The position numbers and the translations under genes are program-made. 64,000 nucleotides of DNA from an uncultured Candidatus Saccharibacteria bacterium (lineage in GTDB: Bacteria; Patescibacteriota; Saccharimonadia; Saccharimonadales; 2-12-FULL-41-12). Shown here piece after piece: positions 1-64,000 of the stretch. The first letter of the stretch is position 1. Each line of letters opens with the position of its first letter. The DNA lies in the NCBI GenBank assembly GCA_964444225.1, contig CAYUFM010000002.1:3609-67608 (forward strand), written 5' to 3'. The notes under the pieces are model-generated. The model was not told where the DNA came from. It did not search any database and was given only the letters and a program-made list of their open reading frames with translations.

Positions 1-898
1 GATTTTCTAGATGTTGTTCTATCTGGAGTTGAGCCAGCCTTGAGCGCAAAATTGTCATAGCTGTTTCTTTATTTTGAAGTTGTGAACGCTCATTTTGAAT
101 ACTAACAACCAATCCTGTTGGTAAATGGGTAATTCTAACTGCAGAGTCAGTTGTATTGACACTCTGACCACCGTGTCCACCAGCTCTAAAAACATCAACT
201 TTTAAATCATTGTCGTCTATAGGAACTTGGTCTGGAGCGTCAATCTTAGGCAGGATTTCTACCTTGGCAAAGCTAGTTTGACGCTTGGCGTCAGCGTTAA
301 ATGGACTCAAGCGTACTAATCGATGCACTCCGTGTTCTGACTTTAGTTTTCCGTATAAAAATTTTCCAGAAAGTTCTATGTCGACACTTTTAATACCAGC
401 TTCCTCACCCACTGATTGCTCTAGTACCCGAGCCTTAACTTGGTTGTTTTCTGCCCAGCGTAAGTACATTCTCATTAACATTTGCGCCCAATCTTGGGCA
501 TCTGTTCCACCCGCCCCAGCATAAACACTAAGCAAAACGTCACGATCATCAAAAGGACCATTAAATCTCAACTCAACCATTAATGCTTCCAGCTTTTTAG
601 ACAAAGTATCGATTCCAACTTCTAGATCATCAACAAGAGTTGGATCATTCATTTCAGATAGTTGACGCAGATCGTCTAGCGAAGTACGGATTTCTTCCCA
701 GGGATTTAGCGCATTTTCTAATTTACTTTGGATTTTCATATGACTAGTGGCTTCATCACTATTTTTCCAAAAATCAGATTTAGATGATTCCTCCTGGAGT
801 TTTTTTAGCTCCTGCCACTTTTCCTGGAAATTTATTTTTTCTAAAGCTTGATCAACCTTTTTTTTGGTTTGTTCAAGCTTTTTTGAAATTTCTTCCAT
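1..898 (-). CDS. prfB: peptide chain release factor 2; the 3' end runs off the left edge of the window
   Basis: My own minus-strand translation from the ATG at 898-896 gives [10 protein letters not shown]...[22 protein letters not shown]...[16 protein letters not shown]...[29 protein letters not shown]. It contains the SPF and GGQ motifs in one uninterrupted frame. It is missing from the ORF track only because no stop codon lies inside the window. Confidence 0.9.
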
Positions 899-899
899 G

Positions 900-2189
900 C
901 TACTCTTCCCACAAACTACTAAGCTGTTCTACTAATGATTCTACCTCACCGGTTGCTGGGTTCCCCAAGACTCCAAGTCCCCAAACTTTTTCAGAAAACA
1001 ATTCTTTTGCGCCATTTGTAATTTGAGTTTTTGTGACTGATTTTATTCGGTCTGGAAGAGTTGTGTAGTCTATATATTGATCGTCAAAAAAGTATCGAGA
1101 CGCGTAGTAGTTCGCCATACCAGATACCGTTTGATAGCCACGTTGATATGCACCCAGGCGCCGTTGCTTAGCGGCATCAATCTCTTCTTTGGTCAGGCCA
1201 CCGTTAAAAATATCTTTTAGTTGGGTTGTCATAATATCAAAAAGTTGATGCACATTATCTGAGCGAACTTGTGCTCCAAACCACCAGTTTGTGCTAGAAA
1301 ATTCGTAGCCAATGCCAGAACTCATGCTATAAACCAAGCCGTTTTCGCGGGCGGTTCCTAAAATTCTAGAATACAAAGTTTCTGTTAACATTCCGTTGAG
1401 CAAGCTCATTGCGGCCAACTCGTCGTCATCCATTCGTCTTGTTAGGAATGTGTCAAAATAAAAATAATAATTATCTACTGTCCGGTTACGAATCTTTAGA
1501 GGTTTTTTAAGGTTTTTTGGTACTTCATCTGGCAAGGTTTTGCGTCCAGTACCCTTAGGTAGTTCTACCGCACCAAGAAGTTCTTTGATCTGCTGTTTAC
1601 GGGTTTGAGTAATTTTACCTGCTATCACAAAGCGCATATTGCTAGCTGTGTGGGTGTTTTTATAATGAGTTTTAATATCGTCTAGAGTAACGTTTTTCAT
1701 AAGTTTTAGACGCTCTTGATCCGTAACGCTACAAAATCCGTAAGCTTCACGCAGAGCGAGACTTAAATGCCTAAAATGATTATTGGATCTAGCGGTTAGC
1801 TCTTCGCGAACATTGCCGACTTCTGCCTTAAACTCATCTTCTAAAAACAAAGGTTTACAGATAGCAATTAGCAACCAATCTAAAATTCTCTGCCACTCAA
1901 AGTCCGCGCACTCGGCTTCATAAATTATGTCATGCGTACCCGTACTGGCATTGCAGTAAGCTCCGTTTTTTTCGAATTCTGCCTGAAAAAGTCTAGCCTT
2001 TGGAATATCCTGGTTAGCGCCAAGCAACAAGTGCTCCATTATATGTGGCGTCTCCCACTTATCGCGCTCTACTAGATACTCTCCGGCACGAAAGTTAATC
2101 TCAAAAGACATGACAGTGGCATCGGGCACATTAATGAGTAGACCCTTCGCCCCATTTTTTAAAACTATTTCAGAAATTTTATGCTTCAT
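900..2189 (-). CDS. M16 (insulinase/pitrilysin-like) zinc peptidase
   Basis: A 429-aa ORF with the inverted zinc motif HxxEH (HIMEH) near the N-terminus. Its length fits the two-lobe M16 architecture. Its stop codon lies 1 nt from the prfB start. Confidence 0.75.
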
Positions 2190-2219
2190 ACTAAATCAGT
2201 AGAAACTAGAGCAAAGGCT

Positions 2220-4820
2220 CTACTTTCTACCTTTCTTTCGTCGCTGTCTCTCGGCTTTTCTGGCCTTCTTTTTCTTTGTAGCTTGTTTTTTCTTTACAAT
2301 ATTTTCTTGACTTTCTGTTTTGAAATCATCTTCTGTGAATTCTTCTGCGTCTATAATTTTATCGGCATTATCAACAGATTTACGAGCAGCTTTTGTCAAT
2401 TCAGTCTCAACAGCTTTATCAATCTGAGACGCGTCTATTGGTCGTGCATGGAACAAAGTCTTTACAACCTCATGACGCAAGTTGAGTTGCATTGTTTCAA
2501 AAATAATTTGTGACTGACGACGATACTCTACCAATGGATCACGTTGACCTACCGACATCCAAACTATACCCTCACGCAAATGTTGCATGTTTTCAAGGTG
2601 TTGCATCCAATAATCGTCTAGAGTTTGCAAGTAAATATTGCGCTCGATTGTTCGCAGTACTTCCACACCAAAACGCCCCTCTTGATCCTCATATAATTTG
2701 TGAGCTTCCTTGATAAGCTCTTTTTCTAGATCTTGAGCCGGAAGACTAAACAGTTTGTCCAAAACTTTGTCATCAAACGGAAAGACGTGTTTAATCATAT
2801 CTTCATATTTATCGGTGGTAGAATGTGGAGAATTTGCTAAGTCTCTTGCCTCAGAATTGATAAATTCGTTAACTCGTTTACTAATATCGGCATGTTTTAG
2901 AATCTCGGAGCGCATGCTGTATGTCGCCATACGGTGGCGGTTCATAACATCATCATATTTAACAACGTCTTTACGTGAATCAAAGTTGAAGCCTTCGATC
3001 TTCTTTTGAGCGCCTTCTAGTCCTTTACTGATTACCCTGTGTTCAATCGGAGTTTCGTCGTCAACCTTTAGTTTTGTCATGATGGCACCAATTCGCTCGG
3101 CACCAAAAATTCGCATAAGATCGTCTTCAGTACTTACATAGAAGCGAGTCTCGCCTGGGTCACCCTGTCTACCGGATCGTCCACGCAACTGGTTGTCGAT
3201 ACGACGAGATTCGTGCCTTTCAGATCCTAGGACAAATAAACCACCGGCTTTTTTAGCGGCTTCGTCCAAAACAATGTCGGTACCACGACCAGCAATGTTT
3301 GTTGCTAGAGTTACCGCACCTTTTTGGCCAGCTTTTGCAATGATTGCCGCTTCGCGCTCGTTGTTTTTTGCGTTCAGGACGTTATGTGGGATGCCGGCTT
3401 TCTTTAGCTGGGCACTTAGAATTTCGTTTTTTGCTATAGACACACTACCAATCAATACTGGTTGGCCTTTTTTGTGTAGACTAGCAACTTCTTTAACAAT
3501 GGCCTTGAACTTGCCAGTTTCGGTTCTATAAATCTGGTCTTGCTGGTCTATACGAATCAGTGGTCTGTTTGGCGGAATCTCTACTACATCAAGTTTGTAA
3601 ACCTGATGAAATTCTTCAGCCTCAGTACTGGCTGTACCTGTCATGCCGGACAATTTTTCGTATAAACGGAAATAGTTTTGGAAACTAATTGTAGCCAGAG
3701 TCATAGATTCTTCTTGAATTTCTATGCCTTCCTTGGCTTCTATTGCTTGGTGTAGTCCTTCGTTGTAGCGACGACCTTTTAGTAAACGACCAGTAAACTC
3801 GTCTACAATTACTGCTTCACCATCTGTTGTAACTACATAATCTTTATCACGCTTGAAGAGCGCCTGGGCTTTTAGAGCTTGTTCTAGGTGATAAATTGTT
3901 CGCACGTTAGATGAGGCGTATAAATTTTGTATTCCCAAAATTTTCTCGACTTGGTCTATACCATCTTCGGTTAGCACTACAGCTTTACGTTTTTCGTCGA
4001 CTTCAAAATGAGTGTCTTTTTTAAGACCTCGGACCACCTTTGCAAACTGAGTATACGCGCTACCACTAGCCGTAGAGGGCGCAGAAATAATCAATGGAGT
4101 ACGTGCTTCATCAACTAGAATTGAGTCAACCTCATCGACGATTGCATAGTATAGATCTCTTTGACGAAGTTGGTCTGTTTCTCTAACCATGTTGTCGCGT
4201 AAGTAATCAAAGCCAAACTCATTGTTTGTTCCATAGGTAATATCTGCCCGGTAAGCTTCCTGACGAGTACATGGTTTTAGAACTTTTAGACGTGGGTCTT
4301 CATGATTTTTATTATCATAATTTTTATCAAAAATATATGATTCCTCAGCAATAATAACACCGGTAGTTAGTCCCAAAAAGTCATATATTTTACCCATCCA
4401 GGCGGCGTCACGCTGAGCAAGATAGTCGTTAACAGTAACTACATGCACACCCTTTTCGGCTAGGGCATTTAGGTAAACTGGAGATGTTGAGGTTAGGGTC
4501 TTGCCCTCACCGGTTTTCATCTCGGCGATACTTCCATCGTGTAACGCCATCCCGCCAATCAGCTGAACATCGAAGTGACGCTGGCCCAGGACTCTTCTGG
4601 CAGTTTCGCGGACAACTGCAAAAGCGTCAGGCAAAATCTTATCTAAATTTTCTTTTTCTAGTCGTTTTTTTAGTGCCTTGGTCTGTTCACCCAATTGCTT
4701 GTCTGACATTTTTTTATATTTGCCTTCAAGCTTATTGATAGAACCAACTTTTCTGGTTAATTTTTTTAGCGTCCGAATCTGAGGATCACCAAGCGCGCGC
4801 TTTAAAACCTTGCTTTTCAT
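2220..4820 (-). CDS. secA: preprotein translocase ATPase SecA
   Basis: An 866-aa ORF with the N-terminal LKKL..VGSINKLE, MKTGEGKTL (Walker A), the DEVDSILVDEARTPLIIS DEAD-like box, and a basic C-terminal tail. Confidence 0.95.
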   Translation of the reverse strand: MKSKVLKRALGDPQIRTLKKLTRKVGSINKLEGKYKKMSDKQLGEQTKALKKRLEKENLDKILPDAFAVVRETARRVLGQRHFDVQLIGGMALHDGSIAEMKTGEGKTLTSTSPVYLNALAEKGVHVVTVNDYLAQRDAAWMGKIYDFLGLTTGVIIAEESYIFDKNYDNKNHEDPRLKVLKPCTRQEAYRADITYGTNNEFGFDYLRDNMVRETDQLRQRDLYYAIVDEVDSILVDEARTPLIISAPSTASGSAYTQFAKVVRGLKKDTHFEVDEKRKAVVLTEDGIDQVEKILGIQNLYASSNVRTIYHLEQALKAQALFKRDKDYVVTTDGEAVIVDEFTGRLLKGRRYNEGLHQAIEAKEGIEIQEESMTLATISFQNYFRLYEKLSGMTGTASTEAEEFHQVYKLDVVEIPPNRPLIRIDQQDQIYRTETGKFKAIVKEVASLHKKGQPVLIGSVSIAKNEILSAQLKKAGIPHNVLNAKNNEREAAIIAKAGQKGAVTLATNIAGRGTDIVLDEAAKKAGGLFVLGSERHESRRIDNQLRGRSGRQGDPGETRFYVSTEDDLMRIFGAERIGAIMTKLKVDDETPIEHRVISKGLEGAQKKIEGFNFDSRKDVVKYDDVMNRHRMATYSMRSEILKHADISKRVNEFINSEARDLANSPHSTTDKYEDMIKHVFPFDDKVLDKLFSLPAQDLEKELIKEAHKLYEDQEGRFGVEVLRTIERNIYLQTLDDYWMQHLENMQHLREGIVWMSVGQRDPLVEYRRQSQIIFETMQLNLRHEVVKTLFHARPIDASQIDKAVETELTKAARKSVDNADKIIDAEEFTEDDFKTESQENIVKKKQATKKKKARKAERQRRKKGRK

Positions 4821-4906
4821 ATAAACAGAACTTTCCCGATGAAATTGATAGTTAGGTTAATTATAGCGCAACATCGGTAAAAATATAACCCGAAAGGTGT
4901 TGTGAT

Positions 4907-5296
4907 TTAATAGTCTTCTGTAGGTAAAAATTGGTCTTTTTGTTTTTTGCTAAGACGCCCTATCGTATGACGGGAAATCTTAGAAAACGTATGCAGGTCT
5001 TTGTATCTTTTAAGTTGTTTTTTTAAATTTTCTTCTACTTCATCTATTGCGGCAATAATACTGGTAGATTTGCGATGCGAAGTAATAGTACTTTTAGGTA
5101 GCTTTATGATCACTTCACATTCATGCGCACGTTTATCCTTGGCCTTGCCATCTTTAAGCTTAACTTCTACCGAAGCACTAGGTCTAGCCATTTTAGGAAT
5201 GTATTTATCCAACCCTCCAATTTTGCGCAAAACGTAGTTACGCTCCTTTTGAGTTAGTTGGCTGTGCACACCACTTATTTGTAAAGTACCGATCAT
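4907..5296 (-). CDS. hpf: ribosome hibernation factor (HPF/RaiA family, short form)
   Basis: A 129-aa ORF. The pattern I.G....LT...R.Y...K...L.KY, followed by V.VKL.....K..H.CEV and AIDEV...L..QL.RYK, is typical of the sigma-54 modulation/S30EA family. Confidence 0.6.
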   Translation of the reverse strand: MIGTLQISGVHSQLTQKERNYVLRKIGGLDKYIPKMARPSASVEVKLKDGKAKDKRAHECEVIIKLPKSTITSHRKSTSIIAAIDEVEENLKKQLKRYKDLHTFSKISRHTIGRLSKKQKDQFLPTEDY

Positions 5297-5365
5297 TTTA
5301 GGCTCCTAATTGTTAAGTTAGTTCCACCTATTATTATACGCCCGTACAACAAGTGATATATATCA

Positions 5366-6661
5366 CTAAATTTTGTCGCGGTTACCCATATATGGGCGCA
5401 GTACCTCTGGGACGACAACATCACCCTCTACTGTTTGAAAGTTCTCAATTATTGCAATTAATGGACGTTGAGAAAAAGCTGTAGCATCGTTGGTGTGCAG
5501 GAATTCCACACTACCATCAGATCGTCTCATACGAGTCTGCATTCCCCGAGCCTGAAAATCAGTAATATAATCAGCGGTGTGGGTTTCGCGGTAGGTGTTT
5601 TGGCTAGGAATCCAAACATTTATATCAACACCTTTGGCGTTTGGCCGACCAATATCGGCAGTACACTTTTCTATAACCTGATAATGTAATCCCAGTGTGC
5701 TCATCAGATATTCTTGAATAGCAACCATAAACAAGTGCTCGTCCAACGAAGATTCTGGAGTATTAAAACTCTCCATTTCTAGCTTATTGAACTGATGTAA
5801 GCGGAAAAATCCTTCGCTGTCCTTACCGTAAGTTCCGGCCTCGCGCCGAAACGCAGTTGTATATCCAATATAGCGTAGCGGGAGCTCATCCTCTGAGATA
5901 ATTTCTTTGTAATACATCGGTGCGATCGTGTGCTCGGCGCTAGCATTAAGCCAGAGATCTTCATCTTCTATCTTATAGGTTTGTTCTTCTTTGTTGAGTC
6001 GGCCAGTGGCTTCAAAAATTTCTTTTTTAGCAACAGCCGGTGGCAATATTGGGACAAATGGCTTGTTGCTAACTTTTAGGTTATTTTCGTTGATAATTTT
6101 TTGCAGAATCTCTGGATTCGTCGCTACTTCCAAGCCATATTGCCACAAAGCAAATTCCAAACGAACTAAATCACCCTTTAAATACACAAACCTAGCGCCA
6201 GCAATTTTAGCGCCTCGGTCTTTGTCGAGCCAACCTTTAGCTTCAGCGATTTGGGCGTGATTTTTGATCTCAAATTCAAAATTTGGCTTCTCTCCCACTG
6301 TTTTGGCGACCACATTTTCATCTTCGCTAGCCCCTACCGGCACTGAATCTAAGGGTATGTTTGGAATTGACTTTAATATTTGTAGCCACTCTTCTTCGGT
6401 AGTTTGCAGATAACTTTCCCGCTCAGCAAGTTCAACTTTTATCTGACGACCTTCCTCAACCAATTCATCGCTCGGACGTCCGCCCTTCATAGATTCAGAA
6501 ATTTCGTTACGACGTGTCCGTAGAGTTTCTACCGTCTGGTACAGCTCACTTCTCTGTCGATCTAAGCTCAAAAGCTTATCAATATCTACCTGATAGCCCT
6601 TCTGGGCAGACTTTTCTTTTACCAAACCCGGGTTATCGCGAAGCAACTGAATATCAATCAT
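5366..6661 (-). CDS. serS: seryl-tRNA synthetase
   Basis: A 431-aa ORF with MIDIQLLRDNPG, an N-terminal coiled-coil arm, and class II motifs (FRREAG, GRPNAKGVD...YRETHT..). Confidence 0.95.
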   Translation of the reverse strand: MIDIQLLRDNPGLVKEKSAQKGYQVDIDKLLSLDRQRSELYQTVETLRTRRNEISESMKGGRPSDELVEEGRQIKVELAERESYLQTTEEEWLQILKSIPNIPLDSVPVGASEDENVVAKTVGEKPNFEFEIKNHAQIAEAKGWLDKDRGAKIAGARFVYLKGDLVRLEFALWQYGLEVATNPEILQKIINENNLKVSNKPFVPILPPAVAKKEIFEATGRLNKEEQTYKIEDEDLWLNASAEHTIAPMYYKEIISEDELPLRYIGYTTAFRREAGTYGKDSEGFFRLHQFNKLEMESFNTPESSLDEHLFMVAIQEYLMSTLGLHYQVIEKCTADIGRPNAKGVDINVWIPSQNTYRETHTADYITDFQARGMQTRMRRSDGSVEFLHTNDATAFSQRPLIAIIENFQTVEGDVVVPEVLRPYMGNRDKI

Positions 6662-6692
6662 AGTTATTAATTATAACCTAGATTGAAAAACT

Positions 6693-7808
6693 TTAACGCC
6701 TGCGAAAAGCAAAGTGTTCTGCAGCAATACGCCTTTGAGGCTCCGCGGCGTGACTCGCATGCGTTCCAGGAGTAATAATCCCCTTGGGTGAACGACCGGA
6801 AACAACTCTAGGCATATCAGTAATTTGCTGTAAAAATCTTATGATATCTTCACGACCTTTGTACAGTAAGTCTTGATCTGGAAAATCAAATGTTAACAAA
6901 AGATTGGGATTGTGTTCTTTGGCAGCGATTACGTCCTGAGATGGGCCTAGTAATCTACCTTTTGAGGATGATCGCTTTAAACCATTTGAGTAAGCCAGAA
7001 GTTGTCCAAGACCACCTCCCCCACTAAATTTAGGTGAAGTTTTACTATAAATATTTGGCAGGGCTTTTTTTACTTCATCTATGATTTCAGGGGTTAATCT
7101 CCATGGATCATTAGATTCTTTTAGATTTTTTGGATTGTTTATAAGGCCTTCTCTTACCATCATGCGCCACACAAATCTTGGCCAGCCAAAGTTACTTACG
7201 TTAGGCTTTCCTTTCATATACGCATGAGTGACCTGGCTGGGGTCTAGTTCTGCAACTAGACCTGAAGCAATGTTTCCGCCAAATGAATCGGTAGAAATTC
7301 TGGTTACTTCTAAGTCTTCTGAGGCTAAAGCACGTGCAAGAGATTGAACTGTTGGTATCGCTGTTGTTGTGTCGCCTTCCTCCCATGTCGTTCGGCCGGT
7401 TTTTGCAAAATACTCCAACTCTTCCTTCGTAAATGGATCTGACCCACCATTACCTATTGAAGCAAGGTAAAGTCGCGCCCTCGCAGGATGCGCAAGTGAA
7501 TGCAGGGCAAATTCTGCTGCATTTCCTACATTACCAGTAAGACTTGAGGAATACGTGGAAATTTCTAAATCTACGCCATCGCTTACTGATGTGGGGTGAG
7601 TTTGAGCAACTTCAAATCTACGGCCTGTTTTTGGGTCTACAATCTGTCGATATGTATCATTTATTTCTTCAAGTCTGTCAAAATACTCCTGGGGTAAAGT
7701 TCCATCTAAGGCAGGTTGAGGAATTTCTACATTCACCATCTCACCAGGGATCACTTTTGGATCACTCAATGGCGAAAAGACAATATTCTCATACTCATAG
7801 GTTTTCAT
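6693..7808 (-). CDS. hypothetical protein, possibly an alpha/beta-hydrolase-fold serine hydrolase
   Basis: A 371-aa ORF. ISTDSFGGNIA resembles a nucleophile elbow (GxSxG with a Thr at the first position), and there is a C-terminal PGTHASH. I recognise no stronger family signature. Confidence 0.3.
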   Translation of the reverse strand: MKTYEYENIVFSPLSDPKVIPGEMVNVEIPQPALDGTLPQEYFDRLEEINDTYRQIVDPKTGRRFEVAQTHPTSVSDGVDLEISTYSSSLTGNVGNAAEFALHSLAHPARARLYLASIGNGGSDPFTKEELEYFAKTGRTTWEEGDTTTAIPTVQSLARALASEDLEVTRISTDSFGGNIASGLVAELDPSQVTHAYMKGKPNVSNFGWPRFVWRMMVREGLINNPKNLKESNDPWRLTPEIIDEVKKALPNIYSKTSPKFSGGGGLGQLLAYSNGLKRSSSKGRLLGPSQDVIAAKEHNPNLLLTFDFPDQDLLYKGREDIIRFLQQITDMPRVVSGRSPKGIITPGTHASHAAEPQRRIAAEHFAFRRR

Positions 7809-7846
7809 CTAATTTATTAGAGCATATTATAGAGCATAAAGCAACA

Positions 7847-8641
7847 CTATATATGCGCAGATTTTTTTATGTGCTTTAGTGTCAACTCAGTTCGAGCACG
7901 CGCGTAAGTACAGTAACTACACGGCCCACCCATGATATCTATACCAATATTTGGCATTTTATCGTTGTCCATACATTTTTTCATCTTGATTATGGTTTTT
8001 TCCACCCAACTATCATCACCTTTATACGAGATAATTTTAGTCTTAAACTCTACCCTATCGTTAAAGCCATCCAGGTCTAGGCGACCGTTGGTGTAGACAA
8101 AGTATCCCTGGTCGCTAACACTAAAATCATTTGCGCGTAGCAACCACTGGTAAACTTCCATTTGTCGCTTGTACGTTACTTGCCATCCAGCATCAATGCT
8201 TACCTCACCGTCCTTCGCTGTCGCTTTGTAATCTACAACCATTAGACTGCCTTTTGGATCCACCCAGACATCATCGACTGCTCCAAAAATGTGCAAATTT
8301 GTTGGTTCATGAAGCGTAAAGACTCCCACAAAATTTTCTCGCCATTCATTCATTTGTTCATTTTGATACGGGACTGCAACAATATTGTGATCAGCCATCA
8401 TGGGATGAGCTTTTTTAAGCTCGCGGTATTTATCGAATTCTTTTTTTAGCAAAGTATCAATCGCTTGATTTATACGAAACGGCGCACCATCTGGTCGCTT
8501 TATTTTAAGCCGAACATCAAGCCAAAAACATCGCGGACACTGAACAAAAAGCTCAATCTTACTTCGGCTAACCTTAAAAGGTGCCTTTTGTCCGGGTTCG
8601 TAAGGTAATGATCGCTCCCGCCAATAATTATTCGCCATCAA
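7847..8641 (-). CDS. PD-(D/E)XK nuclease, Cas4/RecB-like, with a putative Fe-S cysteine set
   Basis: A 264-aa ORF with an N-terminal CPRC, the core GAVDDVW...MVVDYKA...YKRQMEVYQWLL (D...D/ExK...QxxxY), and a C-terminal GPCSYC. Confidence 0.65.
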   Translation of the reverse strand: MMANNYWRERSLPYEPGQKAPFKVSRSKIELFVQCPRCFWLDVRLKIKRPDGAPFRINQAIDTLLKKEFDKYRELKKAHPMMADHNIVAVPYQNEQMNEWRENFVGVFTLHEPTNLHIFGAVDDVWVDPKGSLMVVDYKATAKDGEVSIDAGWQVTYKRQMEVYQWLLRANDFSVSDQGYFVYTNGRLDLDGFNDRVEFKTKIISYKGDDSWVEKTIIKMKKCMDNDKMPNIGIDIMGGPCSYCTYARARTELTLKHIKKSAHI

Positions 8642-8650
8642 CTAATTGTA

Positions 8651-9331
8651 TCAGAGTGAAGCGGCGATGATGGCGGCAGTTTCAGCGCGAAGGGTAAATT
8701 CGCTTAAAGTAATATGGTCGTAATCGCCATTAGCAAAAATAGCTAGCTCATCGTCAGACCAACCACCTTCTGGCCCTATCACAAAACCAACTTTTTCATC
8801 AGTAAGCTCGGGCCTAGAATTACCCTGGTGGCAAATATAAATTTTGATTTTATCTCTGTATTCATCTAGTACTTTTTGCAGGTGGATAGGCTCGCGCACA
8901 TTAGGAATATCAGATCTACCACATTGTTCGCTGGCTTCTATAACAATTTTTTTAGCGCGCTCGTGATTAAATTCTTTTTTTATTGTCCGGTCGGTTATAA
9001 GAGGCACAAATGTTGAAACTCCTAGTTCTGTTGCCTTCTGTAAAATATATTCGTTATTATCTTTTTTGAGCAGGCTCCAGAACAAATATATGTGTTTTTC
9101 GGGCACAGTCCTAACTTGTTCTGTAACCAATTTTAGATGTGCTTCATTTTGTTTTAATTCAACAATTTTATATAAACGGTCTGTTTTAACACCGTCAAAT
9201 AACACTACTTCTTGTCCATCACGAAACCGCAAAACTTTGTTCCATTGCCAGATTAAAGCTTGCTCATGTAGCCAAAAATCTTGCTTCAGTTGCAAATCTG
9301 GCCCTGTATAAAATCTGTGAATTTTGGCCAT
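8651..9331 (-). CDS. rsmE: 16S rRNA (uracil1498-N3)-methyltransferase
   Basis: A 226-aa ORF with an N-terminal HRFY and a C-terminal SPOUT knot motif, IGPEGGWSDDE...L....LR.ETA. Confidence 0.8.
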   Translation of the reverse strand: MAKIHRFYTGPDLQLKQDFWLHEQALIWQWNKVLRFRDGQEVVLFDGVKTDRLYKIVELKQNEAHLKLVTEQVRTVPEKHIYLFWSLLKKDNNEYILQKATELGVSTFVPLITDRTIKKEFNHERAKKIVIEASEQCGRSDIPNVREPIHLQKVLDEYRDKIKIYICHQGNSRPELTDEKVGFVIGPEGGWSDDELAIFANGDYDHITLSEFTLRAETAAIIAASL

Positions 9332-9333
9332 AA

Positions 9334-10596
9334 TTACTTTAATGATAACACGGCTAAGCTTTCAATGTGAGGTGTACGCGGAAAGAAGTTATAGCCTGTT
9401 ATTTTTTCTATTTTGTATTCACTTTGCAGGGCATTGATGTCACGAGCTTGCGTACTTGGATTACAACTAAGATAAATAACTCTGGGCGGCTTTGCTTCTA
9501 AAATTTTATGGACAAGATCGCTGTGAAGCCCTGCCCTGGGCGGATCTACCACCAGCACGTGCTTTGAGTCGACGTAATCTAGTGCTTTTTCACTAGATAT
9601 ATTAATAACCCTGGTTTTTGTACCAAAAGCATTTTTTTCTGCCCAAAAAATATTATTTTTATCCGATTCTACTAATAAATCGGTGTTTTTTAGAGCCAAG
9701 CCAATCGTTCCAACTCCGCTATAAAAATCTAAAATCGGCGATTCACCGCAATAATTTGAGATCTCGAGCATTGCCGTGTTAAAAACAGGCAGGTTGACCT
9801 GAAAAAATGAAAAAACGTCGTAATTAATTTTTTTATTATCTAAAACATTATCGTATAAAGATATATCACCGAACTCATACAGATCATTAGAGCGTATACT
9901 GGCCGGACTTTTAGGGTTAGAGTAGACTACGACAACTCCCCTGCATACGTCTTTTAGCTCAATAATCTTTGGAAAGTTAAAATTTTTAACAAATAAAGCA
10001 ACCACCACATCTCCTGCGCTATTGCACCGCAAAATAATGCTTTTTAGATCACCGGCTCGGATTTTATTCTTGTCTAAAATATCACAGATTTTATTAGCGA
10101 CAATGTCTATTTCTTGTCTAGCAATACTACTACCAGCAACTACTTGTTTGGAGTGTGTACCTCTGTTAAAAAGTGCTAGATGTAGGCCGTCTTCATCGCC
10201 ATAAAAAGAATATTCCATCTTGCTACGATAGTTCCAGTTAATTTCTGGTGCAATAAAATCGATATCTAAGTCGTAATTAATTTTTGCTCTAGCGAATGTC
10301 TCGAACAGAATCTCTTTTTTGGCTTTATTTTCCACCGCGGAGTTCATAATTTGCCAAGGGCTGGTGCTTAAAAATTCGGCGTCTTTAGGATCTATTCTGT
10401 CTTTCGAGGCATTAATAATTTTGGTCGCAATTCCTTCAACAAAATCAGACCGACTTTTTGTAACCCGAAATTCAACCTGTTCGCCTGGCAAAACACCCCA
10501 CACAAGTGCTTTTTGACCAGTATCTAGAGTGCCTAGTCCCTGCCCGCCATGAACTAGTTTATCTATCTTTACTTCGTAAAACTGTGGCTTCTTCAC
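9334..10596 (-). CDS. RNA (uracil-5)-methyltransferase, TrmA/RlmD family
   Basis: A 420-aa ORF with an N-terminal TRAM-like OB region, FFQVN, VVDPPRAG, and the catalytic YLSCNPSTQARD. Confidence 0.8.
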   Translation of the reverse strand: MKKPQFYEVKIDKLVHGGQGLGTLDTGQKALVWGVLPGEQVEFRVTKSRSDFVEGIATKIINASKDRIDPKDAEFLSTSPWQIMNSAVENKAKKEILFETFARAKINYDLDIDFIAPEINWNYRSKMEYSFYGDEDGLHLALFNRGTHSKQVVAGSSIARQEIDIVANKICDILDKNKIRAGDLKSIILRCNSAGDVVVALFVKNFNFPKIIELKDVCRGVVVVYSNPKSPASIRSNDLYEFGDISLYDNVLDNKKINYDVFSFFQVNLPVFNTAMLEISNYCGESPILDFYSGVGTIGLALKNTDLLVESDKNNIFWAEKNAFGTKTRVINISSEKALDYVDSKHVLVVDPPRAGLHSDLVHKILEAKPPRVIYLSCNPSTQARDINALQSEYKIEKITGYNFFPRTPHIESLAVLSLK

Positions 10597-10597
10597 A

Positions 10598-11533
10598 CTA
10601 CTTATTAAAGGCAGAGAAAATTGTCAAAATAATAGCAAACTTAGCAATTTGGTCAATTCTAATGTAGCGCTGTTCGTAGGCAACATATTCAAACTTCTTC
10701 TTGTTTAGAATAGAAGATTTAAGAGTTAGTAATGTGGCTACCGTAGACAAAACTACAATCGCACTAACGACATAAACGTACCAGCTAAACCGCTCATCTC
10801 CGATAACAGACGTTGCTATAAGGCTAATTACCATCGGCAACAATGCCAAGACATAGGCAAAAACTGCACCATAGAAAGCAAGCTTTTTAGGAGATTTAGA
10901 ATCTTTGTTCTCGCGTTCTGCTAGCCAGCTAAATAACGATCCAGCCAAGACTAGAGCGCCGACGGTCTTCATAGTATTTAACTCGTTTACTCCGGCCAGT
11001 AAGCTAGCAAACTCTACGACCACCATAGATATAACACCATAAAGTAGCCAACGCATTCCTGAAATACCAGCCTTTATAGTAGCTTCGTACCGCTTAAACA
11101 ATCTGGTGGCAAGCAGAAGAGATGCTACTGCTGTTAGGCCTAAGATGACAACTAAAATCCATCTTATACCTACGTTAAGTAAACTTTCTGTGGCAGAACC
11201 AAGCACAACACTGTCAGACATGACAAAAGTGTCTTTTGCCTGATAGTTTAGTAGCAATTCTTTGGTCTGAGGGTTAACAAAAACAATTGTAAGAATTGCT
11301 AAAATAACACCAGAAAAAACGTTAGATAAATGTAGTCCACGAATTTTCTCGAATGGTGTAGCTGAAGTCTTTTTAGAAGTAGAAGGTACTTTTTTTGCTG
11401 ATGAAGTTTTAGCGCTAGCTACTTTTTTAACAGATGTTTTAGCTGAAGCGCTGGCTGATTTTTTAGCAGCAGGTTTTGTTGCTTTACGTTTTGCAGTAGA
11501 TGCAGATTTTTTCTTGGCAGTTGTTGTCGCCAT
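10598..11533 (-). CDS. heliorhodopsin-like seven-transmembrane protein with a K/A/S/T-rich N-terminal tail
   Basis: A 311-aa ORF. Residues 1-60 are polycationic low complexity. Residues 61-311 have seven hydrophobic segments. The landmarks LFKRY, RWLLYG, FSWLAERE and YIRIDQIAKFAI match, by eye, my recollection of heliorhodopsin 48C12 (FFKRY, RWVEYS, FGWLQEKY, YIVLSLVAKSAL). Confidence 0.55.
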   Translation of the reverse strand: MATTTAKKKSASTAKRKATKPAAKKSASASAKTSVKKVASAKTSSAKKVPSTSKKTSATPFEKIRGLHLSNVFSGVILAILTIVFVNPQTKELLLNYQAKDTFVMSDSVVLGSATESLLNVGIRWILVVILGLTAVASLLLATRLFKRYEATIKAGISGMRWLLYGVISMVVVEFASLLAGVNELNTMKTVGALVLAGSLFSWLAERENKDSKSPKKLAFYGAVFAYVLALLPMVISLIATSVIGDERFSWYVYVVSAIVVLSTVATLLTLKSSILNKKKFEYVAYEQRYIRIDQIAKFAIILTIFSAFNK

Positions 11534-11603
11534 ATATAGGTGTCTCCCTTTAGTCTTTTCTTGATAATACTATAGCAACTCATTGTACTTAAATCCACTA
11601 TGA

Positions 11604-11680
11604 CCTCACGGATTCTCGCCAGACTGCGATGTCAGGTGCTTGGAATCTGAGTAGGCAGTCTGGCGCAGGATTCTTGAGGA
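11604..11680 (-). other. long imperfect GC-rich hairpin between msrA and the heliorhodopsin-like gene
   Basis: There is a perfect 11-bp inverted repeat, CGCCAGACTGC (11617-11627) and GCAGTCTGGCG (11655-11665). An inner TCAG/CTGA pairing and outer CCTCA/TGAGG pairing extend it. No U-tract follows. Confidence 0.5.
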
Positions 11681-12184
11681 TTAATGAATTGGCTCGTAAG
11701 GTACATGACACATCCCCTTACCCGTTGTCTGAGTATATTTCTGATGATAATCTTCAGCCCTATAAAAAGTACTTGCCTGTTCAAGCTTCGTCGCAATAGG
11801 ATTCTTGAAGCTCGAAGACAAATTTTTAATTACTATTTCGGCTAGAATTTTCTGATCATCACTATGATAAAAAATTGCAGAGCGATACTGGCTACCAATA
11901 TCTGGACCTTGTCCATCTACCTGAGTTGGATCATGAAGTCTAAAAAAATGTTTTAACAAAGTCTCGTAAGTTATAAGTTCTGGATCGAACTCTATTTCGA
12001 CAGCTTCTGCGTGTCCTGTTTTATCCGTGCATACTTGCTCATAAGTAGGGTTAGGCACGTTGCCGCCCGTATAGCCAACTATAGATTGGATAACACCAGG
12101 TACTTGATCAAAGTAATACTGCACACCCCAAAAACACCCCGCTGCAAAGGTTGCTTTTTGAAGCCCAAGTTCTGCCATGTCCAT
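11681..12184 (-). CDS. msrA: peptide-methionine (S)-S-oxide reductase
   Basis: A 167-aa ORF with the GCFWG catalytic motif and GHAEAV, DP....DGQG.D.G.QYRS. Confidence 0.9.
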   Translation of the reverse strand: MDMAELGLQKATFAAGCFWGVQYYFDQVPGVIQSIVGYTGGNVPNPTYEQVCTDKTGHAEAVEIEFDPELITYETLLKHFFRLHDPTQVDGQGPDIGSQYRSAIFYHSDDQKILAEIVIKNLSSSFKNPIATKLEQASTFYRAEDYHQKYTQTTGKGMCHVPYEPIH

Positions 12185-12185
12185 A

Positions 12186-12488
12186 TTATTCTTCTACTGT
12201 TACGCCCCGCCAAAAGGCTACGTAGTTCGTAAAATCTTTTTTTGTCTGTTCAAACGCTGATGGTGTTGGTGTTGGGTAATACCACGCTGCGTCAGTATTG
12301 GTTTGACCATTTACTTCAACATTATAGTAGCTAGCCTCACCCTTCCAGTGACATGTTGTGTGAGTTTCGCTAGCCTTAAAGAATTCTTCTTTTATTGCAC
12401 TTTTTGGAAAATACCAATTACCTTCGATAAAAATTAAGTCAGCCTTGTCTGCTTCGGCCACGACTTGACTGTTCCATACTGCTTTCAT
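12186..12488 (-). CDS. DUF427-family small protein
   Basis: A 100-aa ORF. The pattern EGNWYFP...CHWKGEASYY...AAWYYP is as I recall for DUF427. Its stop lies 1 nt from the msrA start. Confidence 0.55.
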   Translation of the reverse strand: MKAVWNSQVVAEADKADLIFIEGNWYFPKSAIKEEFFKASETHTTCHWKGEASYYNVEVNGQTNTDAAWYYPTPTPSAFEQTKKDFTNYVAFWRGVTVEE

Positions 12489-12522
12489 ACTCTTACCCTC
12501 TATTAGTGCTTATAGTTTATCA

Positions 12523-14055
12523 CTAAACCGAGGATTTAAGGCGAAGTCGCTGTATAAGCCAGTCGCGAGGTAATATGCTAAGGAACCAGCCAGCGCGCGG
12601 ACCGGCTTCTTTGCCGATCAAACAGCGATATAGTACGGTAAATAGTTCTTTCGGGCTAACCTCGTCAGTTTTGAAATCATATATAGCCTGATGGAACCAC
12701 TGTCCATCAGCATCTTCCGGTGCATGTTCGATTTTGTCTGCAAGTCCGAACATAAATGTTTTCTGAGCATCTGTGAATTCGTTGGGCTCTACATTTTCTA
12801 ACAAAGAGAATTTCACCGACTCTGGAGCCCATTGCTCTAACCATCTATCTATATAGTCAAGCTCCAGTTTTATGGTTTCTTGCTGAGCGTCAGCTATATC
12901 TGCATGTTCTGTGCGCTTAATAATTTCTATAGTTTTTTCTGGATCCTTTAATGCAGACTGATAGCTTGCTACTAGGTGCGAAAATGGCACATTGCTTATA
13001 GTATTTTGTTTTAAGGGACTAGAGCATACACTTATCAGCTGTTCGTCATCCGCATCCTTGTTGGGCTTGGCTAGTAGTTCGGCATACTCATCAATCAGCC
13101 TGACAATCCCGCCTTCTTGGTCAAAAAATAATTGCTTATCGGGGCTAAATCTTAACACAAAAAACCTGACGATTTCTGGTGGCAAGACACTTAAAAGCTC
13201 GGATACATTTACGGTGTTGCCCGCGCTTTTACTCATTTTTTTGGTTTCGCCCGTCCTATTTATGAATGCGTAAGGTATAGGGTAAGGAGCCGATGAGCCA
13301 AAAACTTTTTTCATAAGTTCAACACCGGTGTCGTACGAGCCACCTTTTGTAGCATGATCCCTACCAAAAGGCTCCGCCTGCACACCAACCAACCACCACC
13401 TGGCCGGCCAATCTAGTCGCCAGTCCAGTTTGACCTGACCACCGACATAACTAATTTCTGTTTCTTTGTCTTCCTTGTTAAGAAAAATAATTGTTTTTTT
13501 GGATGTATCGATACTGACAAATGGTCGTTTTTTTAGATATCCCTCTTCGTTTACTTGGATTGGAGACCACTGGTCGTTAAGTTTTCTGCCTGAGACTCTT
13601 TCAAGACACTCTTTTACTACATTTATGTTTTCCAGAGTCTTTTCAATAGCCGTTTCAAAAAAACCAGATCGATATTTTTCGTTGGAGCGGATTACTTCCA
13701 TCTCAATACCTAATATATCTAAGTTACTAAGAAAATCTTTTAAGAAGTAGTCTGCGTAAGACCCATTGCCGTCCGGAGAAGGGACATCACATAGAGATTT
13801 TCCTAGAAACTTTTCATAAGACGAGTCTATGCCTACCGGTATTTTACGTAGTTGATCATGATCATCAACAAAATGAAGGTGCCTAACACTACGACCACGC
13901 TTTTTTAGCTCAACGACAAGCGCATCCGTAGTTAGAACTTCACGAAGTGTTCCAACGTGATAAGTACCCGATGGTGAAACACCAGATGAAACAATAATCT
14001 CACCTTCCGGATGTGCCTTCTCAATATCATCAACAACTTTTTGTAACCAAAACAT
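12523..14055 (-). CDS. lysK: lysyl-tRNA synthetase, class I type
   Basis: A 510-aa ORF with SPSGTYHVGTLREV (HIGH-region equivalent) and KMSKSAGN (KMSKS loop). It is a Rossmann-type protein, not the class II LysS. Confidence 0.85.
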   Translation of the reverse strand: MFWLQKVVDDIEKAHPEGEIIVSSGVSPSGTYHVGTLREVLTTDALVVELKKRGRSVRHLHFVDDHDQLRKIPVGIDSSYEKFLGKSLCDVPSPDGNGSYADYFLKDFLSNLDILGIEMEVIRSNEKYRSGFFETAIEKTLENINVVKECLERVSGRKLNDQWSPIQVNEEGYLKKRPFVSIDTSKKTIIFLNKEDKETEISYVGGQVKLDWRLDWPARWWLVGVQAEPFGRDHATKGGSYDTGVELMKKVFGSSAPYPIPYAFINRTGETKKMSKSAGNTVNVSELLSVLPPEIVRFFVLRFSPDKQLFFDQEGGIVRLIDEYAELLAKPNKDADDEQLISVCSSPLKQNTISNVPFSHLVASYQSALKDPEKTIEIIKRTEHADIADAQQETIKLELDYIDRWLEQWAPESVKFSLLENVEPNEFTDAQKTFMFGLADKIEHAPEDADGQWFHQAIYDFKTDEVSPKELFTVLYRCLIGKEAGPRAGWFLSILPRDWLIQRLRLKSSV

Positions 14056-14184
14056 AATAATTCTCTACCTAATTTAACACACTAATTATTTAAAACTCCT
14101 AAAATTTGGGCTTCTAGTCAATAATACAGCGAGTGCGTACTGGAGCTAGCAACGCAACAGTTTGCAAACTAGAGACTAAGATAT

Positions 14185-14646
14185 CTAGGTGATTTCGACG
14201 ATGTGGTATGTAGTAGTCTCCGCCGGAGTAACTATCTCTACATCATCGTTAAGTTTTTTACCTAAAAGAGCCTTACCGATCGGTGATTCATCAGAGATTT
14301 TACCACTTAAAGGATCGGCTTCAACTGTACCCACCACCTTAAATACTTTATGAGCGCCAGAAGCATGCTTAAGTTTAACTGTGCTACCTAGTTGTACTTT
14401 ACTGTCACCCTTTGGTTTTTTAATAAGCTCTACACTGGCAAGAATTCCTTCGATCTCCATGATTCGACTTTCGTTCTTCTCGTGGTCATCTTTTGCAGCA
14501 TGATACTCTGCATTTTCGCTCAAATCACCTTGCTCACGAGCCGTTTTTATAGACTCGGCAATTTCACCACGCCTGGCAACTAAGCCATTAAGCTCGCTGT
14601 TAAGCTCGTCTATTCCTTCTTGGGTTAATCTAAATTGTTTTTTCAT
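14185..14646 (-). CDS. greA: transcription elongation factor GreA
   Basis: A 153-aa ORF with the coiled-coil N-terminus ...AREQGDLSENAEYHAAKD and a C-terminal FKBP-like domain. Confidence 0.9.
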   Translation of the reverse strand: MKKQFRLTQEGIDELNSELNGLVARRGEIAESIKTAREQGDLSENAEYHAAKDDHEKNESRIMEIEGILASVELIKKPKGDSKVQLGSTVKLKHASGAHKVFKVVGTVEADPLSGKISDESPIGKALLGKKLNDDVEIVTPAETTTYHIVEIT

Positions 14647-14663
14647 AATCTTCTCCTAATATT

Positions 14664-15956
14664 TTAGCGCATTTTCGAGGTTTCTAGGCTACGCTTTATC
14701 TTTGCTATTAATTCTTCTCTGCTAAGATCTGAGCTTTTGCCATCTATTCGATCTTTTGTTTCAAACTTATTAGACTCTAATGTCTTATTGCTTACCACTA
14801 CCCGGAAGGGAATCCCCAGTAAGTCTGCATCACCGAACTTTTCGCCTGGGCGAATATCTCGGTCGTCATAGATTACACCAATCCCTTCGCTTTGCATAGA
14901 TGTAAAAATGTCGTCAGCTAATTCAACCACTTTTTCGTCGTCACCCAGTCTTGCGACATACACTACAGCAGGTGCTACTGAAACAGGCCAAACCAGTCCA
15001 TTCTCATCACTAAATCTTTCGGCAATAACACCTACAAGTCTGGTTATCCCTATGCCGTAAGAGCCTAGATGAACTAGTTGTTTTTGCCCTGATTCGTTTG
15101 TAAAGGTAAAGTCTGTTTGCTCGCTCTTGATTGTTCCGAAGTCAAAGATATTGCCAACTTCTGCTGTTTTTACTTTTTCTAGTTTATCTTTGTTTAAGCC
15201 GAGTTTTTGCACAAGCTCGTCGCTCATTACTTCTTCGTTAATTGCTATCTTTTTTTCTCTATCCAGATAAACAATGTCTTCACCAGCATCGCAGATAGTC
15301 TGGAATTCATGACTAAATTCAGTAAAGGCACCTCCGCTAGCAAAAGTCAGAAAGGTGTCATCACCTAACCCCATTCGGGCAAAGCAACGGTGGTAAGCTT
15401 CAATTGTTTGATTGTAAAAGTTCTCGTGCATTTGTGCATCTGTACTACAAGAATACATATCTTTCATGACAAATTCTCGTCCCCGCATCACCCCACTCTT
15501 GGACCTGAGCTCGTTACGCATCTTAGTCTGAAACTGATACACATTAGCCGGCAGATCTTTATAGCTAGATAAATGGCCCTTCATCATTCGGATAATCGCC
15601 TCTTCATGCGACCATCCAAAACCTACTTCCGTTCCGTTTTTTAACTTAGATTTAAACCAAACATCAACATTCTTATCGTCCCAGCGGTCAGTAGGCTCCC
15701 AGGTTTCTTTTGGCTGAAGACTGCTCATAATTAGTTCTTGGCCGCCTATGGCGTTCATTTCTTCACGAACTATTTGTTTTATGTTCTCGACAACCGCAAT
15801 TCCTAAGGGCAAATATGAATACACTCCAGCCATTTCTTTATGCACATAACCTGCCCTAATCAAAAGCTGGGCATTAAGAGCCGTCTCATCTCCAGGATGA
15901 GACTTACTAGTCCTCGTAAACAGTTGTGATAACCTTACCGCAAACATAACACACAT
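14664..15956 (-). CDS. proS: prolyl-tRNA synthetase without a full-size INS editing domain
   Basis: A 430-aa ORF containing LIRAGY..K.MAGVY.YLPLG, FRNE.R..GV.RGREF..KD and GSYGIG.TRL. The start is probably the Met at 15947 (MFAVRLSQLF). It is too short to hold the ~180-aa bacterial INS domain. Confidence 0.9.
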   Translation of the reverse strand: MCVMFAVRLSQLFTRTSKSHPGDETALNAQLLIRAGYVHKEMAGVYSYLPLGIAVVENIKQIVREEMNAIGGQELIMSSLQPKETWEPTDRWDDKNVDVWFKSKLKNGTEVGFGWSHEEAIIRMMKGHLSSYKDLPANVYQFQTKMRNELRSKSGVMRGREFVMKDMYSCSTDAQMHENFYNQTIEAYHRCFARMGLGDDTFLTFASGGAFTEFSHEFQTICDAGEDIVYLDREKKIAINEEVMSDELVQKLGLNKDKLEKVKTAEVGNIFDFGTIKSEQTDFTFTNESGQKQLVHLGSYGIGITRLVGVIAERFSDENGLVWPVSVAPAVVYVARLGDDEKVVELADDIFTSMQSEGIGVIYDDRDIRPGEKFGDADLLGIPFRVVVSNKTLESNKFETKDRIDGKSSDLSREELIAKIKRSLETSKMR

Positions 15957-15986
15957 ATTGTATCCGATTTTAGACTTTTATGCAGT

Positions 15987-16808
15987 CTAAATTCCTGAAA
16001 CTTTAAAAACAAACAAAAGCAGGAAAGCCAGGCCATTTTTTAAACCGTGAACTATCATCCCGGACCATAACGCCCCGGTGCGCTCACGTAGGTTAATCAA
16101 AAACATAGAAAGTACGAACGTATCTATAGCCGCGATCCACAGTGGAGGATTTCCAGACCCCAACTGTAAGTGAGCAACGGCAAACAGCGCACTTGCAAGC
16201 ACAGCTGCAATTCTAATTGCGTACTTTTTGCGAAGTCCGGTATATAAAAATCCTCGCACAACAATTTCTTCTACGATTGGTGGCAAGATTACTAAACTAA
16301 TAAACACCATAGTTAGTGGCCAGAGTCCTGACACTCCTTTAAAACCTAGCTCTTGCTCTTGTTCGGTGTCTATCCCAGGCACTAAAGCAGAAATAGCAGC
16401 AGTAATAACTATTAAAAGTACAAAGTATATAGCGAAGGTCACTAACGCCGGGGAGATATCTTTGATAGAAGGTTTCCGTGACATGCCAATGTCTTTAAAT
16501 GAGTTATTTCTAGATTTTAAGAACCACCATAAAATATACAGAGTTATAGCCTCGACTAGCAGAAAGAAGGCAAATTGTAGACCTGTAGATGTCTCAATAT
16601 TATTAAAAACACTTTCCACATCCCTTCCGGTTGCGCCAGCCCAAAATCCAATAAATATAGCCGCAAAAAACTGAGAAGCAATATAACTAAAAACGGTTAC
16701 AACTACTGCACTAAAAGCACCAAATCCAACCTTCCCTTTTAGCAGTTTTTTATGTGGAGCTTTCGGTTTACTTATTACTTCGCCTTCTACTGCTTCTTGT
16801 TCTTTCAT
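15987..16808 (-). CDS. CPBP-family intramembrane glutamic endopeptidase (CAAX protease-like)
   Basis: A 273-aa polytopic ORF with EEIVVRGFLY (EExxxR) and FAVAHL motifs. It overlaps the rseP stop by 4 nt. Confidence 0.75.
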   Translation of the reverse strand: MKEQEAVEGEVISKPKAPHKKLLKGKVGFGAFSAVVVTVFSYIASQFFAAIFIGFWAGATGRDVESVFNNIETSTGLQFAFFLLVEAITLYILWWFLKSRNNSFKDIGMSRKPSIKDISPALVTFAIYFVLLIVITAAISALVPGIDTEQEQELGFKGVSGLWPLTMVFISLVILPPIVEEIVVRGFLYTGLRKKYAIRIAAVLASALFAVAHLQLGSGNPPLWIAAIDTFVLSMFLINLRERTGALWSGMIVHGLKNGLAFLLLFVFKVSGI

Positions 16809-17935
16809 CTAAAAAACCTGTTTATATCCACGACGGTTATAAGCACAAACAACCCCATCAATACAACGAATCCCGTGCCATGTATTAGCTCTTCACGTTG
16901 CTTACTGAGCGGTTTTTTGATCGCCCTGAACAATAATGTAACGAACAGTCTTCCTCCATCAAGTGCTGGGATTGGCAAAATATTCATTATTGCTAGCGTC
17001 AGCGAAATTATCGCAATTATCATAAGTACAAAGTTAAAGCCGATTTTACTAACCTCGTTCAATATATAAGCCACGCCAACCGGACCAGAGACTTGGTCTT
17101 TGGCGGTCTGAGTATCACCTTTAGCGAGGCTAGAAAAAATTGTACCTAGGCCGTTGAATGTTAGTTCAGTAAACTGGGCACTTAACCCAACTGCCACAAC
17201 AGGCGCAGACCAAGTAGACCGCCTAATTTCGCGCCCTTCGGATCCTGACTGTGAAGATACGCCCAGGTAGCCCTCGCCTTTATTCTCTGCATTTAATGTG
17301 ATGTTGTATGCAACCGTCTGATCACCACGTTTTATTGTTATTGGCACTTCTTTACCGGCATTTTCTTTAGCTATGCTACCCACTTGGTCGCTACGTTTTA
17401 CTTCTTGCCCGGCAATGCTCAATATCTGGTCTTTTTCTTTTAATCCTGCCTTTTCGGCTGGCGTGCCCTTACCAACACTTGCGACTAGTACGCTATCCGG
17501 ATTTTTAACTTCTTGTATTAATTTTGTGTCAGACTTTACAGTGAATTGATTATCAACAATTTTTGGCATGCCTATCCAAGCAAGAGCTGTAAATAATATC
17601 AGTGCAGTGACCAAGTTCATCAGCACACCAGCAGTCATGATTTTGATTTTAGTTTTTAGACTCGCTGCACCAAAACTACCTTTACGTCTGTCGCTGTCAC
17701 TTTCGCCCTTTAGCTTTACAAAACCACCCAGCGGAAGAAGATTTATAGTAAATAAAAATTCAGATTTTTCAGTTTTGATCTTCTTTCCCCAAATTTTAGG
17801 TGGAAATCCAATACCGAATTCCTCTATTTCTACGCCATTTCTGCGGGCAGCGACAAAATGCCCCCACTCGTGTGCCACGACAAGTGCCACAAACATCAAA
17901 GCGCCCAAAATTAGATAAAACACTGCCATTAACAA
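16805..17935 (-). CDS. rseP: site-2 (M50) zinc metalloprotease RseP/RasP with a PDZ domain
   Basis: A 376-aa ORF with HEWGHF (HExxH), a central PDZ-like segment (GTPAEKAGLKEKDQILSIAG), and NILPIPALDGGR. Confidence 0.85.
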   Translation of the reverse strand: MLMAVFYLILGALMFVALVVAHEWGHFVAARRNGVEIEEFGIGFPPKIWGKKIKTEKSEFLFTINLLPLGGFVKLKGESDSDRRKGSFGAASLKTKIKIMTAGVLMNLVTALILFTALAWIGMPKIVDNQFTVKSDTKLIQEVKNPDSVLVASVGKGTPAEKAGLKEKDQILSIAGQEVKRSDQVGSIAKENAGKEVPITIKRGDQTVAYNITLNAENKGEGYLGVSSQSGSEGREIRRSTWSAPVVAVGLSAQFTELTFNGLGTIFSSLAKGDTQTAKDQVSGPVGVAYILNEVSKIGFNFVLMIIAIISLTLAIMNILPIPALDGGRLFVTLLFRAIKKPLSKQREELIHGTGFVVLMGLFVLITVVDINRFFR

Positions 17936-17968
17936 TAATTATAGCAGTAAGTATCGGGGATTTATTTT

Positions 17969-18532
17969 TTAAACGGTTAGTATTTCGGATTCTTTGGCTT
18001 TTGAGAGCTGGTCTATCTGGGATTTATATTGAGCCATCGTGTCATCAACTTGCTTTACTAGGCGTTTGTGGTCGTCTTCGCTTATATCTTTGTCTTTTTT
18101 AGCATCATCTAAGTCAGTAATAATATCTCGACGAATTCCGCGCTGAGCAACCATACAATCTTCTACTTTTTGGTTTAATTGCTTGACGATTTCACGACGG
18201 CGCTCCTCTGTCAGCATCGGGATTGGTACGCGCACAACCCGGCCGTCATCACTAGGGTTCATGCCCAAACTTTGATTATCACGAATAGCGTTGCTGATGG
18301 CTTGAATATTGTTAGGGTCAAATGGTGTTAGCTGTAAAAGTTGAGGCTCCGGCGTACTAATAGTCGCTAGCTGGTTCAGCGGCATAGGCGTACCATAGGC
18401 CTCTGCCGTGACGCCGTCCAACATTGATGGATGAGCTCGTCCAGTTCGTAATTTTTTTAGCTCAGCCTCAAAATGCTCAACACTTGATTTAAGCTTGGTT
18501 TCTGCTTGTTTTACTAGATCTTGTGGATTCAT
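17969..18532 (-). CDS. frr: ribosome recycling factor
   Basis: A 187-aa ORF with ...LKKLRTGRAHPSMLD...V.VPIP.LTEERR.E..K. Confidence 0.95.
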   Translation of the reverse strand: MNPQDLVKQAETKLKSSVEHFEAELKKLRTGRAHPSMLDGVTAEAYGTPMPLNQLATISTPEPQLLQLTPFDPNNIQAISNAIRDNQSLGMNPSDDGRVVRVPIPMLTEERRREIVKQLNQKVEDCMVAQRGIRRDIITDLDDAKKDKDISEDDHKRLVKQVDDTMAQYKSQIDQLSKAKESEILTV

Positions 18533-18581
18533 ATCAACAGTATACAGTCGTTTTGATCATAAAATCAAAGATTTTCATAGC

Positions 18582-18592
18582 TTTAGGTCTTT
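18582..18592 (-). promoter_or_regulatory. AAAGACCTAAA leader motif, copy upstream of frr
   Basis: The exact 11-mer lies 51 nt upstream of the frr ATG, just after a GGCTG-ACCTAA-CAGCC hairpin. Confidence 0.5.
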
Positions 18593-18703
18593 AGTCCATG
18601 GCTGTTAGGTCAGCCTTTGCCTAAACTGATTAAAATAAGTAATTACTATGTCTGAATCATTTGCGAGGACCAGTTTTATTGCTATTCATATATAAATAAT
18701 AGA

Positions 18704-18731
18704 GCAATAAAACCGCTTGCGTTCCGCAAGC
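18704..18731 (-). terminator. putative intrinsic terminator ending the rpsB-tsf transcript
   Basis: On the minus strand, a GCTTGCG-GAA-CGCAAGC hairpin (18715-18731) is followed by GGTTTTATTG. It lies about 115 nt after the tsf stop, beyond two other hairpins. Confidence 0.45.
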
Positions 18732-18846
18732 AACTGACAAAGTAGTTACTTATTTTAGTAATGTTTAGACAATGGGCTGGAGGTTTTTGTCCCTCGTTTT
18801 TGACGATACAAAAATGAGGGAACTTGGTTCTTGGTTGCAAGAACTT

Positions 18847-19434
18847 TTATACTTCGCCAACGGCGATTCTAGAAAATCGTCGAACTACAATGTTTTCGCC
18901 AAGTTTTGCAATGCCTTCTTTTACGAAGTCGCCTACAGTTTGGTCTGGATTCTTAACAAATGGCTGGTCAACTAGGCAAAGTTCTGCAAAATATTTTTTA
19001 ACCATTCCATCTACAATTTGTTCAACCATGTTGTCTGGCTTGCCTTCTGATTTGGCTTTTTCAGAAAATTCTTTGACCTTGGCATCACGCACATCGGCTG
19101 GGATATCATCACTACTTACATAAACAGGGTTGCTAGCTGCAATGTGCATAGAAATATCCCTAGCAAGCTCAATAAATTCGTCAGTCCGGGCTACGAAGTC
19201 AGTTTCACAGTTCAGCTCTACGACTACGCCAATCCGGTTGTCGTGGTTATAGGTGTTTACAATTCCGGCACGGGCTTCGCGTTCACCGCGTTTTTCGGCT
19301 TTGGTTAGGCCTTTTTTGCGCATTGCTTCTAGAGCTTTATCAAAATCACCATTTGCTTCAACTAAAGCATTCTTAGCATCGGTAATTCCTACACCAGTTA
19401 GGCTACGTAATCTTTTTATTTGTTCAATGTCCAT
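18847..19434 (-). CDS. tsf: elongation factor Ts (short form)
   Basis: A 195-aa ORF with a UBA-like N-terminus (IKRLRSLTGVGITDAKNALVEANGDFDKALE) and NCETDFVA. Its ATG shares one nt with the rpsB stop (TAATG). Confidence 0.9.
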   Translation of the reverse strand: MDIEQIKRLRSLTGVGITDAKNALVEANGDFDKALEAMRKKGLTKAEKRGEREARAGIVNTYNHDNRIGVVVELNCETDFVARTDEFIELARDISMHIAASNPVYVSSDDIPADVRDAKVKEFSEKAKSEGKPDNMVEQIVDGMVKKYFAELCLVDQPFVKNPDQTVGDFVKEGIAKLGENIVVRRFSRIAVGEV

Positions 19435-20174
19435 TATTTTGCCCCCTCTTCTTTTTTATCATCTCCGTCGTCTGTCTTTTTGACTTTTGCTTTACCGTGT
19501 TGCACTGCAGTAACAACGTAGTCGGTTACAAGTTGTACCGATTTGATAGCATCGTCATTGGCAGGAACTGGGTACTCAACAAGACTAGGATCGGCATTAG
19601 TATCAACGATAGCAACTATAGGTATACCTAGTTTGCGTGCTTCTTTAATAGCATTCATCTCTTCATTAACGTCAGCTACGAAAAGCGCGCCCACTTTTTG
19701 GTGCATTTCTTTAATGCCACCGTACATGATGTTCATCGCGTCAATTTCTTCTTGGAAACGTTGAACTTCTAGCTTACTGTACTTGTTTTCTAGTGCACCA
19801 GAAGCCATTTTTACTTCGAGGTCTTTAAGGTGCTTTATCCGGCCATTTATCGTAGTGGTATTGGTTAGCATTCCGCCGACCCAACGCTCTACAACGTAAG
19901 GCATGTTGGTCTCTTCAGCGGCTTTTTGAATAATTTCTTTACTCTGACGCTTAGTTCCAACAAATAAAATTTGTTTACCCTGACCAGCCGTATGCTCCAA
20001 AAAGTTCAAAGCATCTTCTAGGCAGGTAACCGTCTTTGTTAAGTCGATTACGTGGCTTCCGTTGCGCTTACTATGAATATAGTTAGACATTTTAGGGTGC
20101 CATCGGCTTGTTTTGTGGCCAAAGTGTGCTCCAGCCTCTAGTAGTTTTTTAATATCAACATCATTCGATGCCAT
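19434..20174 (-). CDS. rpsB: 30S ribosomal protein S2
   Basis: The ORF contains LLEAGAHFGH..SRWHPKM. I chose the start at 20174 (MASNDV..) because GAAGGAGAG lies 5 nt upstream. The ORF-track start at 20219 is probably an upstream extension. Confidence 0.93.
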   Translation of the reverse strand: MASNDVDIKKLLEAGAHFGHKTSRWHPKMSNYIHSKRNGSHVIDLTKTVTCLEDALNFLEHTAGQGKQILFVGTKRQSKEIIQKAAEETNMPYVVERWVGGMLTNTTTINGRIKHLKDLEVKMASGALENKYSKLEVQRFQEEIDAMNIMYGGIKEMHQKVGALFVADVNEEMNAIKEARKLGIPIVAIVDTNADPSLVEYPVPANDDAIKSVQLVTDYVVTAVQHGKAKVKKTDDGDDKKEEGAK

Positions 20175-20283
20175 CTTGCTCTCCTTCTTTTCCTTGTTCT
20201 TCGTTGCCAGCACCATCATTAGTTCCTACACGGAGCTAATGCGGAGGAAAAATCCCAGCAATTGCTTAATTTATAGTAGCTAT

Positions 20284-20312
20284 ATTGTAACAGATAGTAC
20301 TTCTGGGTGCAA
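20284..20312 (-). promoter_or_regulatory. putative sigma-70-type promoter of rpsB-tsf
   Basis: On the minus strand, TTGCAC (20312-20307), a 17-nt spacer, then TACAAT (20289-20284). This implies a leader of about 100 nt. Confidence 0.45.
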
Positions 20313-20391
20313 CAGATTGGAGTGTTTTATTAGAATAATTCTTAAAAACGTATTAGAATAAACTTAAGCATTAATCAAGAAGGATAAAAAC

Positions 20392-20859
20392 ATGCATCAA
20401 GCACTAATAATAGCCAAATCTTATGTGATAGATAATGGGGTTTGCTCTGTAGACGGAGTAATCCAAAGCTCAACCCAACAATGTGATGATGCACTAAAAG
20501 GAATTTTGGGAATTCTAGCCGCAATAATCATTCCTTTACTGGTAATCAGTTTGGTGTTTCTTGTTTTTTGGATAATTGCACTCATTCATGCTGTAAAGCA
20601 CCAGAATATTCAAAATCGAGGCTTGTGGCTAGGGATCTTGATTGGCAGTTTCTTTGTTGGAATGACATGGCTTGCAGCGATAATTTACTACTTTGCTGTC
20701 ATGCGACCATATAAAAAAGGCAAGGCAAGCGGACATATTCCTGATGCCTCGTACCCAACACAACCCCAAAATACCATCGTCCCCGCACCAGACCAACCGA
20801 CTCAACCAGAAAACAATAGTCAGAATAATCCACCAACAACGCCCAGCCCCACTGTTTAA
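20392..20859 (+). CDS. small membrane protein with a PLD-N-terminal-like two-helix domain and a Pro/Gln-rich tail
   Basis: A 155-aa ORF. The helices LLVISLVFLVFWIIALIHAV...RGLWLGILIGSFFVGMTWLAAIIYYFAVMRP resemble the PLDc_N family as I recall it. The C-terminus is PQ-rich low complexity. Confidence 0.4.
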   Translation: MHQALIIAKSYVIDNGVCSVDGVIQSSTQQCDDALKGILGILAAIIIPLLVISLVFLVFWIIALIHAVKHQNIQNRGLWLGILIGSFFVGMTWLAAIIYYFAVMRPYKKGKASGHIPDASYPTQPQNTIVPAPDQPTQPENNSQNNPPTTPSPTV

Positions 20860-20862
20860 CCC

Positions 20863-20891
20863 TTGTAAAGTTACCATTTTTAAGGTACAAT
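20863..20891 (+). promoter_or_regulatory. putative promoter of rpmE
   Basis: TTGTAA (20863-20868), a 17-nt spacer, then TACAAT (20886-20891). This implies a leader of about 85 nt ending in a GGAG RBS. Confidence 0.5.
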
Positions 20892-20982
20892 ATCCCCAAT
20901 AACAAATCTAACCCGGATAAATCGCCTGCTATAGTTTTGCTCGCTTAGCTAACCGACCGGAGGATAAAGAGCTGGAGAATTT

Positions 20983-21309
20983 ATGAAAAAAGACATTCAC
21001 CCGACAGACTACCGCCCCGTAGTTTTTCAAGATCTTAGTAATAATGAGACGTTTTTAACTAAATCTACGGTTAAAACAAACGAAACTATCAAACTAGATG
21101 GCGTAGAATATCCACTAGTAAAAGTACATATTTCTAGCGCCTCTCATCCGTTCTTTACTGGCCAAGAAAAAATGCTAGACATCGAAGGTCGCGTTGACAA
21201 GTTTAAAGCTCGAGCCGAAGCTGCAGCAAAAAGCCGTGAAGCTAAAAAAGTTTCTGGCAAAAAAGCAGAAAAAGCTCGCAAAGAAGAAGCCCAAAAACTC
21301 GGCAAATAA
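20983..21309 (+). CDS. rpmE: 50S ribosomal protein L31 (Cys-less type B) with a lysine-rich C-terminal extension
   Basis: A 108-aa ORF with [10 protein letters not shown]...[10 protein letters not shown]. It has no CxxC pair. Confidence 0.88.
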
Positions 21310-21353
21310 GACTTATAATTAAGTCAAATTATTAATCCTGGATACTTTAGCTC

Positions 21354-22160
21354 TTAGGCTGTTAGTACTGCCTTCTGGCCATCTTTTTGATAACACTCAG
21401 CCCAGAGCTTTTCGTCTTCAAGCAGTTTTTCTACGCTAATCGCCGTAGCATCCACGATACCCGGTAAACTACGAGCATACTCTAGGGCACGAGCTTTCAT
21501 AGCTGCAGCTTTTTCAGGATCATCTTCAAGATCCCATGAATGTATTATATCGAAATTATTAATACCAGTTTCCCGTCCTACCCGACTATCCTGAGCAGGC
21601 CTATAAAATCTTCTTCTACCCGCTTGACCGTTATTAGAAACAGTATGGGCTAATAAACCTTCATAATCATCTGGGCCATCTTCTATCATTTTTGCGAAAA
21701 AACGAGATGTTCTACCATTACCATCATTAAATGGATGCACCCATACAATCAAGGCCTCCGCAGCCATAGCGACCTTCTGAACTTTCTTATCTTTATGGTC
21801 CTCTGAATTCCTAATATAGTCTTGAATAACTAAGAAACCTTTCTCAAACGCCTCTTCCTTAAGCTCCAGGGGTGGGGTATAAATAAGGGGTAAAAAACCA
21901 CCTTGGAGATTCATTCTACTTTTGACCTCTCTTGGATTCTGGCCTGTCAATTTTGCGTTAATATGTCTTGCAAGTTTTAAAAAAGCTACTGGGCTAGTAT
22001 TAAAAATAAAGTCAAGTCTGTCTTTTGGATCTGTAAATGCTTCAGAATATCTTGCAACTAAACCACCAAGCAGCCTGGTAGCTTCCTCCGTTCTGAGATC
22101 GTGCTCTACGGGGGAATCGCTAGAGTTAGCTTGTCTAGTATAGGAGGTGGTTTCGCTCAT
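21354..22160 (-). CDS. Fic-domain protein (putative AMP-transferase)
   Basis: A 268-aa ORF with the canonical Fic motif [12 protein letters not shown] (HxFx[DE]GNGRxxR). Confidence 0.85.
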
Positions 22161-22289
22161 TTTCGTTTTTCCTTTTTTGTTTCAATTTTATTTTTTGTTT
22201 TTATCGTTGAGTTTATAGTAACAAATTTTGGTGATTTTGTCAATAGCTTTTATGCTTATAACAGAGGTGTGATATACTGTGGGTTAATT

Positions 22290-23342
22290 ATGGAAGATAA
22301 AATTAATGCACTGAGCGAAGAGTACAAGGATTTGCAGAACAAACTGCAAGATCCTAGCATTTTTAATGTCCCGACCTACCCCAAGCTAGCCAAACGCCAG
22401 AAATATTTAGAAGACACCATTAATTTATATAATGAACTTAGTAGAAATAATCAGGAACTCAAACAGTCAGAAGAATTATTAAAATCTGGTGGCGAACTTG
22501 CAGAACTAGCCGAGATCGAAATAACCGAATTAACAGATAAAAAATCCAAATTAGAATCTGATTTAGAGGAAGCATTAACCCCCAAAGACCCCAACAATGA
22601 CCGTGACGTAATCATCGAAATCCGGGCTGCGGCTGGTGGTGACGAGGCTAGCTTGTTTGCTGGCGAGCTATACAGAATGTATACTCGCTGGGCCGAAAAT
22701 AGTGGCTATAAAACTGAGCATATTAGCGAATCGGTTAATGACACTGGCGGGTTCAAAGAAGTTACATTTAGCGTACGCGGTGACGAAGCTTACAAAATGC
22801 TGAAGTTCGAAGCTGGCGTCCACCGAGTACAGCGCGTACCTGTGACAGAATCACAAGGACGAATCCACACATCTACGACAACAGTGGCTGTCATGCCTGA
22901 AGCCGTAGAAACTGACCTAGAAATCAGCCCCGGCGACCTGCGTATAGACGTTTTTAGGTCTGGTGGTCATGGTGGCCAATCCGTTAACACCACCGACAGT
23001 GCAGTCCGTATAACCCACTTGCCGACTAACACCGTAGTGACCTGTCAGGATGAAAAATCACAGATCAAAAACAAAGAAAAAGCCATGGGCGTGTTACGCT
23101 CACGACTACTCCAAGCCAAACTAGATGCTGAACATAAGGAACTATCTGACGCCCGCCAAAAACTAATCGGTAGCGGTGACCGCTCAGAAAAAATCCGTAC
23201 CTACAACTTCCCCCAAGACCGAATTACTGACCACCGGATCGGCTACAGCCGTTCTAACATCCCAGCCGCCCTTGCCGGTGATATCGACGACCTAATAGAA
23301 CAACTCCACACCTACGAACGCGAACTAATCAACCAAGAATAA
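22290..23342 (+). CDS. prfA: peptide chain release factor 1
   Basis: The ORF contains [12 protein letters not shown]..., the PVT tripeptide and [24 protein letters not shown] moved the start to the Met at 22290, because the ORF-track 5' part (22101-22289) is hydrophobic nonsense over the divergent promoter region. Confidence 0.93.
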
Positions 23343-23887
23343 TGAGCAAACCAACACACATACTAGTTACGGGAGTCGCAGGCACAGGAAAGTCTACTCT
23401 TGCGGAGACGTTAAAGCAGAAAAACATTCCTTGCATAGACGGTGACTACGACGAAGGAATAGCCTACTGGAAGCATAAAAAAACTGGTAAAAAAGTGACG
23501 GACATTCATAGTATATACGGAATAAGCGTTAGGTTTTACGAATGGCTGTGGGATATAGAAAAAATGAGAGAGTTTCTTGGCAATAGCCCAGAACCTATAA
23601 TTGTATGCGGAACTGCCGATAACAAATCTGAGGCTTATCCCTTATTTGAAAGAATAGTCTTTTTAACAGCTGGCGAAGAGACACTTAATTTTAGACTGAA
23701 AACCCGCCAAAATAATTCGTTTGGTAAATTAGCTAGTCACCGAAAAACCGCAATTAAAGATAATGCAGAATCTGTTAGCCATGCAACAGAAAATGGATTT
23801 GAAATAATAGATACGAGCAAACTAAGCCCAGAGCAATTAGTTGAATATGTTACGGATGGGAAAGGATGCTCAAATGATAATTGCTGA
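23342..23887 (+). CDS. P-loop NTPase/kinase-like protein
   Basis: A 181-aa ORF with Walker A GVAGTGKST and a nucleoside/nucleotide-kinase-like size. Its ATG overlaps the prfA stop (TAATG). Confidence 0.45.
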   Translation: MSKPTHILVTGVAGTGKSTLAETLKQKNIPCIDGDYDEGIAYWKHKKTGKKVTDIHSIYGISVRFYEWLWDIEKMREFLGNSPEPIIVCGTADNKSEAYPLFERIVFLTAGEETLNFRLKTRQNNSFGKLASHRKTAIKDNAESVSHATENGFEIIDTSKLSPEQLVEYVTDGKGCSNDNC

Positions 23888-24680
23888 TTGGTTGATTGAA
23901 ACGACAAAAAAACTGGGTAAAGCCGAGGTTGATGCCCCTCGGACCGACGCTCTGGTTCTTTTGGAAGACGTTTTAGGCAAAGATCGATCTTGGATTTTGG
24001 CCCATGATGACCAAAAAATACCTACAGCAAAATTAAAAGAAGTGAATAGTCTTACCGATCGTAGAATTAGACACGAACCACTAGCATACATCCGTGGAAA
24101 GACAGAATTTTACGGTAGAAATTTTATAGTCAGCCCTGAAGTTCTGATTCCACGCCCAGAGACAGAATCAATAGTTGAGCTAGCTCTAGAAAATATAAAG
24201 CTTAAAAAGCCCAAGATTGTAGATATCGGCTGCGGTAGTGGGAATATTGGTATTAGCCTCAAATCAGAAAAGCCTGATTGGCAAATAGACCTAGTGGATA
24301 TCGACAAAAAAGCTCTAGAAATAGCCACCCAAAATAACACACAGCACAAACTAGAATTAAACATAATTGAGTCAGATTTATTCGGTGAACTGAAGACTAG
24401 TTATGACGTAGTTGTTGCCAATTTACCATATGTACCAGAAGGGTTAATAACCAGTCCAGAAATAGAAAAAGAACCATCTATAGCACTATTCTCTGGAGTG
24501 GACGGCATGAGTCATTACACAAAGTTTTGGGACCAAATATCTAAACTATCCAAAAAACCTAAATACATAATTATAGAATCATTAGAGTCTCAGCATATGA
24601 TCATGGCAGGAATTGCACAGAAATCAGGCTATACTCTACTAAAAACGTATACCCTAGCCCAGCTCTACTCTAAGGTTTGA
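23841..24680 (+). CDS. prmC: release-factor glutamine N5-methyltransferase
   Basis: A 279-aa ORF with VLIPRPETE, DIGCGSGNIG, and NLPYV (an NPPY-type motif). The start could instead be the Met at 23874. Confidence 0.85.
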   Translation: MNMLRMGKDAQMIIADWLIETTKKLGKAEVDAPRTDALVLLEDVLGKDRSWILAHDDQKIPTAKLKEVNSLTDRRIRHEPLAYIRGKTEFYGRNFIVSPEVLIPRPETESIVELALENIKLKKPKIVDIGCGSGNIGISLKSEKPDWQIDLVDIDKKALEIATQNNTQHKLELNIIESDLFGELKTSYDVVVANLPYVPEGLITSPEIEKEPSIALFSGVDGMSHYTKFWDQISKLSKKPKYIIIESLESQHMIMAGIAQKSGYTLLKTYTLAQLYSKV

Positions 24681-24730
24681 CTAGCTTTAGTTCTAAGCCG
24701 CTTTCGACCAAAATGTGTAAAACTGGTGCT

Positions 24731-25963
24731 TTAAGACTGAGGAGCGGCCTCTAGAGTAACATCAACTTTCTGCTCCTGGCCATCACGGATAATAGTAAGG
24801 CTTACTTTATCCCCCACACTAAACCTGCCCAAGACGGAAATTAGACTATTTTTTTCATCAATTGATTGGTCGTTCACTTTAACGATTATATCTTTTTCTT
24901 TAAGACCAGCTTTTTCGGCCGGACTATTTTTTAAGATAGCGGTTTGCCCTCGGGTCGGCGGTGCTATGTACGCTCCCCGCTTCGTCTGCAAATTGTATTG
25001 ATAGGCATAATCATCGTTTAGCGTAACGTACCTAACCCCTAGGTATGGACGCAGTAATTTACCTTCTTTGATAACGCTGTTTATTAGACCCTTTATATCA
25101 TTCACCGGAATCGCGAATCCAATGTTTTCAGCACCGTCGCCTGCAACAGCAGTATTGATCCCAATAACCTCGCCCCGAATATTTACAAGAGGCCCACCAG
25201 AATTACCTTGGTTAATTGAAGCATCTGTTTGGAACAAGTTTTGCAACGACTCTGTGCCGGTCTCGTCACCTGCTTCTATACTCCGGCCAAAGCCAGATAT
25301 AATTCCAGACGTAACCGTGTTTTGAAATTGTCCAAGAGCATTTCCAATAGCGATGACCTTGTCTCCAACCTCGGTTTTAGAAGAGTCGCCCAGTTTTACC
25401 GACTTCAAAGTCTTGCCTTTTTTATCTTTAATTTTTAAAAACGCGATGTCTAGGGTGTCACTAGGATTTGTCCTGCCAACAATCTCTACATCTGTGAGTT
25501 CTGTGCCATCAGATAAAGTTACACTAACTTCACTAGTGCCAGCCGGAATAACATGCCTATTGGTGATAATTATTCCCTTTTCGGAATCTACAATTACTCC
25601 AGTACCAGCACTTTCTTGAGAAAATGATTGCTGGCCACTAAAAAACGTATTGCGAGTTGTTTCTGAAGTTACGTTTATGGAAACTGCGCTTTCGCCAACC
25701 TCTTTAGCAATCTTTGTAATTAGCTGGCTCTCGCTATCTATAACTTTTTGGCTTACAGCTTGATCGGCTGTTATGGAGTTTTCTTGATTTTTGCCTCCTA
25801 GATATCCACCTATAAACCCCGCTACCAAACTAGTGGCTATAATTAGGAATGCTGTTTTATTTAGCTTGGAATCACTAGTCTTTTTAGTTTTTGCAGACTC
25901 GATATATGGCCCTAGTACTGATTTTTCTTTCTGAACTTCAATATTTTTTTGTTGATCTTCCAT
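24731..25963 (-). CDS. htrA: HtrA/DegP-family serine protease with a PDZ domain
   Basis: A 410-aa ORF with an N-terminal TM anchor, the trypsin-fold motifs TNRHV, D.A.LKI and GNSGGPLVN, and a C-terminal PDZ (SPAEKAGLKEKDII). Confidence 0.85.
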   Translation of the reverse strand: MEDQQKNIEVQKEKSVLGPYIESAKTKKTSDSKLNKTAFLIIATSLVAGFIGGYLGGKNQENSITADQAVSQKVIDSESQLITKIAKEVGESAVSINVTSETTRNTFFSGQQSFSQESAGTGVIVDSEKGIIITNRHVIPAGTSEVSVTLSDGTELTDVEIVGRTNPSDTLDIAFLKIKDKKGKTLKSVKLGDSSKTEVGDKVIAIGNALGQFQNTVTSGIISGFGRSIEAGDETGTESLQNLFQTDASINQGNSGGPLVNIRGEVIGINTAVAGDGAENIGFAIPVNDIKGLINSVIKEGKLLRPYLGVRYVTLNDDYAYQYNLQTKRGAYIAPPTRGQTAILKNSPAEKAGLKEKDIIVKVNDQSIDEKNSLISVLGRFSVGDKVSLTIIRDGQEQKVDVTLEAAPQS

Positions 25964-26007
25964 AATATTTAGTTTACTCCCCCTAACCTGAGAAATAGCT
26001 TAAAAAC

Positions 26008-26766
26008 TTACTTTACTATACCTTCACCCCAGTTAGAAAACGCAATTATTACAAAAATTACTGCTAAAACTACAAAAATTATTTGTCTGCGAACCAACAT
26101 TGTCAGTTTATCGTGCTCATGTAGGTAATACAGACCTGCTAATCCATAGCCCAAAACAGACAAAATAACGGCAGGTTGAGCGACATTCTTGTAGTAAAGG
26201 AGCCAGTGACTAAGTATCCAGATCAATGCGCTTGCAAAAAATCCCCAAAACCAAGAATACTGCACTCTGTTTGGTTCATCATATGTATTGAAAAAATGTC
26301 TTGCGCTAAAGTAAGAGACCGCAAAAGTCATCAGTACATAAACCGAAATTGGCGCATCATCATAGGCCAGGAATATCGCAACCATACCAAGACATTGAGC
26401 AATCAGTGCCTGAATCGACACCATCAATGCTGAGGTCTTAGGTTTTACAACCAAGACCCATAGCTCAAATACCACTAGCCAGCTTAACTGCAACCATCTT
26501 GAATTGTTAGAAACTATCATAAAGGAAATTAGTGCTAAGCTCACAATTATATCAACCGCATTAGTTCTAATATGAGCAATCCAGTGCCGTGGCTTTACTG
26601 CTAGCATTCTCCACTTACTTAACAACACTATGGATGCAGCTAAACCAAAAAAATCTAGTCTTATAAAGATATACGCCAGAATAGGCACAATAAAAGTTAG
26701 CCCCAAGTGAAAGATATGCGCAAAGCCGTGCTTTGGTTTAACTTTTTTTAATACAGTTTTAACCAT
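26008..26766 (-). CDS. polytopic membrane protein, unknown function
   Basis: A 252-aa ORF with about eight hydrophobic segments. I recognise no family motif. Confidence 0.4.
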   Translation of the reverse strand: MVKTVLKKVKPKHGFAHIFHLGLTFIVPILAYIFIRLDFFGLAASIVLLSKWRMLAVKPRHWIAHIRTNAVDIIVSLALISFMIVSNNSRWLQLSWLVVFELWVLVVKPKTSALMVSIQALIAQCLGMVAIFLAYDDAPISVYVLMTFAVSYFSARHFFNTYDEPNRVQYSWFWGFFASALIWILSHWLLYYKNVAQPAVILSVLGYGLAGLYYLHEHDKLTMLVRRQIIFVVLAVIFVIIAFSNWGEGIVK

Positions 26767-26781
26767 TGTTTAGTTCCTTCA

Positions 26782-28446
26782 CTAAAGTCCAGATGCTTGA
26801 TCATTACCTAGTATTATAACAAAATCAGCCGTGTCGGGGATAATTGCGGGATCTGGTACAGTGCCGACCGCTGTTGTACTAAATCTTCGCTCCAGATAGT
26901 TCTTTGTGTATTTTTTTGTTCCATTTCTTAGATCTACTACTATAGTTTTTTCGTATGTCCTGGTTGGCGCATTATCTACTTTGGTTACTGTGTAGCCAAA
27001 TGATTTGAGTTCATCGCCTTTCTCGGTAGCTAAACCAGATTTATTTGTTCCGTTAAGAACCATAACACTAGCATTCTCGTTCTTTAAGAAGCTATCTTTC
27101 AACGCGTTGCGGATAAAACCTTGGATTTCTTTAAAGTTACCGGTGCCCGCAGTCGGAACAACCACAGAAAGCCCACCAATGTTGTCTGTTCTTACAAAAT
27201 TATTTGGTGGATCGGCTAGGCCAATAGATGCAATTTTATCGCTTGGTATTTCTTTGCTTATTTCATATAACCTCTGGAGGTCCGCCACGCTAAAGTTTGT
27301 CTGAAGATGATTCCCGAAAGTATTGAGCAAATTAGATATCTTCTGAGGATTACCGAAAGTACCTGCTGATAAAATTTTGTCTTTTAGCGCCGTTATGATT
27401 ATTCTCTGGCGCTCAGATCTGTCGAAGTCACCCCTTGGAGAAGTATAGCGCGAGCGAGAGTAAGCTAAAGCCTCAAACCCATCCATATCTTGCCATCCAG
27501 GATTTACATTCAAAAAATAATTCTGACCCTTTATTCTCATATGCTCACTAACTGCATCTGGGGCGTTTATAGTTATGCCACCCACATTATTAACCGCCTG
27601 CTCGAATCCATCAAAATCCACCATCAAATGATAGTGAATTGGTACACCCAAAGCAGATTCTAGCGTAGCTTCAAGCATTTCAAAACCAGCCTGTTCGGCT
27701 AATTTCGCAGACTGTGAGGTGCTTATTTGCTGATTGTTAAGATAATTTGCCTTACCAGTAAAAAATACCGAGTTAACCTTCATAGACCCAACACTCTTAA
27801 CAGGTACGTACAGGTCTCTAGGCACACTTAATAATGAAGCCTCTTTTGCAATAGGATCTATGCTTGCCAGAATAATTGTATCCGTAAGATCGGCACCTTC
27901 ATGTCCTTCACCACCTCTTCCGAGTAGCAAAATATTAACCCTACCATCGCCTTCGCCTTTTAGTTGAGATATATCAACTTCCTTGCTAAGAGCAGGCGCC
28001 AGCCCACCACCCGGTAGAATTTTTTTAACCGTTATATACCCTTTATAGGTCAAAAACCCTAGAACAAGAGTCGCCACAATAAGCAGTATGCCTAAAATCT
28101 TTAAGATTCTCTTCTTTTTACTGGATTTCTTTCTGCTTTGATTATACTGAGGTTTTTCTTTTTTAAACTTTGTTTTTTTTGTGGTTTTTCGATCAATAAT
28201 AAATGTTTCTGCTGTCTTGTTAGTAGTAATTTGTTGTTGAGCCGACGCATGAAACCCATCCCTACGACTAAAGTCACCTACTGCACCAGTGCCCTGGTTC
28301 GATCCTAGATTAGAATCTCTTCTACTGTTTTGAATGTCGCCGAAGTTCGAGCCTTTATTAAATCTAGTTACGGGTCTTGAACTAATACCATCAATCGATG
28401 GCTTTTTGCGATTTCTTGGATCTTGATTTCTTTGATATTGATTCAT
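26782..28446 (-). CDS. LytR-CpsA-Psr (LCP) family cell-wall glycopolymer ligase
   Basis: The ORF contains RVNILLLGRGG...ADLTDTIILASIDP...SLLSVPRDLYV after a basic cytoplasmic tail and one TM segment. I set the start at the Met at 28446 (MNQYQRNQ..), because the longer ORF (to 28734) runs antisense into lepB. Confidence 0.78.
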   Translation of the reverse strand: MNQYQRNQDPRNRKKPSIDGISSRPVTRFNKGSNFGDIQNSRRDSNLGSNQGTGAVGDFSRRDGFHASAQQQITTNKTAETFIIDRKTTKKTKFKKEKPQYNQSRKKSSKKKRILKILGILLIVATLVLGFLTYKGYITVKKILPGGGLAPALSKEVDISQLKGEGDGRVNILLLGRGGEGHEGADLTDTIILASIDPIAKEASLLSVPRDLYVPVKSVGSMKVNSVFFTGKANYLNNQQISTSQSAKLAEQAGFEMLEATLESALGVPIHYHLMVDFDGFEQAVNNVGGITINAPDAVSEHMRIKGQNYFLNVNPGWQDMDGFEALAYSRSRYTSPRGDFDRSERQRIIITALKDKILSAGTFGNPQKISNLLNTFGNHLQTNFSVADLQRLYEISKEIPSDKIASIGLADPPNNFVRTDNIGGLSVVVPTAGTGNFKEIQGFIRNALKDSFLKNENASVMVLNGTNKSGLATEKGDELKSFGYTVTKVDNAPTRTYEKTIVVDLRNGTKKYTKNYLERRFSTTAVGTVPDPAIIPDTADFVIILGNDQASGL

Positions 28447-28546
28447 ATAAATACGTGGTACGAGTATCCAGTATACCTGCTTGTCCTGACACGAGTAAAC
28501 CCCAGCCTTCATTAAAAAATAGTAATTATGGTAATCTATAGGTTGA

Positions 28547-29218
28547 ATGGAACCAATCAACCAAGACAACAACGTATCAAATTCCTCGTCGAGGTTTGAA
28601 TTTGTTAATTCTCCCCCCACGCAACCTACTAAAAGCTCACGTTCACCGCGCTTTAAAGAGAATATCTCTACAATTATCATTCTAATCTCTGCACCTTTAT
28701 TGGCAGTTTTTCTTTCTATTTTTGTATTCCGCACATATCAGGTTGATGGAGCCAGTATGCTTACCACGCTACATGATGAAGATAGACTGATAATCAACAA
28801 GCTACCTAAAACATTTTCGTCAATTACGGGGAAAAATTATATTCCCAACAGATACGATATAATTGTTTTTAATCATAAAGGATCAGCTAGCGGCACAACA
28901 AATTCCGATAAACAAATTATTAAGAGAGTTATTGGACTTCCAGGAGAAAGAGTGGTCATAAAAGATGGATTGGTAAAAGTCTACAACAAAGATAACCCAG
29001 GTGGATTTTTAGTTGATAAACTTGGCCCCCACACGTCCGTAATAAATCTTACTGAAGGCAATGTGGACGCAACCGTTAATGACGGAGAAGTGTTTGTGAT
29101 GGGCGACAATAGAGGAAATTCACTAGACTCCCGAGCCTTAGGCACAATAAACTCGGATGATATTGTTGGCAAACTAGTATTAAGAGTGTTCCCTTTTAAG
29201 GACTGGCGGGGATTTTAG
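28547..29218 (+). CDS. lepB: signal peptidase I
   Basis: A 223-aa ORF with a TM anchor, then DGASMLTTL (catalytic Ser box), RVIGLPGE, and GDNRGNSLDSR. Confidence 0.85.
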   Translation: MEPINQDNNVSNSSSRFEFVNSPPTQPTKSSRSPRFKENISTIIILISAPLLAVFLSIFVFRTYQVDGASMLTTLHDEDRLIINKLPKTFSSITGKNYIPNRYDIIVFNHKGSASGTTNSDKQIIKRVIGLPGERVVIKDGLVKVYNKDNPGGFLVDKLGPHTSVINLTEGNVDATVNDGEVFVMGDNRGNSLDSRALGTINSDDIVGKLVLRVFPFKDWRGF

Positions 29219-30072
29219 TTTATTCTGTCTAAAAATTGAATAAATTCTTTGTTCGTTTTGTATGTAAAGGTCACACTACCACCGTTATTTTTAGTGGCTA
29301 TTTTTACATTAGCCCCGTATTTTTTCTGTAGCGAATCTTGATACTTATGATTTTTATCCGGTTTAGTAGCGCTTTTAATTACTGGTTTAGTAGAGCCCTT
29401 TATTGACTGAACGTAGGCCTCAGCCTGCCTAACTGACCAGCTGTTTTTTATAATATTATCCACTAATTCTTTTTGCAGAATAGGCTGACCTTTTAGAGAC
29501 AGTACTGTTCTTGCGTGACCTTCAGATATTTTATTGGACTCCAGGGCAACACGAGCAAAATCGGGTAACTGGAGGAGTCTAACCATGTTTATTATCGTAG
29601 TATGCGCCTTACCTAATCGTGTTGCTATTTCTGGCAACGCAACATTGAACTGCTCGTTTAGCTTTGCTATTGAAATAGCCTGCTCCATTGGCGACAGGTC
29701 AACTCGTTGCATATTCTCTATCAGGCCAATCTCTAGCTTTTCTAAATCTTGCAGTGTCCTAACCAACACTGGAAGATGGGTAAGTTTTGCTACTTTTGCT
29801 GCCCGGTATCTTCGTTCTCCAGCAATAATTACATAGCTACCACCTACTTCGGTCACAACAAGTGGCTGCAGAATACCGTGTCTATTTATAGATTGCGCTA
29901 GCTCTTCTATAGACTGGTTGTCAAAATTTTTTCTTGGCTGATTTGGATCAGGCTTAACTGAGTCAATTAATACTTTCTGGACTCTTTCACCTCTATCAAG
30001 CATCACTGATGTATCGAAATCCTCTGGCAATAAACTACCAAACCCCTTGCCTAGACCCTTTTTTGTACTCAC
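29215..30072 (-). CDS. parB: chromosome partitioning protein ParB/Spo0J
   Basis: A 285-aa ORF with KGLGKGFGSLL, QPRK.F, and IIAGERRYRAAK. Confidence 0.9.
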   Translation of the reverse strand: MSTKKGLGKGFGSLLPEDFDTSVMLDRGERVQKVLIDSVKPDPNQPRKNFDNQSIEELAQSINRHGILQPLVVTEVGGSYVIIAGERRYRAAKVAKLTHLPVLVRTLQDLEKLEIGLIENMQRVDLSPMEQAISIAKLNEQFNVALPEIATRLGKAHTTIINMVRLLQLPDFARVALESNKISEGHARTVLSLKGQPILQKELVDNIIKNSWSVRQAEAYVQSIKGSTKPVIKSATKPDKNHKYQDSLQKKYGANVKIATKNNGGSVTFTYKTNKEFIQFLDRIN

Positions 30073-30851
30073 CTGATAGCTCCTGATGATTTTTTATCTA
30101 TTTCTAAGGCTAAGTTTTTATACGCCTTCGCACCCTTACTCCATTTATCGTACTCACCTATTGGCTGCCCATGACTAGGAGCCTCCGCCAAACGTACGTT
30201 TCGAGGAATCACAGTTTCAAATAATTTATCACCAAAATGCTTACCGACCTCGTCATAAACTTGTTGGCTCAGTGCGTTTCTTCTATCAAACATCGTAACG
30301 ACCACGCCTAAAAGCTCGAGTGAAGGATTAAATAATTTTTGGACCTGTTGCATAACCTGAAGCAATTGACTCAAACCTTCAAGTGCGTAATATTCAGCTT
30401 GCACCGGAATTATTACTTTATTGGAGGCCGTTAATGCATTTATAGTTAGTAGGCCCAAAGCTGGTGGACAATCTATAAATATGTAATCGTACTTACCCGT
30501 ATATTGGACTAAAGCGTTTTTTAGTTTTTGTTCTCTTGCAGGCTCACCTGCAATGTCTATTTCTACACTTGCAAGTCTGGCGTTGGTAGGCAAAATTTCT
30601 AAGTTTTTAAAAGCTGTTTTTTGGATAGCTGAGTTCAGGTCTATGCCAGAAATTAGTACGTCGCACAATGTTGGACTGAGATTATTTTTATCTAAACCCA
30701 GCCCACTACTAGCATTGCCCTGTGGGTCGGCATCAATAACCAAAACATTTTTTCCTGCTTTAGCTAAAAAAGCGGCAACATTAATCGTACTGGTAGTCTT
30801 GCCTACGCCCCCTTTTTGATTCAAAACAGATACAATTGTTGTTTGTTTCAT
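30069..30851 (-). CDS. parA: chromosome partitioning ATPase ParA/Soj
   Basis: A 260-aa ORF with the deviant Walker A NQKGGVGKTT. It overlaps the parB start by 4 nt. Confidence 0.9.
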   Translation of the reverse strand: MKQTTIVSVLNQKGGVGKTTSTINVAAFLAKAGKNVLVIDADPQGNASSGLGLDKNNLSPTLCDVLISGIDLNSAIQKTAFKNLEILPTNARLASVEIDIAGEPAREQKLKNALVQYTGKYDYIFIDCPPALGLLTINALTASNKVIIPVQAEYYALEGLSQLLQVMQQVQKLFNPSLELLGVVVTMFDRRNALSQQVYDEVGKHFGDKLFETVIPRNVRLAEAPSHGQPIGEYDKWSKGAKAYKNLALEIDKKSSGAIR

Positions 30852-30869
30852 AAGTATACTCTCATGCTT

Positions 30870-30898
30870 ATTTTATCATCAACTACATTAACCGTAAA
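30870..30898 (-). promoter_or_regulatory. possible parAB promoter
   Basis: On the minus strand, TTTACG (30898-30893), a 17-nt spacer, then TAAAAT (30875-30870). It sits in the 53-bp gap after the giant gene. The background is AT-rich, so this call is weak. Confidence 0.3.
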
Positions 30899-30904
30899 TG
30901 AAGG

Positions 30905-33900
30905 CTACTGAATAACGTGATAGTTGAACTTATATACAGCGCCATTAGCGGGTGCAGTATTTGTGCTAAGTGTAAAGTCTGTCGCAGTTTGGCTGACGTA
31001 TGCCTGAAGAGTAGCCGAAGTACTGCCTACGGGAGTAATGGTTACTATTGGCGATATTCCATAAGGTGTTGCAAAAGTAAATTTCGCTAAATCCCCAGTA
31101 GTTAGCGCACCTAAACTGGCAGTTGATATAGTGATAATTCCGGAACTATCATTACCGTCAACAGATACCGTTGCACCGTTAGCACTTGTTCCGGAAGCCC
31201 CTAATACGTTCGATGCGGGAGTATTGCCAGCGGTAATTATGTGGCCCGCTACAGTTATGCCGGCGTTAAATATAGCATTATTGTTAACCGTTAAGTTAGC
31301 AATAGTTGCCGTACCGGTGACTGATAGATTAAGTGTAGTTAAATTACCAGCAACATTTATATTTGCAAAATTGCCTGCCTGGATATTGTTGATAATAGAG
31401 TTAATTGAACTGATTTGTGACTGAATACCAGCAATCTCGGCCTGCTGTTCCTGAACCGCCCCAACTAAAGGAGTAACTAAGCCTGCATAGTCCACACCAA
31501 TATACTGATTAGGATCATCGGGATTAACAACTGATACAAATTCTGGGAATATTTGTTGTACCTGTTGAGCTATAAAACCAATTTTATTGCCAGGATTACT
31601 AGAGTCAATCCAATTGAAATTAACAGGCTGCAACTGATTAATCTTCGTAAGTGAATTTGATAACGACGTGACATTTGTTTTAAGCCTGCTGTCAGATGTA
31701 CATGAAGTTCCGCCTGTGCCGTTACCGATCGTACATGTCGTACCAGTTCCCGTTACTACAAGATTAGACTTGTAGGTACCTCCACCAATATTGACATTTC
31801 CGCAAGCCGCTCCACACGCACCGGAACCCGCGCCTGGTGCAAAAAATATGTCAGCCCCAGATGTATTAGTCCTTATAACTAAATCATTGATTGCCGTTCC
31901 AGTAACCCAAGCGCTCGCACTTGCTGCAATTGCTATTTCAGACTTAATTGTTCCGCTTGCTGATATCCTAATGGCCATGTTACCACCAGAAGTATTATTG
32001 AACACTCCTAAGTAAGTTGCTGATGATGTTACATTGAATAGCCCATCTGTCATTGTAAGGTTGCCACCCAATGTTGTATGTCCAGCGTCACTTATAGAAA
32101 GTCCAACTAAGCCATTTATCCCTACTCCAGAAGTAGCGTAGTCCTCTCTGAATATCCTTAAGGTTCCAGCATTGTTGTCAATATTCCATAGGTTATTAGT
32201 TCCGGCATTTAAAGGCTCAAAGGTAATTCTTCCATTAGTACCATTGCCTACCCTGACCTGACCAATACTAGAGTTAACATTAAATAATGATGTGCCTGAA
32301 GCATTCTGGACTGTGAAGGTAGATGCCCCATTAGACTGAGCTTTAAATGTAGTTGCGCCTCCGTTTGCAATCTGCATAACCGTGACTGGTGTAGTCTGTT
32401 CATCAGTAATCTCAAGTATATTTGCAGTTGAAGACTTATGATTAACTTGTAAACTTATGACTGTGTTAGCAGCCGAAGTTCCGTCTACCTGCAATCGAGC
32501 TGCTGGGCTTGCAGAATTTATTCCAACACTTCTGTTAGTTGTATCTACGTCCAATACTGCCGACCCGGCTACACTAACTACCTGTAGAGCTGTAATGGAG
32601 TCAGATGTATTTTGAACTCTTAATCCCGAAGATAGAGATGTGGAGATTCTTCCATCACTATAGGTTGTACTGCCAGAACCCGTGACCACACCGCCCAAAA
32701 AATATCCCTGGAAGAACCTGTTATCTGCCGCAAAGGTTGTACCGGTACCTACTGCGCCAATGTTTCGGGCCGTATATTTTGTAATTGTGGCATTACCAGT
32801 ATATCCAGCAGTTGTGCCATAACTTACTGCCGGAGATACAGTAAGCGTTGCGGTCCCACCTCCTGAAGTTATGCGGGTATAATAGTCCTGACCCGAACCA
32901 CCGGTGTTATCAACAAGAATTATGTCACCGTTTGCAAAACCTCCTGCAGCCGCTAACACTATAGAGGTTACACTTATTCCACCCGTGCCAGATGTGGTAC
33001 CCGTAGTACCTGTTGCTACATTGTTGGCTAGCAAGGATCCATCATTATTAAAAATTAACGCATCTACTCCAGCGTCTTGTATTTTAAAGGAACCATCCCC
33101 TAGTGTTGTACTAGTTGTTTGTAGGTTAAATAAAATACTAGGATCAGTTGCAGTATCCGCAGCATTAATAACTAAGTTTTTAGAGTTTGATAGTGCTATT
33201 GTTGCTGGACTTGAGCTATTGTCATAAGCTTGTTGTAAAGTTGTTGAACCTGTAGCCCCAACCGAGTACTGCCAACTTGCACCTCCGTTAGTATTACTCC
33301 AAATGACAGTTGCTGACTGTCCCACCGATACGGCAGAACCCAGTAGCGTAAATGAAGTTGTTCCAATATTTGATATATATAAGAGTCGTCCATAAGTTGT
33401 ATTTGTAGTAGGAGTCGGTAGGGTCAAAGTTTGTCCAGCTGTTGTTTGCGCTACAGATATAGAGGTGTAGATATCAACAGTTGTAGCTGCAGTTCCTATA
33501 GATCCGCCTCCCGCAAAATTACTTAGCGCCAATGTGGAATTAATTGTGGAGCCATGATTTGTTAATTGACCCTGCCCAGCACCAGACCCCAGTACTATTC
33601 CTCCACTCCCAGCCTGAATAGTAGTAGTGCCCGTACTTGCCGTTGAGCCTATTGTTACAGTTTTAGCACCAGTACCTCCGGTGCCAAAGTTTAGTGATTG
33701 TGCTCCAGTTCCGGTACCAATAGATATTGTTCCTGTTTGAGCACCAGTACCACCAATAGTTATAGTGCCAGTTGTGAAGCCAGCTCCGATATTAACAGCT
33801 CCTCCTGTGTTGGAATTAGAAATATTAACAGTTGTTGCACCTGCGCCATTGCCTATTAGTACAGAATTGGATCCACTTGAAGACCCAAGCGTTAAATTGC

Positions 33901-35860
33901 CAGTCTGTGCAGTACCACCAATAGTTATGGTACCAGTTGTGGTACTGGTACCTAGTGTATATGTAGTACCTGCAACACCGTCTAATGTGAAATTTCCTGT
34001 CCCGGCTCTTAGATTCAGAGCTGTGGCACCAGTTGTATTACCAATATTGAGTGTTTGTGCATTAGCATTGTTACCTATGCTAATAGTTGCAGCCGACTGA
34101 AGTGTTATGTTGCCTGCAATCGTAGATCCAATTACAACTGTACTTGTGCTAGAAAGGGTGGCATTATTCCCGATATTAATGGTCTGCGCCACTGCCCCGG
34201 TCGCATTACCTATTTGAACAGTATTAGCAATACCTCCTGTGCCCACATTAACTCCGCCTGTACCACCCTGGAGAGTTGTTGTACTAGTGCTAGTACTAGA
34301 GCCTATGGTAGTTGTATGTGCTGTAGCTGTTGTGCCAAAGTTACAAGCTCCAGTACCGCAATCTACTACGACTGATGTAGCGCCTGTGTTATTCCCTATT
34401 GTAATAGTTTTTGCATTGGCACCTGTGCCCACGTTTATTGCTCCTGTTGTACCGCTATCTAGTGTGAGCGCTGTACCAGTTCCTGAATTAATTGCCAAAG
34501 TACCATTAGCATTTAGAACTGTGCTTGTCCCTAGTGATACGGTACCACCACCACCCTGAATCGTTAGAGTGCCAGCCGAAGTACTCCATGTAGTAGCGAC
34601 AGCAGATGTTAATGTTAATGCGCCAGAGCTGGTAGTCAGACTACTAGCTGCGTTACCCGATAGCGACACCGCCCCTGTACTCTGAGATAAGTTGCCAAGA
34701 ATTGTCGTACCAGTAGCGGTAGTCGCAAAATATGTCGTTGCCCCATTATTGCTCTGCACTTCAAATAAGTTTGCTCCAATTGGCGTTCCATTATCTCTGA
34801 TTGTAAATGCACCTCTGGTCCCATCAACAACTATCTCTGGATTGGTTGAGTTATCATAAGCATTTTGTAAAGTTACTGCACCGCCAGAGCTAACACAATC
34901 TGTCCAGGCACTGCCTTGGTAACACCTGAACTTATTGTCAAAGGTATTGTAGTACATGTATCCCTCAGCTCCACCAGCCGGATCTCCCGTAGTAGATTTT
35001 ACATCTAGGGCTAAGTAGTCCGGCGAAGCTGAACCTACTCCACCAGCACCTACTTGGATTACACCAATAGTAGAGGTTCCTTGGGATTGGAGAATAATAT
35101 TGCCAGAGCCGGAATTGATAGTGGTGGCAGAAGTACCACTTGATTTGCCAATAGTTATGCCGGTAGTGTTGTTGGTAGTACCGATAAGGATACTTCCTGC
35201 TGTTTGGGTGGCTGTACCAACGTCTACTGTGATACTGCCTGAGTTGGAGGTAGTGCCGGTGGCATTACCAGATTGGATCGTGATGGCGTCAGAGTTAGTA
35301 GAAGCGGTAGCGGTATTAGAGCTTTTGACATTAGCAGACACTAAAGCATATGGGACAGATGCTAGTTTGAACCTCGGAGTCATTTCAGAATCTGCTGGAG
35401 TACAGGCCGCAAATGCACATGCGCCAGAGCCTCTAACTGTCATACCCAGCCAGACATCATCTTGCCAATTGACATCTGACTCATCAGCTAGAGAGTCGTA
35501 ATTGCCTAAAGTAGCACTAAAATAGCCGTTGACTATCCTAACCCTTCTGTCGGGAGAGCCTCCGTTATAGTCGTGGGTTTCTGTCCACAGAGTAGAGCCT
35601 GCAGATGATACGTGATAGAGATTAAATTGAATATTGTAGTAACCGTCAGGAACTAGAGAACCTGAAGCATTCAGTAACCTACCCTGGAAGTTAATGGTAG
35701 CAGAGGTGCTAGCAGCGTAAGCTACGTCAACAGACGTGGTTGTGCGCGTATATGTATATGCGAGAGACGACAAGAAAATAAGGACAAAAGCAAATAGAAG
35801 GAGAAGTTTATGCATTGCTTCCCCAAAAGCCTTAATTGTTAGACCTTGGGTATTTTTCAT
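30905..35860 (-). CDS. giant (1651 aa) N-terminally anchored fibre/adhesin-like surface protein with an internal S74 intramolecular-chaperone domain
   Basis: One uninterrupted ORF with an N-terminal hydrophobic anchor (LLLLFAFVLIFLSSLA) followed by YTYTRT. The composition is T/G/S/A/N-rich with few charged residues. It has a degenerate IG-N-x-x-G repeat region (aa ~440-760) and SDSRLKTNV...GFIAQQVQQIFPEFV...VDYAGLVTPLV at aa 1389-1490. Confidence 0.8.
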   Translation of the reverse strand: MKNTQGLTIKAFGEAMHKLLLLFAFVLIFLSSLAYTYTRTTTSVDVAYAASTSATINFQGRLLNASGSLVPDGYYNIQFNLYHVSSAGSTLWTETHDYNGGSPDRRVRIVNGYFSATLGNYDSLADESDVNWQDDVWLGMTVRGSGACAFAACTPADSEMTPRFKLASVPYALVSANVKSSNTATASTNSDAITIQSGNATGTTSNSGSITVDVGTATQTAGSILIGTTNNTTGITIGKSSGTSATTINSGSGNIILQSQGTSTIGVIQVGAGGVGSASPDYLALDVKSTTGDPAGGAEGYMYYNTFDNKFRCYQGSAWTDCVSSGGAVTLQNAYDNSTNPEIVVDGTRGAFTIRDNGTPIGANLFEVQSNNGATTYFATTATGTTILGNLSQSTGAVSLSGNAASSLTTSSGALTLTSAVATTWSTSAGTLTIQGGGGTVSLGTSTVLNANGTLAINSGTGTALTLDSGTTGAINVGTGANAKTITIGNNTGATSVVVDCGTGACNFGTTATAHTTTIGSSTSTSTTTLQGGTGGVNVGTGGIANTVQIGNATGAVAQTINIGNNATLSSTSTVVIGSTIAGNITLQSAATISIGNNANAQTLNIGNTTGATALNLRAGTGNFTLDGVAGTTYTLGTSTTTGTITIGGTAQTGNLTLGSSSGSNSVLIGNGAGATTVNISNSNTGGAVNIGAGFTTGTITIGGTGAQTGTISIGTGTGAQSLNFGTGGTGAKTVTIGSTASTGTTTIQAGSGGIVLGSGAGQGQLTNHGSTINSTLALSNFAGGGSIGTAATTVDIYTSISVAQTTAGQTLTLPTPTTNTTYGRLLYISNIGTTSFTLLGSAVSVGQSATVIWSNTNGGASWQYSVGATGSTTLQQAYDNSSSPATIALSNSKNLVINAADTATDPSILFNLQTTSTTLGDGSFKIQDAGVDALIFNNDGSLLANNVATGTTGTTSGTGGISVTSIVLAAAGGFANGDIILVDNTGGSGQDYYTRITSGGGTATLTVSPAVSYGTTAGYTGNATITKYTARNIGAVGTGTTFAADNRFFQGYFLGGVVTGSGSTTYSDGRISTSLSSGLRVQNTSDSITALQVVSVAGSAVLDVDTTNRSVGINSASPAARLQVDGTSAANTVISLQVNHKSSTANILEITDEQTTPVTVMQIANGGATTFKAQSNGASTFTVQNASGTSLFNVNSSIGQVRVGNGTNGRITFEPLNAGTNNLWNIDNNAGTLRIFREDYATSGVGINGLVGLSISDAGHTTLGGNLTMTDGLFNVTSSATYLGVFNNTSGGNMAIRISASGTIKSEIAIAASASAWVTGTAINDLVIRTNTSGADIFFAPGAGSGACGAACGNVNIGGGTYKSNLVVTGTGTTCTIGNGTGGTSCTSDSRLKTNVTSLSNSLTKINQLQPVNFNWIDSSNPGNKIGFIAQQVQQIFPEFVSVVNPDDPNQYIGVDYAGLVTPLVGAVQEQQAEIAGIQSQISSINSIINNIQAGNFANINVAGNLTTLNLSVTGTATIANLTVNNNAIFNAGITVAGHIITAGNTPASNVLGASGTSANGATVSVDGNDSSGIITISTASLGALTTGDLAKFTFATPYGISPIVTITPVGSTSATLQAYVSQTATDFTLSTNTAPANGAVYKFNYHVIQ
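31390..31696 (-). other. peptidase S74 / endosialidase-chaperone (intramolecular chaperone auto-processing) domain inside the 1651-aa protein
   Basis: The Ser codon at 31694-31696 begins SDSRLKTNVTSLSNSLTKINQLQPVNFNW....NKIGFIAQQVQQIFPEFVS......YIGVDYAGLVTPLVGAVQEQQAEI. This matches the S-D-x-R-x-K start and the GFIAQE...P domain pattern known from phage tailspikes and tail fibres. Confidence 0.75.
33581..34543 (-). repeat. degenerate protein-level repeat array (beta-helix-like; ...T.TIGN.TGA....V/L...) in the 1651-aa protein
   Basis: Residues ~440-760 show recurring strings such as TITIGNNTGATSVVV, VQIGNATGAVAQTINIGNNATL, LNIGNTTGATALNL, ITIGGTAQTGNLTLG, ITIGGTGAQTGTISIG and VTIGSTASTGTTTI. 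The repeats are not exact at the DNA level. Confidence 0.6.
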
Positions 35861-35877
35861 TTTGTTTTTATTTTTAT

Positions 35878-35888
35878 TTTAGGTCTTT
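35878..35888 (-). promoter_or_regulatory. AAAGACCTAAA leader motif, copy upstream of the 1651-aa gene
   Basis: The exact 11-mer (plus strand TTTAGGTCTTT) lies 17 nt upstream of the ATG. Identical copies lie at 42433-42443 and 18582-18592. Confidence 0.6.
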
Positions 35889-36063
35889 TTGTTTTTTATT
35901 TTTGTTGACCTATACATAAGTATATGACTTTTTACAGATTAAACAACAGTAGTGAACAAATTTATTAATGGTTTTATCCACAGTTTTTGAATAAAAATAG
36001 TTGTTTATATCAAAAGTGATATAAACTAAAAATTAACAGATCAAAGCCCGGTGGGTAATGAAC

Positions 36064-36098
36064 AAAAAAGCGCTTCTTAATCAAGAAGCGCTTTTTTT
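36064..36098 (-). terminator. intrinsic terminator after the small secreted-protein gene
   Basis: An AAGCGCTTCTT-nnnn-AAGAAGCGCTT hairpin with an 11-bp stem, flanked by an A6 run and a T7 run. On the minus strand the hairpin is followed by TTTTTTG. Confidence 0.8.
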
Positions 36099-36112
36099 AA
36101 CAACTATTTTAC

Positions 36113-36708
36113 TTAGTAAACTGTAAAATAGAATGTATTCAATGAAGGTGCGCCACCAATACTTGTCATTGCGTCTGCTCCATTTACACATGTACCGGAC
36201 AGATCATTGTCTAAAGAAGTTGAAGTTCCATATGGGCCAAATTCACCACCAGCTGTTGAGGAAGCAACTATCCCATTAAAACTAGAGGAAACAGTTGGGC
36301 TAAGTTTAATACACACATTCTGTGTACCCACTCCCTCTACGTAGTCAATCCCCGGCTCAATACTTGCAACTCCACTTGAATGAGATAGATCTAATATGGG
36401 TGCATGAGTAACAGAATCATAAGTTACCCTTCCGTATGCCTTAATATCCCCATCACTACTCGGGCCTTGAGGGCCGGTTTGATTCCAGTTTAGAGCAGTT
36501 CGCCACCGGCACATGCTTGGCTAGGACTATCGACTACGCGAAGTGTTCCACTGTTATTTTTATAACAACCATGAATTACGCCAGATGTATCCGGTATCAA
36601 TGCTTTAGCGACCGCCATAGTTGCCACCAACATAGCCAACGTAACCCCTACCGCTAAAATATTTGTCATTTTTATTCTAGTATTTAAGATTTTACTTAAC
36701 ATAAACAT
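36113..36708 (-). pseudogene. small secreted protein split by a 1-nt frameshift (ORFs 36490-36708 and 36113-36514)
   Basis: The upstream ORF has a GGAGGG RBS and a signal peptide (MTNILAVGVTLAMLVATMAVAKA), and ends ...SQACAGGELL*. The downstream ORF continues in the -1 frame with TALNWNQTGPQGPS.... The two frames overlap at 36490-36520. Confidence 0.55.
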
Positions 36709-36811
36709 TCCCTCCTGCTTAATTAAGCTTACGCATATATTGTATTAAAATAATTAAAAACCGTACTTATTAATAGAATAATTGTAAATTCTCAATAAAA
36801 TGTATAGAAAA

Positions 36812-39800
36812 TTATCTTCTTGCAGTGGTCTGGCCATAAAGCTGGAAATAATCGAGCATTAATATATCCGTGCCAGTATTTGTTGTGAAGTTAAAGAATC
36901 CAGGCGCTAAACCTCTGCTGTCTGCAGGGTTTTTAATAGCAATCGTTACCGACGAAACAGTATATTGGTTTCCGTCGATAACAAAGATTGCAGAAGAAGT
37001 TCCTGTACCAGTAGCTGTTACCCTAACCTGTAAGCCCACCCAAGCATCCGTCGTAATAGCCACTCCACTATTTGCACAAGTCGCAGCCGTACCGTCGCCA
37101 TAACAGTAGCGCCAATTTGCGTTTGTAGCAGGATCAGCTTCCCACCAAACTCCTGCTGTAACGGCACCAGCGTATGTATCTGGTTGATTCGTAATTCCAA
37201 CTCGCGCCTTAAATCCAGTCGTCTGTTGAACGGCAACACCACTCTTCATTACCATCCCAGGAGCTAGATACACAGAACCATATGGATTTGTGCTCCCAAC
37301 TCCCAAAATCAAACCATATCCTGTGCTTGATGTCGTACCAGAACCCATAGCCCACACACCCGGATGGTCAACACTAGGATAAAGATAGTTCTGAGAACTT
37401 AATGTTAAAGCACTAGGAGTTCCCACGTATTGAACTCTCCAGTCATCACCATACTTACTACCATCGGTTGATGGATTAGACGGATCGCCATCCATGAACT
37501 CATAAGTCCAGTTGTAGCTCCTGTCTAATTGTGCCACCGAACAATCATCCCAAAATCCATCAGAGTAACATCTGTAGCCACCAGGCCCAGAACTATTATA
37601 GTAAGTTCCTCCATTTACACCAGTTGGGTCACCGGAGGTATTTTTGGTATCTAGCACCAAGAGAACACCAGTGCCATCGGCTGTTGCACTACCTATTTGA
37701 ACTCGTAAATTAGTGGAGTCGACAACGAGAACACTTGCAGCACTAGCATTTTGTACCTGGAAGGCAGTTGTAGAATTTGTCTGATTTTTGAACGTAGTCG
37801 CTCCACCATCCGCAATAGTCAACACATCTGTCGCCGTTGCTGTAGTGTCTCTGACCCTTAATAAGTTACCCGTTCCAGCAGATTGAATATCCAAGCCACC
37901 AGTTGCACCAGTAGACAATTGATCTATGGTTGCTACATAACTACTGTCCGTTCCGCCAGAGGCCGGGTTACGGAATATAAGGGAGTCATCTGCAGAACTA
38001 AGAGCAATAATACTATCACTACCATCGGCGTCTCCATCATAAGCACTTTGCAGAGTTGATGATCCTCCACCACTATTACAATCTGCCCACGCCCCGTTTT
38101 CATAACATCTAAATTTATTAAGATTAGAGTTATAGTACATAGCTCCATTTACTCCTGTTGGATCGCCTGCAGTATTTTTAGTGTCAAGCACAAAAGCAAC
38201 GCCTGTTGCATCGGCTGTGCTCTCACCGATCCTTATACGGCTATTTGTTGTATCTACAGAGAACAAATCAGCTCCAGCTGATTCTTCTATCAAAAATCCT
38301 GACGTAGAGTTGGTGGTATTCTTAAATGTTGTTCCGCCATCACTACCCACACCTAGAGGATAAGATCCGCCAGAAGAATTATTCCATAGATAAAAACCGC
38401 CACTTCCTCTAGGTCCAGTATTATCGACACCGATTCCCCATTTATAGCTAGTGGCCTGGAATAATTTAAGCTCCGAGTTAGCATAACCAGCAGAACCACC
38501 TATAGATACATAGGCATAGCTCGCATCAGAAGTATCAACCGATAACACCTTATTGCCAGCTGCACTTTGAACCTGGAAAACATTCGCCGAGTTTGTGGTT
38601 GGCTGTACAATAACGCTCCCTGCCGTGCCTGAACCAGTCGCAGAACCACTGGTAAGGTATAAGCTGCCTCCGTTATTATTACCTGAACCACCTGCGTTAC
38701 CACCATAGATTCTAACCGCACCACCAGCCGAACCAGTTGTTGTGGTAGCTCCAGCGCCACCTTTAATCGACAAAGTTGCCCCAGCCGTACCTGCCGTACT
38801 AGAACCAGTAGCATTAAGTGTAAATGAGTTAGGCGTCCCTGCTGTACCAGCTGCGTTAGCTGCATTACCATAATAAACATCGCCTGTTGATGTAGAGAAA
38901 TACTGGACGCCAGTTCCGTTGATCATAAATTGTAGAGCGTTATTGTCTGATGTTCCCAGTAAGGCTTTTGTGCCAAAGCTATTGCCTCCCTGCAAGAAAG
39001 CTGCCCCGCTACCAGCAGAAGTCCACTTAACCCCATCCCAGATTAGGCTAAGTGATGTACCAGCTAGTACTGTGAAGGTTGAACCACCGCTAGGTGTTAG
39101 GCTAAAGCTAGCACTACCAACGTTTGTTAGATAAAGGAATCTACCTGAAGTAGTTACGGTTGGAGCTGGTACTGTAAGGGTTTGACTGCCGGTAGTTTGG
39201 TTAACCGTTATATATGTATATATGTCTACGGTTGTAGCTGCTGAACCTATTGAACCACCAGTAGCAAAGTTAGTTAGGGCTAAAGCTGTGTTTCTAGTAG
39301 CACCGTTGTTAACTAGCAGGCCACTGCCAGCTGATGCACCGAGGACTGTACTAGCACTGTTGATGGTGGTAGTACCGGAACCGGTGAGACCTAGGCTTAG
39401 GTTGGAGCCAGTAGTATCTACGTTTAGTAAGGTACTGCCTGAGGCATTCTGGACATTAAGAGCTGTAGTAGAGTTAGTTGAAGTCCTAATACCAACAGAA
39501 CCAGTGCCAGTTACATAGAAAGCTCGGTTATGAATCCTGTAAGCCTGAGAAGCATTGGTTGAGCTAGCAGACAATGTCATATGTGTAGCATCCGTGAAGC
39601 CAGTTATTGTGTACTTATTGCCGTTAGCAAAGATGAACTCATTACCTACCATGTCAGCTGTCCAGGTTGTACCAGAACCTACGACAGTAGCTGAAGCTGA
39701 TGTTTCTGCTGTACCTGTGTCATATATATCTGGAGAAATACTGAATAGATCAGTTGGTGCAGTTGTACCGATACCAATCTTAGTGGTAGATGCTCCTGAA

Positions 39801-42409
39801 CCTGAGCGACCAAGGATAATGCTGTCACTTTGTTGGACCTGTGAGTAAGCACCGATTGCTGAGGCGTTTTGTAGGTTATTAAGAGTAGCAAAGCCAGCGT
39901 CAGTGTAGCCTGCGTTGTAGCCTAGGGCTGTGTTGTAAGAACCAGTACCATTAGATCTGAGAGAATTAAAGCCTAGCCCCAAATTATAAGCACCTGTTGA
40001 TGTTGAATTCAATGAGTTTGATCCAAGTCCAACATTACCACTACCCCTAGCACTATTGGCAGAACCATAACCAATGCCTATGTTGTCGGAACCAGAAATG
40101 TTAGTGGACAGAGCATAAGTTCCTATAGCGATATTCTTTGAGCCTGTTCCGTTGTTTAGGAGCGCATCAACACCTAATGCAGTATTGTATGTACCGGTAG
40201 TGTTGGCCTGCAATGCATTTCTACCAATAGCGTTGTTATAGTAGCCAGTGCTGTTATACCCAAGCGAATTATAGCCAATAGCTGTGTTGTAGAAACCTGA
40301 TGTGTTGTTTGTGAGTGCTCCGGAGCCGATAGCAGTGTTGTCATCACCAGTAGTGTTGGCCTGTAGAGCATAGGCACCCAATGCTGTATTATTTATTGCA
40401 CCCGATTTACTAGAACTTCCACTTCCTAGTCCTATATATGTATTATTAGCTCCTGAACCACCAGACCTTATCTCTATTGCACTCGTATCATCCGAATTTT
40501 TTACTACTATCACTGATTTCGCAGGAGTAATTTCTACGACAGATACACTATCTATGGTACCGTCGTAGTTTAAACCTGGAGTAAATATCAGGGGATCTGT
40601 ATTCGTAGCCGTTACAACAGCTTCGTAATAATCACTACCTGTGGCGGTTAAATAAGGATAAGTTGCCCCACCTATTGAAAGAGTTAAAAAGTTATTACTA
40701 GACGTATTACCGGAATAATTAAAAGCTAATTTATAAGTCTTGCCCGCTGTGACGGTTAAGTTGCTTGAGGTTGTTTGGCAGGCTGTAGTATTGCCAGTGT
40801 TATGAGTAGCATTGGTAGCTGATGTTGTCCAGCCGGAGCATGTCCAATAAGTAGCGTTATTGAATGCTTGGCTAGCAATAAGTTCTGAACCTTCTACCGC
40901 ATAGCTACTAATGCCCCGGACTGATAATTGACTATTGGTTGTGTCTACGTTTAACACTGATGTGCCTGAAGCACTCTGTATTTGGAAGGCGGTGGTGGAG
41001 TCTGTTTGGTTTTTTAGAGTCGTTGCTCCGCCATCTGCAATATTAAACACGTCACTTGATGTTGTAGTAGTATCGGTAACTTTAAGCAATGATCCTGTAC
41101 CTGATGAAGAGATAAGTAAACCACCTGTTGCTCCAGTACTCAATTGATCTATGGTCATTACGTAACTAGAGTCAGTACCACCAGAGGCAGGATTACGGAA
41201 GATAATTGAATCATCGGCAGATGTTAAAGCTATGATACTGTCGCTTCCATCAGCATCAGTGTCATAAGCTGTCTGCAAATCAGTAGCTCCTCCAGCGCTA
41301 CCAATACAGTCTGTCCAGGCACTATCTTGATAACACCTGAACTTGTTGTCAAAGGTGTTGTAATACATGTAGCCTTCTGCGCCACCAGCGGGATCACCGG
41401 TTGTAGACTTAACATCTAGAGCTAAGTAATCTGGTATTGCGCTACCGGCTCCACCAGCTCCAATTTGGATAACGCCAATTGTCGAGGCTCCTTGTGCCTG
41501 CAATATGATGTTCCCGGATCCGGATGTAATCATCGTAGAGGTGCCTGAAGTTAAAGTAGTAGCGGTAGTAGAGTTCAAAGCTAAAGTTGTGCCAGCCTGG
41601 ATTGTGGTCGTCTGCGTGCCAGATGACCGACCGATAGTTATTGCTGAAGTATTTACAGTACCGATAGAAATCGTACCGGTAGTTCCCGTAGCAGTCCCTA
41701 CATCCAGAGAAATATTGCCCGAGTTACTTGTAGCACCAGTGGCATTACCAGACTGGATAGTTATGCTCGATGAGTTAGTGGATGCTGAGCTCGTGTTGTT
41801 GGTAGTTACGTTGTTAGCACTTTCGGCCTTAAACGCATAAGGCACAGCCGTTAGCTTAGTCCTAGTGCTAGATGGGCCTAGCATTTCTCCGTCGTAGGTT
41901 GGTGTGGCTGTTTGAGCTGAACCTCCTACGTTCATGGTAAGCCAGAGTTCTTGATCCCAGTTGATAGTTCCGGGGAATGATGTTTGTGAACCTAGGTTGA
42001 CTGAGAAGTAGCCATTGACTACTCTGACTCGGTTATCATTACCAGCTGTTCCACCGTTACTGTCGTAGTGGCTTTCTGTCCAGAGGTTAGTGCCGGCATT
42101 AGCTTGGCCTGTGCCCCCTGGGCCACCATCGGTTCCACCGTCGTAGAGTTTGAACTGTAGGTTGTAATAACCGTCAGGAACAAGGTTACCAGAAGAGCTC
42201 AGCAATCGACCTTGGAAGTTTAGAGTCGAGGAAGTAGCGGCGTAGGTTTTTTGGCTAGCGGTGATCGTGCGCGTATATGTATATACAAACATACTAAACA
42301 AAAAAATAATAATAAAAACAAAACTAACCCTACCCTTTTTAACAAAAAGGGTGTCCCTAGCGGTGCTAAACTTGGCTTGTTGCCAAAGACTGCCTGTCGG
42401 CCGTATCAT
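36812..42409 (-). CDS. giant (1865 aa) N-terminally anchored fibre/adhesin-like surface protein, paralog of the 1651-aa protein
   Basis: One uninterrupted ORF with the anchor VSFVFIIIFLFSMFV followed by YTYTRT. It shares these modules with the 1651-aa protein: TLNFQGRLL..SG.LVPDGYYN.QF.LY, ITIQSGNATG.TSNSG, GSGNIILQ.QG.STIGVIQ, LALDVKSTTGDPAGGAEGYMYYNTFDNKFRCYQ.SAWTDC, and TNFA.GGSIG.AATTVDIYT. Confidence 0.8.
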   Translation of the reverse strand: MIRPTGSLWQQAKFSTARDTLFVKKGRVSFVFIIIFLFSMFVYTYTRTITASQKTYAATSSTLNFQGRLLSSSGNLVPDGYYNLQFKLYDGGTDGGPGGTGQANAGTNLWTESHYDSNGGTAGNDNRVRVVNGYFSVNLGSQTSFPGTINWDQELWLTMNVGGSAQTATPTYDGEMLGPSSTRTKLTAVPYAFKAESANNVTTNNTSSASTNSSSITIQSGNATGATSNSGNISLDVGTATGTTGTISIGTVNTSAITIGRSSGTQTTTIQAGTTLALNSTTATTLTSGTSTMITSGSGNIILQAQGASTIGVIQIGAGGAGSAIPDYLALDVKSTTGDPAGGAEGYMYYNTFDNKFRCYQDSAWTDCIGSAGGATDLQTAYDTDADGSDSIIALTSADDSIIFRNPASGGTDSSYVMTIDQLSTGATGGLLISSSGTGSLLKVTDTTTTSSDVFNIADGGATTLKNQTDSTTAFQIQSASGTSVLNVDTTNSQLSVRGISSYAVEGSELIASQAFNNATYWTCSGWTTSATNATHNTGNTTACQTTSSNLTVTAGKTYKLAFNYSGNTSSNNFLTLSIGGATYPYLTATGSDYYEAVVTATNTDPLIFTPGLNYDGTIDSVSVVEITPAKSVIVVKNSDDTSAIEIRSGGSGANNTYIGLGSGSSSKSGAINNTALGAYALQANTTGDDNTAIGSGALTNNTSGFYNTAIGYNSLGYNSTGYYNNAIGRNALQANTTGTYNTALGVDALLNNGTGSKNIAIGTYALSTNISGSDNIGIGYGSANSARGSGNVGLGSNSLNSTSTGAYNLGLGFNSLRSNGTGSYNTALGYNAGYTDAGFATLNNLQNASAIGAYSQVQQSDSIILGRSGSGASTTKIGIGTTAPTDLFSISPDIYDTGTAETSASATVVGSGTTWTADMVGNEFIFANGNKYTITGFTDATHMTLSASSTNASQAYRIHNRAFYVTGTGSVGIRTSTNSTTALNVQNASGSTLLNVDTTGSNLSLGLTGSGTTTINSASTVLGASAGSGLLVNNGATRNTALALTNFATGGSIGSAATTVDIYTYITVNQTTGSQTLTVPAPTVTTSGRFLYLTNVGSASFSLTPSGGSTFTVLAGTSLSLIWDGVKWTSAGSGAAFLQGGNSFGTKALLGTSDNNALQFMINGTGVQYFSTSTGDVYYGNAANAAGTAGTPNSFTLNATGSSTAGTAGATLSIKGGAGATTTTGSAGGAVRIYGGNAGGSGNNNGGSLYLTSGSATGSGTAGSVIVQPTTNSANVFQVQSAAGNKVLSVDTSDASYAYVSIGGSAGYANSELKLFQATSYKWGIGVDNTGPRGSGGFYLWNNSSGGSYPLGVGSDGGTTFKNTTNSTSGFLIEESAGADLFSVDTTNSRIRIGESTADATGVAFVLDTKNTAGDPTGVNGAMYYNSNLNKFRCYENGAWADCNSGGGSSTLQSAYDGDADGSDSIIALSSADDSLIFRNPASGGTDSSYVATIDQLSTGATGGLDIQSAGTGNLLRVRDTTATATDVLTIADGGATTFKNQTNSTTAFQVQNASAASVLVVDSTNLRVQIGSATADGTGVLLVLDTKNTSGDPTGVNGGTYYNSSGPGGYRCYSDGFWDDCSVAQLDRSYNWTYEFMDGDPSNPSTDGSKYGDDWRVQYVGTPSALTLSSQNYLYPSVDHPGVWAMGSGTTSSTGYGLILGVGSTNPYGSVYLAPGMVMKSGVAVQQTTGFKARVGITNQPDTYAGAVTAGVWWEADPATNANWRYCYGDGTAATCANSGVAITTDAWVGLQVRVTATGTGTSSAIFVIDGNQYTVSSVTIAIKNPADSRGLAPGFFNFTTNTGTDILMLDYFQLYGQTTARR
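36815..37534 (-). other. C-terminal jelly-roll/lectin-like domain of the 1865-aa protein (inferred)
   Basis: Residues 1626-1865 (...GVWWEADPATNANWRYCYGDG...AWVGLQVRVTATG...IFVIDGNQY...LMLDYFQLYG) have alternating beta-strand character. The same pattern recurs in the partial protein at 63371-64000 (...GIYFTNASD..ANWFATTDNG...AYALLMIKV...KFYIDADV...LGIDFYRVW). Confidence 0.4.
37541..37660 (-). repeat. third copy of the Cys-pair module (LVLDTKNTSGDPTGVNGGTYYNSSGPGGYRCYSDGFWDDC)
   Basis: Residues 1584-1623 of the 1865-aa protein. Confidence 0.7.
37694..38194 (-). repeat. internal ~167-aa duplication, copy 2 (aa 1406-1572)
   Basis: FVLDTKNTAGDPTGVNGAMYYNSNLNKFRCYENGAWADC...LQSAYDGDADGSDSIIALSSADDSLIFRNPASGGTDSSYVATIDQLSTGATGG...TIADGGATTFKNQTNSTTAFQVQNASAASVLVVDSTN aligns residue for residue with copy 1. 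Confidence 0.8.
39812..40447 (-). repeat. array of ~14-15-residue repeats (NTAIG.xAL.xNTTG type), like trimeric-adhesin heads and tail fibres
   Basis: Residues ~655-866: NNTALGAYALQANTTGDDNTAIGSGALTNNTSGFYNTAIGYNSLGYNSTGYYNNAIGRNALQANTTGTYNTALGVDALLNNGTGSKNIAIGTYALSTNISGSDNIGIGYGSANSARGSGNVGLGSNSLNSTSTGAYNLGLGFNSLRSNGTGSYNTALGYNAGY. Confidence 0.7.
40916..41425 (-). repeat. internal ~170-aa duplication, copy 1 (aa 329-498)
   Basis: LALDVKSTTGDPAGGAEGYMYYNTFDNKFRCYQDSAWTDC...LQTAYDTDADGSDSIIALTSADDSIIFRNPASGGTDSSYVMTIDQLSTGATGG...NIADGGATTLKNQTDSTTAFQIQSASGTSVLNVDTTN. Confidence 0.8.
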
Positions 42410-42432
42410 GGTAGTTTTTTTATTTTTCTTTG

Positions 42433-42443
42433 TTTAGGTCTTT
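42433..42443 (-). promoter_or_regulatory. AAAGACCTAAA leader motif, copy upstream of the 1865-aa gene
   Basis: The exact 11-mer lies 23 nt upstream of the ATG and is followed by an A-rich tract with no GGAG-type RBS. Confidence 0.6.
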
Positions 42444-42621
42444 ATTTTCTTAACCTTACTTAGGAATTATACTTCTGTATAGTAAAAAATCAATCTAATT
42501 GAACACTAAAATGTGCCTATTTTTCCACAGAAAATTAATACTTTTCGTAATCTATCCCCCATTAACCCATGTTAGTGAATAAAAATATTATACTACTGGT
42601 ATTATACGGCTAGTCTTAGAT

Positions 42622-42650
42622 AATAGAAAAACCCTTTGCTATAAAGGGTT
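42622..42650 (-). terminator. intrinsic terminator after rplU
   Basis: On the minus strand, an AACCCTTT-ATAGC-AAAGGGTT hairpin is followed by TTTCTATT. It starts 18 nt after the rplU stop. Confidence 0.6.
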
Positions 42651-42667
42651 AACCTGAGTGCTAGACT

Positions 42668-42976
42668 TTATTTAATAGAATCTATTTTTATAGTTGTAAG
42701 TCTCTGTCGATGACCACGTACAGTGTGTACACGTTTTTTGGCCTTATACCTAATAGATGTTACTTTGTCTTGCTGTGAGTCCTCTGTCAACACAGTAGCA
42801 GAGACCTTTGCCCCAGTTACTGTAGGATCTCCAACTATTGTCTTGCCATCATCTATGACTAAAAGAGCATCAAAAGTAGTTTTATTTTTCTCAACCTTTA
42901 TAAGCTCGATATCCAAAGTTTCGCCTTCAGATACAAGATATTGCTTTCCGCCCGTAGCGATAACTGCTTTTTTCAT
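42668..42976 (-). CDS. rplU: 50S ribosomal protein L21
   Basis: A 102-aa ORF with MKKAVIATGGKQYLVSEGETL...KV.S.RYKAKK......GHRQ..T. Confidence 0.95.
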   Translation of the reverse strand: MKKAVIATGGKQYLVSEGETLDIELIKVEKNKTTFDALLVIDDGKTIVGDPTVTGAKVSATVLTEDSQQDKVTSIRYKAKKRVHTVRGHRQRLTTIKIDSIK

Positions 42977-43030
42977 TATTTTCCTTACACTTGGTAATTA
43001 AACTTACCAGTTATTACTGTATTTATAACT

Positions 43031-43059
43031 ATACTAACAGATGTGAGATCATCTGTAAA
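43031..43059 (-). promoter_or_regulatory. putative rplU promoter with a hairpin-forming spacer
   Basis: On the minus strand, TTTACA (43059-43054), a 17-nt spacer, then TAGTAT (43036-43031). The spacer contains the inverted repeat ACAGATG/CATCTGT. Confidence 0.4.
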
Positions 43060-43069
43060 GAACTAAGAA

Positions 43070-43333
43070 TTACTGATGTGTATAGTATGAAACTTCATTA
43101 ACTAAAGGCATTGTACTACCGCCCCAGTCTCTGACGAGCTGTCCGTCGTTTTGTAATGCCAAGACAGCTGGATAGCTCATAACATCGTAAAGTGATGCTG
43201 TAGATGCACCATCTCTTGTGTCAACATTAACTAACTCAACCTTGCCACCACTTGTTTTTTCCAAAGTGGTGGCAAACTCCTCGACAGATCTAGCATGTTC
43301 AGAACTCGGCCTATATAAAACCACAACCTTCAT
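43070..43333 (-). CDS. small thioredoxin/glutaredoxin-fold-like protein lacking the CxxC motif
   Basis: I took the 87-aa product from the Met at 43333 (MKVVVLYRPSSEHARSVEEF...VNVDTRDG....YDVMSYPAVLAL.NDGQLV..W.G). It has a beta-alpha-beta layout like NrdH/Grx, but Ser/His sit where the redox cysteines would be. The longer ORF-track version overlaps nrdJ. Confidence 0.4.
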   Translation of the reverse strand: MKVVVLYRPSSEHARSVEEFATTLEKTSGGKVELVNVDTRDGASTASLYDVMSYPAVLALQNDGQLVRDWGGSTMPLVNEVSYYTHQ

Positions 43334-43424
43334 GCTAATAGTATACCGGAATTTGTAGGTAGTAGATAGGGTTTTGAGCTCTCCTGCCGCAAGACATAGT
43401 CTAAAATGTGCCAAAATTGCCGTT

Positions 43425-46196
43425 TTACGAACAGCCAGTGGTACTGCCGCATGCAGTGCACACATAACAACTGCCTGCTTTTTGTGTCTGGTTACCACAG
43501 TTATAGCACATTGGTGAATCGTTGATTTTATTTATTGAATTAGGTTCTTGATTGATGCTCCGAGACTCAATTTCAGACAAGACTGGATTTGTTGGTTGTT
43601 CTTCAGTTTCTACAGCCACTTCTTCTACAGCCACTGGGTCTAATAGGCTTGTTTGTTCTACAGGCATATCGTCAATTGATGCCAGACCTAACTCTAGTCG
43701 ATCATCAAAAGATAAGTAGTCTAGAGCAATTCTTCTGAACATATAGTCGATCAAGGATGAAGCTGTTCTGATCTCTTTGTCATCTGTTATGCCTGCAGGA
43801 GCAAATGCCATGTGCGCCATACCTCTTACATATGTTTTTATTGGTACACCATACTGTAGTCCGTAGCTTATAGATCGTCCAAAACTATCCATTAATCCAG
43901 ATAGAGTTGATCCAACCTTGGCAATACTTATAAATAACTCGCCAGGCGTGCCGTCTTCAAATTCGCCTACGATAAAGTATCCATGAAGTCCAGCAACAGT
44001 AAATGAGTAGGTCTTTGAGTTGCGCACTTTTGGTAGTTGGCGCCTGACAGCACCTTTCAGTACAATCTTGTCGCTAGTAGACTGTGCTTTTTCTGCAGTC
44101 GACTCTTTTGCCCCATCTTTTTTGGCCATGGATAGTGGCTGAGCTACTTTGCAATTATCACGATAGATTGCAACTGCCTTAAGGCCCATTTTCCATGAAT
44201 CTATGTGAAGCTGTTCTATATCCTCTACTGTAGCCTCCTCTGGCATATTAACAGTCTTGCTAATAGCTCCCGATAGAAATGGCTGGACAGCAGCCATCAT
44301 CTTTACGTGGCCAAGGTAGTGAATAGAGTTATCTCCCATAGAGCAAGCGAACACATTGACATGCTCTTTCTTAAGATCTGGTGCATCTATTATAGTTTTT
44401 TCTACGTCAATGTATTTTATAATTCTGTCAATTTGACTTTGGTTATAACCCATAACTTTTAGAGCCCTAGGTACAGTCTGATTAACAATGTGCATTGTGC
44501 CACCACCAACTAATTTTTTAACTTTAACTAGACCAAGGTCCGGCTCAATACCAGTAGTATCACAGTCCATCATCAGTCCAATTGTGCCAGTTGGAGCCAA
44601 TACGCTAGCTTGGGAGTTGCGAACTCCGTACAGTTCACCGAGTTCAACCGCCTCATCCCATGCAGTAGTGGCTGCACTTAGAAGATTCTCGGATACAAGC
44701 GATGCATCAATGTTGTTTACAGCAGCACGGTGTTGTTTTAATACTTTTATCATACCTTCACGGTCTTTGTTAAATCCTGCAAAAGGACCAATCTTACGTG
44801 AAATTTTAGCGCTTGTGGCGTATGCATGGCCGGTCATTATTGCAGTAATAGCTGCCGCTTGAGCTCGACCTTCGTCAGAGTCATACGGTAAACCTTGGGC
44901 CATCAACATCGCTCCGAGGTTAGCGTAACCAAGTCCTAGTTCACGATATGCTTTGGCATTTTTTGTGATCTTTTCTGTAGGGTATTCAGAGTAACCAACC
45001 AGTATTTCTTGAGCTGTAAACATAATTTCAACTGTGTGTTTGAAGCCTTCGACATCAAAACTACCATCTTCATTAAGATATTTTAAAAGATTTATTGATG
45101 CTAAGTTACATGCAGAATTATCTAGGTGCATATATTCGCTACAAGGGTTAGATGCGTTGATACGGCCAGCGTTTGGTGTGGTGTGCCAATTATTAATAGT
45201 GGTATCAAACTGCATGCCAGGATCGGCACATTGCCAAGCTGCTTCAGAAAATTGTCTAAATAAATCTCTAGCCCGAACTGTTTTTACAGTTTCACCATTT
45301 CTAACGGCTTTTAGATCCCAGTCTCTGTCATCAACAACAGCCTGCATAAAATCATCAGTTACACGTACAGAGTTATTAGCATTTTGATATTGAACAGAAT
45401 GAATATCTTTACCATCAAGGCTCATATCCCAACCAGCAGCCTGAAGATCACGAGCTTTTTGCTCTTCGCGTGCCTTAGACCAAATAAACTCTTCTATATC
45501 GGGATGGTCTGCATTTAAAATAACCATTTTTGCTGCGCGCCTAGTTTTACCCCCACTTTTAATTGCACCTGCGGACGCATCAGCTCCACGCATAAAGCTC
45601 AGTGGACCAGAGGCGGTTCCTGCACTTTTACCGAGCGGTTCAACAGATGAACGAATCGGACTAAGGTTAACACCAGAACCAGAACCGCCCTTGAAGACCA
45701 TCCCTTCTTCACGGTACCAGTCTAAAATAGCCGGCATAGTATCCTCTATTCCAAGAATAAAACATGCGCTTGCCTGTTGCGCCCGATCAGGAGCACCAAT
45801 GTTAAACCAAACTGGAGAATTAAACGAAGCACGTTGCGAAGCTAGGATATATTTTAATTCTTCTTTAAAATCTTCTGCTTCTTTCTCACTATCAAAATAG
45901 CTCTCTTGTAGACCTTGCCGAGTTACCGTGTCAGCAACTCTATTAATTAGATCTTTTAGCGACTTCTCTCTTTCGGCAGTACCAGGAGTACCGGTGAAAT
46001 ACTTCTGCGCAACAATGTTAATAGCATTCTGCGACCAAAAGTCCGGAAATTCCACGTCTTTTTGTTCAAAAACGTTTTCATTGGTCATTGGATTCGTAAT
46101 TACAGAATCTCTTTTGACCCATGTAAGGCTGTCATAGCCTTTTGCCGCCGGCTTTGTAAATAGCCGACTAACACTTAGATTAGTAGTTTTACCCAT
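43425..46196 (-). CDS. nrdJ: class II (adenosylcobalamin-dependent) ribonucleotide reductase
   Basis: A 923-aa ORF with the N-terminus ...FEQKDVEFPDFWSQNAINIVAQKYF, the active-site SNPCSEY...ACNLASINL, and a C-terminal Cys-rich tail CYNCGNQTQKAGSCYVCTACGSTTGCS. Confidence 0.88.
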   Translation of the reverse strand: MGKTTNLSVSRLFTKPAAKGYDSLTWVKRDSVITNPMTNENVFEQKDVEFPDFWSQNAINIVAQKYFTGTPGTAEREKSLKDLINRVADTVTRQGLQESYFDSEKEAEDFKEELKYILASQRASFNSPVWFNIGAPDRAQQASACFILGIEDTMPAILDWYREEGMVFKGGSGSGVNLSPIRSSVEPLGKSAGTASGPLSFMRGADASAGAIKSGGKTRRAAKMVILNADHPDIEEFIWSKAREEQKARDLQAAGWDMSLDGKDIHSVQYQNANNSVRVTDDFMQAVVDDRDWDLKAVRNGETVKTVRARDLFRQFSEAAWQCADPGMQFDTTINNWHTTPNAGRINASNPCSEYMHLDNSACNLASINLLKYLNEDGSFDVEGFKHTVEIMFTAQEILVGYSEYPTEKITKNAKAYRELGLGYANLGAMLMAQGLPYDSDEGRAQAAAITAIMTGHAYATSAKISRKIGPFAGFNKDREGMIKVLKQHRAAVNNIDASLVSENLLSAATTAWDEAVELGELYGVRNSQASVLAPTGTIGLMMDCDTTGIEPDLGLVKVKKLVGGGTMHIVNQTVPRALKVMGYNQSQIDRIIKYIDVEKTIIDAPDLKKEHVNVFACSMGDNSIHYLGHVKMMAAVQPFLSGAISKTVNMPEEATVEDIEQLHIDSWKMGLKAVAIYRDNCKVAQPLSMAKKDGAKESTAEKAQSTSDKIVLKGAVRRQLPKVRNSKTYSFTVAGLHGYFIVGEFEDGTPGELFISIAKVGSTLSGLMDSFGRSISYGLQYGVPIKTYVRGMAHMAFAPAGITDDKEIRTASSLIDYMFRRIALDYLSFDDRLELGLASIDDMPVEQTSLLDPVAVEEVAVETEEQPTNPVLSEIESRSINQEPNSINKINDSPMCYNCGNQTQKAGSCYVCTACGSTTGCS

Positions 46197-46358
46197 TTTT
46201 TACCCTCACGTAGTTTTTAGTTATTATTTTTTAAATTTTTGTTAGAGTTGTCTACTTAATTTAGCAATACGTCTCTAGGATATCGCTAAGTAGTACTAGC
46301 TCTCCTCGATTTTTATAGTTTATAAAAGTCGGGGGGAACCTCTAAGTTCTCATGGAGC

Positions 46359-46838
46359 TTAGTAGGTAGTTTTTGCGTGCTCTGTTTTTCTTTTTCGCAT
46401 GTCTGATAGCTCTTTTTCAAAGCTTGTTATGTCTTTGAATCGTCTGTAGACACTTGCAAAACGAACGTATGCGACCTCATTTAGATCAGCCAGTCCGTCC
46501 ATCACGAGCTCTCCTATTTTAGCAGAAGGAATCTCGGATTCGCTACAACCGTATAGTTGTTGCTCTACATCGTTCACCAACTGCTCTAGCTGTAAGCTAG
46601 TAACCGGTGTTTTATCGCATGCTCTATATAGTCCAGCCAATAGCTTTTCTCTGTTAAACAGCTCTCTTACTTCATTGTTCTTTATTACTATCAATTGAGG
46701 CTGCTCTATTCGCTCATAAGTGGTGAATCTATGCTCGCACTTACTGCACATTCGCCTACGCCTGATTGATTTTCCTTCGGCTGCTTCACGAGATTCTATA
46801 ACTTTCGTATCGCTTGCGTGACATTGATTACAATTCAT
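46359..46838 (-). CDS. nrdR: transcriptional repressor NrdR
   Basis: A 159-aa ORF with the zinc ribbon MNCNQC...D..V..SR......IRRRR.C..C..RFTTYE and a C-terminal ATP-cone. Confidence 0.9.
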   Translation of the reverse strand: MNCNQCHASDTKVIESREAAEGKSIRRRRMCSKCEHRFTTYERIEQPQLIVIKNNEVRELFNREKLLAGLYRACDKTPVTSLQLEQLVNDVEQQLYGCSESEIPSAKIGELVMDGLADLNEVAYVRFASVYRRFKDITSFEKELSDMRKRKTEHAKTTY

Positions 46839-46866
46839 ACATCACCCTTCTTTGTATACTTTAGTT

Positions 46867-46882
46867 GTTCAATATAAATGTA
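46867..46882 (-). promoter_or_regulatory. degenerate NrdR box (promoter-proximal)
   Basis: The plus-strand sequence GTTCAATATAAATGTA matches 8 of 10 core positions of the NrdR-box consensus acaCwAtATaTwGtgt. Its centre lies 31 bp from the strong box. Confidence 0.4.
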
Positions 46883-46897
46883 CTACTTCTATATTTT

Positions 46898-46913
46898 TAT
46901 CTATATATAGTGT
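46898..46913 (-). promoter_or_regulatory. NrdR box (strong match)
   Basis: The minus-strand sequence ACACTATATATAGATA has the perfect consensus core CTATATATAG and the left flank aca. It lies 60-75 nt upstream of the nrdR ATG. Confidence 0.6.
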
Positions 46914-46981
46914 CTATGCTATATAGCATAGCCCCACAATTAGCGTAATGCAAATATTTTACGATGTATTAATTACAAGGT

Positions 46982-48295
46982 TTAGTTATTGTCGTTTTCT
47001 TCTGATTTTTCGGTATTTTTGCGCTTAAGGCGCCTCAAAAATGATGGTTTCTCTAGATCTTCTTCATTGTATTCGCTTTTAGTCTCGGATTTTTCTGACT
47101 TTAAATCTGCGTCATTATCGTCATCGATGTGTGTCCAGATATTAGGTACTTTGTTGTCGGAATGAAACTCTTCTTCTCCAGAGCTTTTGTCTACTTCATC
47201 TAGATCCATGCTTATGTCTTCAGGAACGGGTTCATGAGCCTTCATGTCGTCATTAGCAGTAATACCGTGCTCAACTTCCATTTTGGAGTTTTCGCTTACA
47301 GAATCGGAACTTTGTAGATTATTCGTAAAATATGAATCATCAAAACCTGTTGCAACAACAGTTACTATGAGTTCTCCGTCTAGATCTGGATTAATAGTAG
47401 CACCAAAAATAATGTTTGCATCTTTATCCGATGAGGCGGTTATAGTCTCTGCAACTGTGTTAATCTCATGCATTGACATGTCATTACCGCCAATAACATT
47501 AAACAAGATACCGCGAGCTCCATCGATTGAAACTTCGAGTAGCGGTGATTCAACAGCTTGCTGTGCGGCTTCTACTGCTCTGTTGTCACCACTAGCACGA
47601 CCAATACCCATTAAGGCCGATCCAGCATTACTCATAACAGCTTTCACGTCGGCAAAGTCTAGGTTTATTAGTCCGTGAACAGTTATTAGGTCAGATATAC
47701 CCTGTACACCCTGACGAAGTACATCGTCGGCTACTTTAAAGGCCTGCATAATTGGGGTTGAACGATCAATTGTATTTAGTAGTTTGTCATTAGGAACTAT
47801 GATCAATGTGTCGACATGTGATCGAAGATTATTTATGGCAATTTCGGCATTTGCACGACGCTTTTCACCTTCAAAAGCAAATGGCTTGGTTGCAAATCCT
47901 ACTACCAATGCGCCAACATCTTGAGCTATCTTAGCAACTATATGGCCAGCTCCACTACCAGTACCACCACCGGCACCAATAGTTATAAAGACCATATCCG
48001 CACCATCTATAGATGCTTTTATGTCATCATATGATTCCTCAGCTGCTCGTTGTCCTACATTTGGGTTTGCTCCAGCTCCTAAGCCTCTGGTTGATTCGTG
48101 TCCGATATGAATTTTTGTAGTTGCTTTGGAGTGATGCAATGCTTGAGCGTCTGTGTTTATTGCAATAAACTCCACACCGTCAACTCCGGCTTCTACCATT
48201 CTGTTTATGGCAGCACCACCGGCACCACCAACGCCAATAACCTTAATTCTTGCAAAAGTTTCTATAGCTGGTGTAACTTGAGGCATAACAATCAA
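46982..48295 (-). CDS. ftsZ: cell division GTPase FtsZ
   Basis: A 437-aa ORF with [11 protein letters not shown], the tubulin signature [11 protein letters not shown], and a long acidic C-terminal linker. The true start may be the Met 3 codons downstream. Confidence 0.95.
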
Positions 48296-48338
48296 TTCTC
48301 CTTATCTGAATTCTCTCTTATATCATAAGTATAGCAGA

Positions 48339-49577
48339 TCAACGAAATCGTTTCAGTAGTCCGCCAATATTACCTAAAATAGATTCACTGACCATCTTTC
48401 CGACGGGACCTCTGCTCATATTCTGCTCAGCAAACAACATGTCTAAGTTCATAAGTCCAACAGCAGTTACATATTCGAGTCCTTTAACCTCCTCTATTAG
48501 ACCTTCGGCGTTCTGTAAAGTCCCAATCCTAGAAGCAAGCTGGAGTTTCTCCTTAGTGAATGATGATAGTCCAGGTATTTTGGCTGAACCGCCAACCAAA
48601 ACAACACCTCCTGGCAACTTACGCGATTTGTGTATTTTTTTCAGCTCTTTGTCTACAAACTCAAGAATTTCCTCAACTCGAGCCTCGACAATCATAGCAA
48701 CCTCACCACCATCAAATACATGGTTTATTCTCTCAAATTCTACACTTACTTTTCCTGATTTTGCGGAATCGGTAAGACCGGCGTGTTTCAGCTTTACCAG
48801 CTCTGCTATTTCTAGATCTGTTTTTAAGCCTATTGCTAAGTCATTTGTTATATTTATTCCACCAAAAGGAATGACCGAGACATACTGTACTTCTCCGTCC
48901 TCGATAATTGCCATGTTAGTGGTGCTGGCTCCAATATCAAGTACTAATGTGCCTGCTTCTTTTTGCTTACGATTAAGCACAGCCTCGGCAGCAGCCAACC
49001 CCGAGACAGTATGGTGGGAGGCCTGGATGTGAGATCTTTCTAAGACTGAGTCTAGACTTCTAATATTTGGGGAGGCAACAGTAACGATATGCGTATCTAC
49101 CTCCAGCCTAACACCTTGCATGCCTATAGGATCTTTTATGCTATCGTGTCCATCCACTCTGTAGTTTTTAGGAAAAACCTGGATAATTTCACGGTTTGCG
49201 GGTATTTGCATGATTGTTGCTGCATCTTCTACTCGCAACTTGTCATCGAGTGTAATCTCTTTATTAGCTGTGCTTATTGCTATAACACCCTTAGAATCAA
49301 CACCTTGTATATGTGATCCGTTGATGTTTACAGTAGCGTTACGTATCGGAACACCCGAGATCCTCTCGGCTTCACTTGCAGCCTGATTAATAGCTGACGC
49401 AACATCGTCAACATGAACGATAGTGCCTTTTCGCATACCCATATTAGGTGCTGAACCGTGAGCAACTACAGATATCTTTGGTTCTTCACTTGATAAATCT
49501 AGACTGCCAACTACACATCTGATCATACTAGTACCAATATCTAGCCCAAAGAAGTAGCTAGGCGAGGAATTATTCAT
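48339..49577 (-). CDS. ftsA: cell division protein FtsA
   Basis: A 412-aa actin-fold ORF with GLDIGTS..R, LDIGASTTN, and VLVGGSAKIPG, lying immediately upstream of ftsZ. Confidence 0.9.
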   Translation of the reverse strand: MNNSSPSYFFGLDIGTSMIRCVVGSLDLSSEEPKISVVAHGSAPNMGMRKGTIVHVDDVASAINQAASEAERISGVPIRNATVNINGSHIQGVDSKGVIAISTANKEITLDDKLRVEDAATIMQIPANREIIQVFPKNYRVDGHDSIKDPIGMQGVRLEVDTHIVTVASPNIRSLDSVLERSHIQASHHTVSGLAAAEAVLNRKQKEAGTLVLDIGASTTNMAIIEDGEVQYVSVIPFGGINITNDLAIGLKTDLEIAELVKLKHAGLTDSAKSGKVSVEFERINHVFDGGEVAMIVEARVEEILEFVDKELKKIHKSRKLPGGVVLVGGSAKIPGLSSFTKEKLQLASRIGTLQNAEGLIEEVKGLEYVTAVGLMNLDMLFAEQNMSRGPVGKMVSESILGNIGGLLKRFR

Positions 49578-49627
49578 ACAAAGATTATAACGCTAATGCC
49601 AGCTAAGAGCTAGTCCTCTTAGACTTA

Positions 49628-50386
49628 CTAATTTGTAAGTATCTCAAAACCGTTGTCAGTAACTAATACTGTATGCTCAAAATGGGCAGATAATGACCCA
49701 TCGTTAGTTGCGACAGTCCATCCATCATTCTTTATATACACACTATGGCCACCTAGTGTTGCCATAGGCTCAATAGCCAAAGTCATCCCTGAAACCAGCT
49801 TTGGGCCTGTACCTTTTTTACCAAAATTTGGTATGTTTGGGTCCTCGTGTACTTCGTGCCCCACTCCATGACCAACAAGATCTCTCACAACACCGTAATT
49901 CTTACTTTCCAAATAGTTTTGAATGGCAAACCCTATATCTCCTACTTGGCAGCCATTTTTTAACTGTCTTAGACCAATATTCAAGGATTTTTTTGTATCG
50001 TCCAAAAAATCTTGCACCTTAGGATTGCCATCTCCACACACTACAGATACAGCCGCATCGGTTATCATGCCGTTATATGTAACGCCCAAGTCCAAGCTAA
50101 CGATATCGCTATTTTTCAGCATCTTTTCTTTACTCGGTATACCATGCACTACTTCATCATTAACTGATATACAAATAACGCTTGGAAATGGAATTGGATG
50201 CCCGTATCCTAAAAAAGCTGGGCTTCCACCCAATTTTTTTATCTCCTTTTCTGCAATATCAGCTAAATATTGAGTATTGATACCGGGAACAACTTCTTTA
50301 ATAAGTTTTCTATGGACTGAGGCTAAAATCTTTCCAGACTTCCTCATATCTTCTATTTCTTGAACTGTTTTTATCCTGGTATACAT
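49628..50386 (-). CDS. map: methionine aminopeptidase, type I
   Basis: A 252-aa ORF with VCISVNDEVVHGIP, D.G....G...D, GHG.G...HE, and the metal ligands EP...H.EHT. Confidence 0.95.
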   Translation of the reverse strand: MYTRIKTVQEIEDMRKSGKILASVHRKLIKEVVPGINTQYLADIAEKEIKKLGGSPAFLGYGHPIPFPSVICISVNDEVVHGIPSKEKMLKNSDIVSLDLGVTYNGMITDAAVSVVCGDGNPKVQDFLDDTKKSLNIGLRQLKNGCQVGDIGFAIQNYLESKNYGVVRDLVGHGVGHEVHEDPNIPNFGKKGTGPKLVSGMTLAIEPMATLGGHSVYIKNDGWTVATNDGSLSAHFEHTVLVTDNGFEILTN

Positions 50387-50396
50387 ATTCTTAAAA

Positions 50397-50930
50397 CTAA
50401 ATAGCTAACTTAGAAAATACTTCTTCTTGGATTTCTTCTATAGTTCTCTCAGCATTGATTTCATGGACTTCTATGCCGTGCTGTTTCATCCAGTCAATTA
50501 TCGGAAGAGTTAGTTCTTCGTATTCCTGAAAACGTTTTTCTAGTGTTTCCCTGTTGTCATCCGACCTGCCCCGCCCTAAAAGTCTTTCTAAAACAACTTC
50601 TTTAGAAGCATTTAGATAAACAACGTCAGATATATTTATTTTTCCGGACTTATGCTGTTCATATAACCATTTGGCTTGAGTTAGAGTGCGTGGAAAACCA
50701 TCTAAAATAGCTTTATTGTAATCATCAACTTCCTCAAAAAACCCCTTTAAAATATCTATAATTTCTTGATCATCTAAAAGTTTACCCTGCAACATTCCCT
50801 CTTTCCGTTCGGCTGTAATGTTTGCTCGTAAATATTCACCAGTTGAAAGCCACTGGTACTTTAGTTTTTTGGCCAACAAATTACCCTGAACGCTTTTTCC
50901 AGCACCCGCTACGCCCATAAAAACTATCAT
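50397..50930 (-). CDS. adk: adenylate kinase (short, lid-less form)
   Basis: A 177-aa ORF with the P-loop GVAGAGKS and ILDGFPRTLTQAKWL, followed by GR.RSDDN.E....R. Confidence 0.75.
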   Translation of the reverse strand: MIVFMGVAGAGKSVQGNLLAKKLKYQWLSTGEYLRANITAERKEGMLQGKLLDDQEIIDILKGFFEEVDDYNKAILDGFPRTLTQAKWLYEQHKSGKINISDVVYLNASKEVVLERLLGRGRSDDNRETLEKRFQEYEELTLPIIDWMKQHGIEVHEINAERTIEEIQEEVFSKLAI

Positions 50931-51386
50931 TTAGTTAGTAATCCTCTCTTTTACTAGCTTAGCGACAACAGACCCGTCTGCCAAAGCACCGGTTTTTGCT
51001 TTAACAGCACCGATAACCTGCCCCATTTGTTGCATAGATACAGACCCACCTAAACCAGATATAGTTTCTTCAACTATTTTGACTATGTCATCTTCCGACA
51101 TCATCTCTGGCAAGTACTTACTAATAATTCTACTTTCAGCCAGCTCTTTCTCTGCTCTTATGTTTTCATTGGCGTCAGAGTATGTTTTTGCTGTGTCGAT
51201 TCTTTTTTTTGACTCTTTTTGCAACAAGCCAATAAGTATTTCATCATCCAGACCATTGTCTCTGGCTCCTGCAGAAATTTCAGCGTCCAAGATTACACTT
51301 TTAATAGTGCGAAGAACAGAAGTTAGCTCCCTATCTCCGGCTAGCATTGCTTCTTTGAGATCGGTTTCAATTTTTTGTTTAATCAT
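50931..51386 (-). CDS. GatB/YqeY domain protein
   Basis: A 151-aa ORF with I..DLKEAM.AGD......LR..KS.....E and a C-terminal MG.VIGAVKAKTGALADGS.V...V. Confidence 0.8.
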   Translation of the reverse strand: MIKQKIETDLKEAMLAGDRELTSVLRTIKSVILDAEISAGARDNGLDDEILIGLLQKESKKRIDTAKTYSDANENIRAEKELAESRIISKYLPEMMSEDDIVKIVEETISGLGGSVSMQQMGQVIGAVKAKTGALADGSVVAKLVKERITN

Positions 51387-51393
51387 CTATGTC

Positions 51394-51603
51394 TTAGGAG
51401 AGCTTAAGTTTCTTAACTTTGACCGCTTTGCGTTCACGCCTAACAATCGCTTTTTTGCGACGGTCTCTTTTACTTATAGGTTTTTCAAAACGTTGAGCTT
51501 GTTTAGCCTCGGCCAAAACGCCGGATTGTTGAACTTTGCGCGTAAAACGACGCAATAAATTTTCTGCAGATTCTTTAGAATCTTTTCTTGTTACTTGTAT
51601 CAT
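51394..51603 (-). CDS. rpsU: 30S ribosomal protein S21
   Basis: A 69-aa basic ORF with ...ESAENLLRRFTRKVQQSGVL.E......FEKPS.KR.RKK. Confidence 0.85.
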   Translation of the reverse strand: MIQVTRKDSKESAENLLRRFTRKVQQSGVLAEAKQAQRFEKPISKRDRRKKAIVRRERKAVKVKKLKLS

Positions 51604-51646
51604 TAGATATATTATACTCCTTGGGGCACTTATTTACAAGTGTTAA

Positions 51647-51928
51647 CTACCGCTTTTTTTGTGTAGCACGCTGTGATTTAAGTACGATGCTTTGTAATTC
51701 TTTAAATATAGGAAATTGTTTGTTTGTGTAATAGATTTTTGTATTAGCTTGCTTTTCTGACATCAGAAAACCAATCTTTTCTAGGCGCTTTAGTTCGCGC
51801 TGTATATTTCCAGCATCTTCTTTTATTAACTTTGCAAGCCCACGAACGTGAGTTTTAAAGTCGGGATACTTTGCATAAACAACGATAATTTTTCTACGCA
51901 CTCTTGATGTAATAAAAACGTCTAACAT
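51647..51928 (-). CDS. small winged-helix (ArsR/MarR-like) DNA-binding protein
   Basis: A 93-aa ORF. The segment HVRGLAKLIKEDAGNIQRELKRLEKIGFL looks like a helix-turn-helix followed by a wing. It is divergent from priA. Confidence 0.4.
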   Translation of the reverse strand: MLDVFITSRVRRKIIVVYAKYPDFKTHVRGLAKLIKEDAGNIQRELKRLEKIGFLMSEKQANTKIYYTNKQFPIFKELQSIVLKSQRATQKKR

Positions 51929-52042
51929 TCCGCCTCTTTCCGATGTTGTTGTAACAACGCTTAGTATAGCGTCTGCTTTTTGTCATTTCAAGCAAAAAAT
52001 AAAAAATACTAATCTTATTTTTAGAGTTATACTGTTAATACA

Positions 52043-53986
52043 ATGTTTTTTTACGAGATAGCCCCTGCCGACAGAAGCTATGGCGGCAAGCAATTGCTGA
52101 CATATAGACATGAATCAAACCTAATCCCCGGGCAAATAGTTGTTGTTAAAATACGCAACAAAAGCATAAGTGGCTTTGTCACAAAAAAGGTTCCAAAGCC
52201 AAACTTCCCAACCAAACTAATTGAATTTATCTATGAAGGCTCTACCCTAAACCAGACTCAATTGAAGTTCTTTGCTTTAGTAAATGAATACTATCCAGGA
52301 ACCTTGGGCGCAACAGCATCGATGTTTGTTCCTAATTTATTAAAAAAACATCAATCTAATGAAAAAAATAAACTAAAAAGTGTAGTAATTAAAAACAACA
52401 CTCTACCAAAACTTACTAATCAGCAAGAACTCATTTTTAAAAAAATCATTTCATCAAAAATAAGAACTCATATAGTCCATGGCGATACAGGTACTGGTAA
52501 AACTAGGTTATACTTAGAACTTGCAAAAGAAATGCATAAAAAAAATATGTCTTTCCTGATAATTACTCCCGAGATTAGCCTAACCCCCCAACTAGCTGAA
52601 CAATTTAAGGATATTTTTAAAAAAGTTTTTGTTATCCACTCAGAACTGACAGTCAAAGAGAAGCGAGAAATTTGGGTTGAAATAAATGATACTACAGATC
52701 CTATTGTAGTGATTGGTGCAAGATCATCGCTGTTTTCTCCGATAAACAACTTGGGCATGGTAGTTATTGATGAATTTCACGACCACGCCCTAAAACAAGA
52801 CCAGAGTCCTAAATATCAAACCAATCGTTTAGCAGCTATTCTTAGTAAAATTTCTGACTGCAAGCTAGTACTGGGCTCAGCAACACCACCAGTTGAAGAC
52901 TATTTTTATGCAACTAAAACGGGTTCTGAGGTACATAGGTTATCAGAAAAGCCAAATGGAGATCAAACAAAAAAGACCATAAAGGCAGTAAGACTTGGTA
53001 GCCCTTCAGAACGTACTAGCTATGATTTGATTAGCAAGAGCCTCCTTGCCTCCATAGAAGATAAACTAAATAGGGGCGAGCAAGTGCTTGTATTTTTAAA
53101 CAAGCGAGGTAGCTCTAGGACAATTTTATGCGAAAGCTGTGGTTGGACTATCAGTTGTGACCGTTGTAATATTCCATACATTTATCATGCCGATAAGCAC
53201 ACACTGGTCTGCCACACCTGTAGTAAAAAAACAGGCGCTGTAAATAACTGTCCAAAATGTGGGTCTAAGGATATTATCTTTAAAAATCCAGGAACCAAAG
53301 CTATAGAGGCAAGTTTGTCTAAGGTTTTTCCTAAAGCAAAAATTGGCCGTTATGATAAAGACAACACTAAAGACGAGACATTTTCTAATAATTACGAAGA
53401 TATTAAGTTGGGAAATATTGATATTTTGGTAGGCACTCAAATCTTGACTAAGGGTCACGATCTGCCAAAGCTAACATTAGTAGCTATACTTCTGGCTGAG
53501 GCAGGACTGCAATTTCCAGACTTCTCTGCGGAAGAATCCAACTTTCAGTTATTGCATCAAGTTATAGGTCGCGTTGGCAGAACACACCTAGACGGAGACG
53601 TTCTAATTCAGACACTTAATGAGCCTAAGACAATAATAAAAAAGACTGAACACAAAATTAACAACTGGGAAGATTTTTACAGAAATGAGCTAAAAAATCG
53701 TAAAAAATTTAAATATCCCCCATTCTGCTACATGCTAAAGATCGAGCTTTCTAAAAACTCACAAGACAAAGTCTTTAAACAATCAAGTAGACTTGTAGAT
53801 AAGTTAATCGCCGAGTTTCCAAGCCTCGAGATAATAGGACCTAGTCCGGCACTTATCGAGAGAAAAAACGATCGATGGTATATGCATATAGTAGTTAAAT
53901 CTGTGAAAAGGTCGGACCTGACAAATGTAATTTTCAGCCTACCAAGCGATTGTTCGTACGATCTAGACCCAATCAATCTGTTATAA
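52043..53986 (+). CDS. priA: primosomal replication-restart helicase PriA
   Basis: A 647-aa ORF with Walker A HGDTGTGKT, DEFHD, the inserted double zinc finger C.SCGW...C..C......H.......C..C, and GRVGR. Confidence 0.9.
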   Translation: MFFYEIAPADRSYGGKQLLTYRHESNLIPGQIVVVKIRNKSISGFVTKKVPKPNFPTKLIEFIYEGSTLNQTQLKFFALVNEYYPGTLGATASMFVPNLLKKHQSNEKNKLKSVVIKNNTLPKLTNQQELIFKKIISSKIRTHIVHGDTGTGKTRLYLELAKEMHKKNMSFLIITPEISLTPQLAEQFKDIFKKVFVIHSELTVKEKREIWVEINDTTDPIVVIGARSSLFSPINNLGMVVIDEFHDHALKQDQSPKYQTNRLAAILSKISDCKLVLGSATPPVEDYFYATKTGSEVHRLSEKPNGDQTKKTIKAVRLGSPSERTSYDLISKSLLASIEDKLNRGEQVLVFLNKRGSSRTILCESCGWTISCDRCNIPYIYHADKHTLVCHTCSKKTGAVNNCPKCGSKDIIFKNPGTKAIEASLSKVFPKAKIGRYDKDNTKDETFSNNYEDIKLGNIDILVGTQILTKGHDLPKLTLVAILLAEAGLQFPDFSAEESNFQLLHQVIGRVGRTHLDGDVLIQTLNEPKTIIKKTEHKINNWEDFYRNELKNRKKFKYPPFCYMLKIELSKNSQDKVFKQSSRLVDKLIAEFPSLEIIGPSPALIERKNDRWYMHIVVKSVKRSDLTNVIFSLPSDCSYDLDPINLL

Positions 53987-53995
53987 TCCTTAGGT

Positions 53996-54568
53996 ATGAA
54001 AGTTTCTGACATTATTACACTGCCCAATACTGCTCTTCGAGATAAATCTAAAAAAATTAATATTATCGATGATGAGATAAAAAATCTTATAAAAGAAATG
54101 CAAGAAGCCACTTTGGATTGGGAAGATTCAAGAGAGCATGAAGTAGGAGTTGCTTTAGCTGCAGTACAGGTAGACAAACTGTTGCGGCTAGTTGTTATTC
54201 GGAATAATTTTGATGACAAAAACGACAGAACATTTCAAGTATTTATCAATCCAGAAATTACCAAGCTAGAAGGCGAGATAATCGAAGACTTTGAAGGATG
54301 CCTAAGCATAAAAGATATCTACGGCAAAGTTCCTAGGTATTCTAAAGTAAGGGTTAAGGCTCTAAATATAAAGGGCCAAGAAATTAGAGTCAAAGCTGAT
54401 GGATTTTTGGCCCGAGTATTTCAACATGAGATAGATCATACGAACGGCATTGTATTTATTGACCATATCAAAAATAAAAAAGATGCATTTTTTTTACTTA
54501 CACAAGAAGGAAAGTTGGATCCGCTAGATTATGAAAAAGAAATCAAACAAAATAGTATTCTTTGGTAG
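53996..54568 (+). CDS. def: peptide deformylase
   Basis: A 190-aa ORF with GVALAAVQV, EGCLS, and HEIDH. Confidence 0.9.
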   Translation: MKVSDIITLPNTALRDKSKKINIIDDEIKNLIKEMQEATLDWEDSREHEVGVALAAVQVDKLLRLVVIRNNFDDKNDRTFQVFINPEITKLEGEIIEDFEGCLSIKDIYGKVPRYSKVRVKALNIKGQEIRVKADGFLARVFQHEIDHTNGIVFIDHIKNKKDAFFLLTQEGKLDPLDYEKEIKQNSILW

Positions 54569-55433
54569 TGGTCCTGTTGCCGCCAAATCATTGGGTCTAC
54601 TTAAAGATTCTTTTCAAATTGAAGCAGTCATAACAAAAAGCTCAACAAAAAAACTAATGCAAGATGTTGTTTCAGAAACAACAGTATTTTGCGCAAACTC
54701 CAAAAAAGAACTTGATAATCTAATAGATGAAGAGAATTTAAGTTCAAAAGTAGCAATCCTTATAGACTTTGGCATAATTGTCAGCCAAAGAGTTATTGAG
54801 TCATTTGCTCTCGGTATTATTAACAGTCACTTTAGCTTATTGCCGGAGCTACGTGGAGCTGACCCTATAACTTTTTCTTTACTTTCTGGTCAATCCAAAA
54901 CAGGAGTTAGTTTAATGCTACTTTCTGCTGGAATGGACGAAGGATTAATCTTAGCTCAGTCAGATTATAAAATTAAAAAAACAACAGATTCTAGTATACT
55001 CACTGCAGATTTAATAGATCTAAGCGATGGACTACTAAAAGCTTGTTTATCTGAATATATGGATGGAAAAATAATTCCTATTGATCAGGTATCGGCTGCC
55101 GAGATGATGGGGCTATCCCCCATTCCAACTTACTCTAGAAAATTGACCAAAGAAGATGGCCTGATAGACTGGTCTAAGGACGCTGTTGAATTAGAGCGTG
55201 AGATAAGAGCTTATCGTGAGTGGCCGAAAAGCTACACTAACATCAAAGGGATAGATTTAATTATTAGACAGGCTGATGTAGTAAATGCATCTGGAAGTCC
55301 AGGAGAATACAGGTCTGATAAAAAAAGCCTGTTGATATTTTGCGGAAAGGAAGCGTTAGATATAAAAGTCCTGCAACCAGCCGGAAAAAAAGAAATGCCT
55401 GTATCGGCATTTCTTAATGGCCATAGTCTTTAG
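54531..55433 (+). CDS. fmt: methionyl-tRNA formyltransferase
   Basis: A 300-aa ORF with IVFFGSG, INSHFSLLPELRGADP, and a C-terminal OB-like domain. It overlaps the def 3' end. Confidence 0.88.
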   Translation: MKKKSNKIVFFGSGPVAAKSLGLLKDSFQIEAVITKSSTKKLMQDVVSETTVFCANSKKELDNLIDEENLSSKVAILIDFGIIVSQRVIESFALGIINSHFSLLPELRGADPITFSLLSGQSKTGVSLMLLSAGMDEGLILAQSDYKIKKTTDSSILTADLIDLSDGLLKACLSEYMDGKIIPIDQVSAAEMMGLSPIPTYSRKLTKEDGLIDWSKDAVELEREIRAYREWPKSYTNIKGIDLIIRQADVVNASGSPGEYRSDKKSLLIFCGKEALDIKVLQPAGKKEMPVSAFLNGHSL

Positions 55434-55437
55434 CCTG

Positions 55438-55755
55438 CTATTGTTGTTCGGAGGCAGCTAAGATTTGAGGGGCCGCTTCTTTAATTTCAGCTTTTAGTTT
55501 GTTCAGCTCATCAGCAACAACTTGCTTGTAGTTAGGGAAATTTGTTTCTAACCACTTTAGCGCGCCAGCGTCGTCTTGAGCATTCATTAATGCCTCGAAT
55601 TCATTGAGCTGTTCTTCACTCATACCACTTGCAAGTTTCATACCTACCCGCATTTCCAAAGTCTCATATATATGAGTCTTCATCTTCTCTTTTTCATCTT
55701 GAGGTAACGCCGAGAGGCCTAAACTAGCTAAAAAATTATCGTCTATTTGATGCAT
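55438..55755 (-). CDS. small acidic helical protein, unknown function
   Basis: A 105-aa ORF. I can name no motif with confidence. Confidence 0.4.
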   Translation of the reverse strand: MHQIDDNFLASLGLSALPQDEKEKMKTHIYETLEMRVGMKLASGMSEEQLNEFEALMNAQDDAGALKWLETNFPNYKQVVADELNKLKAEIKEAAPQILAASEQQ

Positions 55756-55876
55756 TATTCAACCCTTATTAATTATCTTAGCTATATTGTAGCAAAAATT
55801 AGTTTATTTTGATGTTTTAACAACTTGTATAGAATCATTAAATGTAAGTTTTTCTGTTAGTAAAGTGTTTTTTAGG

Positions 55877-57142
55877 CTACCTTGCTGTATAAACAACTAT
55901 AAATATGGCAAGAATAATCAGTGCCATACCCACACCTGTTTCAATGGAGCGTTTATAATCTGTGGCTCCCAATATTTTAGCTTGATTAGTTGTAGGGTGC
56001 TTATCTGTAGATTCACGCCTTGCTACATTTTGGGATTGATCAATATTAGTCATAAAAGACGCCTGCATTGAAGCAAACCTGTTTTTATTTCTGTCCTTCT
56101 TGCTAGAATCTGCTTTCGTTTCAAACTTGTTTTTTTGGTCGGCTTCATGTGTATCGATAGAAGATTCAGATGCAAACTCATTTTTAATATTCCTCTGCTT
56201 ACTGTCTTTTTCTATTGAAGACTGGTAAAAAACTTGCTTGCTTGTTTCTGCGCTCTTATGCTTTGTAGTTTTCTCCGCAAGAGTAGCCCCTACTAGTTGT
56301 TCGTCGTTTTTCTTGCCTGCTTCATGCACATAACTTGACCGTTTGAGGATTGAAGCCAGAGACTCCGGTTCCTTTTCGCGCTTAGGTACTTTCACATCCT
56401 CAATCTTTGCATTTAGTTCTTTGGACTGTTTTTTTATTGAGCGTTCCAGTTTTTTATCTCTCCTTCTACTAAGAAATTCAGCACCAAGAAAAGCAATAAT
56501 TGCTCCAACTGGCTTGTGCTTTTCTACAACTCTTTCTGGCTTTGCTGTCGACTGAGGCATATAGGCCTCACTGAATATTGGGGGCGCATATATAGGAGGT
56601 ATTACATCGCCATAACGATCAATTGATTGTTGCTGTAGTTCTACTGGAATTAATTGATCAACCTCTTCTTGAGTACTGGCTAGGGTCTCTTGAATAGGGA
56701 ATCTTTGAATTTTTTGGTTAAGTTCTATTTCCTGAACCACAGGCTCTGTGTCTATCAATGGTTCTGGTTGAACTTCCGGGATATCGGCTAGAGTATTAAC
56801 CCCAGCAGCTTCACTAAATGCCTCCGGCGTATTAATATCACTAAATATTTCATCGTGATCATTAATTTTTTCAACCACGTTGGTTTCTGTTTGCCTTGCG
56901 CCTTCTTCTATAGTCTTAGGGAAGACGGTTTTTAAAAGCTGGGTAAATTTTTTTTGTTTTTTTGAATTTTTTAAGGTTTCTTCGTCGTCTTCATCTTCTT
57001 CTGATTCTTCTTTTTTATCAAAAAGAGTATATTCTGGGATAATACTACGAAAACTAAATGGCTTTGGATTAGAGCGTTTAAGAATAGAATCTAAACTATC
57101 ATCCTCAGGTTCAGATAGGGTGGGAAACCTGTCTTTATCCAT
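55877..57142 (-). CDS. acidic low-complexity protein with a C-terminal transmembrane anchor
   Basis: A 421-aa ORF with E/D/K/S/Q-rich composition and a terminal hydrophobic segment, GVGMALIILAIFIVVY. Confidence 0.4.
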   Translation of the reverse strand: MDKDRFPTLSEPEDDSLDSILKRSNPKPFSFRSIIPEYTLFDKKEESEEDEDDEETLKNSKKQKKFTQLLKTVFPKTIEEGARQTETNVVEKINDHDEIFSDINTPEAFSEAAGVNTLADIPEVQPEPLIDTEPVVQEIELNQKIQRFPIQETLASTQEEVDQLIPVELQQQSIDRYGDVIPPIYAPPIFSEAYMPQSTAKPERVVEKHKPVGAIIAFLGAEFLSRRRDKKLERSIKKQSKELNAKIEDVKVPKREKEPESLASILKRSSYVHEAGKKNDEQLVGATLAEKTTKHKSAETSKQVFYQSSIEKDSKQRNIKNEFASESSIDTHEADQKNKFETKADSSKKDRNKNRFASMQASFMTNIDQSQNVARRESTDKHPTTNQAKILGATDYKRSIETGVGMALIILAIFIVVYTAR

Positions 57143-57154
57143 AACTACGCTTTC

Positions 57155-58912
57155 TTAGAGAGTCCTTTCCTGCACCTCTTGAGTATAGAGTTCAATATGA
57201 TCACCTTCTTTCAGATCAACTCTGGATGTAGATTTAAAACTCATTCCACACATTTCACCCTCTAAGACTTCTTTTGCTTCTTGAGGACCTCGCTTCAAGC
57301 CAGTAATTTCTACTTCTGCCAAAACTTCACCATCTCTTATAATTGTAGCGAGTGCCGGGGATGTTAGCTTACCTTTTGTAACTTCACCTCCACAAATAAC
57401 TTCTGTCTTTGTAATCTTAAATACACCACGTACGATAAGTCTACCCAGGTCTTTTCTTACCACCGTAGGTGCTAACAGCTTGCTTAATTCATCACGCACA
57501 TCGTCTATTAACTCATATATGACTTTAAACATCCTCAGGCTTACTTTATCACGGCTAGCGAGCTGTTTTATATTTGTTGGCACAGAGACGTTAAAACCAT
57601 AAATAATTGCACCACTAGTAGTAGCAAGATGTAGGTCTTTTTCTGTGATTATCCCAACTCCAGAACCTACAATTCTAACTGCAACTTCCTCTGTATTTAG
57701 TGTTTTAAGACTATCTATAACGGAGGTTAAAGAGCCTTGCACGTCTGCCTTAACTAAAATATTTAATTCGGTTAGTTCCGACTTACGGTTCATAATACGC
57801 ATTAATTCTGTGCCACCAATATTGGATTTCAATTTATCAACAGAACCGGCAAGTTCATTTTGTGAAGAAATTAACCTAGCTTCCTTCTCACTTTTTACAA
57901 CAGTAAATTCATTACCAAATTCAGGTAAAACTTTAAAACCGGTCATAATAACAGGAGTGGAAGGTTTGGCTGAAGCTATGGCATCACCACCTGGAGTCTC
58001 GAGATTTCTCAGCTTTGCATATGTCGTACCAGCTACAACGAAATCTCCTTTGCGCAAAGTTCCAGATTCTACTAAGGCTACCGCAACTGGTCCCCTGCCT
58101 TGCTCCATGTGTGCCTCTATAATCAACCCTGAAGCCAGGGCATTTTCTTCTGCCTTTAGCTCTTCTACATCAGACACGAGCAAAATCATGTCTAATAGGT
58201 TGTTGATCCCTGTTTTTTCTTTAGCAGAGACTTCTACTACAATTGTGTCGCCACCCCACTCTTCAACTAAGAGATTATGCTCTGATAATTGCTGTTTTAT
58301 CCTGTTAACGTCTGCGCCTTCTTTGTCTATCTTGTTTGCTGCCACCAAAATCTTTACACCAGCTTTATTAGCAAAACGGATGGCTTCTATTGTTTGTGGC
58401 TTTATTCCATCATCAGCAGCTACGACAATCACAACCAAATCTGTTAGAAAAGCTCCGTGTTCACGTATTGCGCCGAATGCCTCATGTCCGGGGGTATCGA
58501 GAAAAGTTATCTTACGCTTCCCATGCTCTATCTGATAAGCGGATATATGTTGAGTTATACCACCAGCTTCACCACTAGCAACTTTGGTGCCACAGATTGC
58601 ATCCAGTAGCGAGGTCTTGCCATGGTCTACATGTCCCATAACGGCCACAACCGGTGGACGCGACTGACCAGTGCTACTTGTCTTTTTCGTCCGTACGGGG
58701 CTAGTTTCTGTTACTTTTTTCTCTAGAGTCACGTCTTCTAGGCCGAGTTCTTGGACTATTATAGAAGCTGTGTCGAAGTCAATCCTCTCGTTCACTGTAG
58801 CCATGATGCCGTTTTTAAACAGCTCACCAACTAGCTTAGTGACAGGTATTTCTAACTGGTCGGCAAGAGAGCCGACTGTAATGCCATCTTCAATACTGAT
58901 TGTTCTAGACAT
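57155..58912 (-). CDS. infB: translation initiation factor IF-2 (short N-terminus)
   Basis: A 585-aa ORF with the G-domain motifs VMGHVDHGKTSLLD, DTPGHEAF and NKID, and C-terminal beta-barrel domains. Confidence 0.95.
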   Translation of the reverse strand: MSRTISIEDGITVGSLADQLEIPVTKLVGELFKNGIMATVNERIDFDTASIIVQELGLEDVTLEKKVTETSPVRTKKTSSTGQSRPPVVAVMGHVDHGKTSLLDAICGTKVASGEAGGITQHISAYQIEHGKRKITFLDTPGHEAFGAIREHGAFLTDLVVIVVAADDGIKPQTIEAIRFANKAGVKILVAANKIDKEGADVNRIKQQLSEHNLLVEEWGGDTIVVEVSAKEKTGINNLLDMILLVSDVEELKAEENALASGLIIEAHMEQGRGPVAVALVESGTLRKGDFVVAGTTYAKLRNLETPGGDAIASAKPSTPVIMTGFKVLPEFGNEFTVVKSEKEARLISSQNELAGSVDKLKSNIGGTELMRIMNRKSELTELNILVKADVQGSLTSVIDSLKTLNTEEVAVRIVGSGVGIITEKDLHLATTSGAIIYGFNVSVPTNIKQLASRDKVSLRMFKVIYELIDDVRDELSKLLAPTVVRKDLGRLIVRGVFKITKTEVICGGEVTKGKLTSPALATIIRDGEVLAEVEITGLKRGPQEAKEVLEGEMCGMSFKSTSRVDLKEGDHIELYTQEVQERTL

Positions 58913-58937
58913 ATCCTTTGACCTCCTGCCATATTAA

Positions 58938-60029
58938 TTACTTCTTAGATTTTGGCTTTTTTACTTCTTTAAGACTAAGCGCAATTTTGCGTGATTCTGT
59001 ATCGATATCAATAACCTTAAAGTCTTTTTTCTCGTTTAATCTGAAGATTTTTTCTGGATCTGCAGAATCTTCATCGCTCATTTCAGACACATGTACTAGA
59101 GCCTCTACACTGGAACTAAGTTGTACGAATGCACCAAAAGGAGTAATTCTAGTAACGCGACCCTCCACTGTTTCGCCTACTTTAAATGCTTTTACCTCGT
59201 TAAGCCATGGGTCTTCTTGCATTTGCTTAAGGCTCAAGCTTAGGCGGTCTTTGTCTATGGCTATGATTTTAGCTTCGATTCTGTCGCCGTTCTTTATATA
59301 GTCACGTGGGTCTTCTACACGCTCCCATGAAATTTCAGATATGTGGATTAGACCTTCGATACCGTCTACGTTAACAAAAACACCGAAGTCAATTACGCCC
59401 GTAACCAAGCCTTCAACCGTATCGCCAACTTTAAGTTTGGTAAACATCGCCTGAGTATCGTCTTTTACTGCCTCTTTTTCAGAGAAGATTAGCTTATTAT
59501 CTTTACGGCTAACATCTAGGATTCTGACCTTTATTGACTTGTTTGTTAGAGCATTTAGTTTCTGCAATATTTCATCTTTGTCGGCACCAGATACCCTAGG
59601 GTAGTTACCGGCAGCAAGTTGTGAAACAGGTAAGAAACCTCTTATTCCTTCTAGCTCAACCAATAGACCGCCTCTGTTGGCATCATATGGTGTTATCTCT
59701 AGAGTTTCTCCAGCTTCAAATATTCGCTGAAGCTCATCCCAGCCCCTATCTTTAGCCGCTCGACGTACACTCAACAGAGCGTAGCCTTCGTCTAGCTCAG
59801 GGTCTACAACACTGGTTGTTACTGGCTCACCTATTTCTAGTTTTTGGCCATGACCGATTTCTCGGCGCATCACAACACCAATACCATGTGGACCTAGATC
59901 AACCCACACTTCGTGTTTTTTTACAGATGTAATGTTTCCATCAATTACATCGCCCACTTTTAGATTTTGGATATCGCTACCTGCTAGTAGCTCATCCATA
60001 GTTACGTTATTTTTTGACATGTTATACAT
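58938..60029 (-). CDS. rpsA: 30S ribosomal protein S1 (four S1 domains)
   Basis: A 363-aa ORF with four repeats of the G.V..G.V......G..V.L....G..H.SE pattern. Confidence 0.9.
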   Translation of the reverse strand: MYNMSKNNVTMDELLAGSDIQNLKVGDVIDGNITSVKKHEVWVDLGPHGIGVVMRREIGHGQKLEIGEPVTTSVVDPELDEGYALLSVRRAAKDRGWDELQRIFEAGETLEITPYDANRGGLLVELEGIRGFLPVSQLAAGNYPRVSGADKDEILQKLNALTNKSIKVRILDVSRKDNKLIFSEKEAVKDDTQAMFTKLKVGDTVEGLVTGVIDFGVFVNVDGIEGLIHISEISWERVEDPRDYIKNGDRIEAKIIAIDKDRLSLSLKQMQEDPWLNEVKAFKVGETVEGRVTRITPFGAFVQLSSSVEALVHVSEMSDEDSADPEKIFRLNEKKDFKVIDIDTESRKIALSLKEVKKPKSKK

Positions 60030-60086
60030 GCCTCCTTAAATTCTGCGGTGCACCGTAGCGCATTCTCCCGTTCAGACTTGTTATTA

Positions 60087-60115
60087 ATTATATCTGTTTT
60101 ACCCCTATTAGTAAA
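60087..60115 (-). promoter_or_regulatory. putative rpsA promoter
   Basis: On the minus strand, TTTACT (60115-60110), a 17-nt spacer, then TATAAT (60092-60087). The leader contains a CGGTGCACCG palindrome and an AAGGAGG RBS. Confidence 0.5.
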
Positions 60116-60177
60116 GGTTGTTGTTTTAACATAAAGCCTTCCAAGTTTAAGTTATAAACTCTATACTTGAATTCAAG

Positions 60178-60984
60178 ATGTATATAGCTATTGACCTTGG
60201 TGGCACAAAAACTTTAATTGGACTTCTGGATGACTCTGGAAACGTGGTTAATTCTATAAAATTCCCTACTCCCACGGATTACAAACAGTTTTTAGTAGAA
60301 CTTAAACAAAACATTGATACCATAATAGGCCAAAACAATATCGTTGCAGGGTGTATGGCAATACCAGGAACGCTAGACAGAGAAAAAGGCTTGATCGTTC
60401 GTCTAGGCAACCTACCGTGGGGCCAGAATATAGAAATAAAAAAGGATGTTGAGAAGTTTATAAACTTCCCTATTATCATAGAGAATGACGCTAATTTAGC
60501 CGGCCTTAGCGAAGCAATACTGGTTAAAGATACTTATAAAAAAGCATTATACGTAACAATTAGCACAGGGATTGGTGGAGTATTTGTAGTGGATGGAGCT
60601 ATTGATAAAGACACCGTTAATGCAGAGATCGGTCATATGGTTTTTGAACACGATGGCAAAGTTGTTGAGTGGGAAGATATGGCCTCTGGCAAATGGATCA
60701 CGGAGACTTACGGAAAACGAGCTAGTGATTTAGAGGATGAGTCCGCGTGGAGAACAATATCTCAAAATATCGCGGTTGGTTTTGTTAACCTTATAAACGT
60801 ATTAACTCCCGATGTAATCATTATTGGAGGTGGAGTTGGTACGCACCTAGATAAATTCAAAACTATTTTGATTGAAGAAATAAACAAAATAGATCCACAT
60901 TTTGCCAAAATTCCCCCAATTATTAAAGCTCAAAGACCCGAAGAAGCAGTAATTTATGGCTGTTACCAACTTATCAAGCAATAA
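60178..60984 (+). CDS. ROK/ASKHA-family sugar kinase-like protein
   Basis: A 268-aa ORF with an N-terminal IAIDLGGTK phosphate-1 motif, ENDANLAGL, and ISTGIGGV. It lacks the Cys-rich zinc motif of classical ROK glucokinases. Confidence 0.6.
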   Translation: MYIAIDLGGTKTLIGLLDDSGNVVNSIKFPTPTDYKQFLVELKQNIDTIIGQNNIVAGCMAIPGTLDREKGLIVRLGNLPWGQNIEIKKDVEKFINFPIIIENDANLAGLSEAILVKDTYKKALYVTISTGIGGVFVVDGAIDKDTVNAEIGHMVFEHDGKVVEWEDMASGKWITETYGKRASDLEDESAWRTISQNIAVGFVNLINVLTPDVIIIGGGVGTHLDKFKTILIEEINKIDPHFAKIPPIIKAQRPEEAVIYGCYQLIKQ

Positions 60985-61429
60985 ACTAGAGTTTTTAAGT
61001 CAAATAAAAACCGACTTCTCGTCTGTTGATTTTATTTCTTCTGACAAGTCTATGTGGGAACCAGAATCTGGAACTATATTTTATAAAGACAGTGACGAAC
61101 ACTTAATTTTTTCAATACTGCATGAACTCGGCCATATGGTTGCAGGCCACAAAGATTACTCTCATGATATCCAGCTACTTATTATGGAAGCTGAGGCCTG
61201 GGAAAATGCCAAAAAAATAGCCGCCAATTACGGTGTTAAAATTGACAAAGACCATATAGAAGACTGTTTAGACACATACAGGAATTGGTTACATAAGCGA
61301 AGCTCATGTCCAAAATGTTCAATGACGGGGTCTCAGAAAGACTCAAAACACTATAGCTGTCTTAACTGTGGCAGTGAATGGAGTGTCACTAAGTCTAGAT
61401 TCTGCAGAGCCTACCGAAAAACAAACTAA
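60956..61429 (+). CDS. HExxH metallopeptidase-like protein with a C-terminal zinc ribbon
   Basis: A 157-aa ORF with HELGHMVAGH and CPKC...(14)...CLNC. It overlaps the preceding gene by 29 nt if the first ATG is used. Confidence 0.45.
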   Translation: MAVTNLSSNKLEFLSQIKTDFSSVDFISSDKSMWEPESGTIFYKDSDEHLIFSILHELGHMVAGHKDYSHDIQLLIMEAEAWENAKKIAANYGVKIDKDHIEDCLDTYRNWLHKRSSCPKCSMTGSQKDSKHYSCLNCGSEWSVTKSRFCRAYRKTN

Positions 61430-61455
61430 AAACCGCTCTTTACTGAGCGGTTTTT
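61428..61455. terminator. bidirectional intrinsic terminator between convergent genes
   Basis: An AAAAACCGCTC-TTTACT-GAGCGGTTTTT hairpin, which gives a U-tract when read on either strand. Confidence 0.7.
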
Positions 61456-61470
61456 AGTTAAGAACTGAAT

Positions 61471-61668
61471 TTAAACAGTTTTTTTGCCACGACGGCTAAT
61501 ACGGCCACCTTTTGCGCCAGCAGCACGTGCTAGTTCACGGTTTGCGTAGAAACCACCGGTTTTGCCTTTTTTACCACCCATAGCACCGATTTTAGCGTAA
61601 AAATCAGCACCGTATTTTGCTTTGTTAGTGTCAGCAGCAGCTTTGCCACCTTTGCTTGTTCCAGCCAT
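61471..61668 (-). CDS. KGG-repeat general-stress-type small protein (YciG/con-10-like)
   Basis: A 65-aa ORF with SKGGKAAA, GAMGGKKGKTGG and AGAKGGRISRRG repeats, preceded by a strong AAGGAG RBS. Confidence 0.6.
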   Translation of the reverse strand: MAGTSKGGKAAADTNKAKYGADFYAKIGAMGGKKGKTGGFYANRELARAAGAKGGRISRRGKKTV

Positions 61669-61693
61669 TTTAACTCCTTAGTTTACTTAACTA

Positions 61694-61736
61694 CAACAAA
61701 AAGAGGGTTAGCCAAAATGTATGACTAATACCCTCT
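61694..61736 (-). terminator. terminator-like hairpin plus T-tract inside the predicted leader of the KGG gene
   Basis: On the minus strand, AGAGGGT(A)TTAG...CTAACCCTCT is followed by TTTTTGTTG. It lies between a good promoter match (61755-61783) and the RBS. Confidence 0.5.
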
Positions 61737-61754
61737 CGTGTTGTTTGTATGACT

Positions 61755-61783
61755 ATTTTAACACAGTTATGTTTTTAAGTCAA
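61755..61783 (-). promoter_or_regulatory. putative promoter of the KGG stress-protein gene
   Basis: On the minus strand, TTGACT (61783-61778), a 17-nt spacer, then TAAAAT (61760-61755). It starts 4 nt after the stop of the upstream gene. Confidence 0.5.
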
Positions 61784-61787
61784 TAAA

Positions 61788-62297
61788 TTACTGTGATATC
61801 CCCGGCTGATCGCTAATAGCAGGGTCTTGTGCCGGTGTTGCAGTTTCTGTCTTAGGGGTTTGGGTGGTAGATTGAGTAGTTTCTTGTGAATCTCCTAAAT
61901 TGATAGGTGCTACTTCTATAACCTTTTTGGTTGAAGGTCTATAAAGTATAGCTTTTTTGGCCTTTGAGTACATTATTAATTTGTCGCCATTTTGGGCCTT
62001 TTTAAAGAATGTCTGGTTGCTCAATTTTGAAACATCTGACACTGTTGCGATCGTTGGCTCTTCGTCAGTAGGAACGTCTAAAATGTTAGCAACCTCTGAC
62101 TTGACCTTATCGGTCTCTATTTTAGCTGACTCTTGCGGATTAGAAAGTTTACTATTCTCGTCTCGAAGCTTATCTAATTCTTTATAGCCTAAAAAGCCAC
62201 CTACAAGTACTAGCGCCAATAATATAGTTATTACCAGTGCTGAAGGTCTTAGGATACTTTTGATATTCTTTTTTTTAGAAACGTTTGTTGAGCTCAC
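61788..62297 (-). CDS. membrane-anchored hypothetical protein with a T/Q/P-rich tail
   Basis: A 169-aa ORF with one N-terminal TM segment (ALVITILLALVLVGGFLG). I recognise no family. Confidence 0.4.
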   Translation of the reverse strand: MSSTNVSKKKNIKSILRPSALVITILLALVLVGGFLGYKELDKLRDENSKLSNPQESAKIETDKVKSEVANILDVPTDEEPTIATVSDVSKLSNQTFFKKAQNGDKLIMYSKAKKAILYRPSTKKVIEVAPINLGDSQETTQSTTQTPKTETATPAQDPAISDQPGISQ

Positions 62298-62356
62298 AAT
62301 TTAATTCCCCATTCGTTAATCTGCTTATGTATAGGATAGCAAGATACGAGTATTTA

Positions 62357-64000
62357 TCAAGGTTGGACCTCCTGCTTATCGGACTGTATGGTTATCCAGG
62401 TAAATTCTATATCCTCGGTGGCGTTAGCGGGTAATACAATTTCGAAGCTTTCTTTGGTGAGATTCTGGTAACTGTACTGGGCAAATTTACCATTTGAGAT
62501 TGTTACTGCCAACACCGGTACACTCTCCTTAGGTTTAGCAAATTCGACTTTGACTTTCATTTGGCCCTCTTTGATATACACCCTGCCAGAGCTTTCGCCT
62601 GCCAATTTTAGGTCGCCCTTAACGGATACATTGGCTTCGAATTCTACGTCTTTTTGGAACCTAACTACTTCTTTAAAGGTTGCCTTGCCATCTACAGTCA
62701 GCGCACCCTTAGCGATCAGGTCTAGGTTTACTGTAAGACCCTGAACAGATGTAACGCCCAAAACGTTGAGGTCTTTTTGTATAGTGACTAGTTTGGCAAA
62801 TATGGCATCTTCACTAAAGCTCGATACTCCAGAAATCAATACATCTCCGAGACTCAAATTGTCTAGATCTAGTGTACTTAGAGCTTGGGTATTGAGTTGT
62901 ATCTTGAGACTATTTATTTGCGCCTGCAGGTTAGCTATTTCACTACCAAAGTCGAGCCCCTGATCTCCAAGTAATTTAATGCTCGATGCAGTTAATGTTC
63001 CATTAAATGTGGCATTACCTAGGCTATCTATACCTACTACTGTTTGTTGCTGCGAGTCTGTAATAGATACAAAGTTATCGTCTCCGACCTCCAGTTTAAT
63101 ATCTTCATCTCTAGCTGATTTAATCACGTTAACATAAAGTTCGTTCGCCGTTACCACTGGACTCACAACTGCCTTGGAAGCAATCAGTACACCGACATCC
63201 AAGCGTTCAGAAGGAAGTGTTAATTCTTCACTAGAAACAGTTAATTCAGAAAGTATTGCCTTCACATCTATTGGGCTGTCAGTTGATGATTGCAGTGGGT
63301 CTGATAAGTCTATGGTTGGCTCCTCTGTAGCTATTCCGCCCTCAGTCGGTTGTGCGGAAACTGGTGCGTCATCTTGCCATACCCGATAAAAATCTATGCC
63401 TAGTGTAGATGCGTTAGCTGCTGCATCCCAGTCAGCTTTAAGATACGGGGTCATGCCTGCTAGGTTAATATTTGCCGTATTTCCGGTACCGCATTCGGTT
63501 AACTGAATACCGTTGGAGACATCAGCGTCAATATAGAACTTAACCAGGGTTGTAGACATAACTTTTATCATTAACAACGCATAGGCTGTCTCGCTTACAG
63601 CAACACTACATGGTGTACTTGTAGCTGTTCCGCCATTATCTGTTGTGGCAAACCAGTTAGCCGTACCCGTAACGCCAGCGGCGTCACTTGCGTTAGTAAA
63701 GTATATGCCGTTTGTTGGGGCACCAGTTGCCGGTACAGCACCTGCGCCACCGTCGGCTATACCAGCGAAGAACTGGTGATTAACATCTGGAACACCTGCA
63801 CCAGCTACCGATGGCCTGATTTTCATAACAATTGTCGGCAAGAAGTCAGCATCAATCCAGGTGTTAGGCGTAGCGACTCCAAGATCGGCGTGCCGTATTG
63901 AACAGAAAGATCCTGCCACACCAGCTACCATCGCCGTTGTTCCATTGATCGAATCAGCTGTTCCGTCCCAGGTACAAGTGCCCGTTTCATCTGTATTCCA
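62357..64000 (-). CDS. C-terminal part of a third large fibre/adhesin-like protein (5' end beyond the right edge)
   Basis: The reading frame stays open upstream of the ORF-track Met (63931) to position 64000 (...WNTDETGTCTWDGTADSINGTTA-MVAG...). It contains a jelly-roll-like domain related to the 1865-aa C-terminus. It also has a coiled coil (IANLQAQINSLKIQL), an xLxVxG repeat stalk, and a terminal beta-sandwich related to the 1651-aa C-terminus. Confidence 0.7.
   Translation of the reverse strand, partial: WNTDETGTCTWDGTADSINGTTAMVAGVAGSFCSIRHADLGVATPNTWIDADFLPTIVMKIRPSVAGAGVPDVNHQFFAGIADGGAGAVPATGAPTNGIYFTNASDAAGVTGTANWFATTDNGGTATSTPCSVAVSETAYALLMIKVMSTTLVKFYIDADVSNGIQLTECGTGNTANINLAGMTPYLKADWDAAANASTLGIDFYRVWQDDAPVSAQPTEGGIATEEPTIDLSDPLQSSTDSPIDVKAILSELTVSSEELTLPSERLDVGVLIASKAVVSPVVTANELYVNVIKSARDEDIKLEVGDDNFVSITDSQQQTVVGIDSLGNATFNGTLTASSIKLLGDQGLDFGSEIANLQAQINSLKIQLNTQALSTLDLDNLSLGDVLISGVSSFSEDAIFAKLVTIQKDLNVLGVTSVQGLTVNLDLIAKGALTVDGKATFKEVVRFQKDVEFEANVSVKGDLKLAGESSGRVYIKEGQMKVKVEFAKPKESVPVLAVTISNGKFAQYSYQNLTKESFEIVLPANATEDIEFTWITIQSDKQEVQP

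Follow-up and report, generated by a model that had tools for sequence, protein, structure and literature searches.

A Saccharimonadia heliorhodopsin with a putative helix-G counterion and a polycationic N-terminal tail

The window, by which we mean the whole 64,000-nucleotide stretch of DNA analyzed here, encodes a member of the heliorhodopsin family in which the usual counterion site on helix C is a leucine and an aspartate lies one helical turn before the retinal-lysine position on helix G. On balance, we lean towards reading this protein as a Saccharimonadia heliorhodopsin in which a retinal Schiff base at Lys298 would be balanced by Asp294, and which would regulate a partner in the cytoplasm. 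Heliorhodopsins are abundant, typically bind all-trans retinal and have a slow photocycle that transports no ions, and their function is still largely unknown.

The coding sequence occupies 10598..11533 on the minus strand and specifies 311 amino acids and a stop from an ATG start (ORF list and translation), just as the first-pass annotation had drawn it. The source organism is a Saccharimonadia (TM7) bacterium, tiny and symbiotic, and source databases give the protein no name. Its match to Pfam PF18761 (Heliorhodopsin) has an E-value of 6.1e-18 and 65.5 bits, with a gathering score of 26.7, and covers profile positions 5-239 of 242. HMMER also matches it to the 48C12 and TaHeR chains of the PDB, with E-values from 1e-9 to 7e-8. 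The type-1 bac_rhodopsin Pfam family gives no match even at E up to 10, and the profile comparison proposed in the first-pass annotation thus yields a heliorhodopsin match far beyond chance and none to type-1 models. The landmark motifs listed there, LFKRY, RWLLYG, FSWLAERE and EQRYIRIDQIAKFAI, are present and align with those of 48C12 in the HMMER alignment. With the NCBIfam equivalog NF038020 (HeR) the product scores 66.8 bits, under the cut-off of 100. No second heliorhodopsin paralog, Rfam family or tRNA was found within the window.

The AlphaFold (AF2) model has a pLDDT of 81 overall and above 90 across most of the transmembrane part. Residues 60-311 (10601..11356, minus strand) form a seven-helix bundle with helices at 60-85, 123-142, 159-179, 185-209, 218-244, 251-276 and 283-309. 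In the long A-B loop, DSSP assigns an extracellular β-hairpin to residues 90-122 (11168..11266, minus strand), with strands at 90-100 and 111-122. A β-hairpin in this loop is a hallmark of heliorhodopsins. The ten highest-ranking Foldseek matches in the PDB are heliorhodopsins only, with target-normalized TM-scores of 0.81-0.89, and the model superposes on TaHeR (6is6) with a TM-score of 0.89 and an rmsd of 1.8 Å. Type-1 structures enter the ranking only from rank 11 onward, at TM-scores of 0.76 or lower. The bundle, the hairpin and the heliorhodopsin matches are the outcome of the fold prediction that had been proposed as a check. Lysines and arginines number 28 on the tail and loops B-C, D-E and F-G, which are predicted to be cytoplasmic, and four on loops A-B, C-D and E-F and the C-terminus, which are predicted to lie outside. 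By this positive-inside count, the protein is predicted to have the inverted heliorhodopsin topology with a cytoplasmic N-terminus.

The residues around the presumed Schiff base are placed identically by phmmer, a MAFFT alignment of 171 sequences and profile-profile hhalign, and in agreement with the by-eye alignment of the first-pass annotation. Lys298 on helix G (10640..10642, minus strand) is at the position of the retinal-binding lysine K241 of 48C12. Asp294 (10652..10654, minus strand) is at the position of Ser237 and gives a DxxxK motif, the segment 10640-10654 translating to DQIAK. Ser237 of 48C12 hydrogen-bonds the Schiff base directly (PMC7049168). The position of the helix-C counterion Glu107 is occupied not by a glutamate but by Leu164 (11042..11044, minus strand), which is placed without gaps two residues past the invariant R161-W162 anchor; 11042-11053 translates to RWLL (R161, W162, L163, L164). 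Loss of both histidines that make up the proton-accepting group by the Schiff-base cavity of 48C12, H23 and H80, had also been noted and stands, with the equivalents corrected from Ile and Leu to Gly75 and Ser138, of which the former lies in a TM1 region where equivalences depend on the alignment and shift in a small one.

Conservation among relatives separates these sites clearly. In a tree-defined group of 41 members, with a median identity of 36% and divergence down to 22%, we ranked 252 columns. Site 298 is a lysine in 39/41 and the 9th most conserved column, and site 294 is Asp or Glu in 40/41 and the 17th. Site 164, at rank 213, is among the most variable. No mid-membrane acid other than Asp294 is conserved across these columns, which bears out the suggested move of the carboxylate from helix C to helix G: the sole conserved acid in the middle of the membrane is now one turn before the lysine. 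One relative, P0012, has lost both residues of the pair (N/M). We infer from these patterns that Lys298 probably binds retinal and that Asp294 would act as the Schiff-base counterion. We also considered a chloride or other anion at the Leu164 site in this role and think it improbable, since the side chain there is hydrophobic and Asp294 is close by.

Covariation points the same way. We scored 164 relatives from the 171-sequence alignment at sites 107, 237 and 241 (48C12 numbering). Where site 241 is Lys or Arg, an acid is found at 107 or 237 in 122/131 relatives; where it is neutral, in only 9/33. Among the 118 lysine-bearing relatives, 109 have exactly one acid at the two sites, one has both and eight have neither, so acids at 107 and 237 are almost mutually exclusive. 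All of these are raw counts across relatives that share ancestry, and most of the x/D/K sequences (sites 107/237/241) come from one 35-member clade. A second x/D/K lineage, represented by P0103 (G/D/K) and P0211 (Y/D/K), is most closely related to sequences with D107 and Ser, Gly or Asn at 237, which indicates more than one counterion switch; our neighbor-joining tree is too weak to give their number or direction, and from it we rely only on a monophyletic core of 35 members and on P0103/P0211 as a group apart.

Towards the cytoplasm, the polar cluster of 48C12 is intact. Arg161-Trp162 (11048..11053, minus strand; 48C12 R104-W105) is near-invariant, and the cluster also includes Tyr149, Glu206, Tyr283, Glu287 and Tyr290; R161, W162, Y149, E206, Y283 and E287 match R104, W105, Y92, E149, Y226 and E230. 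The cluster residues are near-invariant in all chemotypes, including those without the lysine. The retinal pocket is altered. N138, M141, I142, W173, F206 and Q213 of 48C12 are replaced by V195, G198, S199, L231, T264 and L271, a comparison in which helices E and F are aligned with less certainty. With the same reservation for these two helices, the pocket-aligned positions (I130, L131, T134, V172, V195, G198, S199, S202, V228, L231, T264 and L271) are small or hydrophobic, and no bulky charged residue fills the space.

The gene sits in a conserved neighborhood. Pfam searches agree with the first-pass names for the neighbors, namely MsrA, DUF427, a TRAM/U5 RNA methyltransferase, an RsmE-type methyltransferase, a PD-(D/E)XK nuclease and an LCP protein. 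Immediately upstream is msrA (11681..12184, minus strand; Pfam PMSR, E 4e-64), which encodes a peptide methionine sulfoxide reductase and a candidate partner. Downstream, the TRAM/U5 methyltransferase (9334-10596), the RsmE-type methyltransferase (8651-9331) and the nuclease (7847-8641) form a tightly packed minus-strand block (7847..10596) with the gaps of 1, 2 and 9 nt given earlier, and the order recurs in Saccharimonadia loci. Twelve other loci were compared, and in most of them the first gene downstream of the heliorhodopsin gene is RumA or RsmE. Operon linkage to rRNA methyltransferase genes is conserved across the class, but it lies inside a large housekeeping syntenic block and is not separable from inherited gene order. 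The msrA gene is the more persistent neighbor: it adjoins the heliorhodopsin gene in 10/12 of these loci and remains adjacent even when the orientation flips, an adjacency likewise confounded by the conserved block. The four kinds, classical (E/S/K), D/N/K, x/D/K and lysine-less, are positional orthologs that share one syntenic slot, as a rule next to msrA and ahead of the rRNA methyltransferases. In the 147-nt spacer between msrA and the heliorhodopsin gene, a stem-loop (11604..11679, minus strand; -39.3 kcal/mol, z -2.6) has an 11-bp perfect stem, CGCCAGACUGC/GCAGUCUGGCG, and no U-tract. It is not conserved in the nearest genome (L001), whose spacer measures about 50 nt, and we therefore leave it out of the system. 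A sigma-70 scan gave no promoter call within the spacer; by eye, a candidate extended -10-like element, TGCTATAGT, lies at 11569-11577.

In the mechanism we propose, the protein would be an inverted seven-helix membrane protein that begins with a cytoplasmic, acid-free polycationic tail of 59 residues. Lys298 on helix G would be positioned to form the retinal Schiff base, and the protonated Schiff base would be balanced by the carboxylate of Asp294, the constraint at the usual helix-C site (Leu164) having gone. This charge arrangement would be that of schizorhodopsins, which have Phe on helix C and Asp184 on helix G. Retinal would be acquired by scavenging, as in other saccharibacterial rhodopsins, which take up external retinal (PMC9296517). 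Light would isomerize the retinal and send the Schiff-base proton to Asp294 or to the cavity. The polar cluster, which in 48C12 connects the cavity around the Schiff base with the cytoplasmic face, is intact. The proton movement would alter the basic cytoplasmic loops and the tail, and thereby regulate a partner in the cytoplasm. By analogy with regulatory heliorhodopsins, MsrA would be the best candidate, followed by the co-transcribed rRNA methyltransferases. Findings that weigh against the proposal include the changed pocket residues, the NF038020 score below its cut-off and the lysine-less orthologs.

The lysine-less orthologs bear on an alternative in which light is secondary. Lysine is absent in 46/164 scored relatives, and such orthologs keep the slot, the tail and the cytoplasmic cluster, which indicates that a retinal-independent role exists in the family and that part of the role of the present protein may not need retinal. 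The locus might then encode a polycation-tailed protein with a retinal-independent core job, such as tethering or regulating MsrA, ribosomes or RNA through the Arg-Trp-Glu-Glu-Tyr cluster and the tail, with light gating an optional module that has been re-engineered or discarded repeatedly. We put this forward tentatively and consider it rather unlikely. If it is true, the gating variants (E/S, D/N, x/D, or an Arg or neutral residue at the lysine site) occupy one orthologous position in a minimal genome, and the x/D/K form is a second, schizorhodopsin-like way of stabilizing the Schiff base within the heliorhodopsin fold.

A stricter version, which we judge unlikely, makes the protein itself a retinal-free scaffold derived from heliorhodopsin. 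The Asp-Lys pair, at i and i+4, might be no more than an intrahelical salt bridge, here buried and serving stability, and the protein would work independently of light in membrane tethering or partner regulation through its cytoplasmic cluster, loops and polycationic tail. The lysine-less relatives retain R104, W105, E149, E230 and Y92 and mostly the tail, and they are positional orthologs. In thirteen of these relatives site 241 is Arg, and the paired acid is kept in 12/13, as expected of a structural ion pair. The replacement of the aromatic and polar pocket residues of 48C12 and the score under the NCBIfam cut-off fit the same picture; FArhodopsin offers a precedent for a conserved lysine without retinal (bioRxiv 10.1101/2025.04.29.651185), and the names of several source MAGs suggest soil or sand-filter habitats. 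However, the tree-defined group has Lys rather than Arg in 39/41 members despite its divergence, the pocket positions are small or hydrophobic and not bulky and polar as in FArhodopsin, and the full heliorhodopsin architecture, modeled with high confidence, is retained in the clade.

It is considerably less probable that schizorhodopsin-like charges make the protein a light-driven proton transporter or channel. The counterion architecture is that of the inward proton-pumping schizorhodopsins, and a viral heliorhodopsin, V2HeR3, is reported to move protons (PMC12873467). His68 and Ser158 line the cavity position, and the closest relatives of the protein have Glu174 within the outer half of helix C. 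Glu174 is, however, not conserved clade-wide, no mid-membrane acid besides Asp294 is conserved, and what is conserved, namely cytoplasmic loops and a surface cluster, is typical of partner binding.

The tail (residues 1-59; 11357..11533, minus strand) contains 16 Lys, 14 Ala, 12 Ser, ten Thr and one Arg, has no Asp or Glu, and carries a net charge of about +17. Residues 1-51 are disordered in the model, with pLDDT below 50. The first-pass reading of an acid-free polycation stands, as does its cytoplasmic placement, predicted from the positive-inside count. The tail is not peculiar to the relocated-counterion variant: it is carried by 122/171 related sequences, including fully classical N16/H23/H80/E107/S237/K241 forms, and marks the Saccharimonadia heliorhodopsin locus in all chemotypes. 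Its composition is constant across relatives (K 25%, T 19%, A 16%, S 11%, acids about 2%). Nor is it a general property of the proteome; among 252 ORFs from 19 Saccharimonadia sequences, tail-like segments are essentially confined to heliorhodopsin genes, with only a few unrelated short patches qualifying besides. We found no tandem DNA repeat beneath the tail. PDB entry 9vfc (317 aa), examined as a tailed relative, is not close to the Saccharimonadia forms. Low-complexity N-termini often arise from over-extended ORFs, and Val35 or Val38 could in principle be a start codon, but we give practically no credence to an untranslated K-rich region ahead of a downstream start: no start codon comes between the upstream stop and ATG 11533, a Shine-Dalgarno-like AAGGGAG (11544..11550, minus strand, read from the sequence) 10 nt upstream of it supports the annotated start and thus translation of the tail, the MAT(T)...K-rich beginning is conserved at the protein level in more than 100 clusters (50% identity) with the frame never disrupted, and the segment is specific to the heliorhodopsin gene.

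Accounts of heliorhodopsin chemistry center on a single helix-C glutamate and an SxxxK motif, which published work describes as highly conserved and takes as criteria for searches (PMC7049168, PMC9601134, PMC9166423). Neither heliorhodopsins with a counterion on helix G nor the tail turned up in our literature searches; absence there is no proof, and we regard the protein as a variant of a known family without earlier description. A natural, diverse clade with a helix-G carboxylate would mean that a second counterion geometry is compatible with the heliorhodopsin fold, and would supply new spectral and photocycle variants. All chemotypes occur at one syntenic position in a genome of roughly 1 Mb, beside msrA and rRNA-modifying genes, and a slot that holds classical, D/N, x/D and lysine-less forms thus offers a comparative series for heliorhodopsin function and its need for light. 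The tail and the msrA adjacency give concrete, testable partner hypotheses.

With the classical heliorhodopsins 48C12 (6su3) and TaHeR (6is6), the protein shares the Pfam family, the seven-helix fold, the A-B β-hairpin, the helix-G lysine, the predicted N-in topology, the R104/W105/Y92/E149/Y226/E230/Y233 cluster and the FKRY and WLxE motifs. It differs from them in Glu107 to Leu and Ser237 to Asp, with DxxxK instead of SxxxK, in His23 to Gly75, His80 to Ser138 and Asn101 to Ser158, in the β-ionone pocket residues, in its 59-residue polycationic tail and in its NCBIfam score below the cut-off. Its positional orthologs among classical-type Saccharimonadia heliorhodopsins (such as P0192, P0197 and P0021) share the slot, the K/T/A/S tail and the phylum. 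They retain N16/H23/H80/N101/E107/S237/K241, from which our protein departs, and they match TaHeR at E 2.6e-69, as against 7e-8 here.

Flotillin-associated rhodopsins and other Rh-noK proteins keep the fold while retinal binding is lost in some, and the relatives of our protein likewise include many lysine-less forms. FArhodopsins do not bind retinal although they retain the lysine (bioRxiv 10.1101/2025.04.29.651185); they are type-1 paralogs with a pocket blocked by His84 and Glu120, whereas here the residues aligned to the pocket are small or hydrophobic and the lysine is strongly conserved within the clade. Regulatory heliorhodopsins (AbHeR with glutamine synthetase, TfHeR with photolyase and OcHeR with an ABC transporter) bind neighbor-encoded enzymes through basic intracellular loops (PMC9529153, PMC9769723, PMC11109279). 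A neighbor-encoded candidate partner and basic cytoplasmic loops are found here as well, although MsrA and the TRAM/U5 and RsmE methyltransferases fall outside the ten published heliorhodopsin neighbor classes (PMC11109279), and the polycationic tail has no counterpart in the regulatory proteins.

The schizorhodopsins SzR1 and SzR4 likewise combine a hydrophobic helix-C site with an Asp that precedes the helix-G lysine by one turn. In schizorhodopsin these are Phe70 and Asp184, the latter the sole putative counterion, and the D184N variant forms no pigment (PMC7148096). Schizorhodopsins nevertheless belong to another family, are N-out and about 200 aa long, and have helices F and G that resemble those of type-1 rhodopsins, with Glu81 as a cytoplasmic acceptor; none of their structures appears in the top 50 fold matches of our model. 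The likeness is convergent in mechanism and not one of family membership.

The open reading frame at 10598-11533 (reverse strand) encodes a 311-aa protein from the first ATG past the upstream stop, as given by ORF listing and translation, with a Shine-Dalgarno sequence (AAGGGAG) 10 nt 5' of this ATG on the same strand. The first-pass annotation placed its codons correctly: 10640-10654 reads DQIAK and 11042-11053 reads RWLL. Its assignment to the heliorhodopsins (HeRs) holds in profile searches, where the product matches the Pfam Heliorhodopsin model over nearly its full length (E 6.1e-18; 65.5 bits against a cut-off of 26.7), and phmmer matches the PDB chains of the reference heliorhodopsins 48C12 and TaHeR (E 1e-9 to 7e-8). 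Against the NCBI HeR equivalog it scores 66.8 bits, under the cut-off of 100, consistent with its being unnamed in databases. An AlphaFold2 model built from 21 homologues has pLDDT >90 across most of the membrane part, residues 1-51 being disordered, and exhibits the proposed fold of seven helices with a β-hairpin in the A-B loop (90-100, 111-122). A Foldseek search of the PDB puts heliorhodopsin entries in each of the first ten places, the best being TaHeR (6is6; TM-score 0.89, rmsd 1.8 Å), and type-1 rhodopsins appear only from rank 11.

Residues were numbered on the 48C12 sequence, identical to PDB 9ljj/6su3, using equivalences common to phmmer, a 171-sequence MAFFT alignment and profile-profile hhalign. 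R104, W105, E149, E230 and K241 correspond to R161, W162, E206, E287 and K298 of the query. All three methods also place L164 at E107 and D294 at S237, as had been read by eye; these helix-C and helix-G placements are gap-free beside invariant anchors and are robust. N16, H23, H80 and N101 align with H68, G75, S138 and S158, so that neither His is kept, as claimed, but the replacements are Gly and Ser rather than the Ile and Leu first suggested. The TM1 register shifted in one small alignment. In 48C12 the Schiff base is directly hydrogen-bonded to Glu107 and Ser237 (Kovalev et al., PMC7049168), and an Asp at the Ser237 site would therefore lie within Schiff-base contact range.

A word-indexed search returned 20 close relatives (35-86% identity) and phmmer, run exhaustively against 1.84 billion representatives, gave 415 matches at E <=1e-3, the best 150 of which were analysed. 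In counts that ignore phylogeny, an acid occupies exactly one of sites 107 and 237 in 109 of 118 Lys-bearing relatives (both in 1, neither in 8), and with lysine-less forms included it is present in 122 of 131 sequences with Lys or Arg at site 241 and in 9 of 33 with a neutral residue there. This suggests that the buried acid follows the buried cation, at one of two alternative sites. In a neighbour-joining tree rooted on 48C12, 35 sequences of the x/D/K type (residues at 107/237/241) form a single clade, outside which lie a Y/D/K group, P0148 and a P0103/P0085 group. The nearest relatives of P0103 (G/D/K) and P0211 (Y/D/K) carry D107 with S, G or N at 237, which together with the tree indicates at least two counterion switches or reversals. 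Among 41 sequences grouped by the tree (median pairwise identity 36%, two Lys-less members included), K298 ranks 9th, D294 17th and L164 213th in conservation among 252 columns, and no conserved mid-membrane acid occurs besides the D294 site. P0012 has lost the D and K positions jointly (N, M).

All six genome matches are Candidatus Saccharibacteria/Saccharimonadia MAGs, and the named relatives are likewise Saccharimonadales. The window (GC 40.8%) is a housekeeping region encoding SecA, HPF, SerRS, ProRS, class I LysRS, GreA, RseP, RRF, EF-Ts, S2, FtsZ/FtsA, IF-2 and an LCP protein. The LCP frame (LytR-CpsA-Psr plus LytR_C; K-rich juxtamembrane patch ahead of its TM helix) runs on the reverse strand from 26782 to 28734 (650 aa), not to 28446 as first annotated. 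The block RseP-CAAX-ProRS-GreA-LysRS-(DUF427)-MsrA-HeR-RumA-RsmE-PD(D/E)XK-SerRS-HPF-SecA recurs in comparison loci L001-L006, L009-L012, L014, L016 and L017. Its HeR slot holds classical N16/H23/H80/E107/S237/K241 forms (P0021 in L013, P0197 in L015), D/N/K (P0191), x/D/K (the window and many others) and lysine-less forms (P0018 A/D/M, P0012 L/N/M, P0210 M/T/Q); the last, where Met or Gln replaces the retinal lysine, lie at L009 5001-6008, L010 50-961 and L016 6001-6981. Their sharing one slot indicates positional orthologues. A classical saccharibacterial HeR matches TaHeR at E 2.6e-69 (phmmer); the far greater divergence of the query clade indicates strong rate acceleration. The tailed, fully classical P0192, P0197 and P0199-P0201 (loci such as L015) are strikingly near archaeal TaHeR, which hints at a common ancestry of, or transfer between, Saccharimonadia HeRs and those of the Thermoplasmatales type.

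Elsewhere in the window, LysRS (12523-14055) is class I (PF01921) at the block position held by class II (PF00152) in L011 (3948-5459), L016 (3887-5410) and L017 (3807-5321), which looks like in-situ non-orthologous displacement. A 371-aa frame without Pfam match (6693-7808, reverse strand) separates the PD-(D/E)XK nuclease from SerRS, genes directly adjoining in L011, L014 and L016. Two giant reverse-strand frames, 30905-35860 (1651 aa; its Peptidase_S74 domain is an intramolecular chaperone of the kind seen in phage tail spikes/fibres) and 36812-42409 (1865 aa, no Pfam match), may encode large surface/attachment proteins of the episymbiont.

The proposed K/A/S/T tract is borne out by the composition of residues 1-59 (K16, A14, S12, T10, V3, P2, R1, zero acidic), with no DNA tandem repeat and no significant Pfam match. 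Of 171 sequences, 122 carry a tail of at least 35 residues, with a pooled composition of K 25%, T 19%, A 16%, S 11%, V 8% and P 4%, a median acid fraction of 1.7% and a median net charge of +17 (range 8-27); most start MAT. Every chemotype bears them, from the classical form through D/N/K and x/D/K to the lysine-less, and among 252 ORFs taken from 18 loci plus the window, a segment of this kind is all but limited to the HeR gene. Judged by sequence, the tail is a conserved, gene-specific, compositionally constrained polycation. Its cytoplasmic location is again predicted here (positive-inside count 28 vs 4), and it may bind nucleic acid or ribosomes, or else anionic lipid or an acidic partner. 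Bulzu et al. (PMC8612252) list ten variants of N-terminal extension in heliorhodopsins and discuss the zinc-ribbon one alone.

Directly upstream of HeR lies msrA in 10 of 12 other loci examined. It is on the HeR strand in the window (11681-12184), L001, L002, L011, L012, L016 and L018, and divergent in L009, L014 and L017 with about 40-80 nt between starts; a tail-less G/D/K HeR also adjoins it. Neither MsrA nor RNA methyltransferases figure among ten published heliorhodopsin-neighbour classes (PMC11109279) or the neighbours of Bulzu et al. 2021. The 147-nt msrA-HeR spacer contains a stem-loop (11604-11679, reverse strand; 11-bp perfect stem, -39.3 kcal/mol, z -2.6, no U-tract) that has no Rfam match and is absent from the nearest genome (spacer about 50 nt).

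The query is best read as a heliorhodopsin photosensor that would scavenge retinal and use Asp294 as its counterion. Saccharibacteria lack retinal synthesis, yet load external retinal quickly (PMC9296517). Most 48C12 β-ionone pocket residues are replaced in the query by small or hydrophobic ones (V195, G198, S199, L231, T264, L271). A live alternative is that D294-K298 forms a purely structural ion pair: the retinal lysine is missing in 46 of 164 scored relatives, and Arg takes its place at site 241 in 13 of them, 12 of which keep the paired acid. A retinal-free scaffold, to which such a pair would belong, is one rival. The cytoplasmic cluster R104/W105/Y92/E149/Y226/E230/Y233 is near-invariant in every group, lysine-less included, and the lysine-less HeRs of L009, L010 and L016 retain both tail and cluster. 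Flotillin-associated rhodopsins, in which a bulky polar block (H84, E120) prevents retinal binding (bioRxiv 10.1101/2025.04.29.651185), show that a conserved lysine is no proof of retinal binding, although that block is unlike the query's pocket replacements. A schizorhodopsin-like transporter would be the other rival, by analogy of counterion placement.

On the photosensor reading, a partner in the cytoplasm would be modulated through the tail and the conserved basic cytoplasmic loops, on the model of AbHeR-glutamine synthetase, TfHeR-photolyase and OcHeR-ABC transporter, each HeR being encoded beside its partner (PMC9529153, PMC9769723, PMC11109279). MsrA is the leading candidate, the co-transcribed methyltransferases the second.

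Saccharimonadia heliorhodopsins are already known (80 occurrences; motifs SLVAK, SLIAK, SFVAK; PMC9166423), Glu107 and Ser237 have been called highly conserved family-wide (PMC7049168), and SxxxK serves as the family motif (PMC9601134). In the literature searched we found no description of the helix-G-counterion clade, polycationic tail, single-slot chemotype series or msrA adjacency. A relocated-counterion HeR is of interest chiefly to rhodopsin and CPR specialists. In schizorhodopsins the BR-D85 site is Phe, the putative sole counterion is Asp184 (BR D212), and D184N gives no pigment (PMC7148096); the query has the same architecture, with an Asp on helix G and no acid at the helix-C counterion site.
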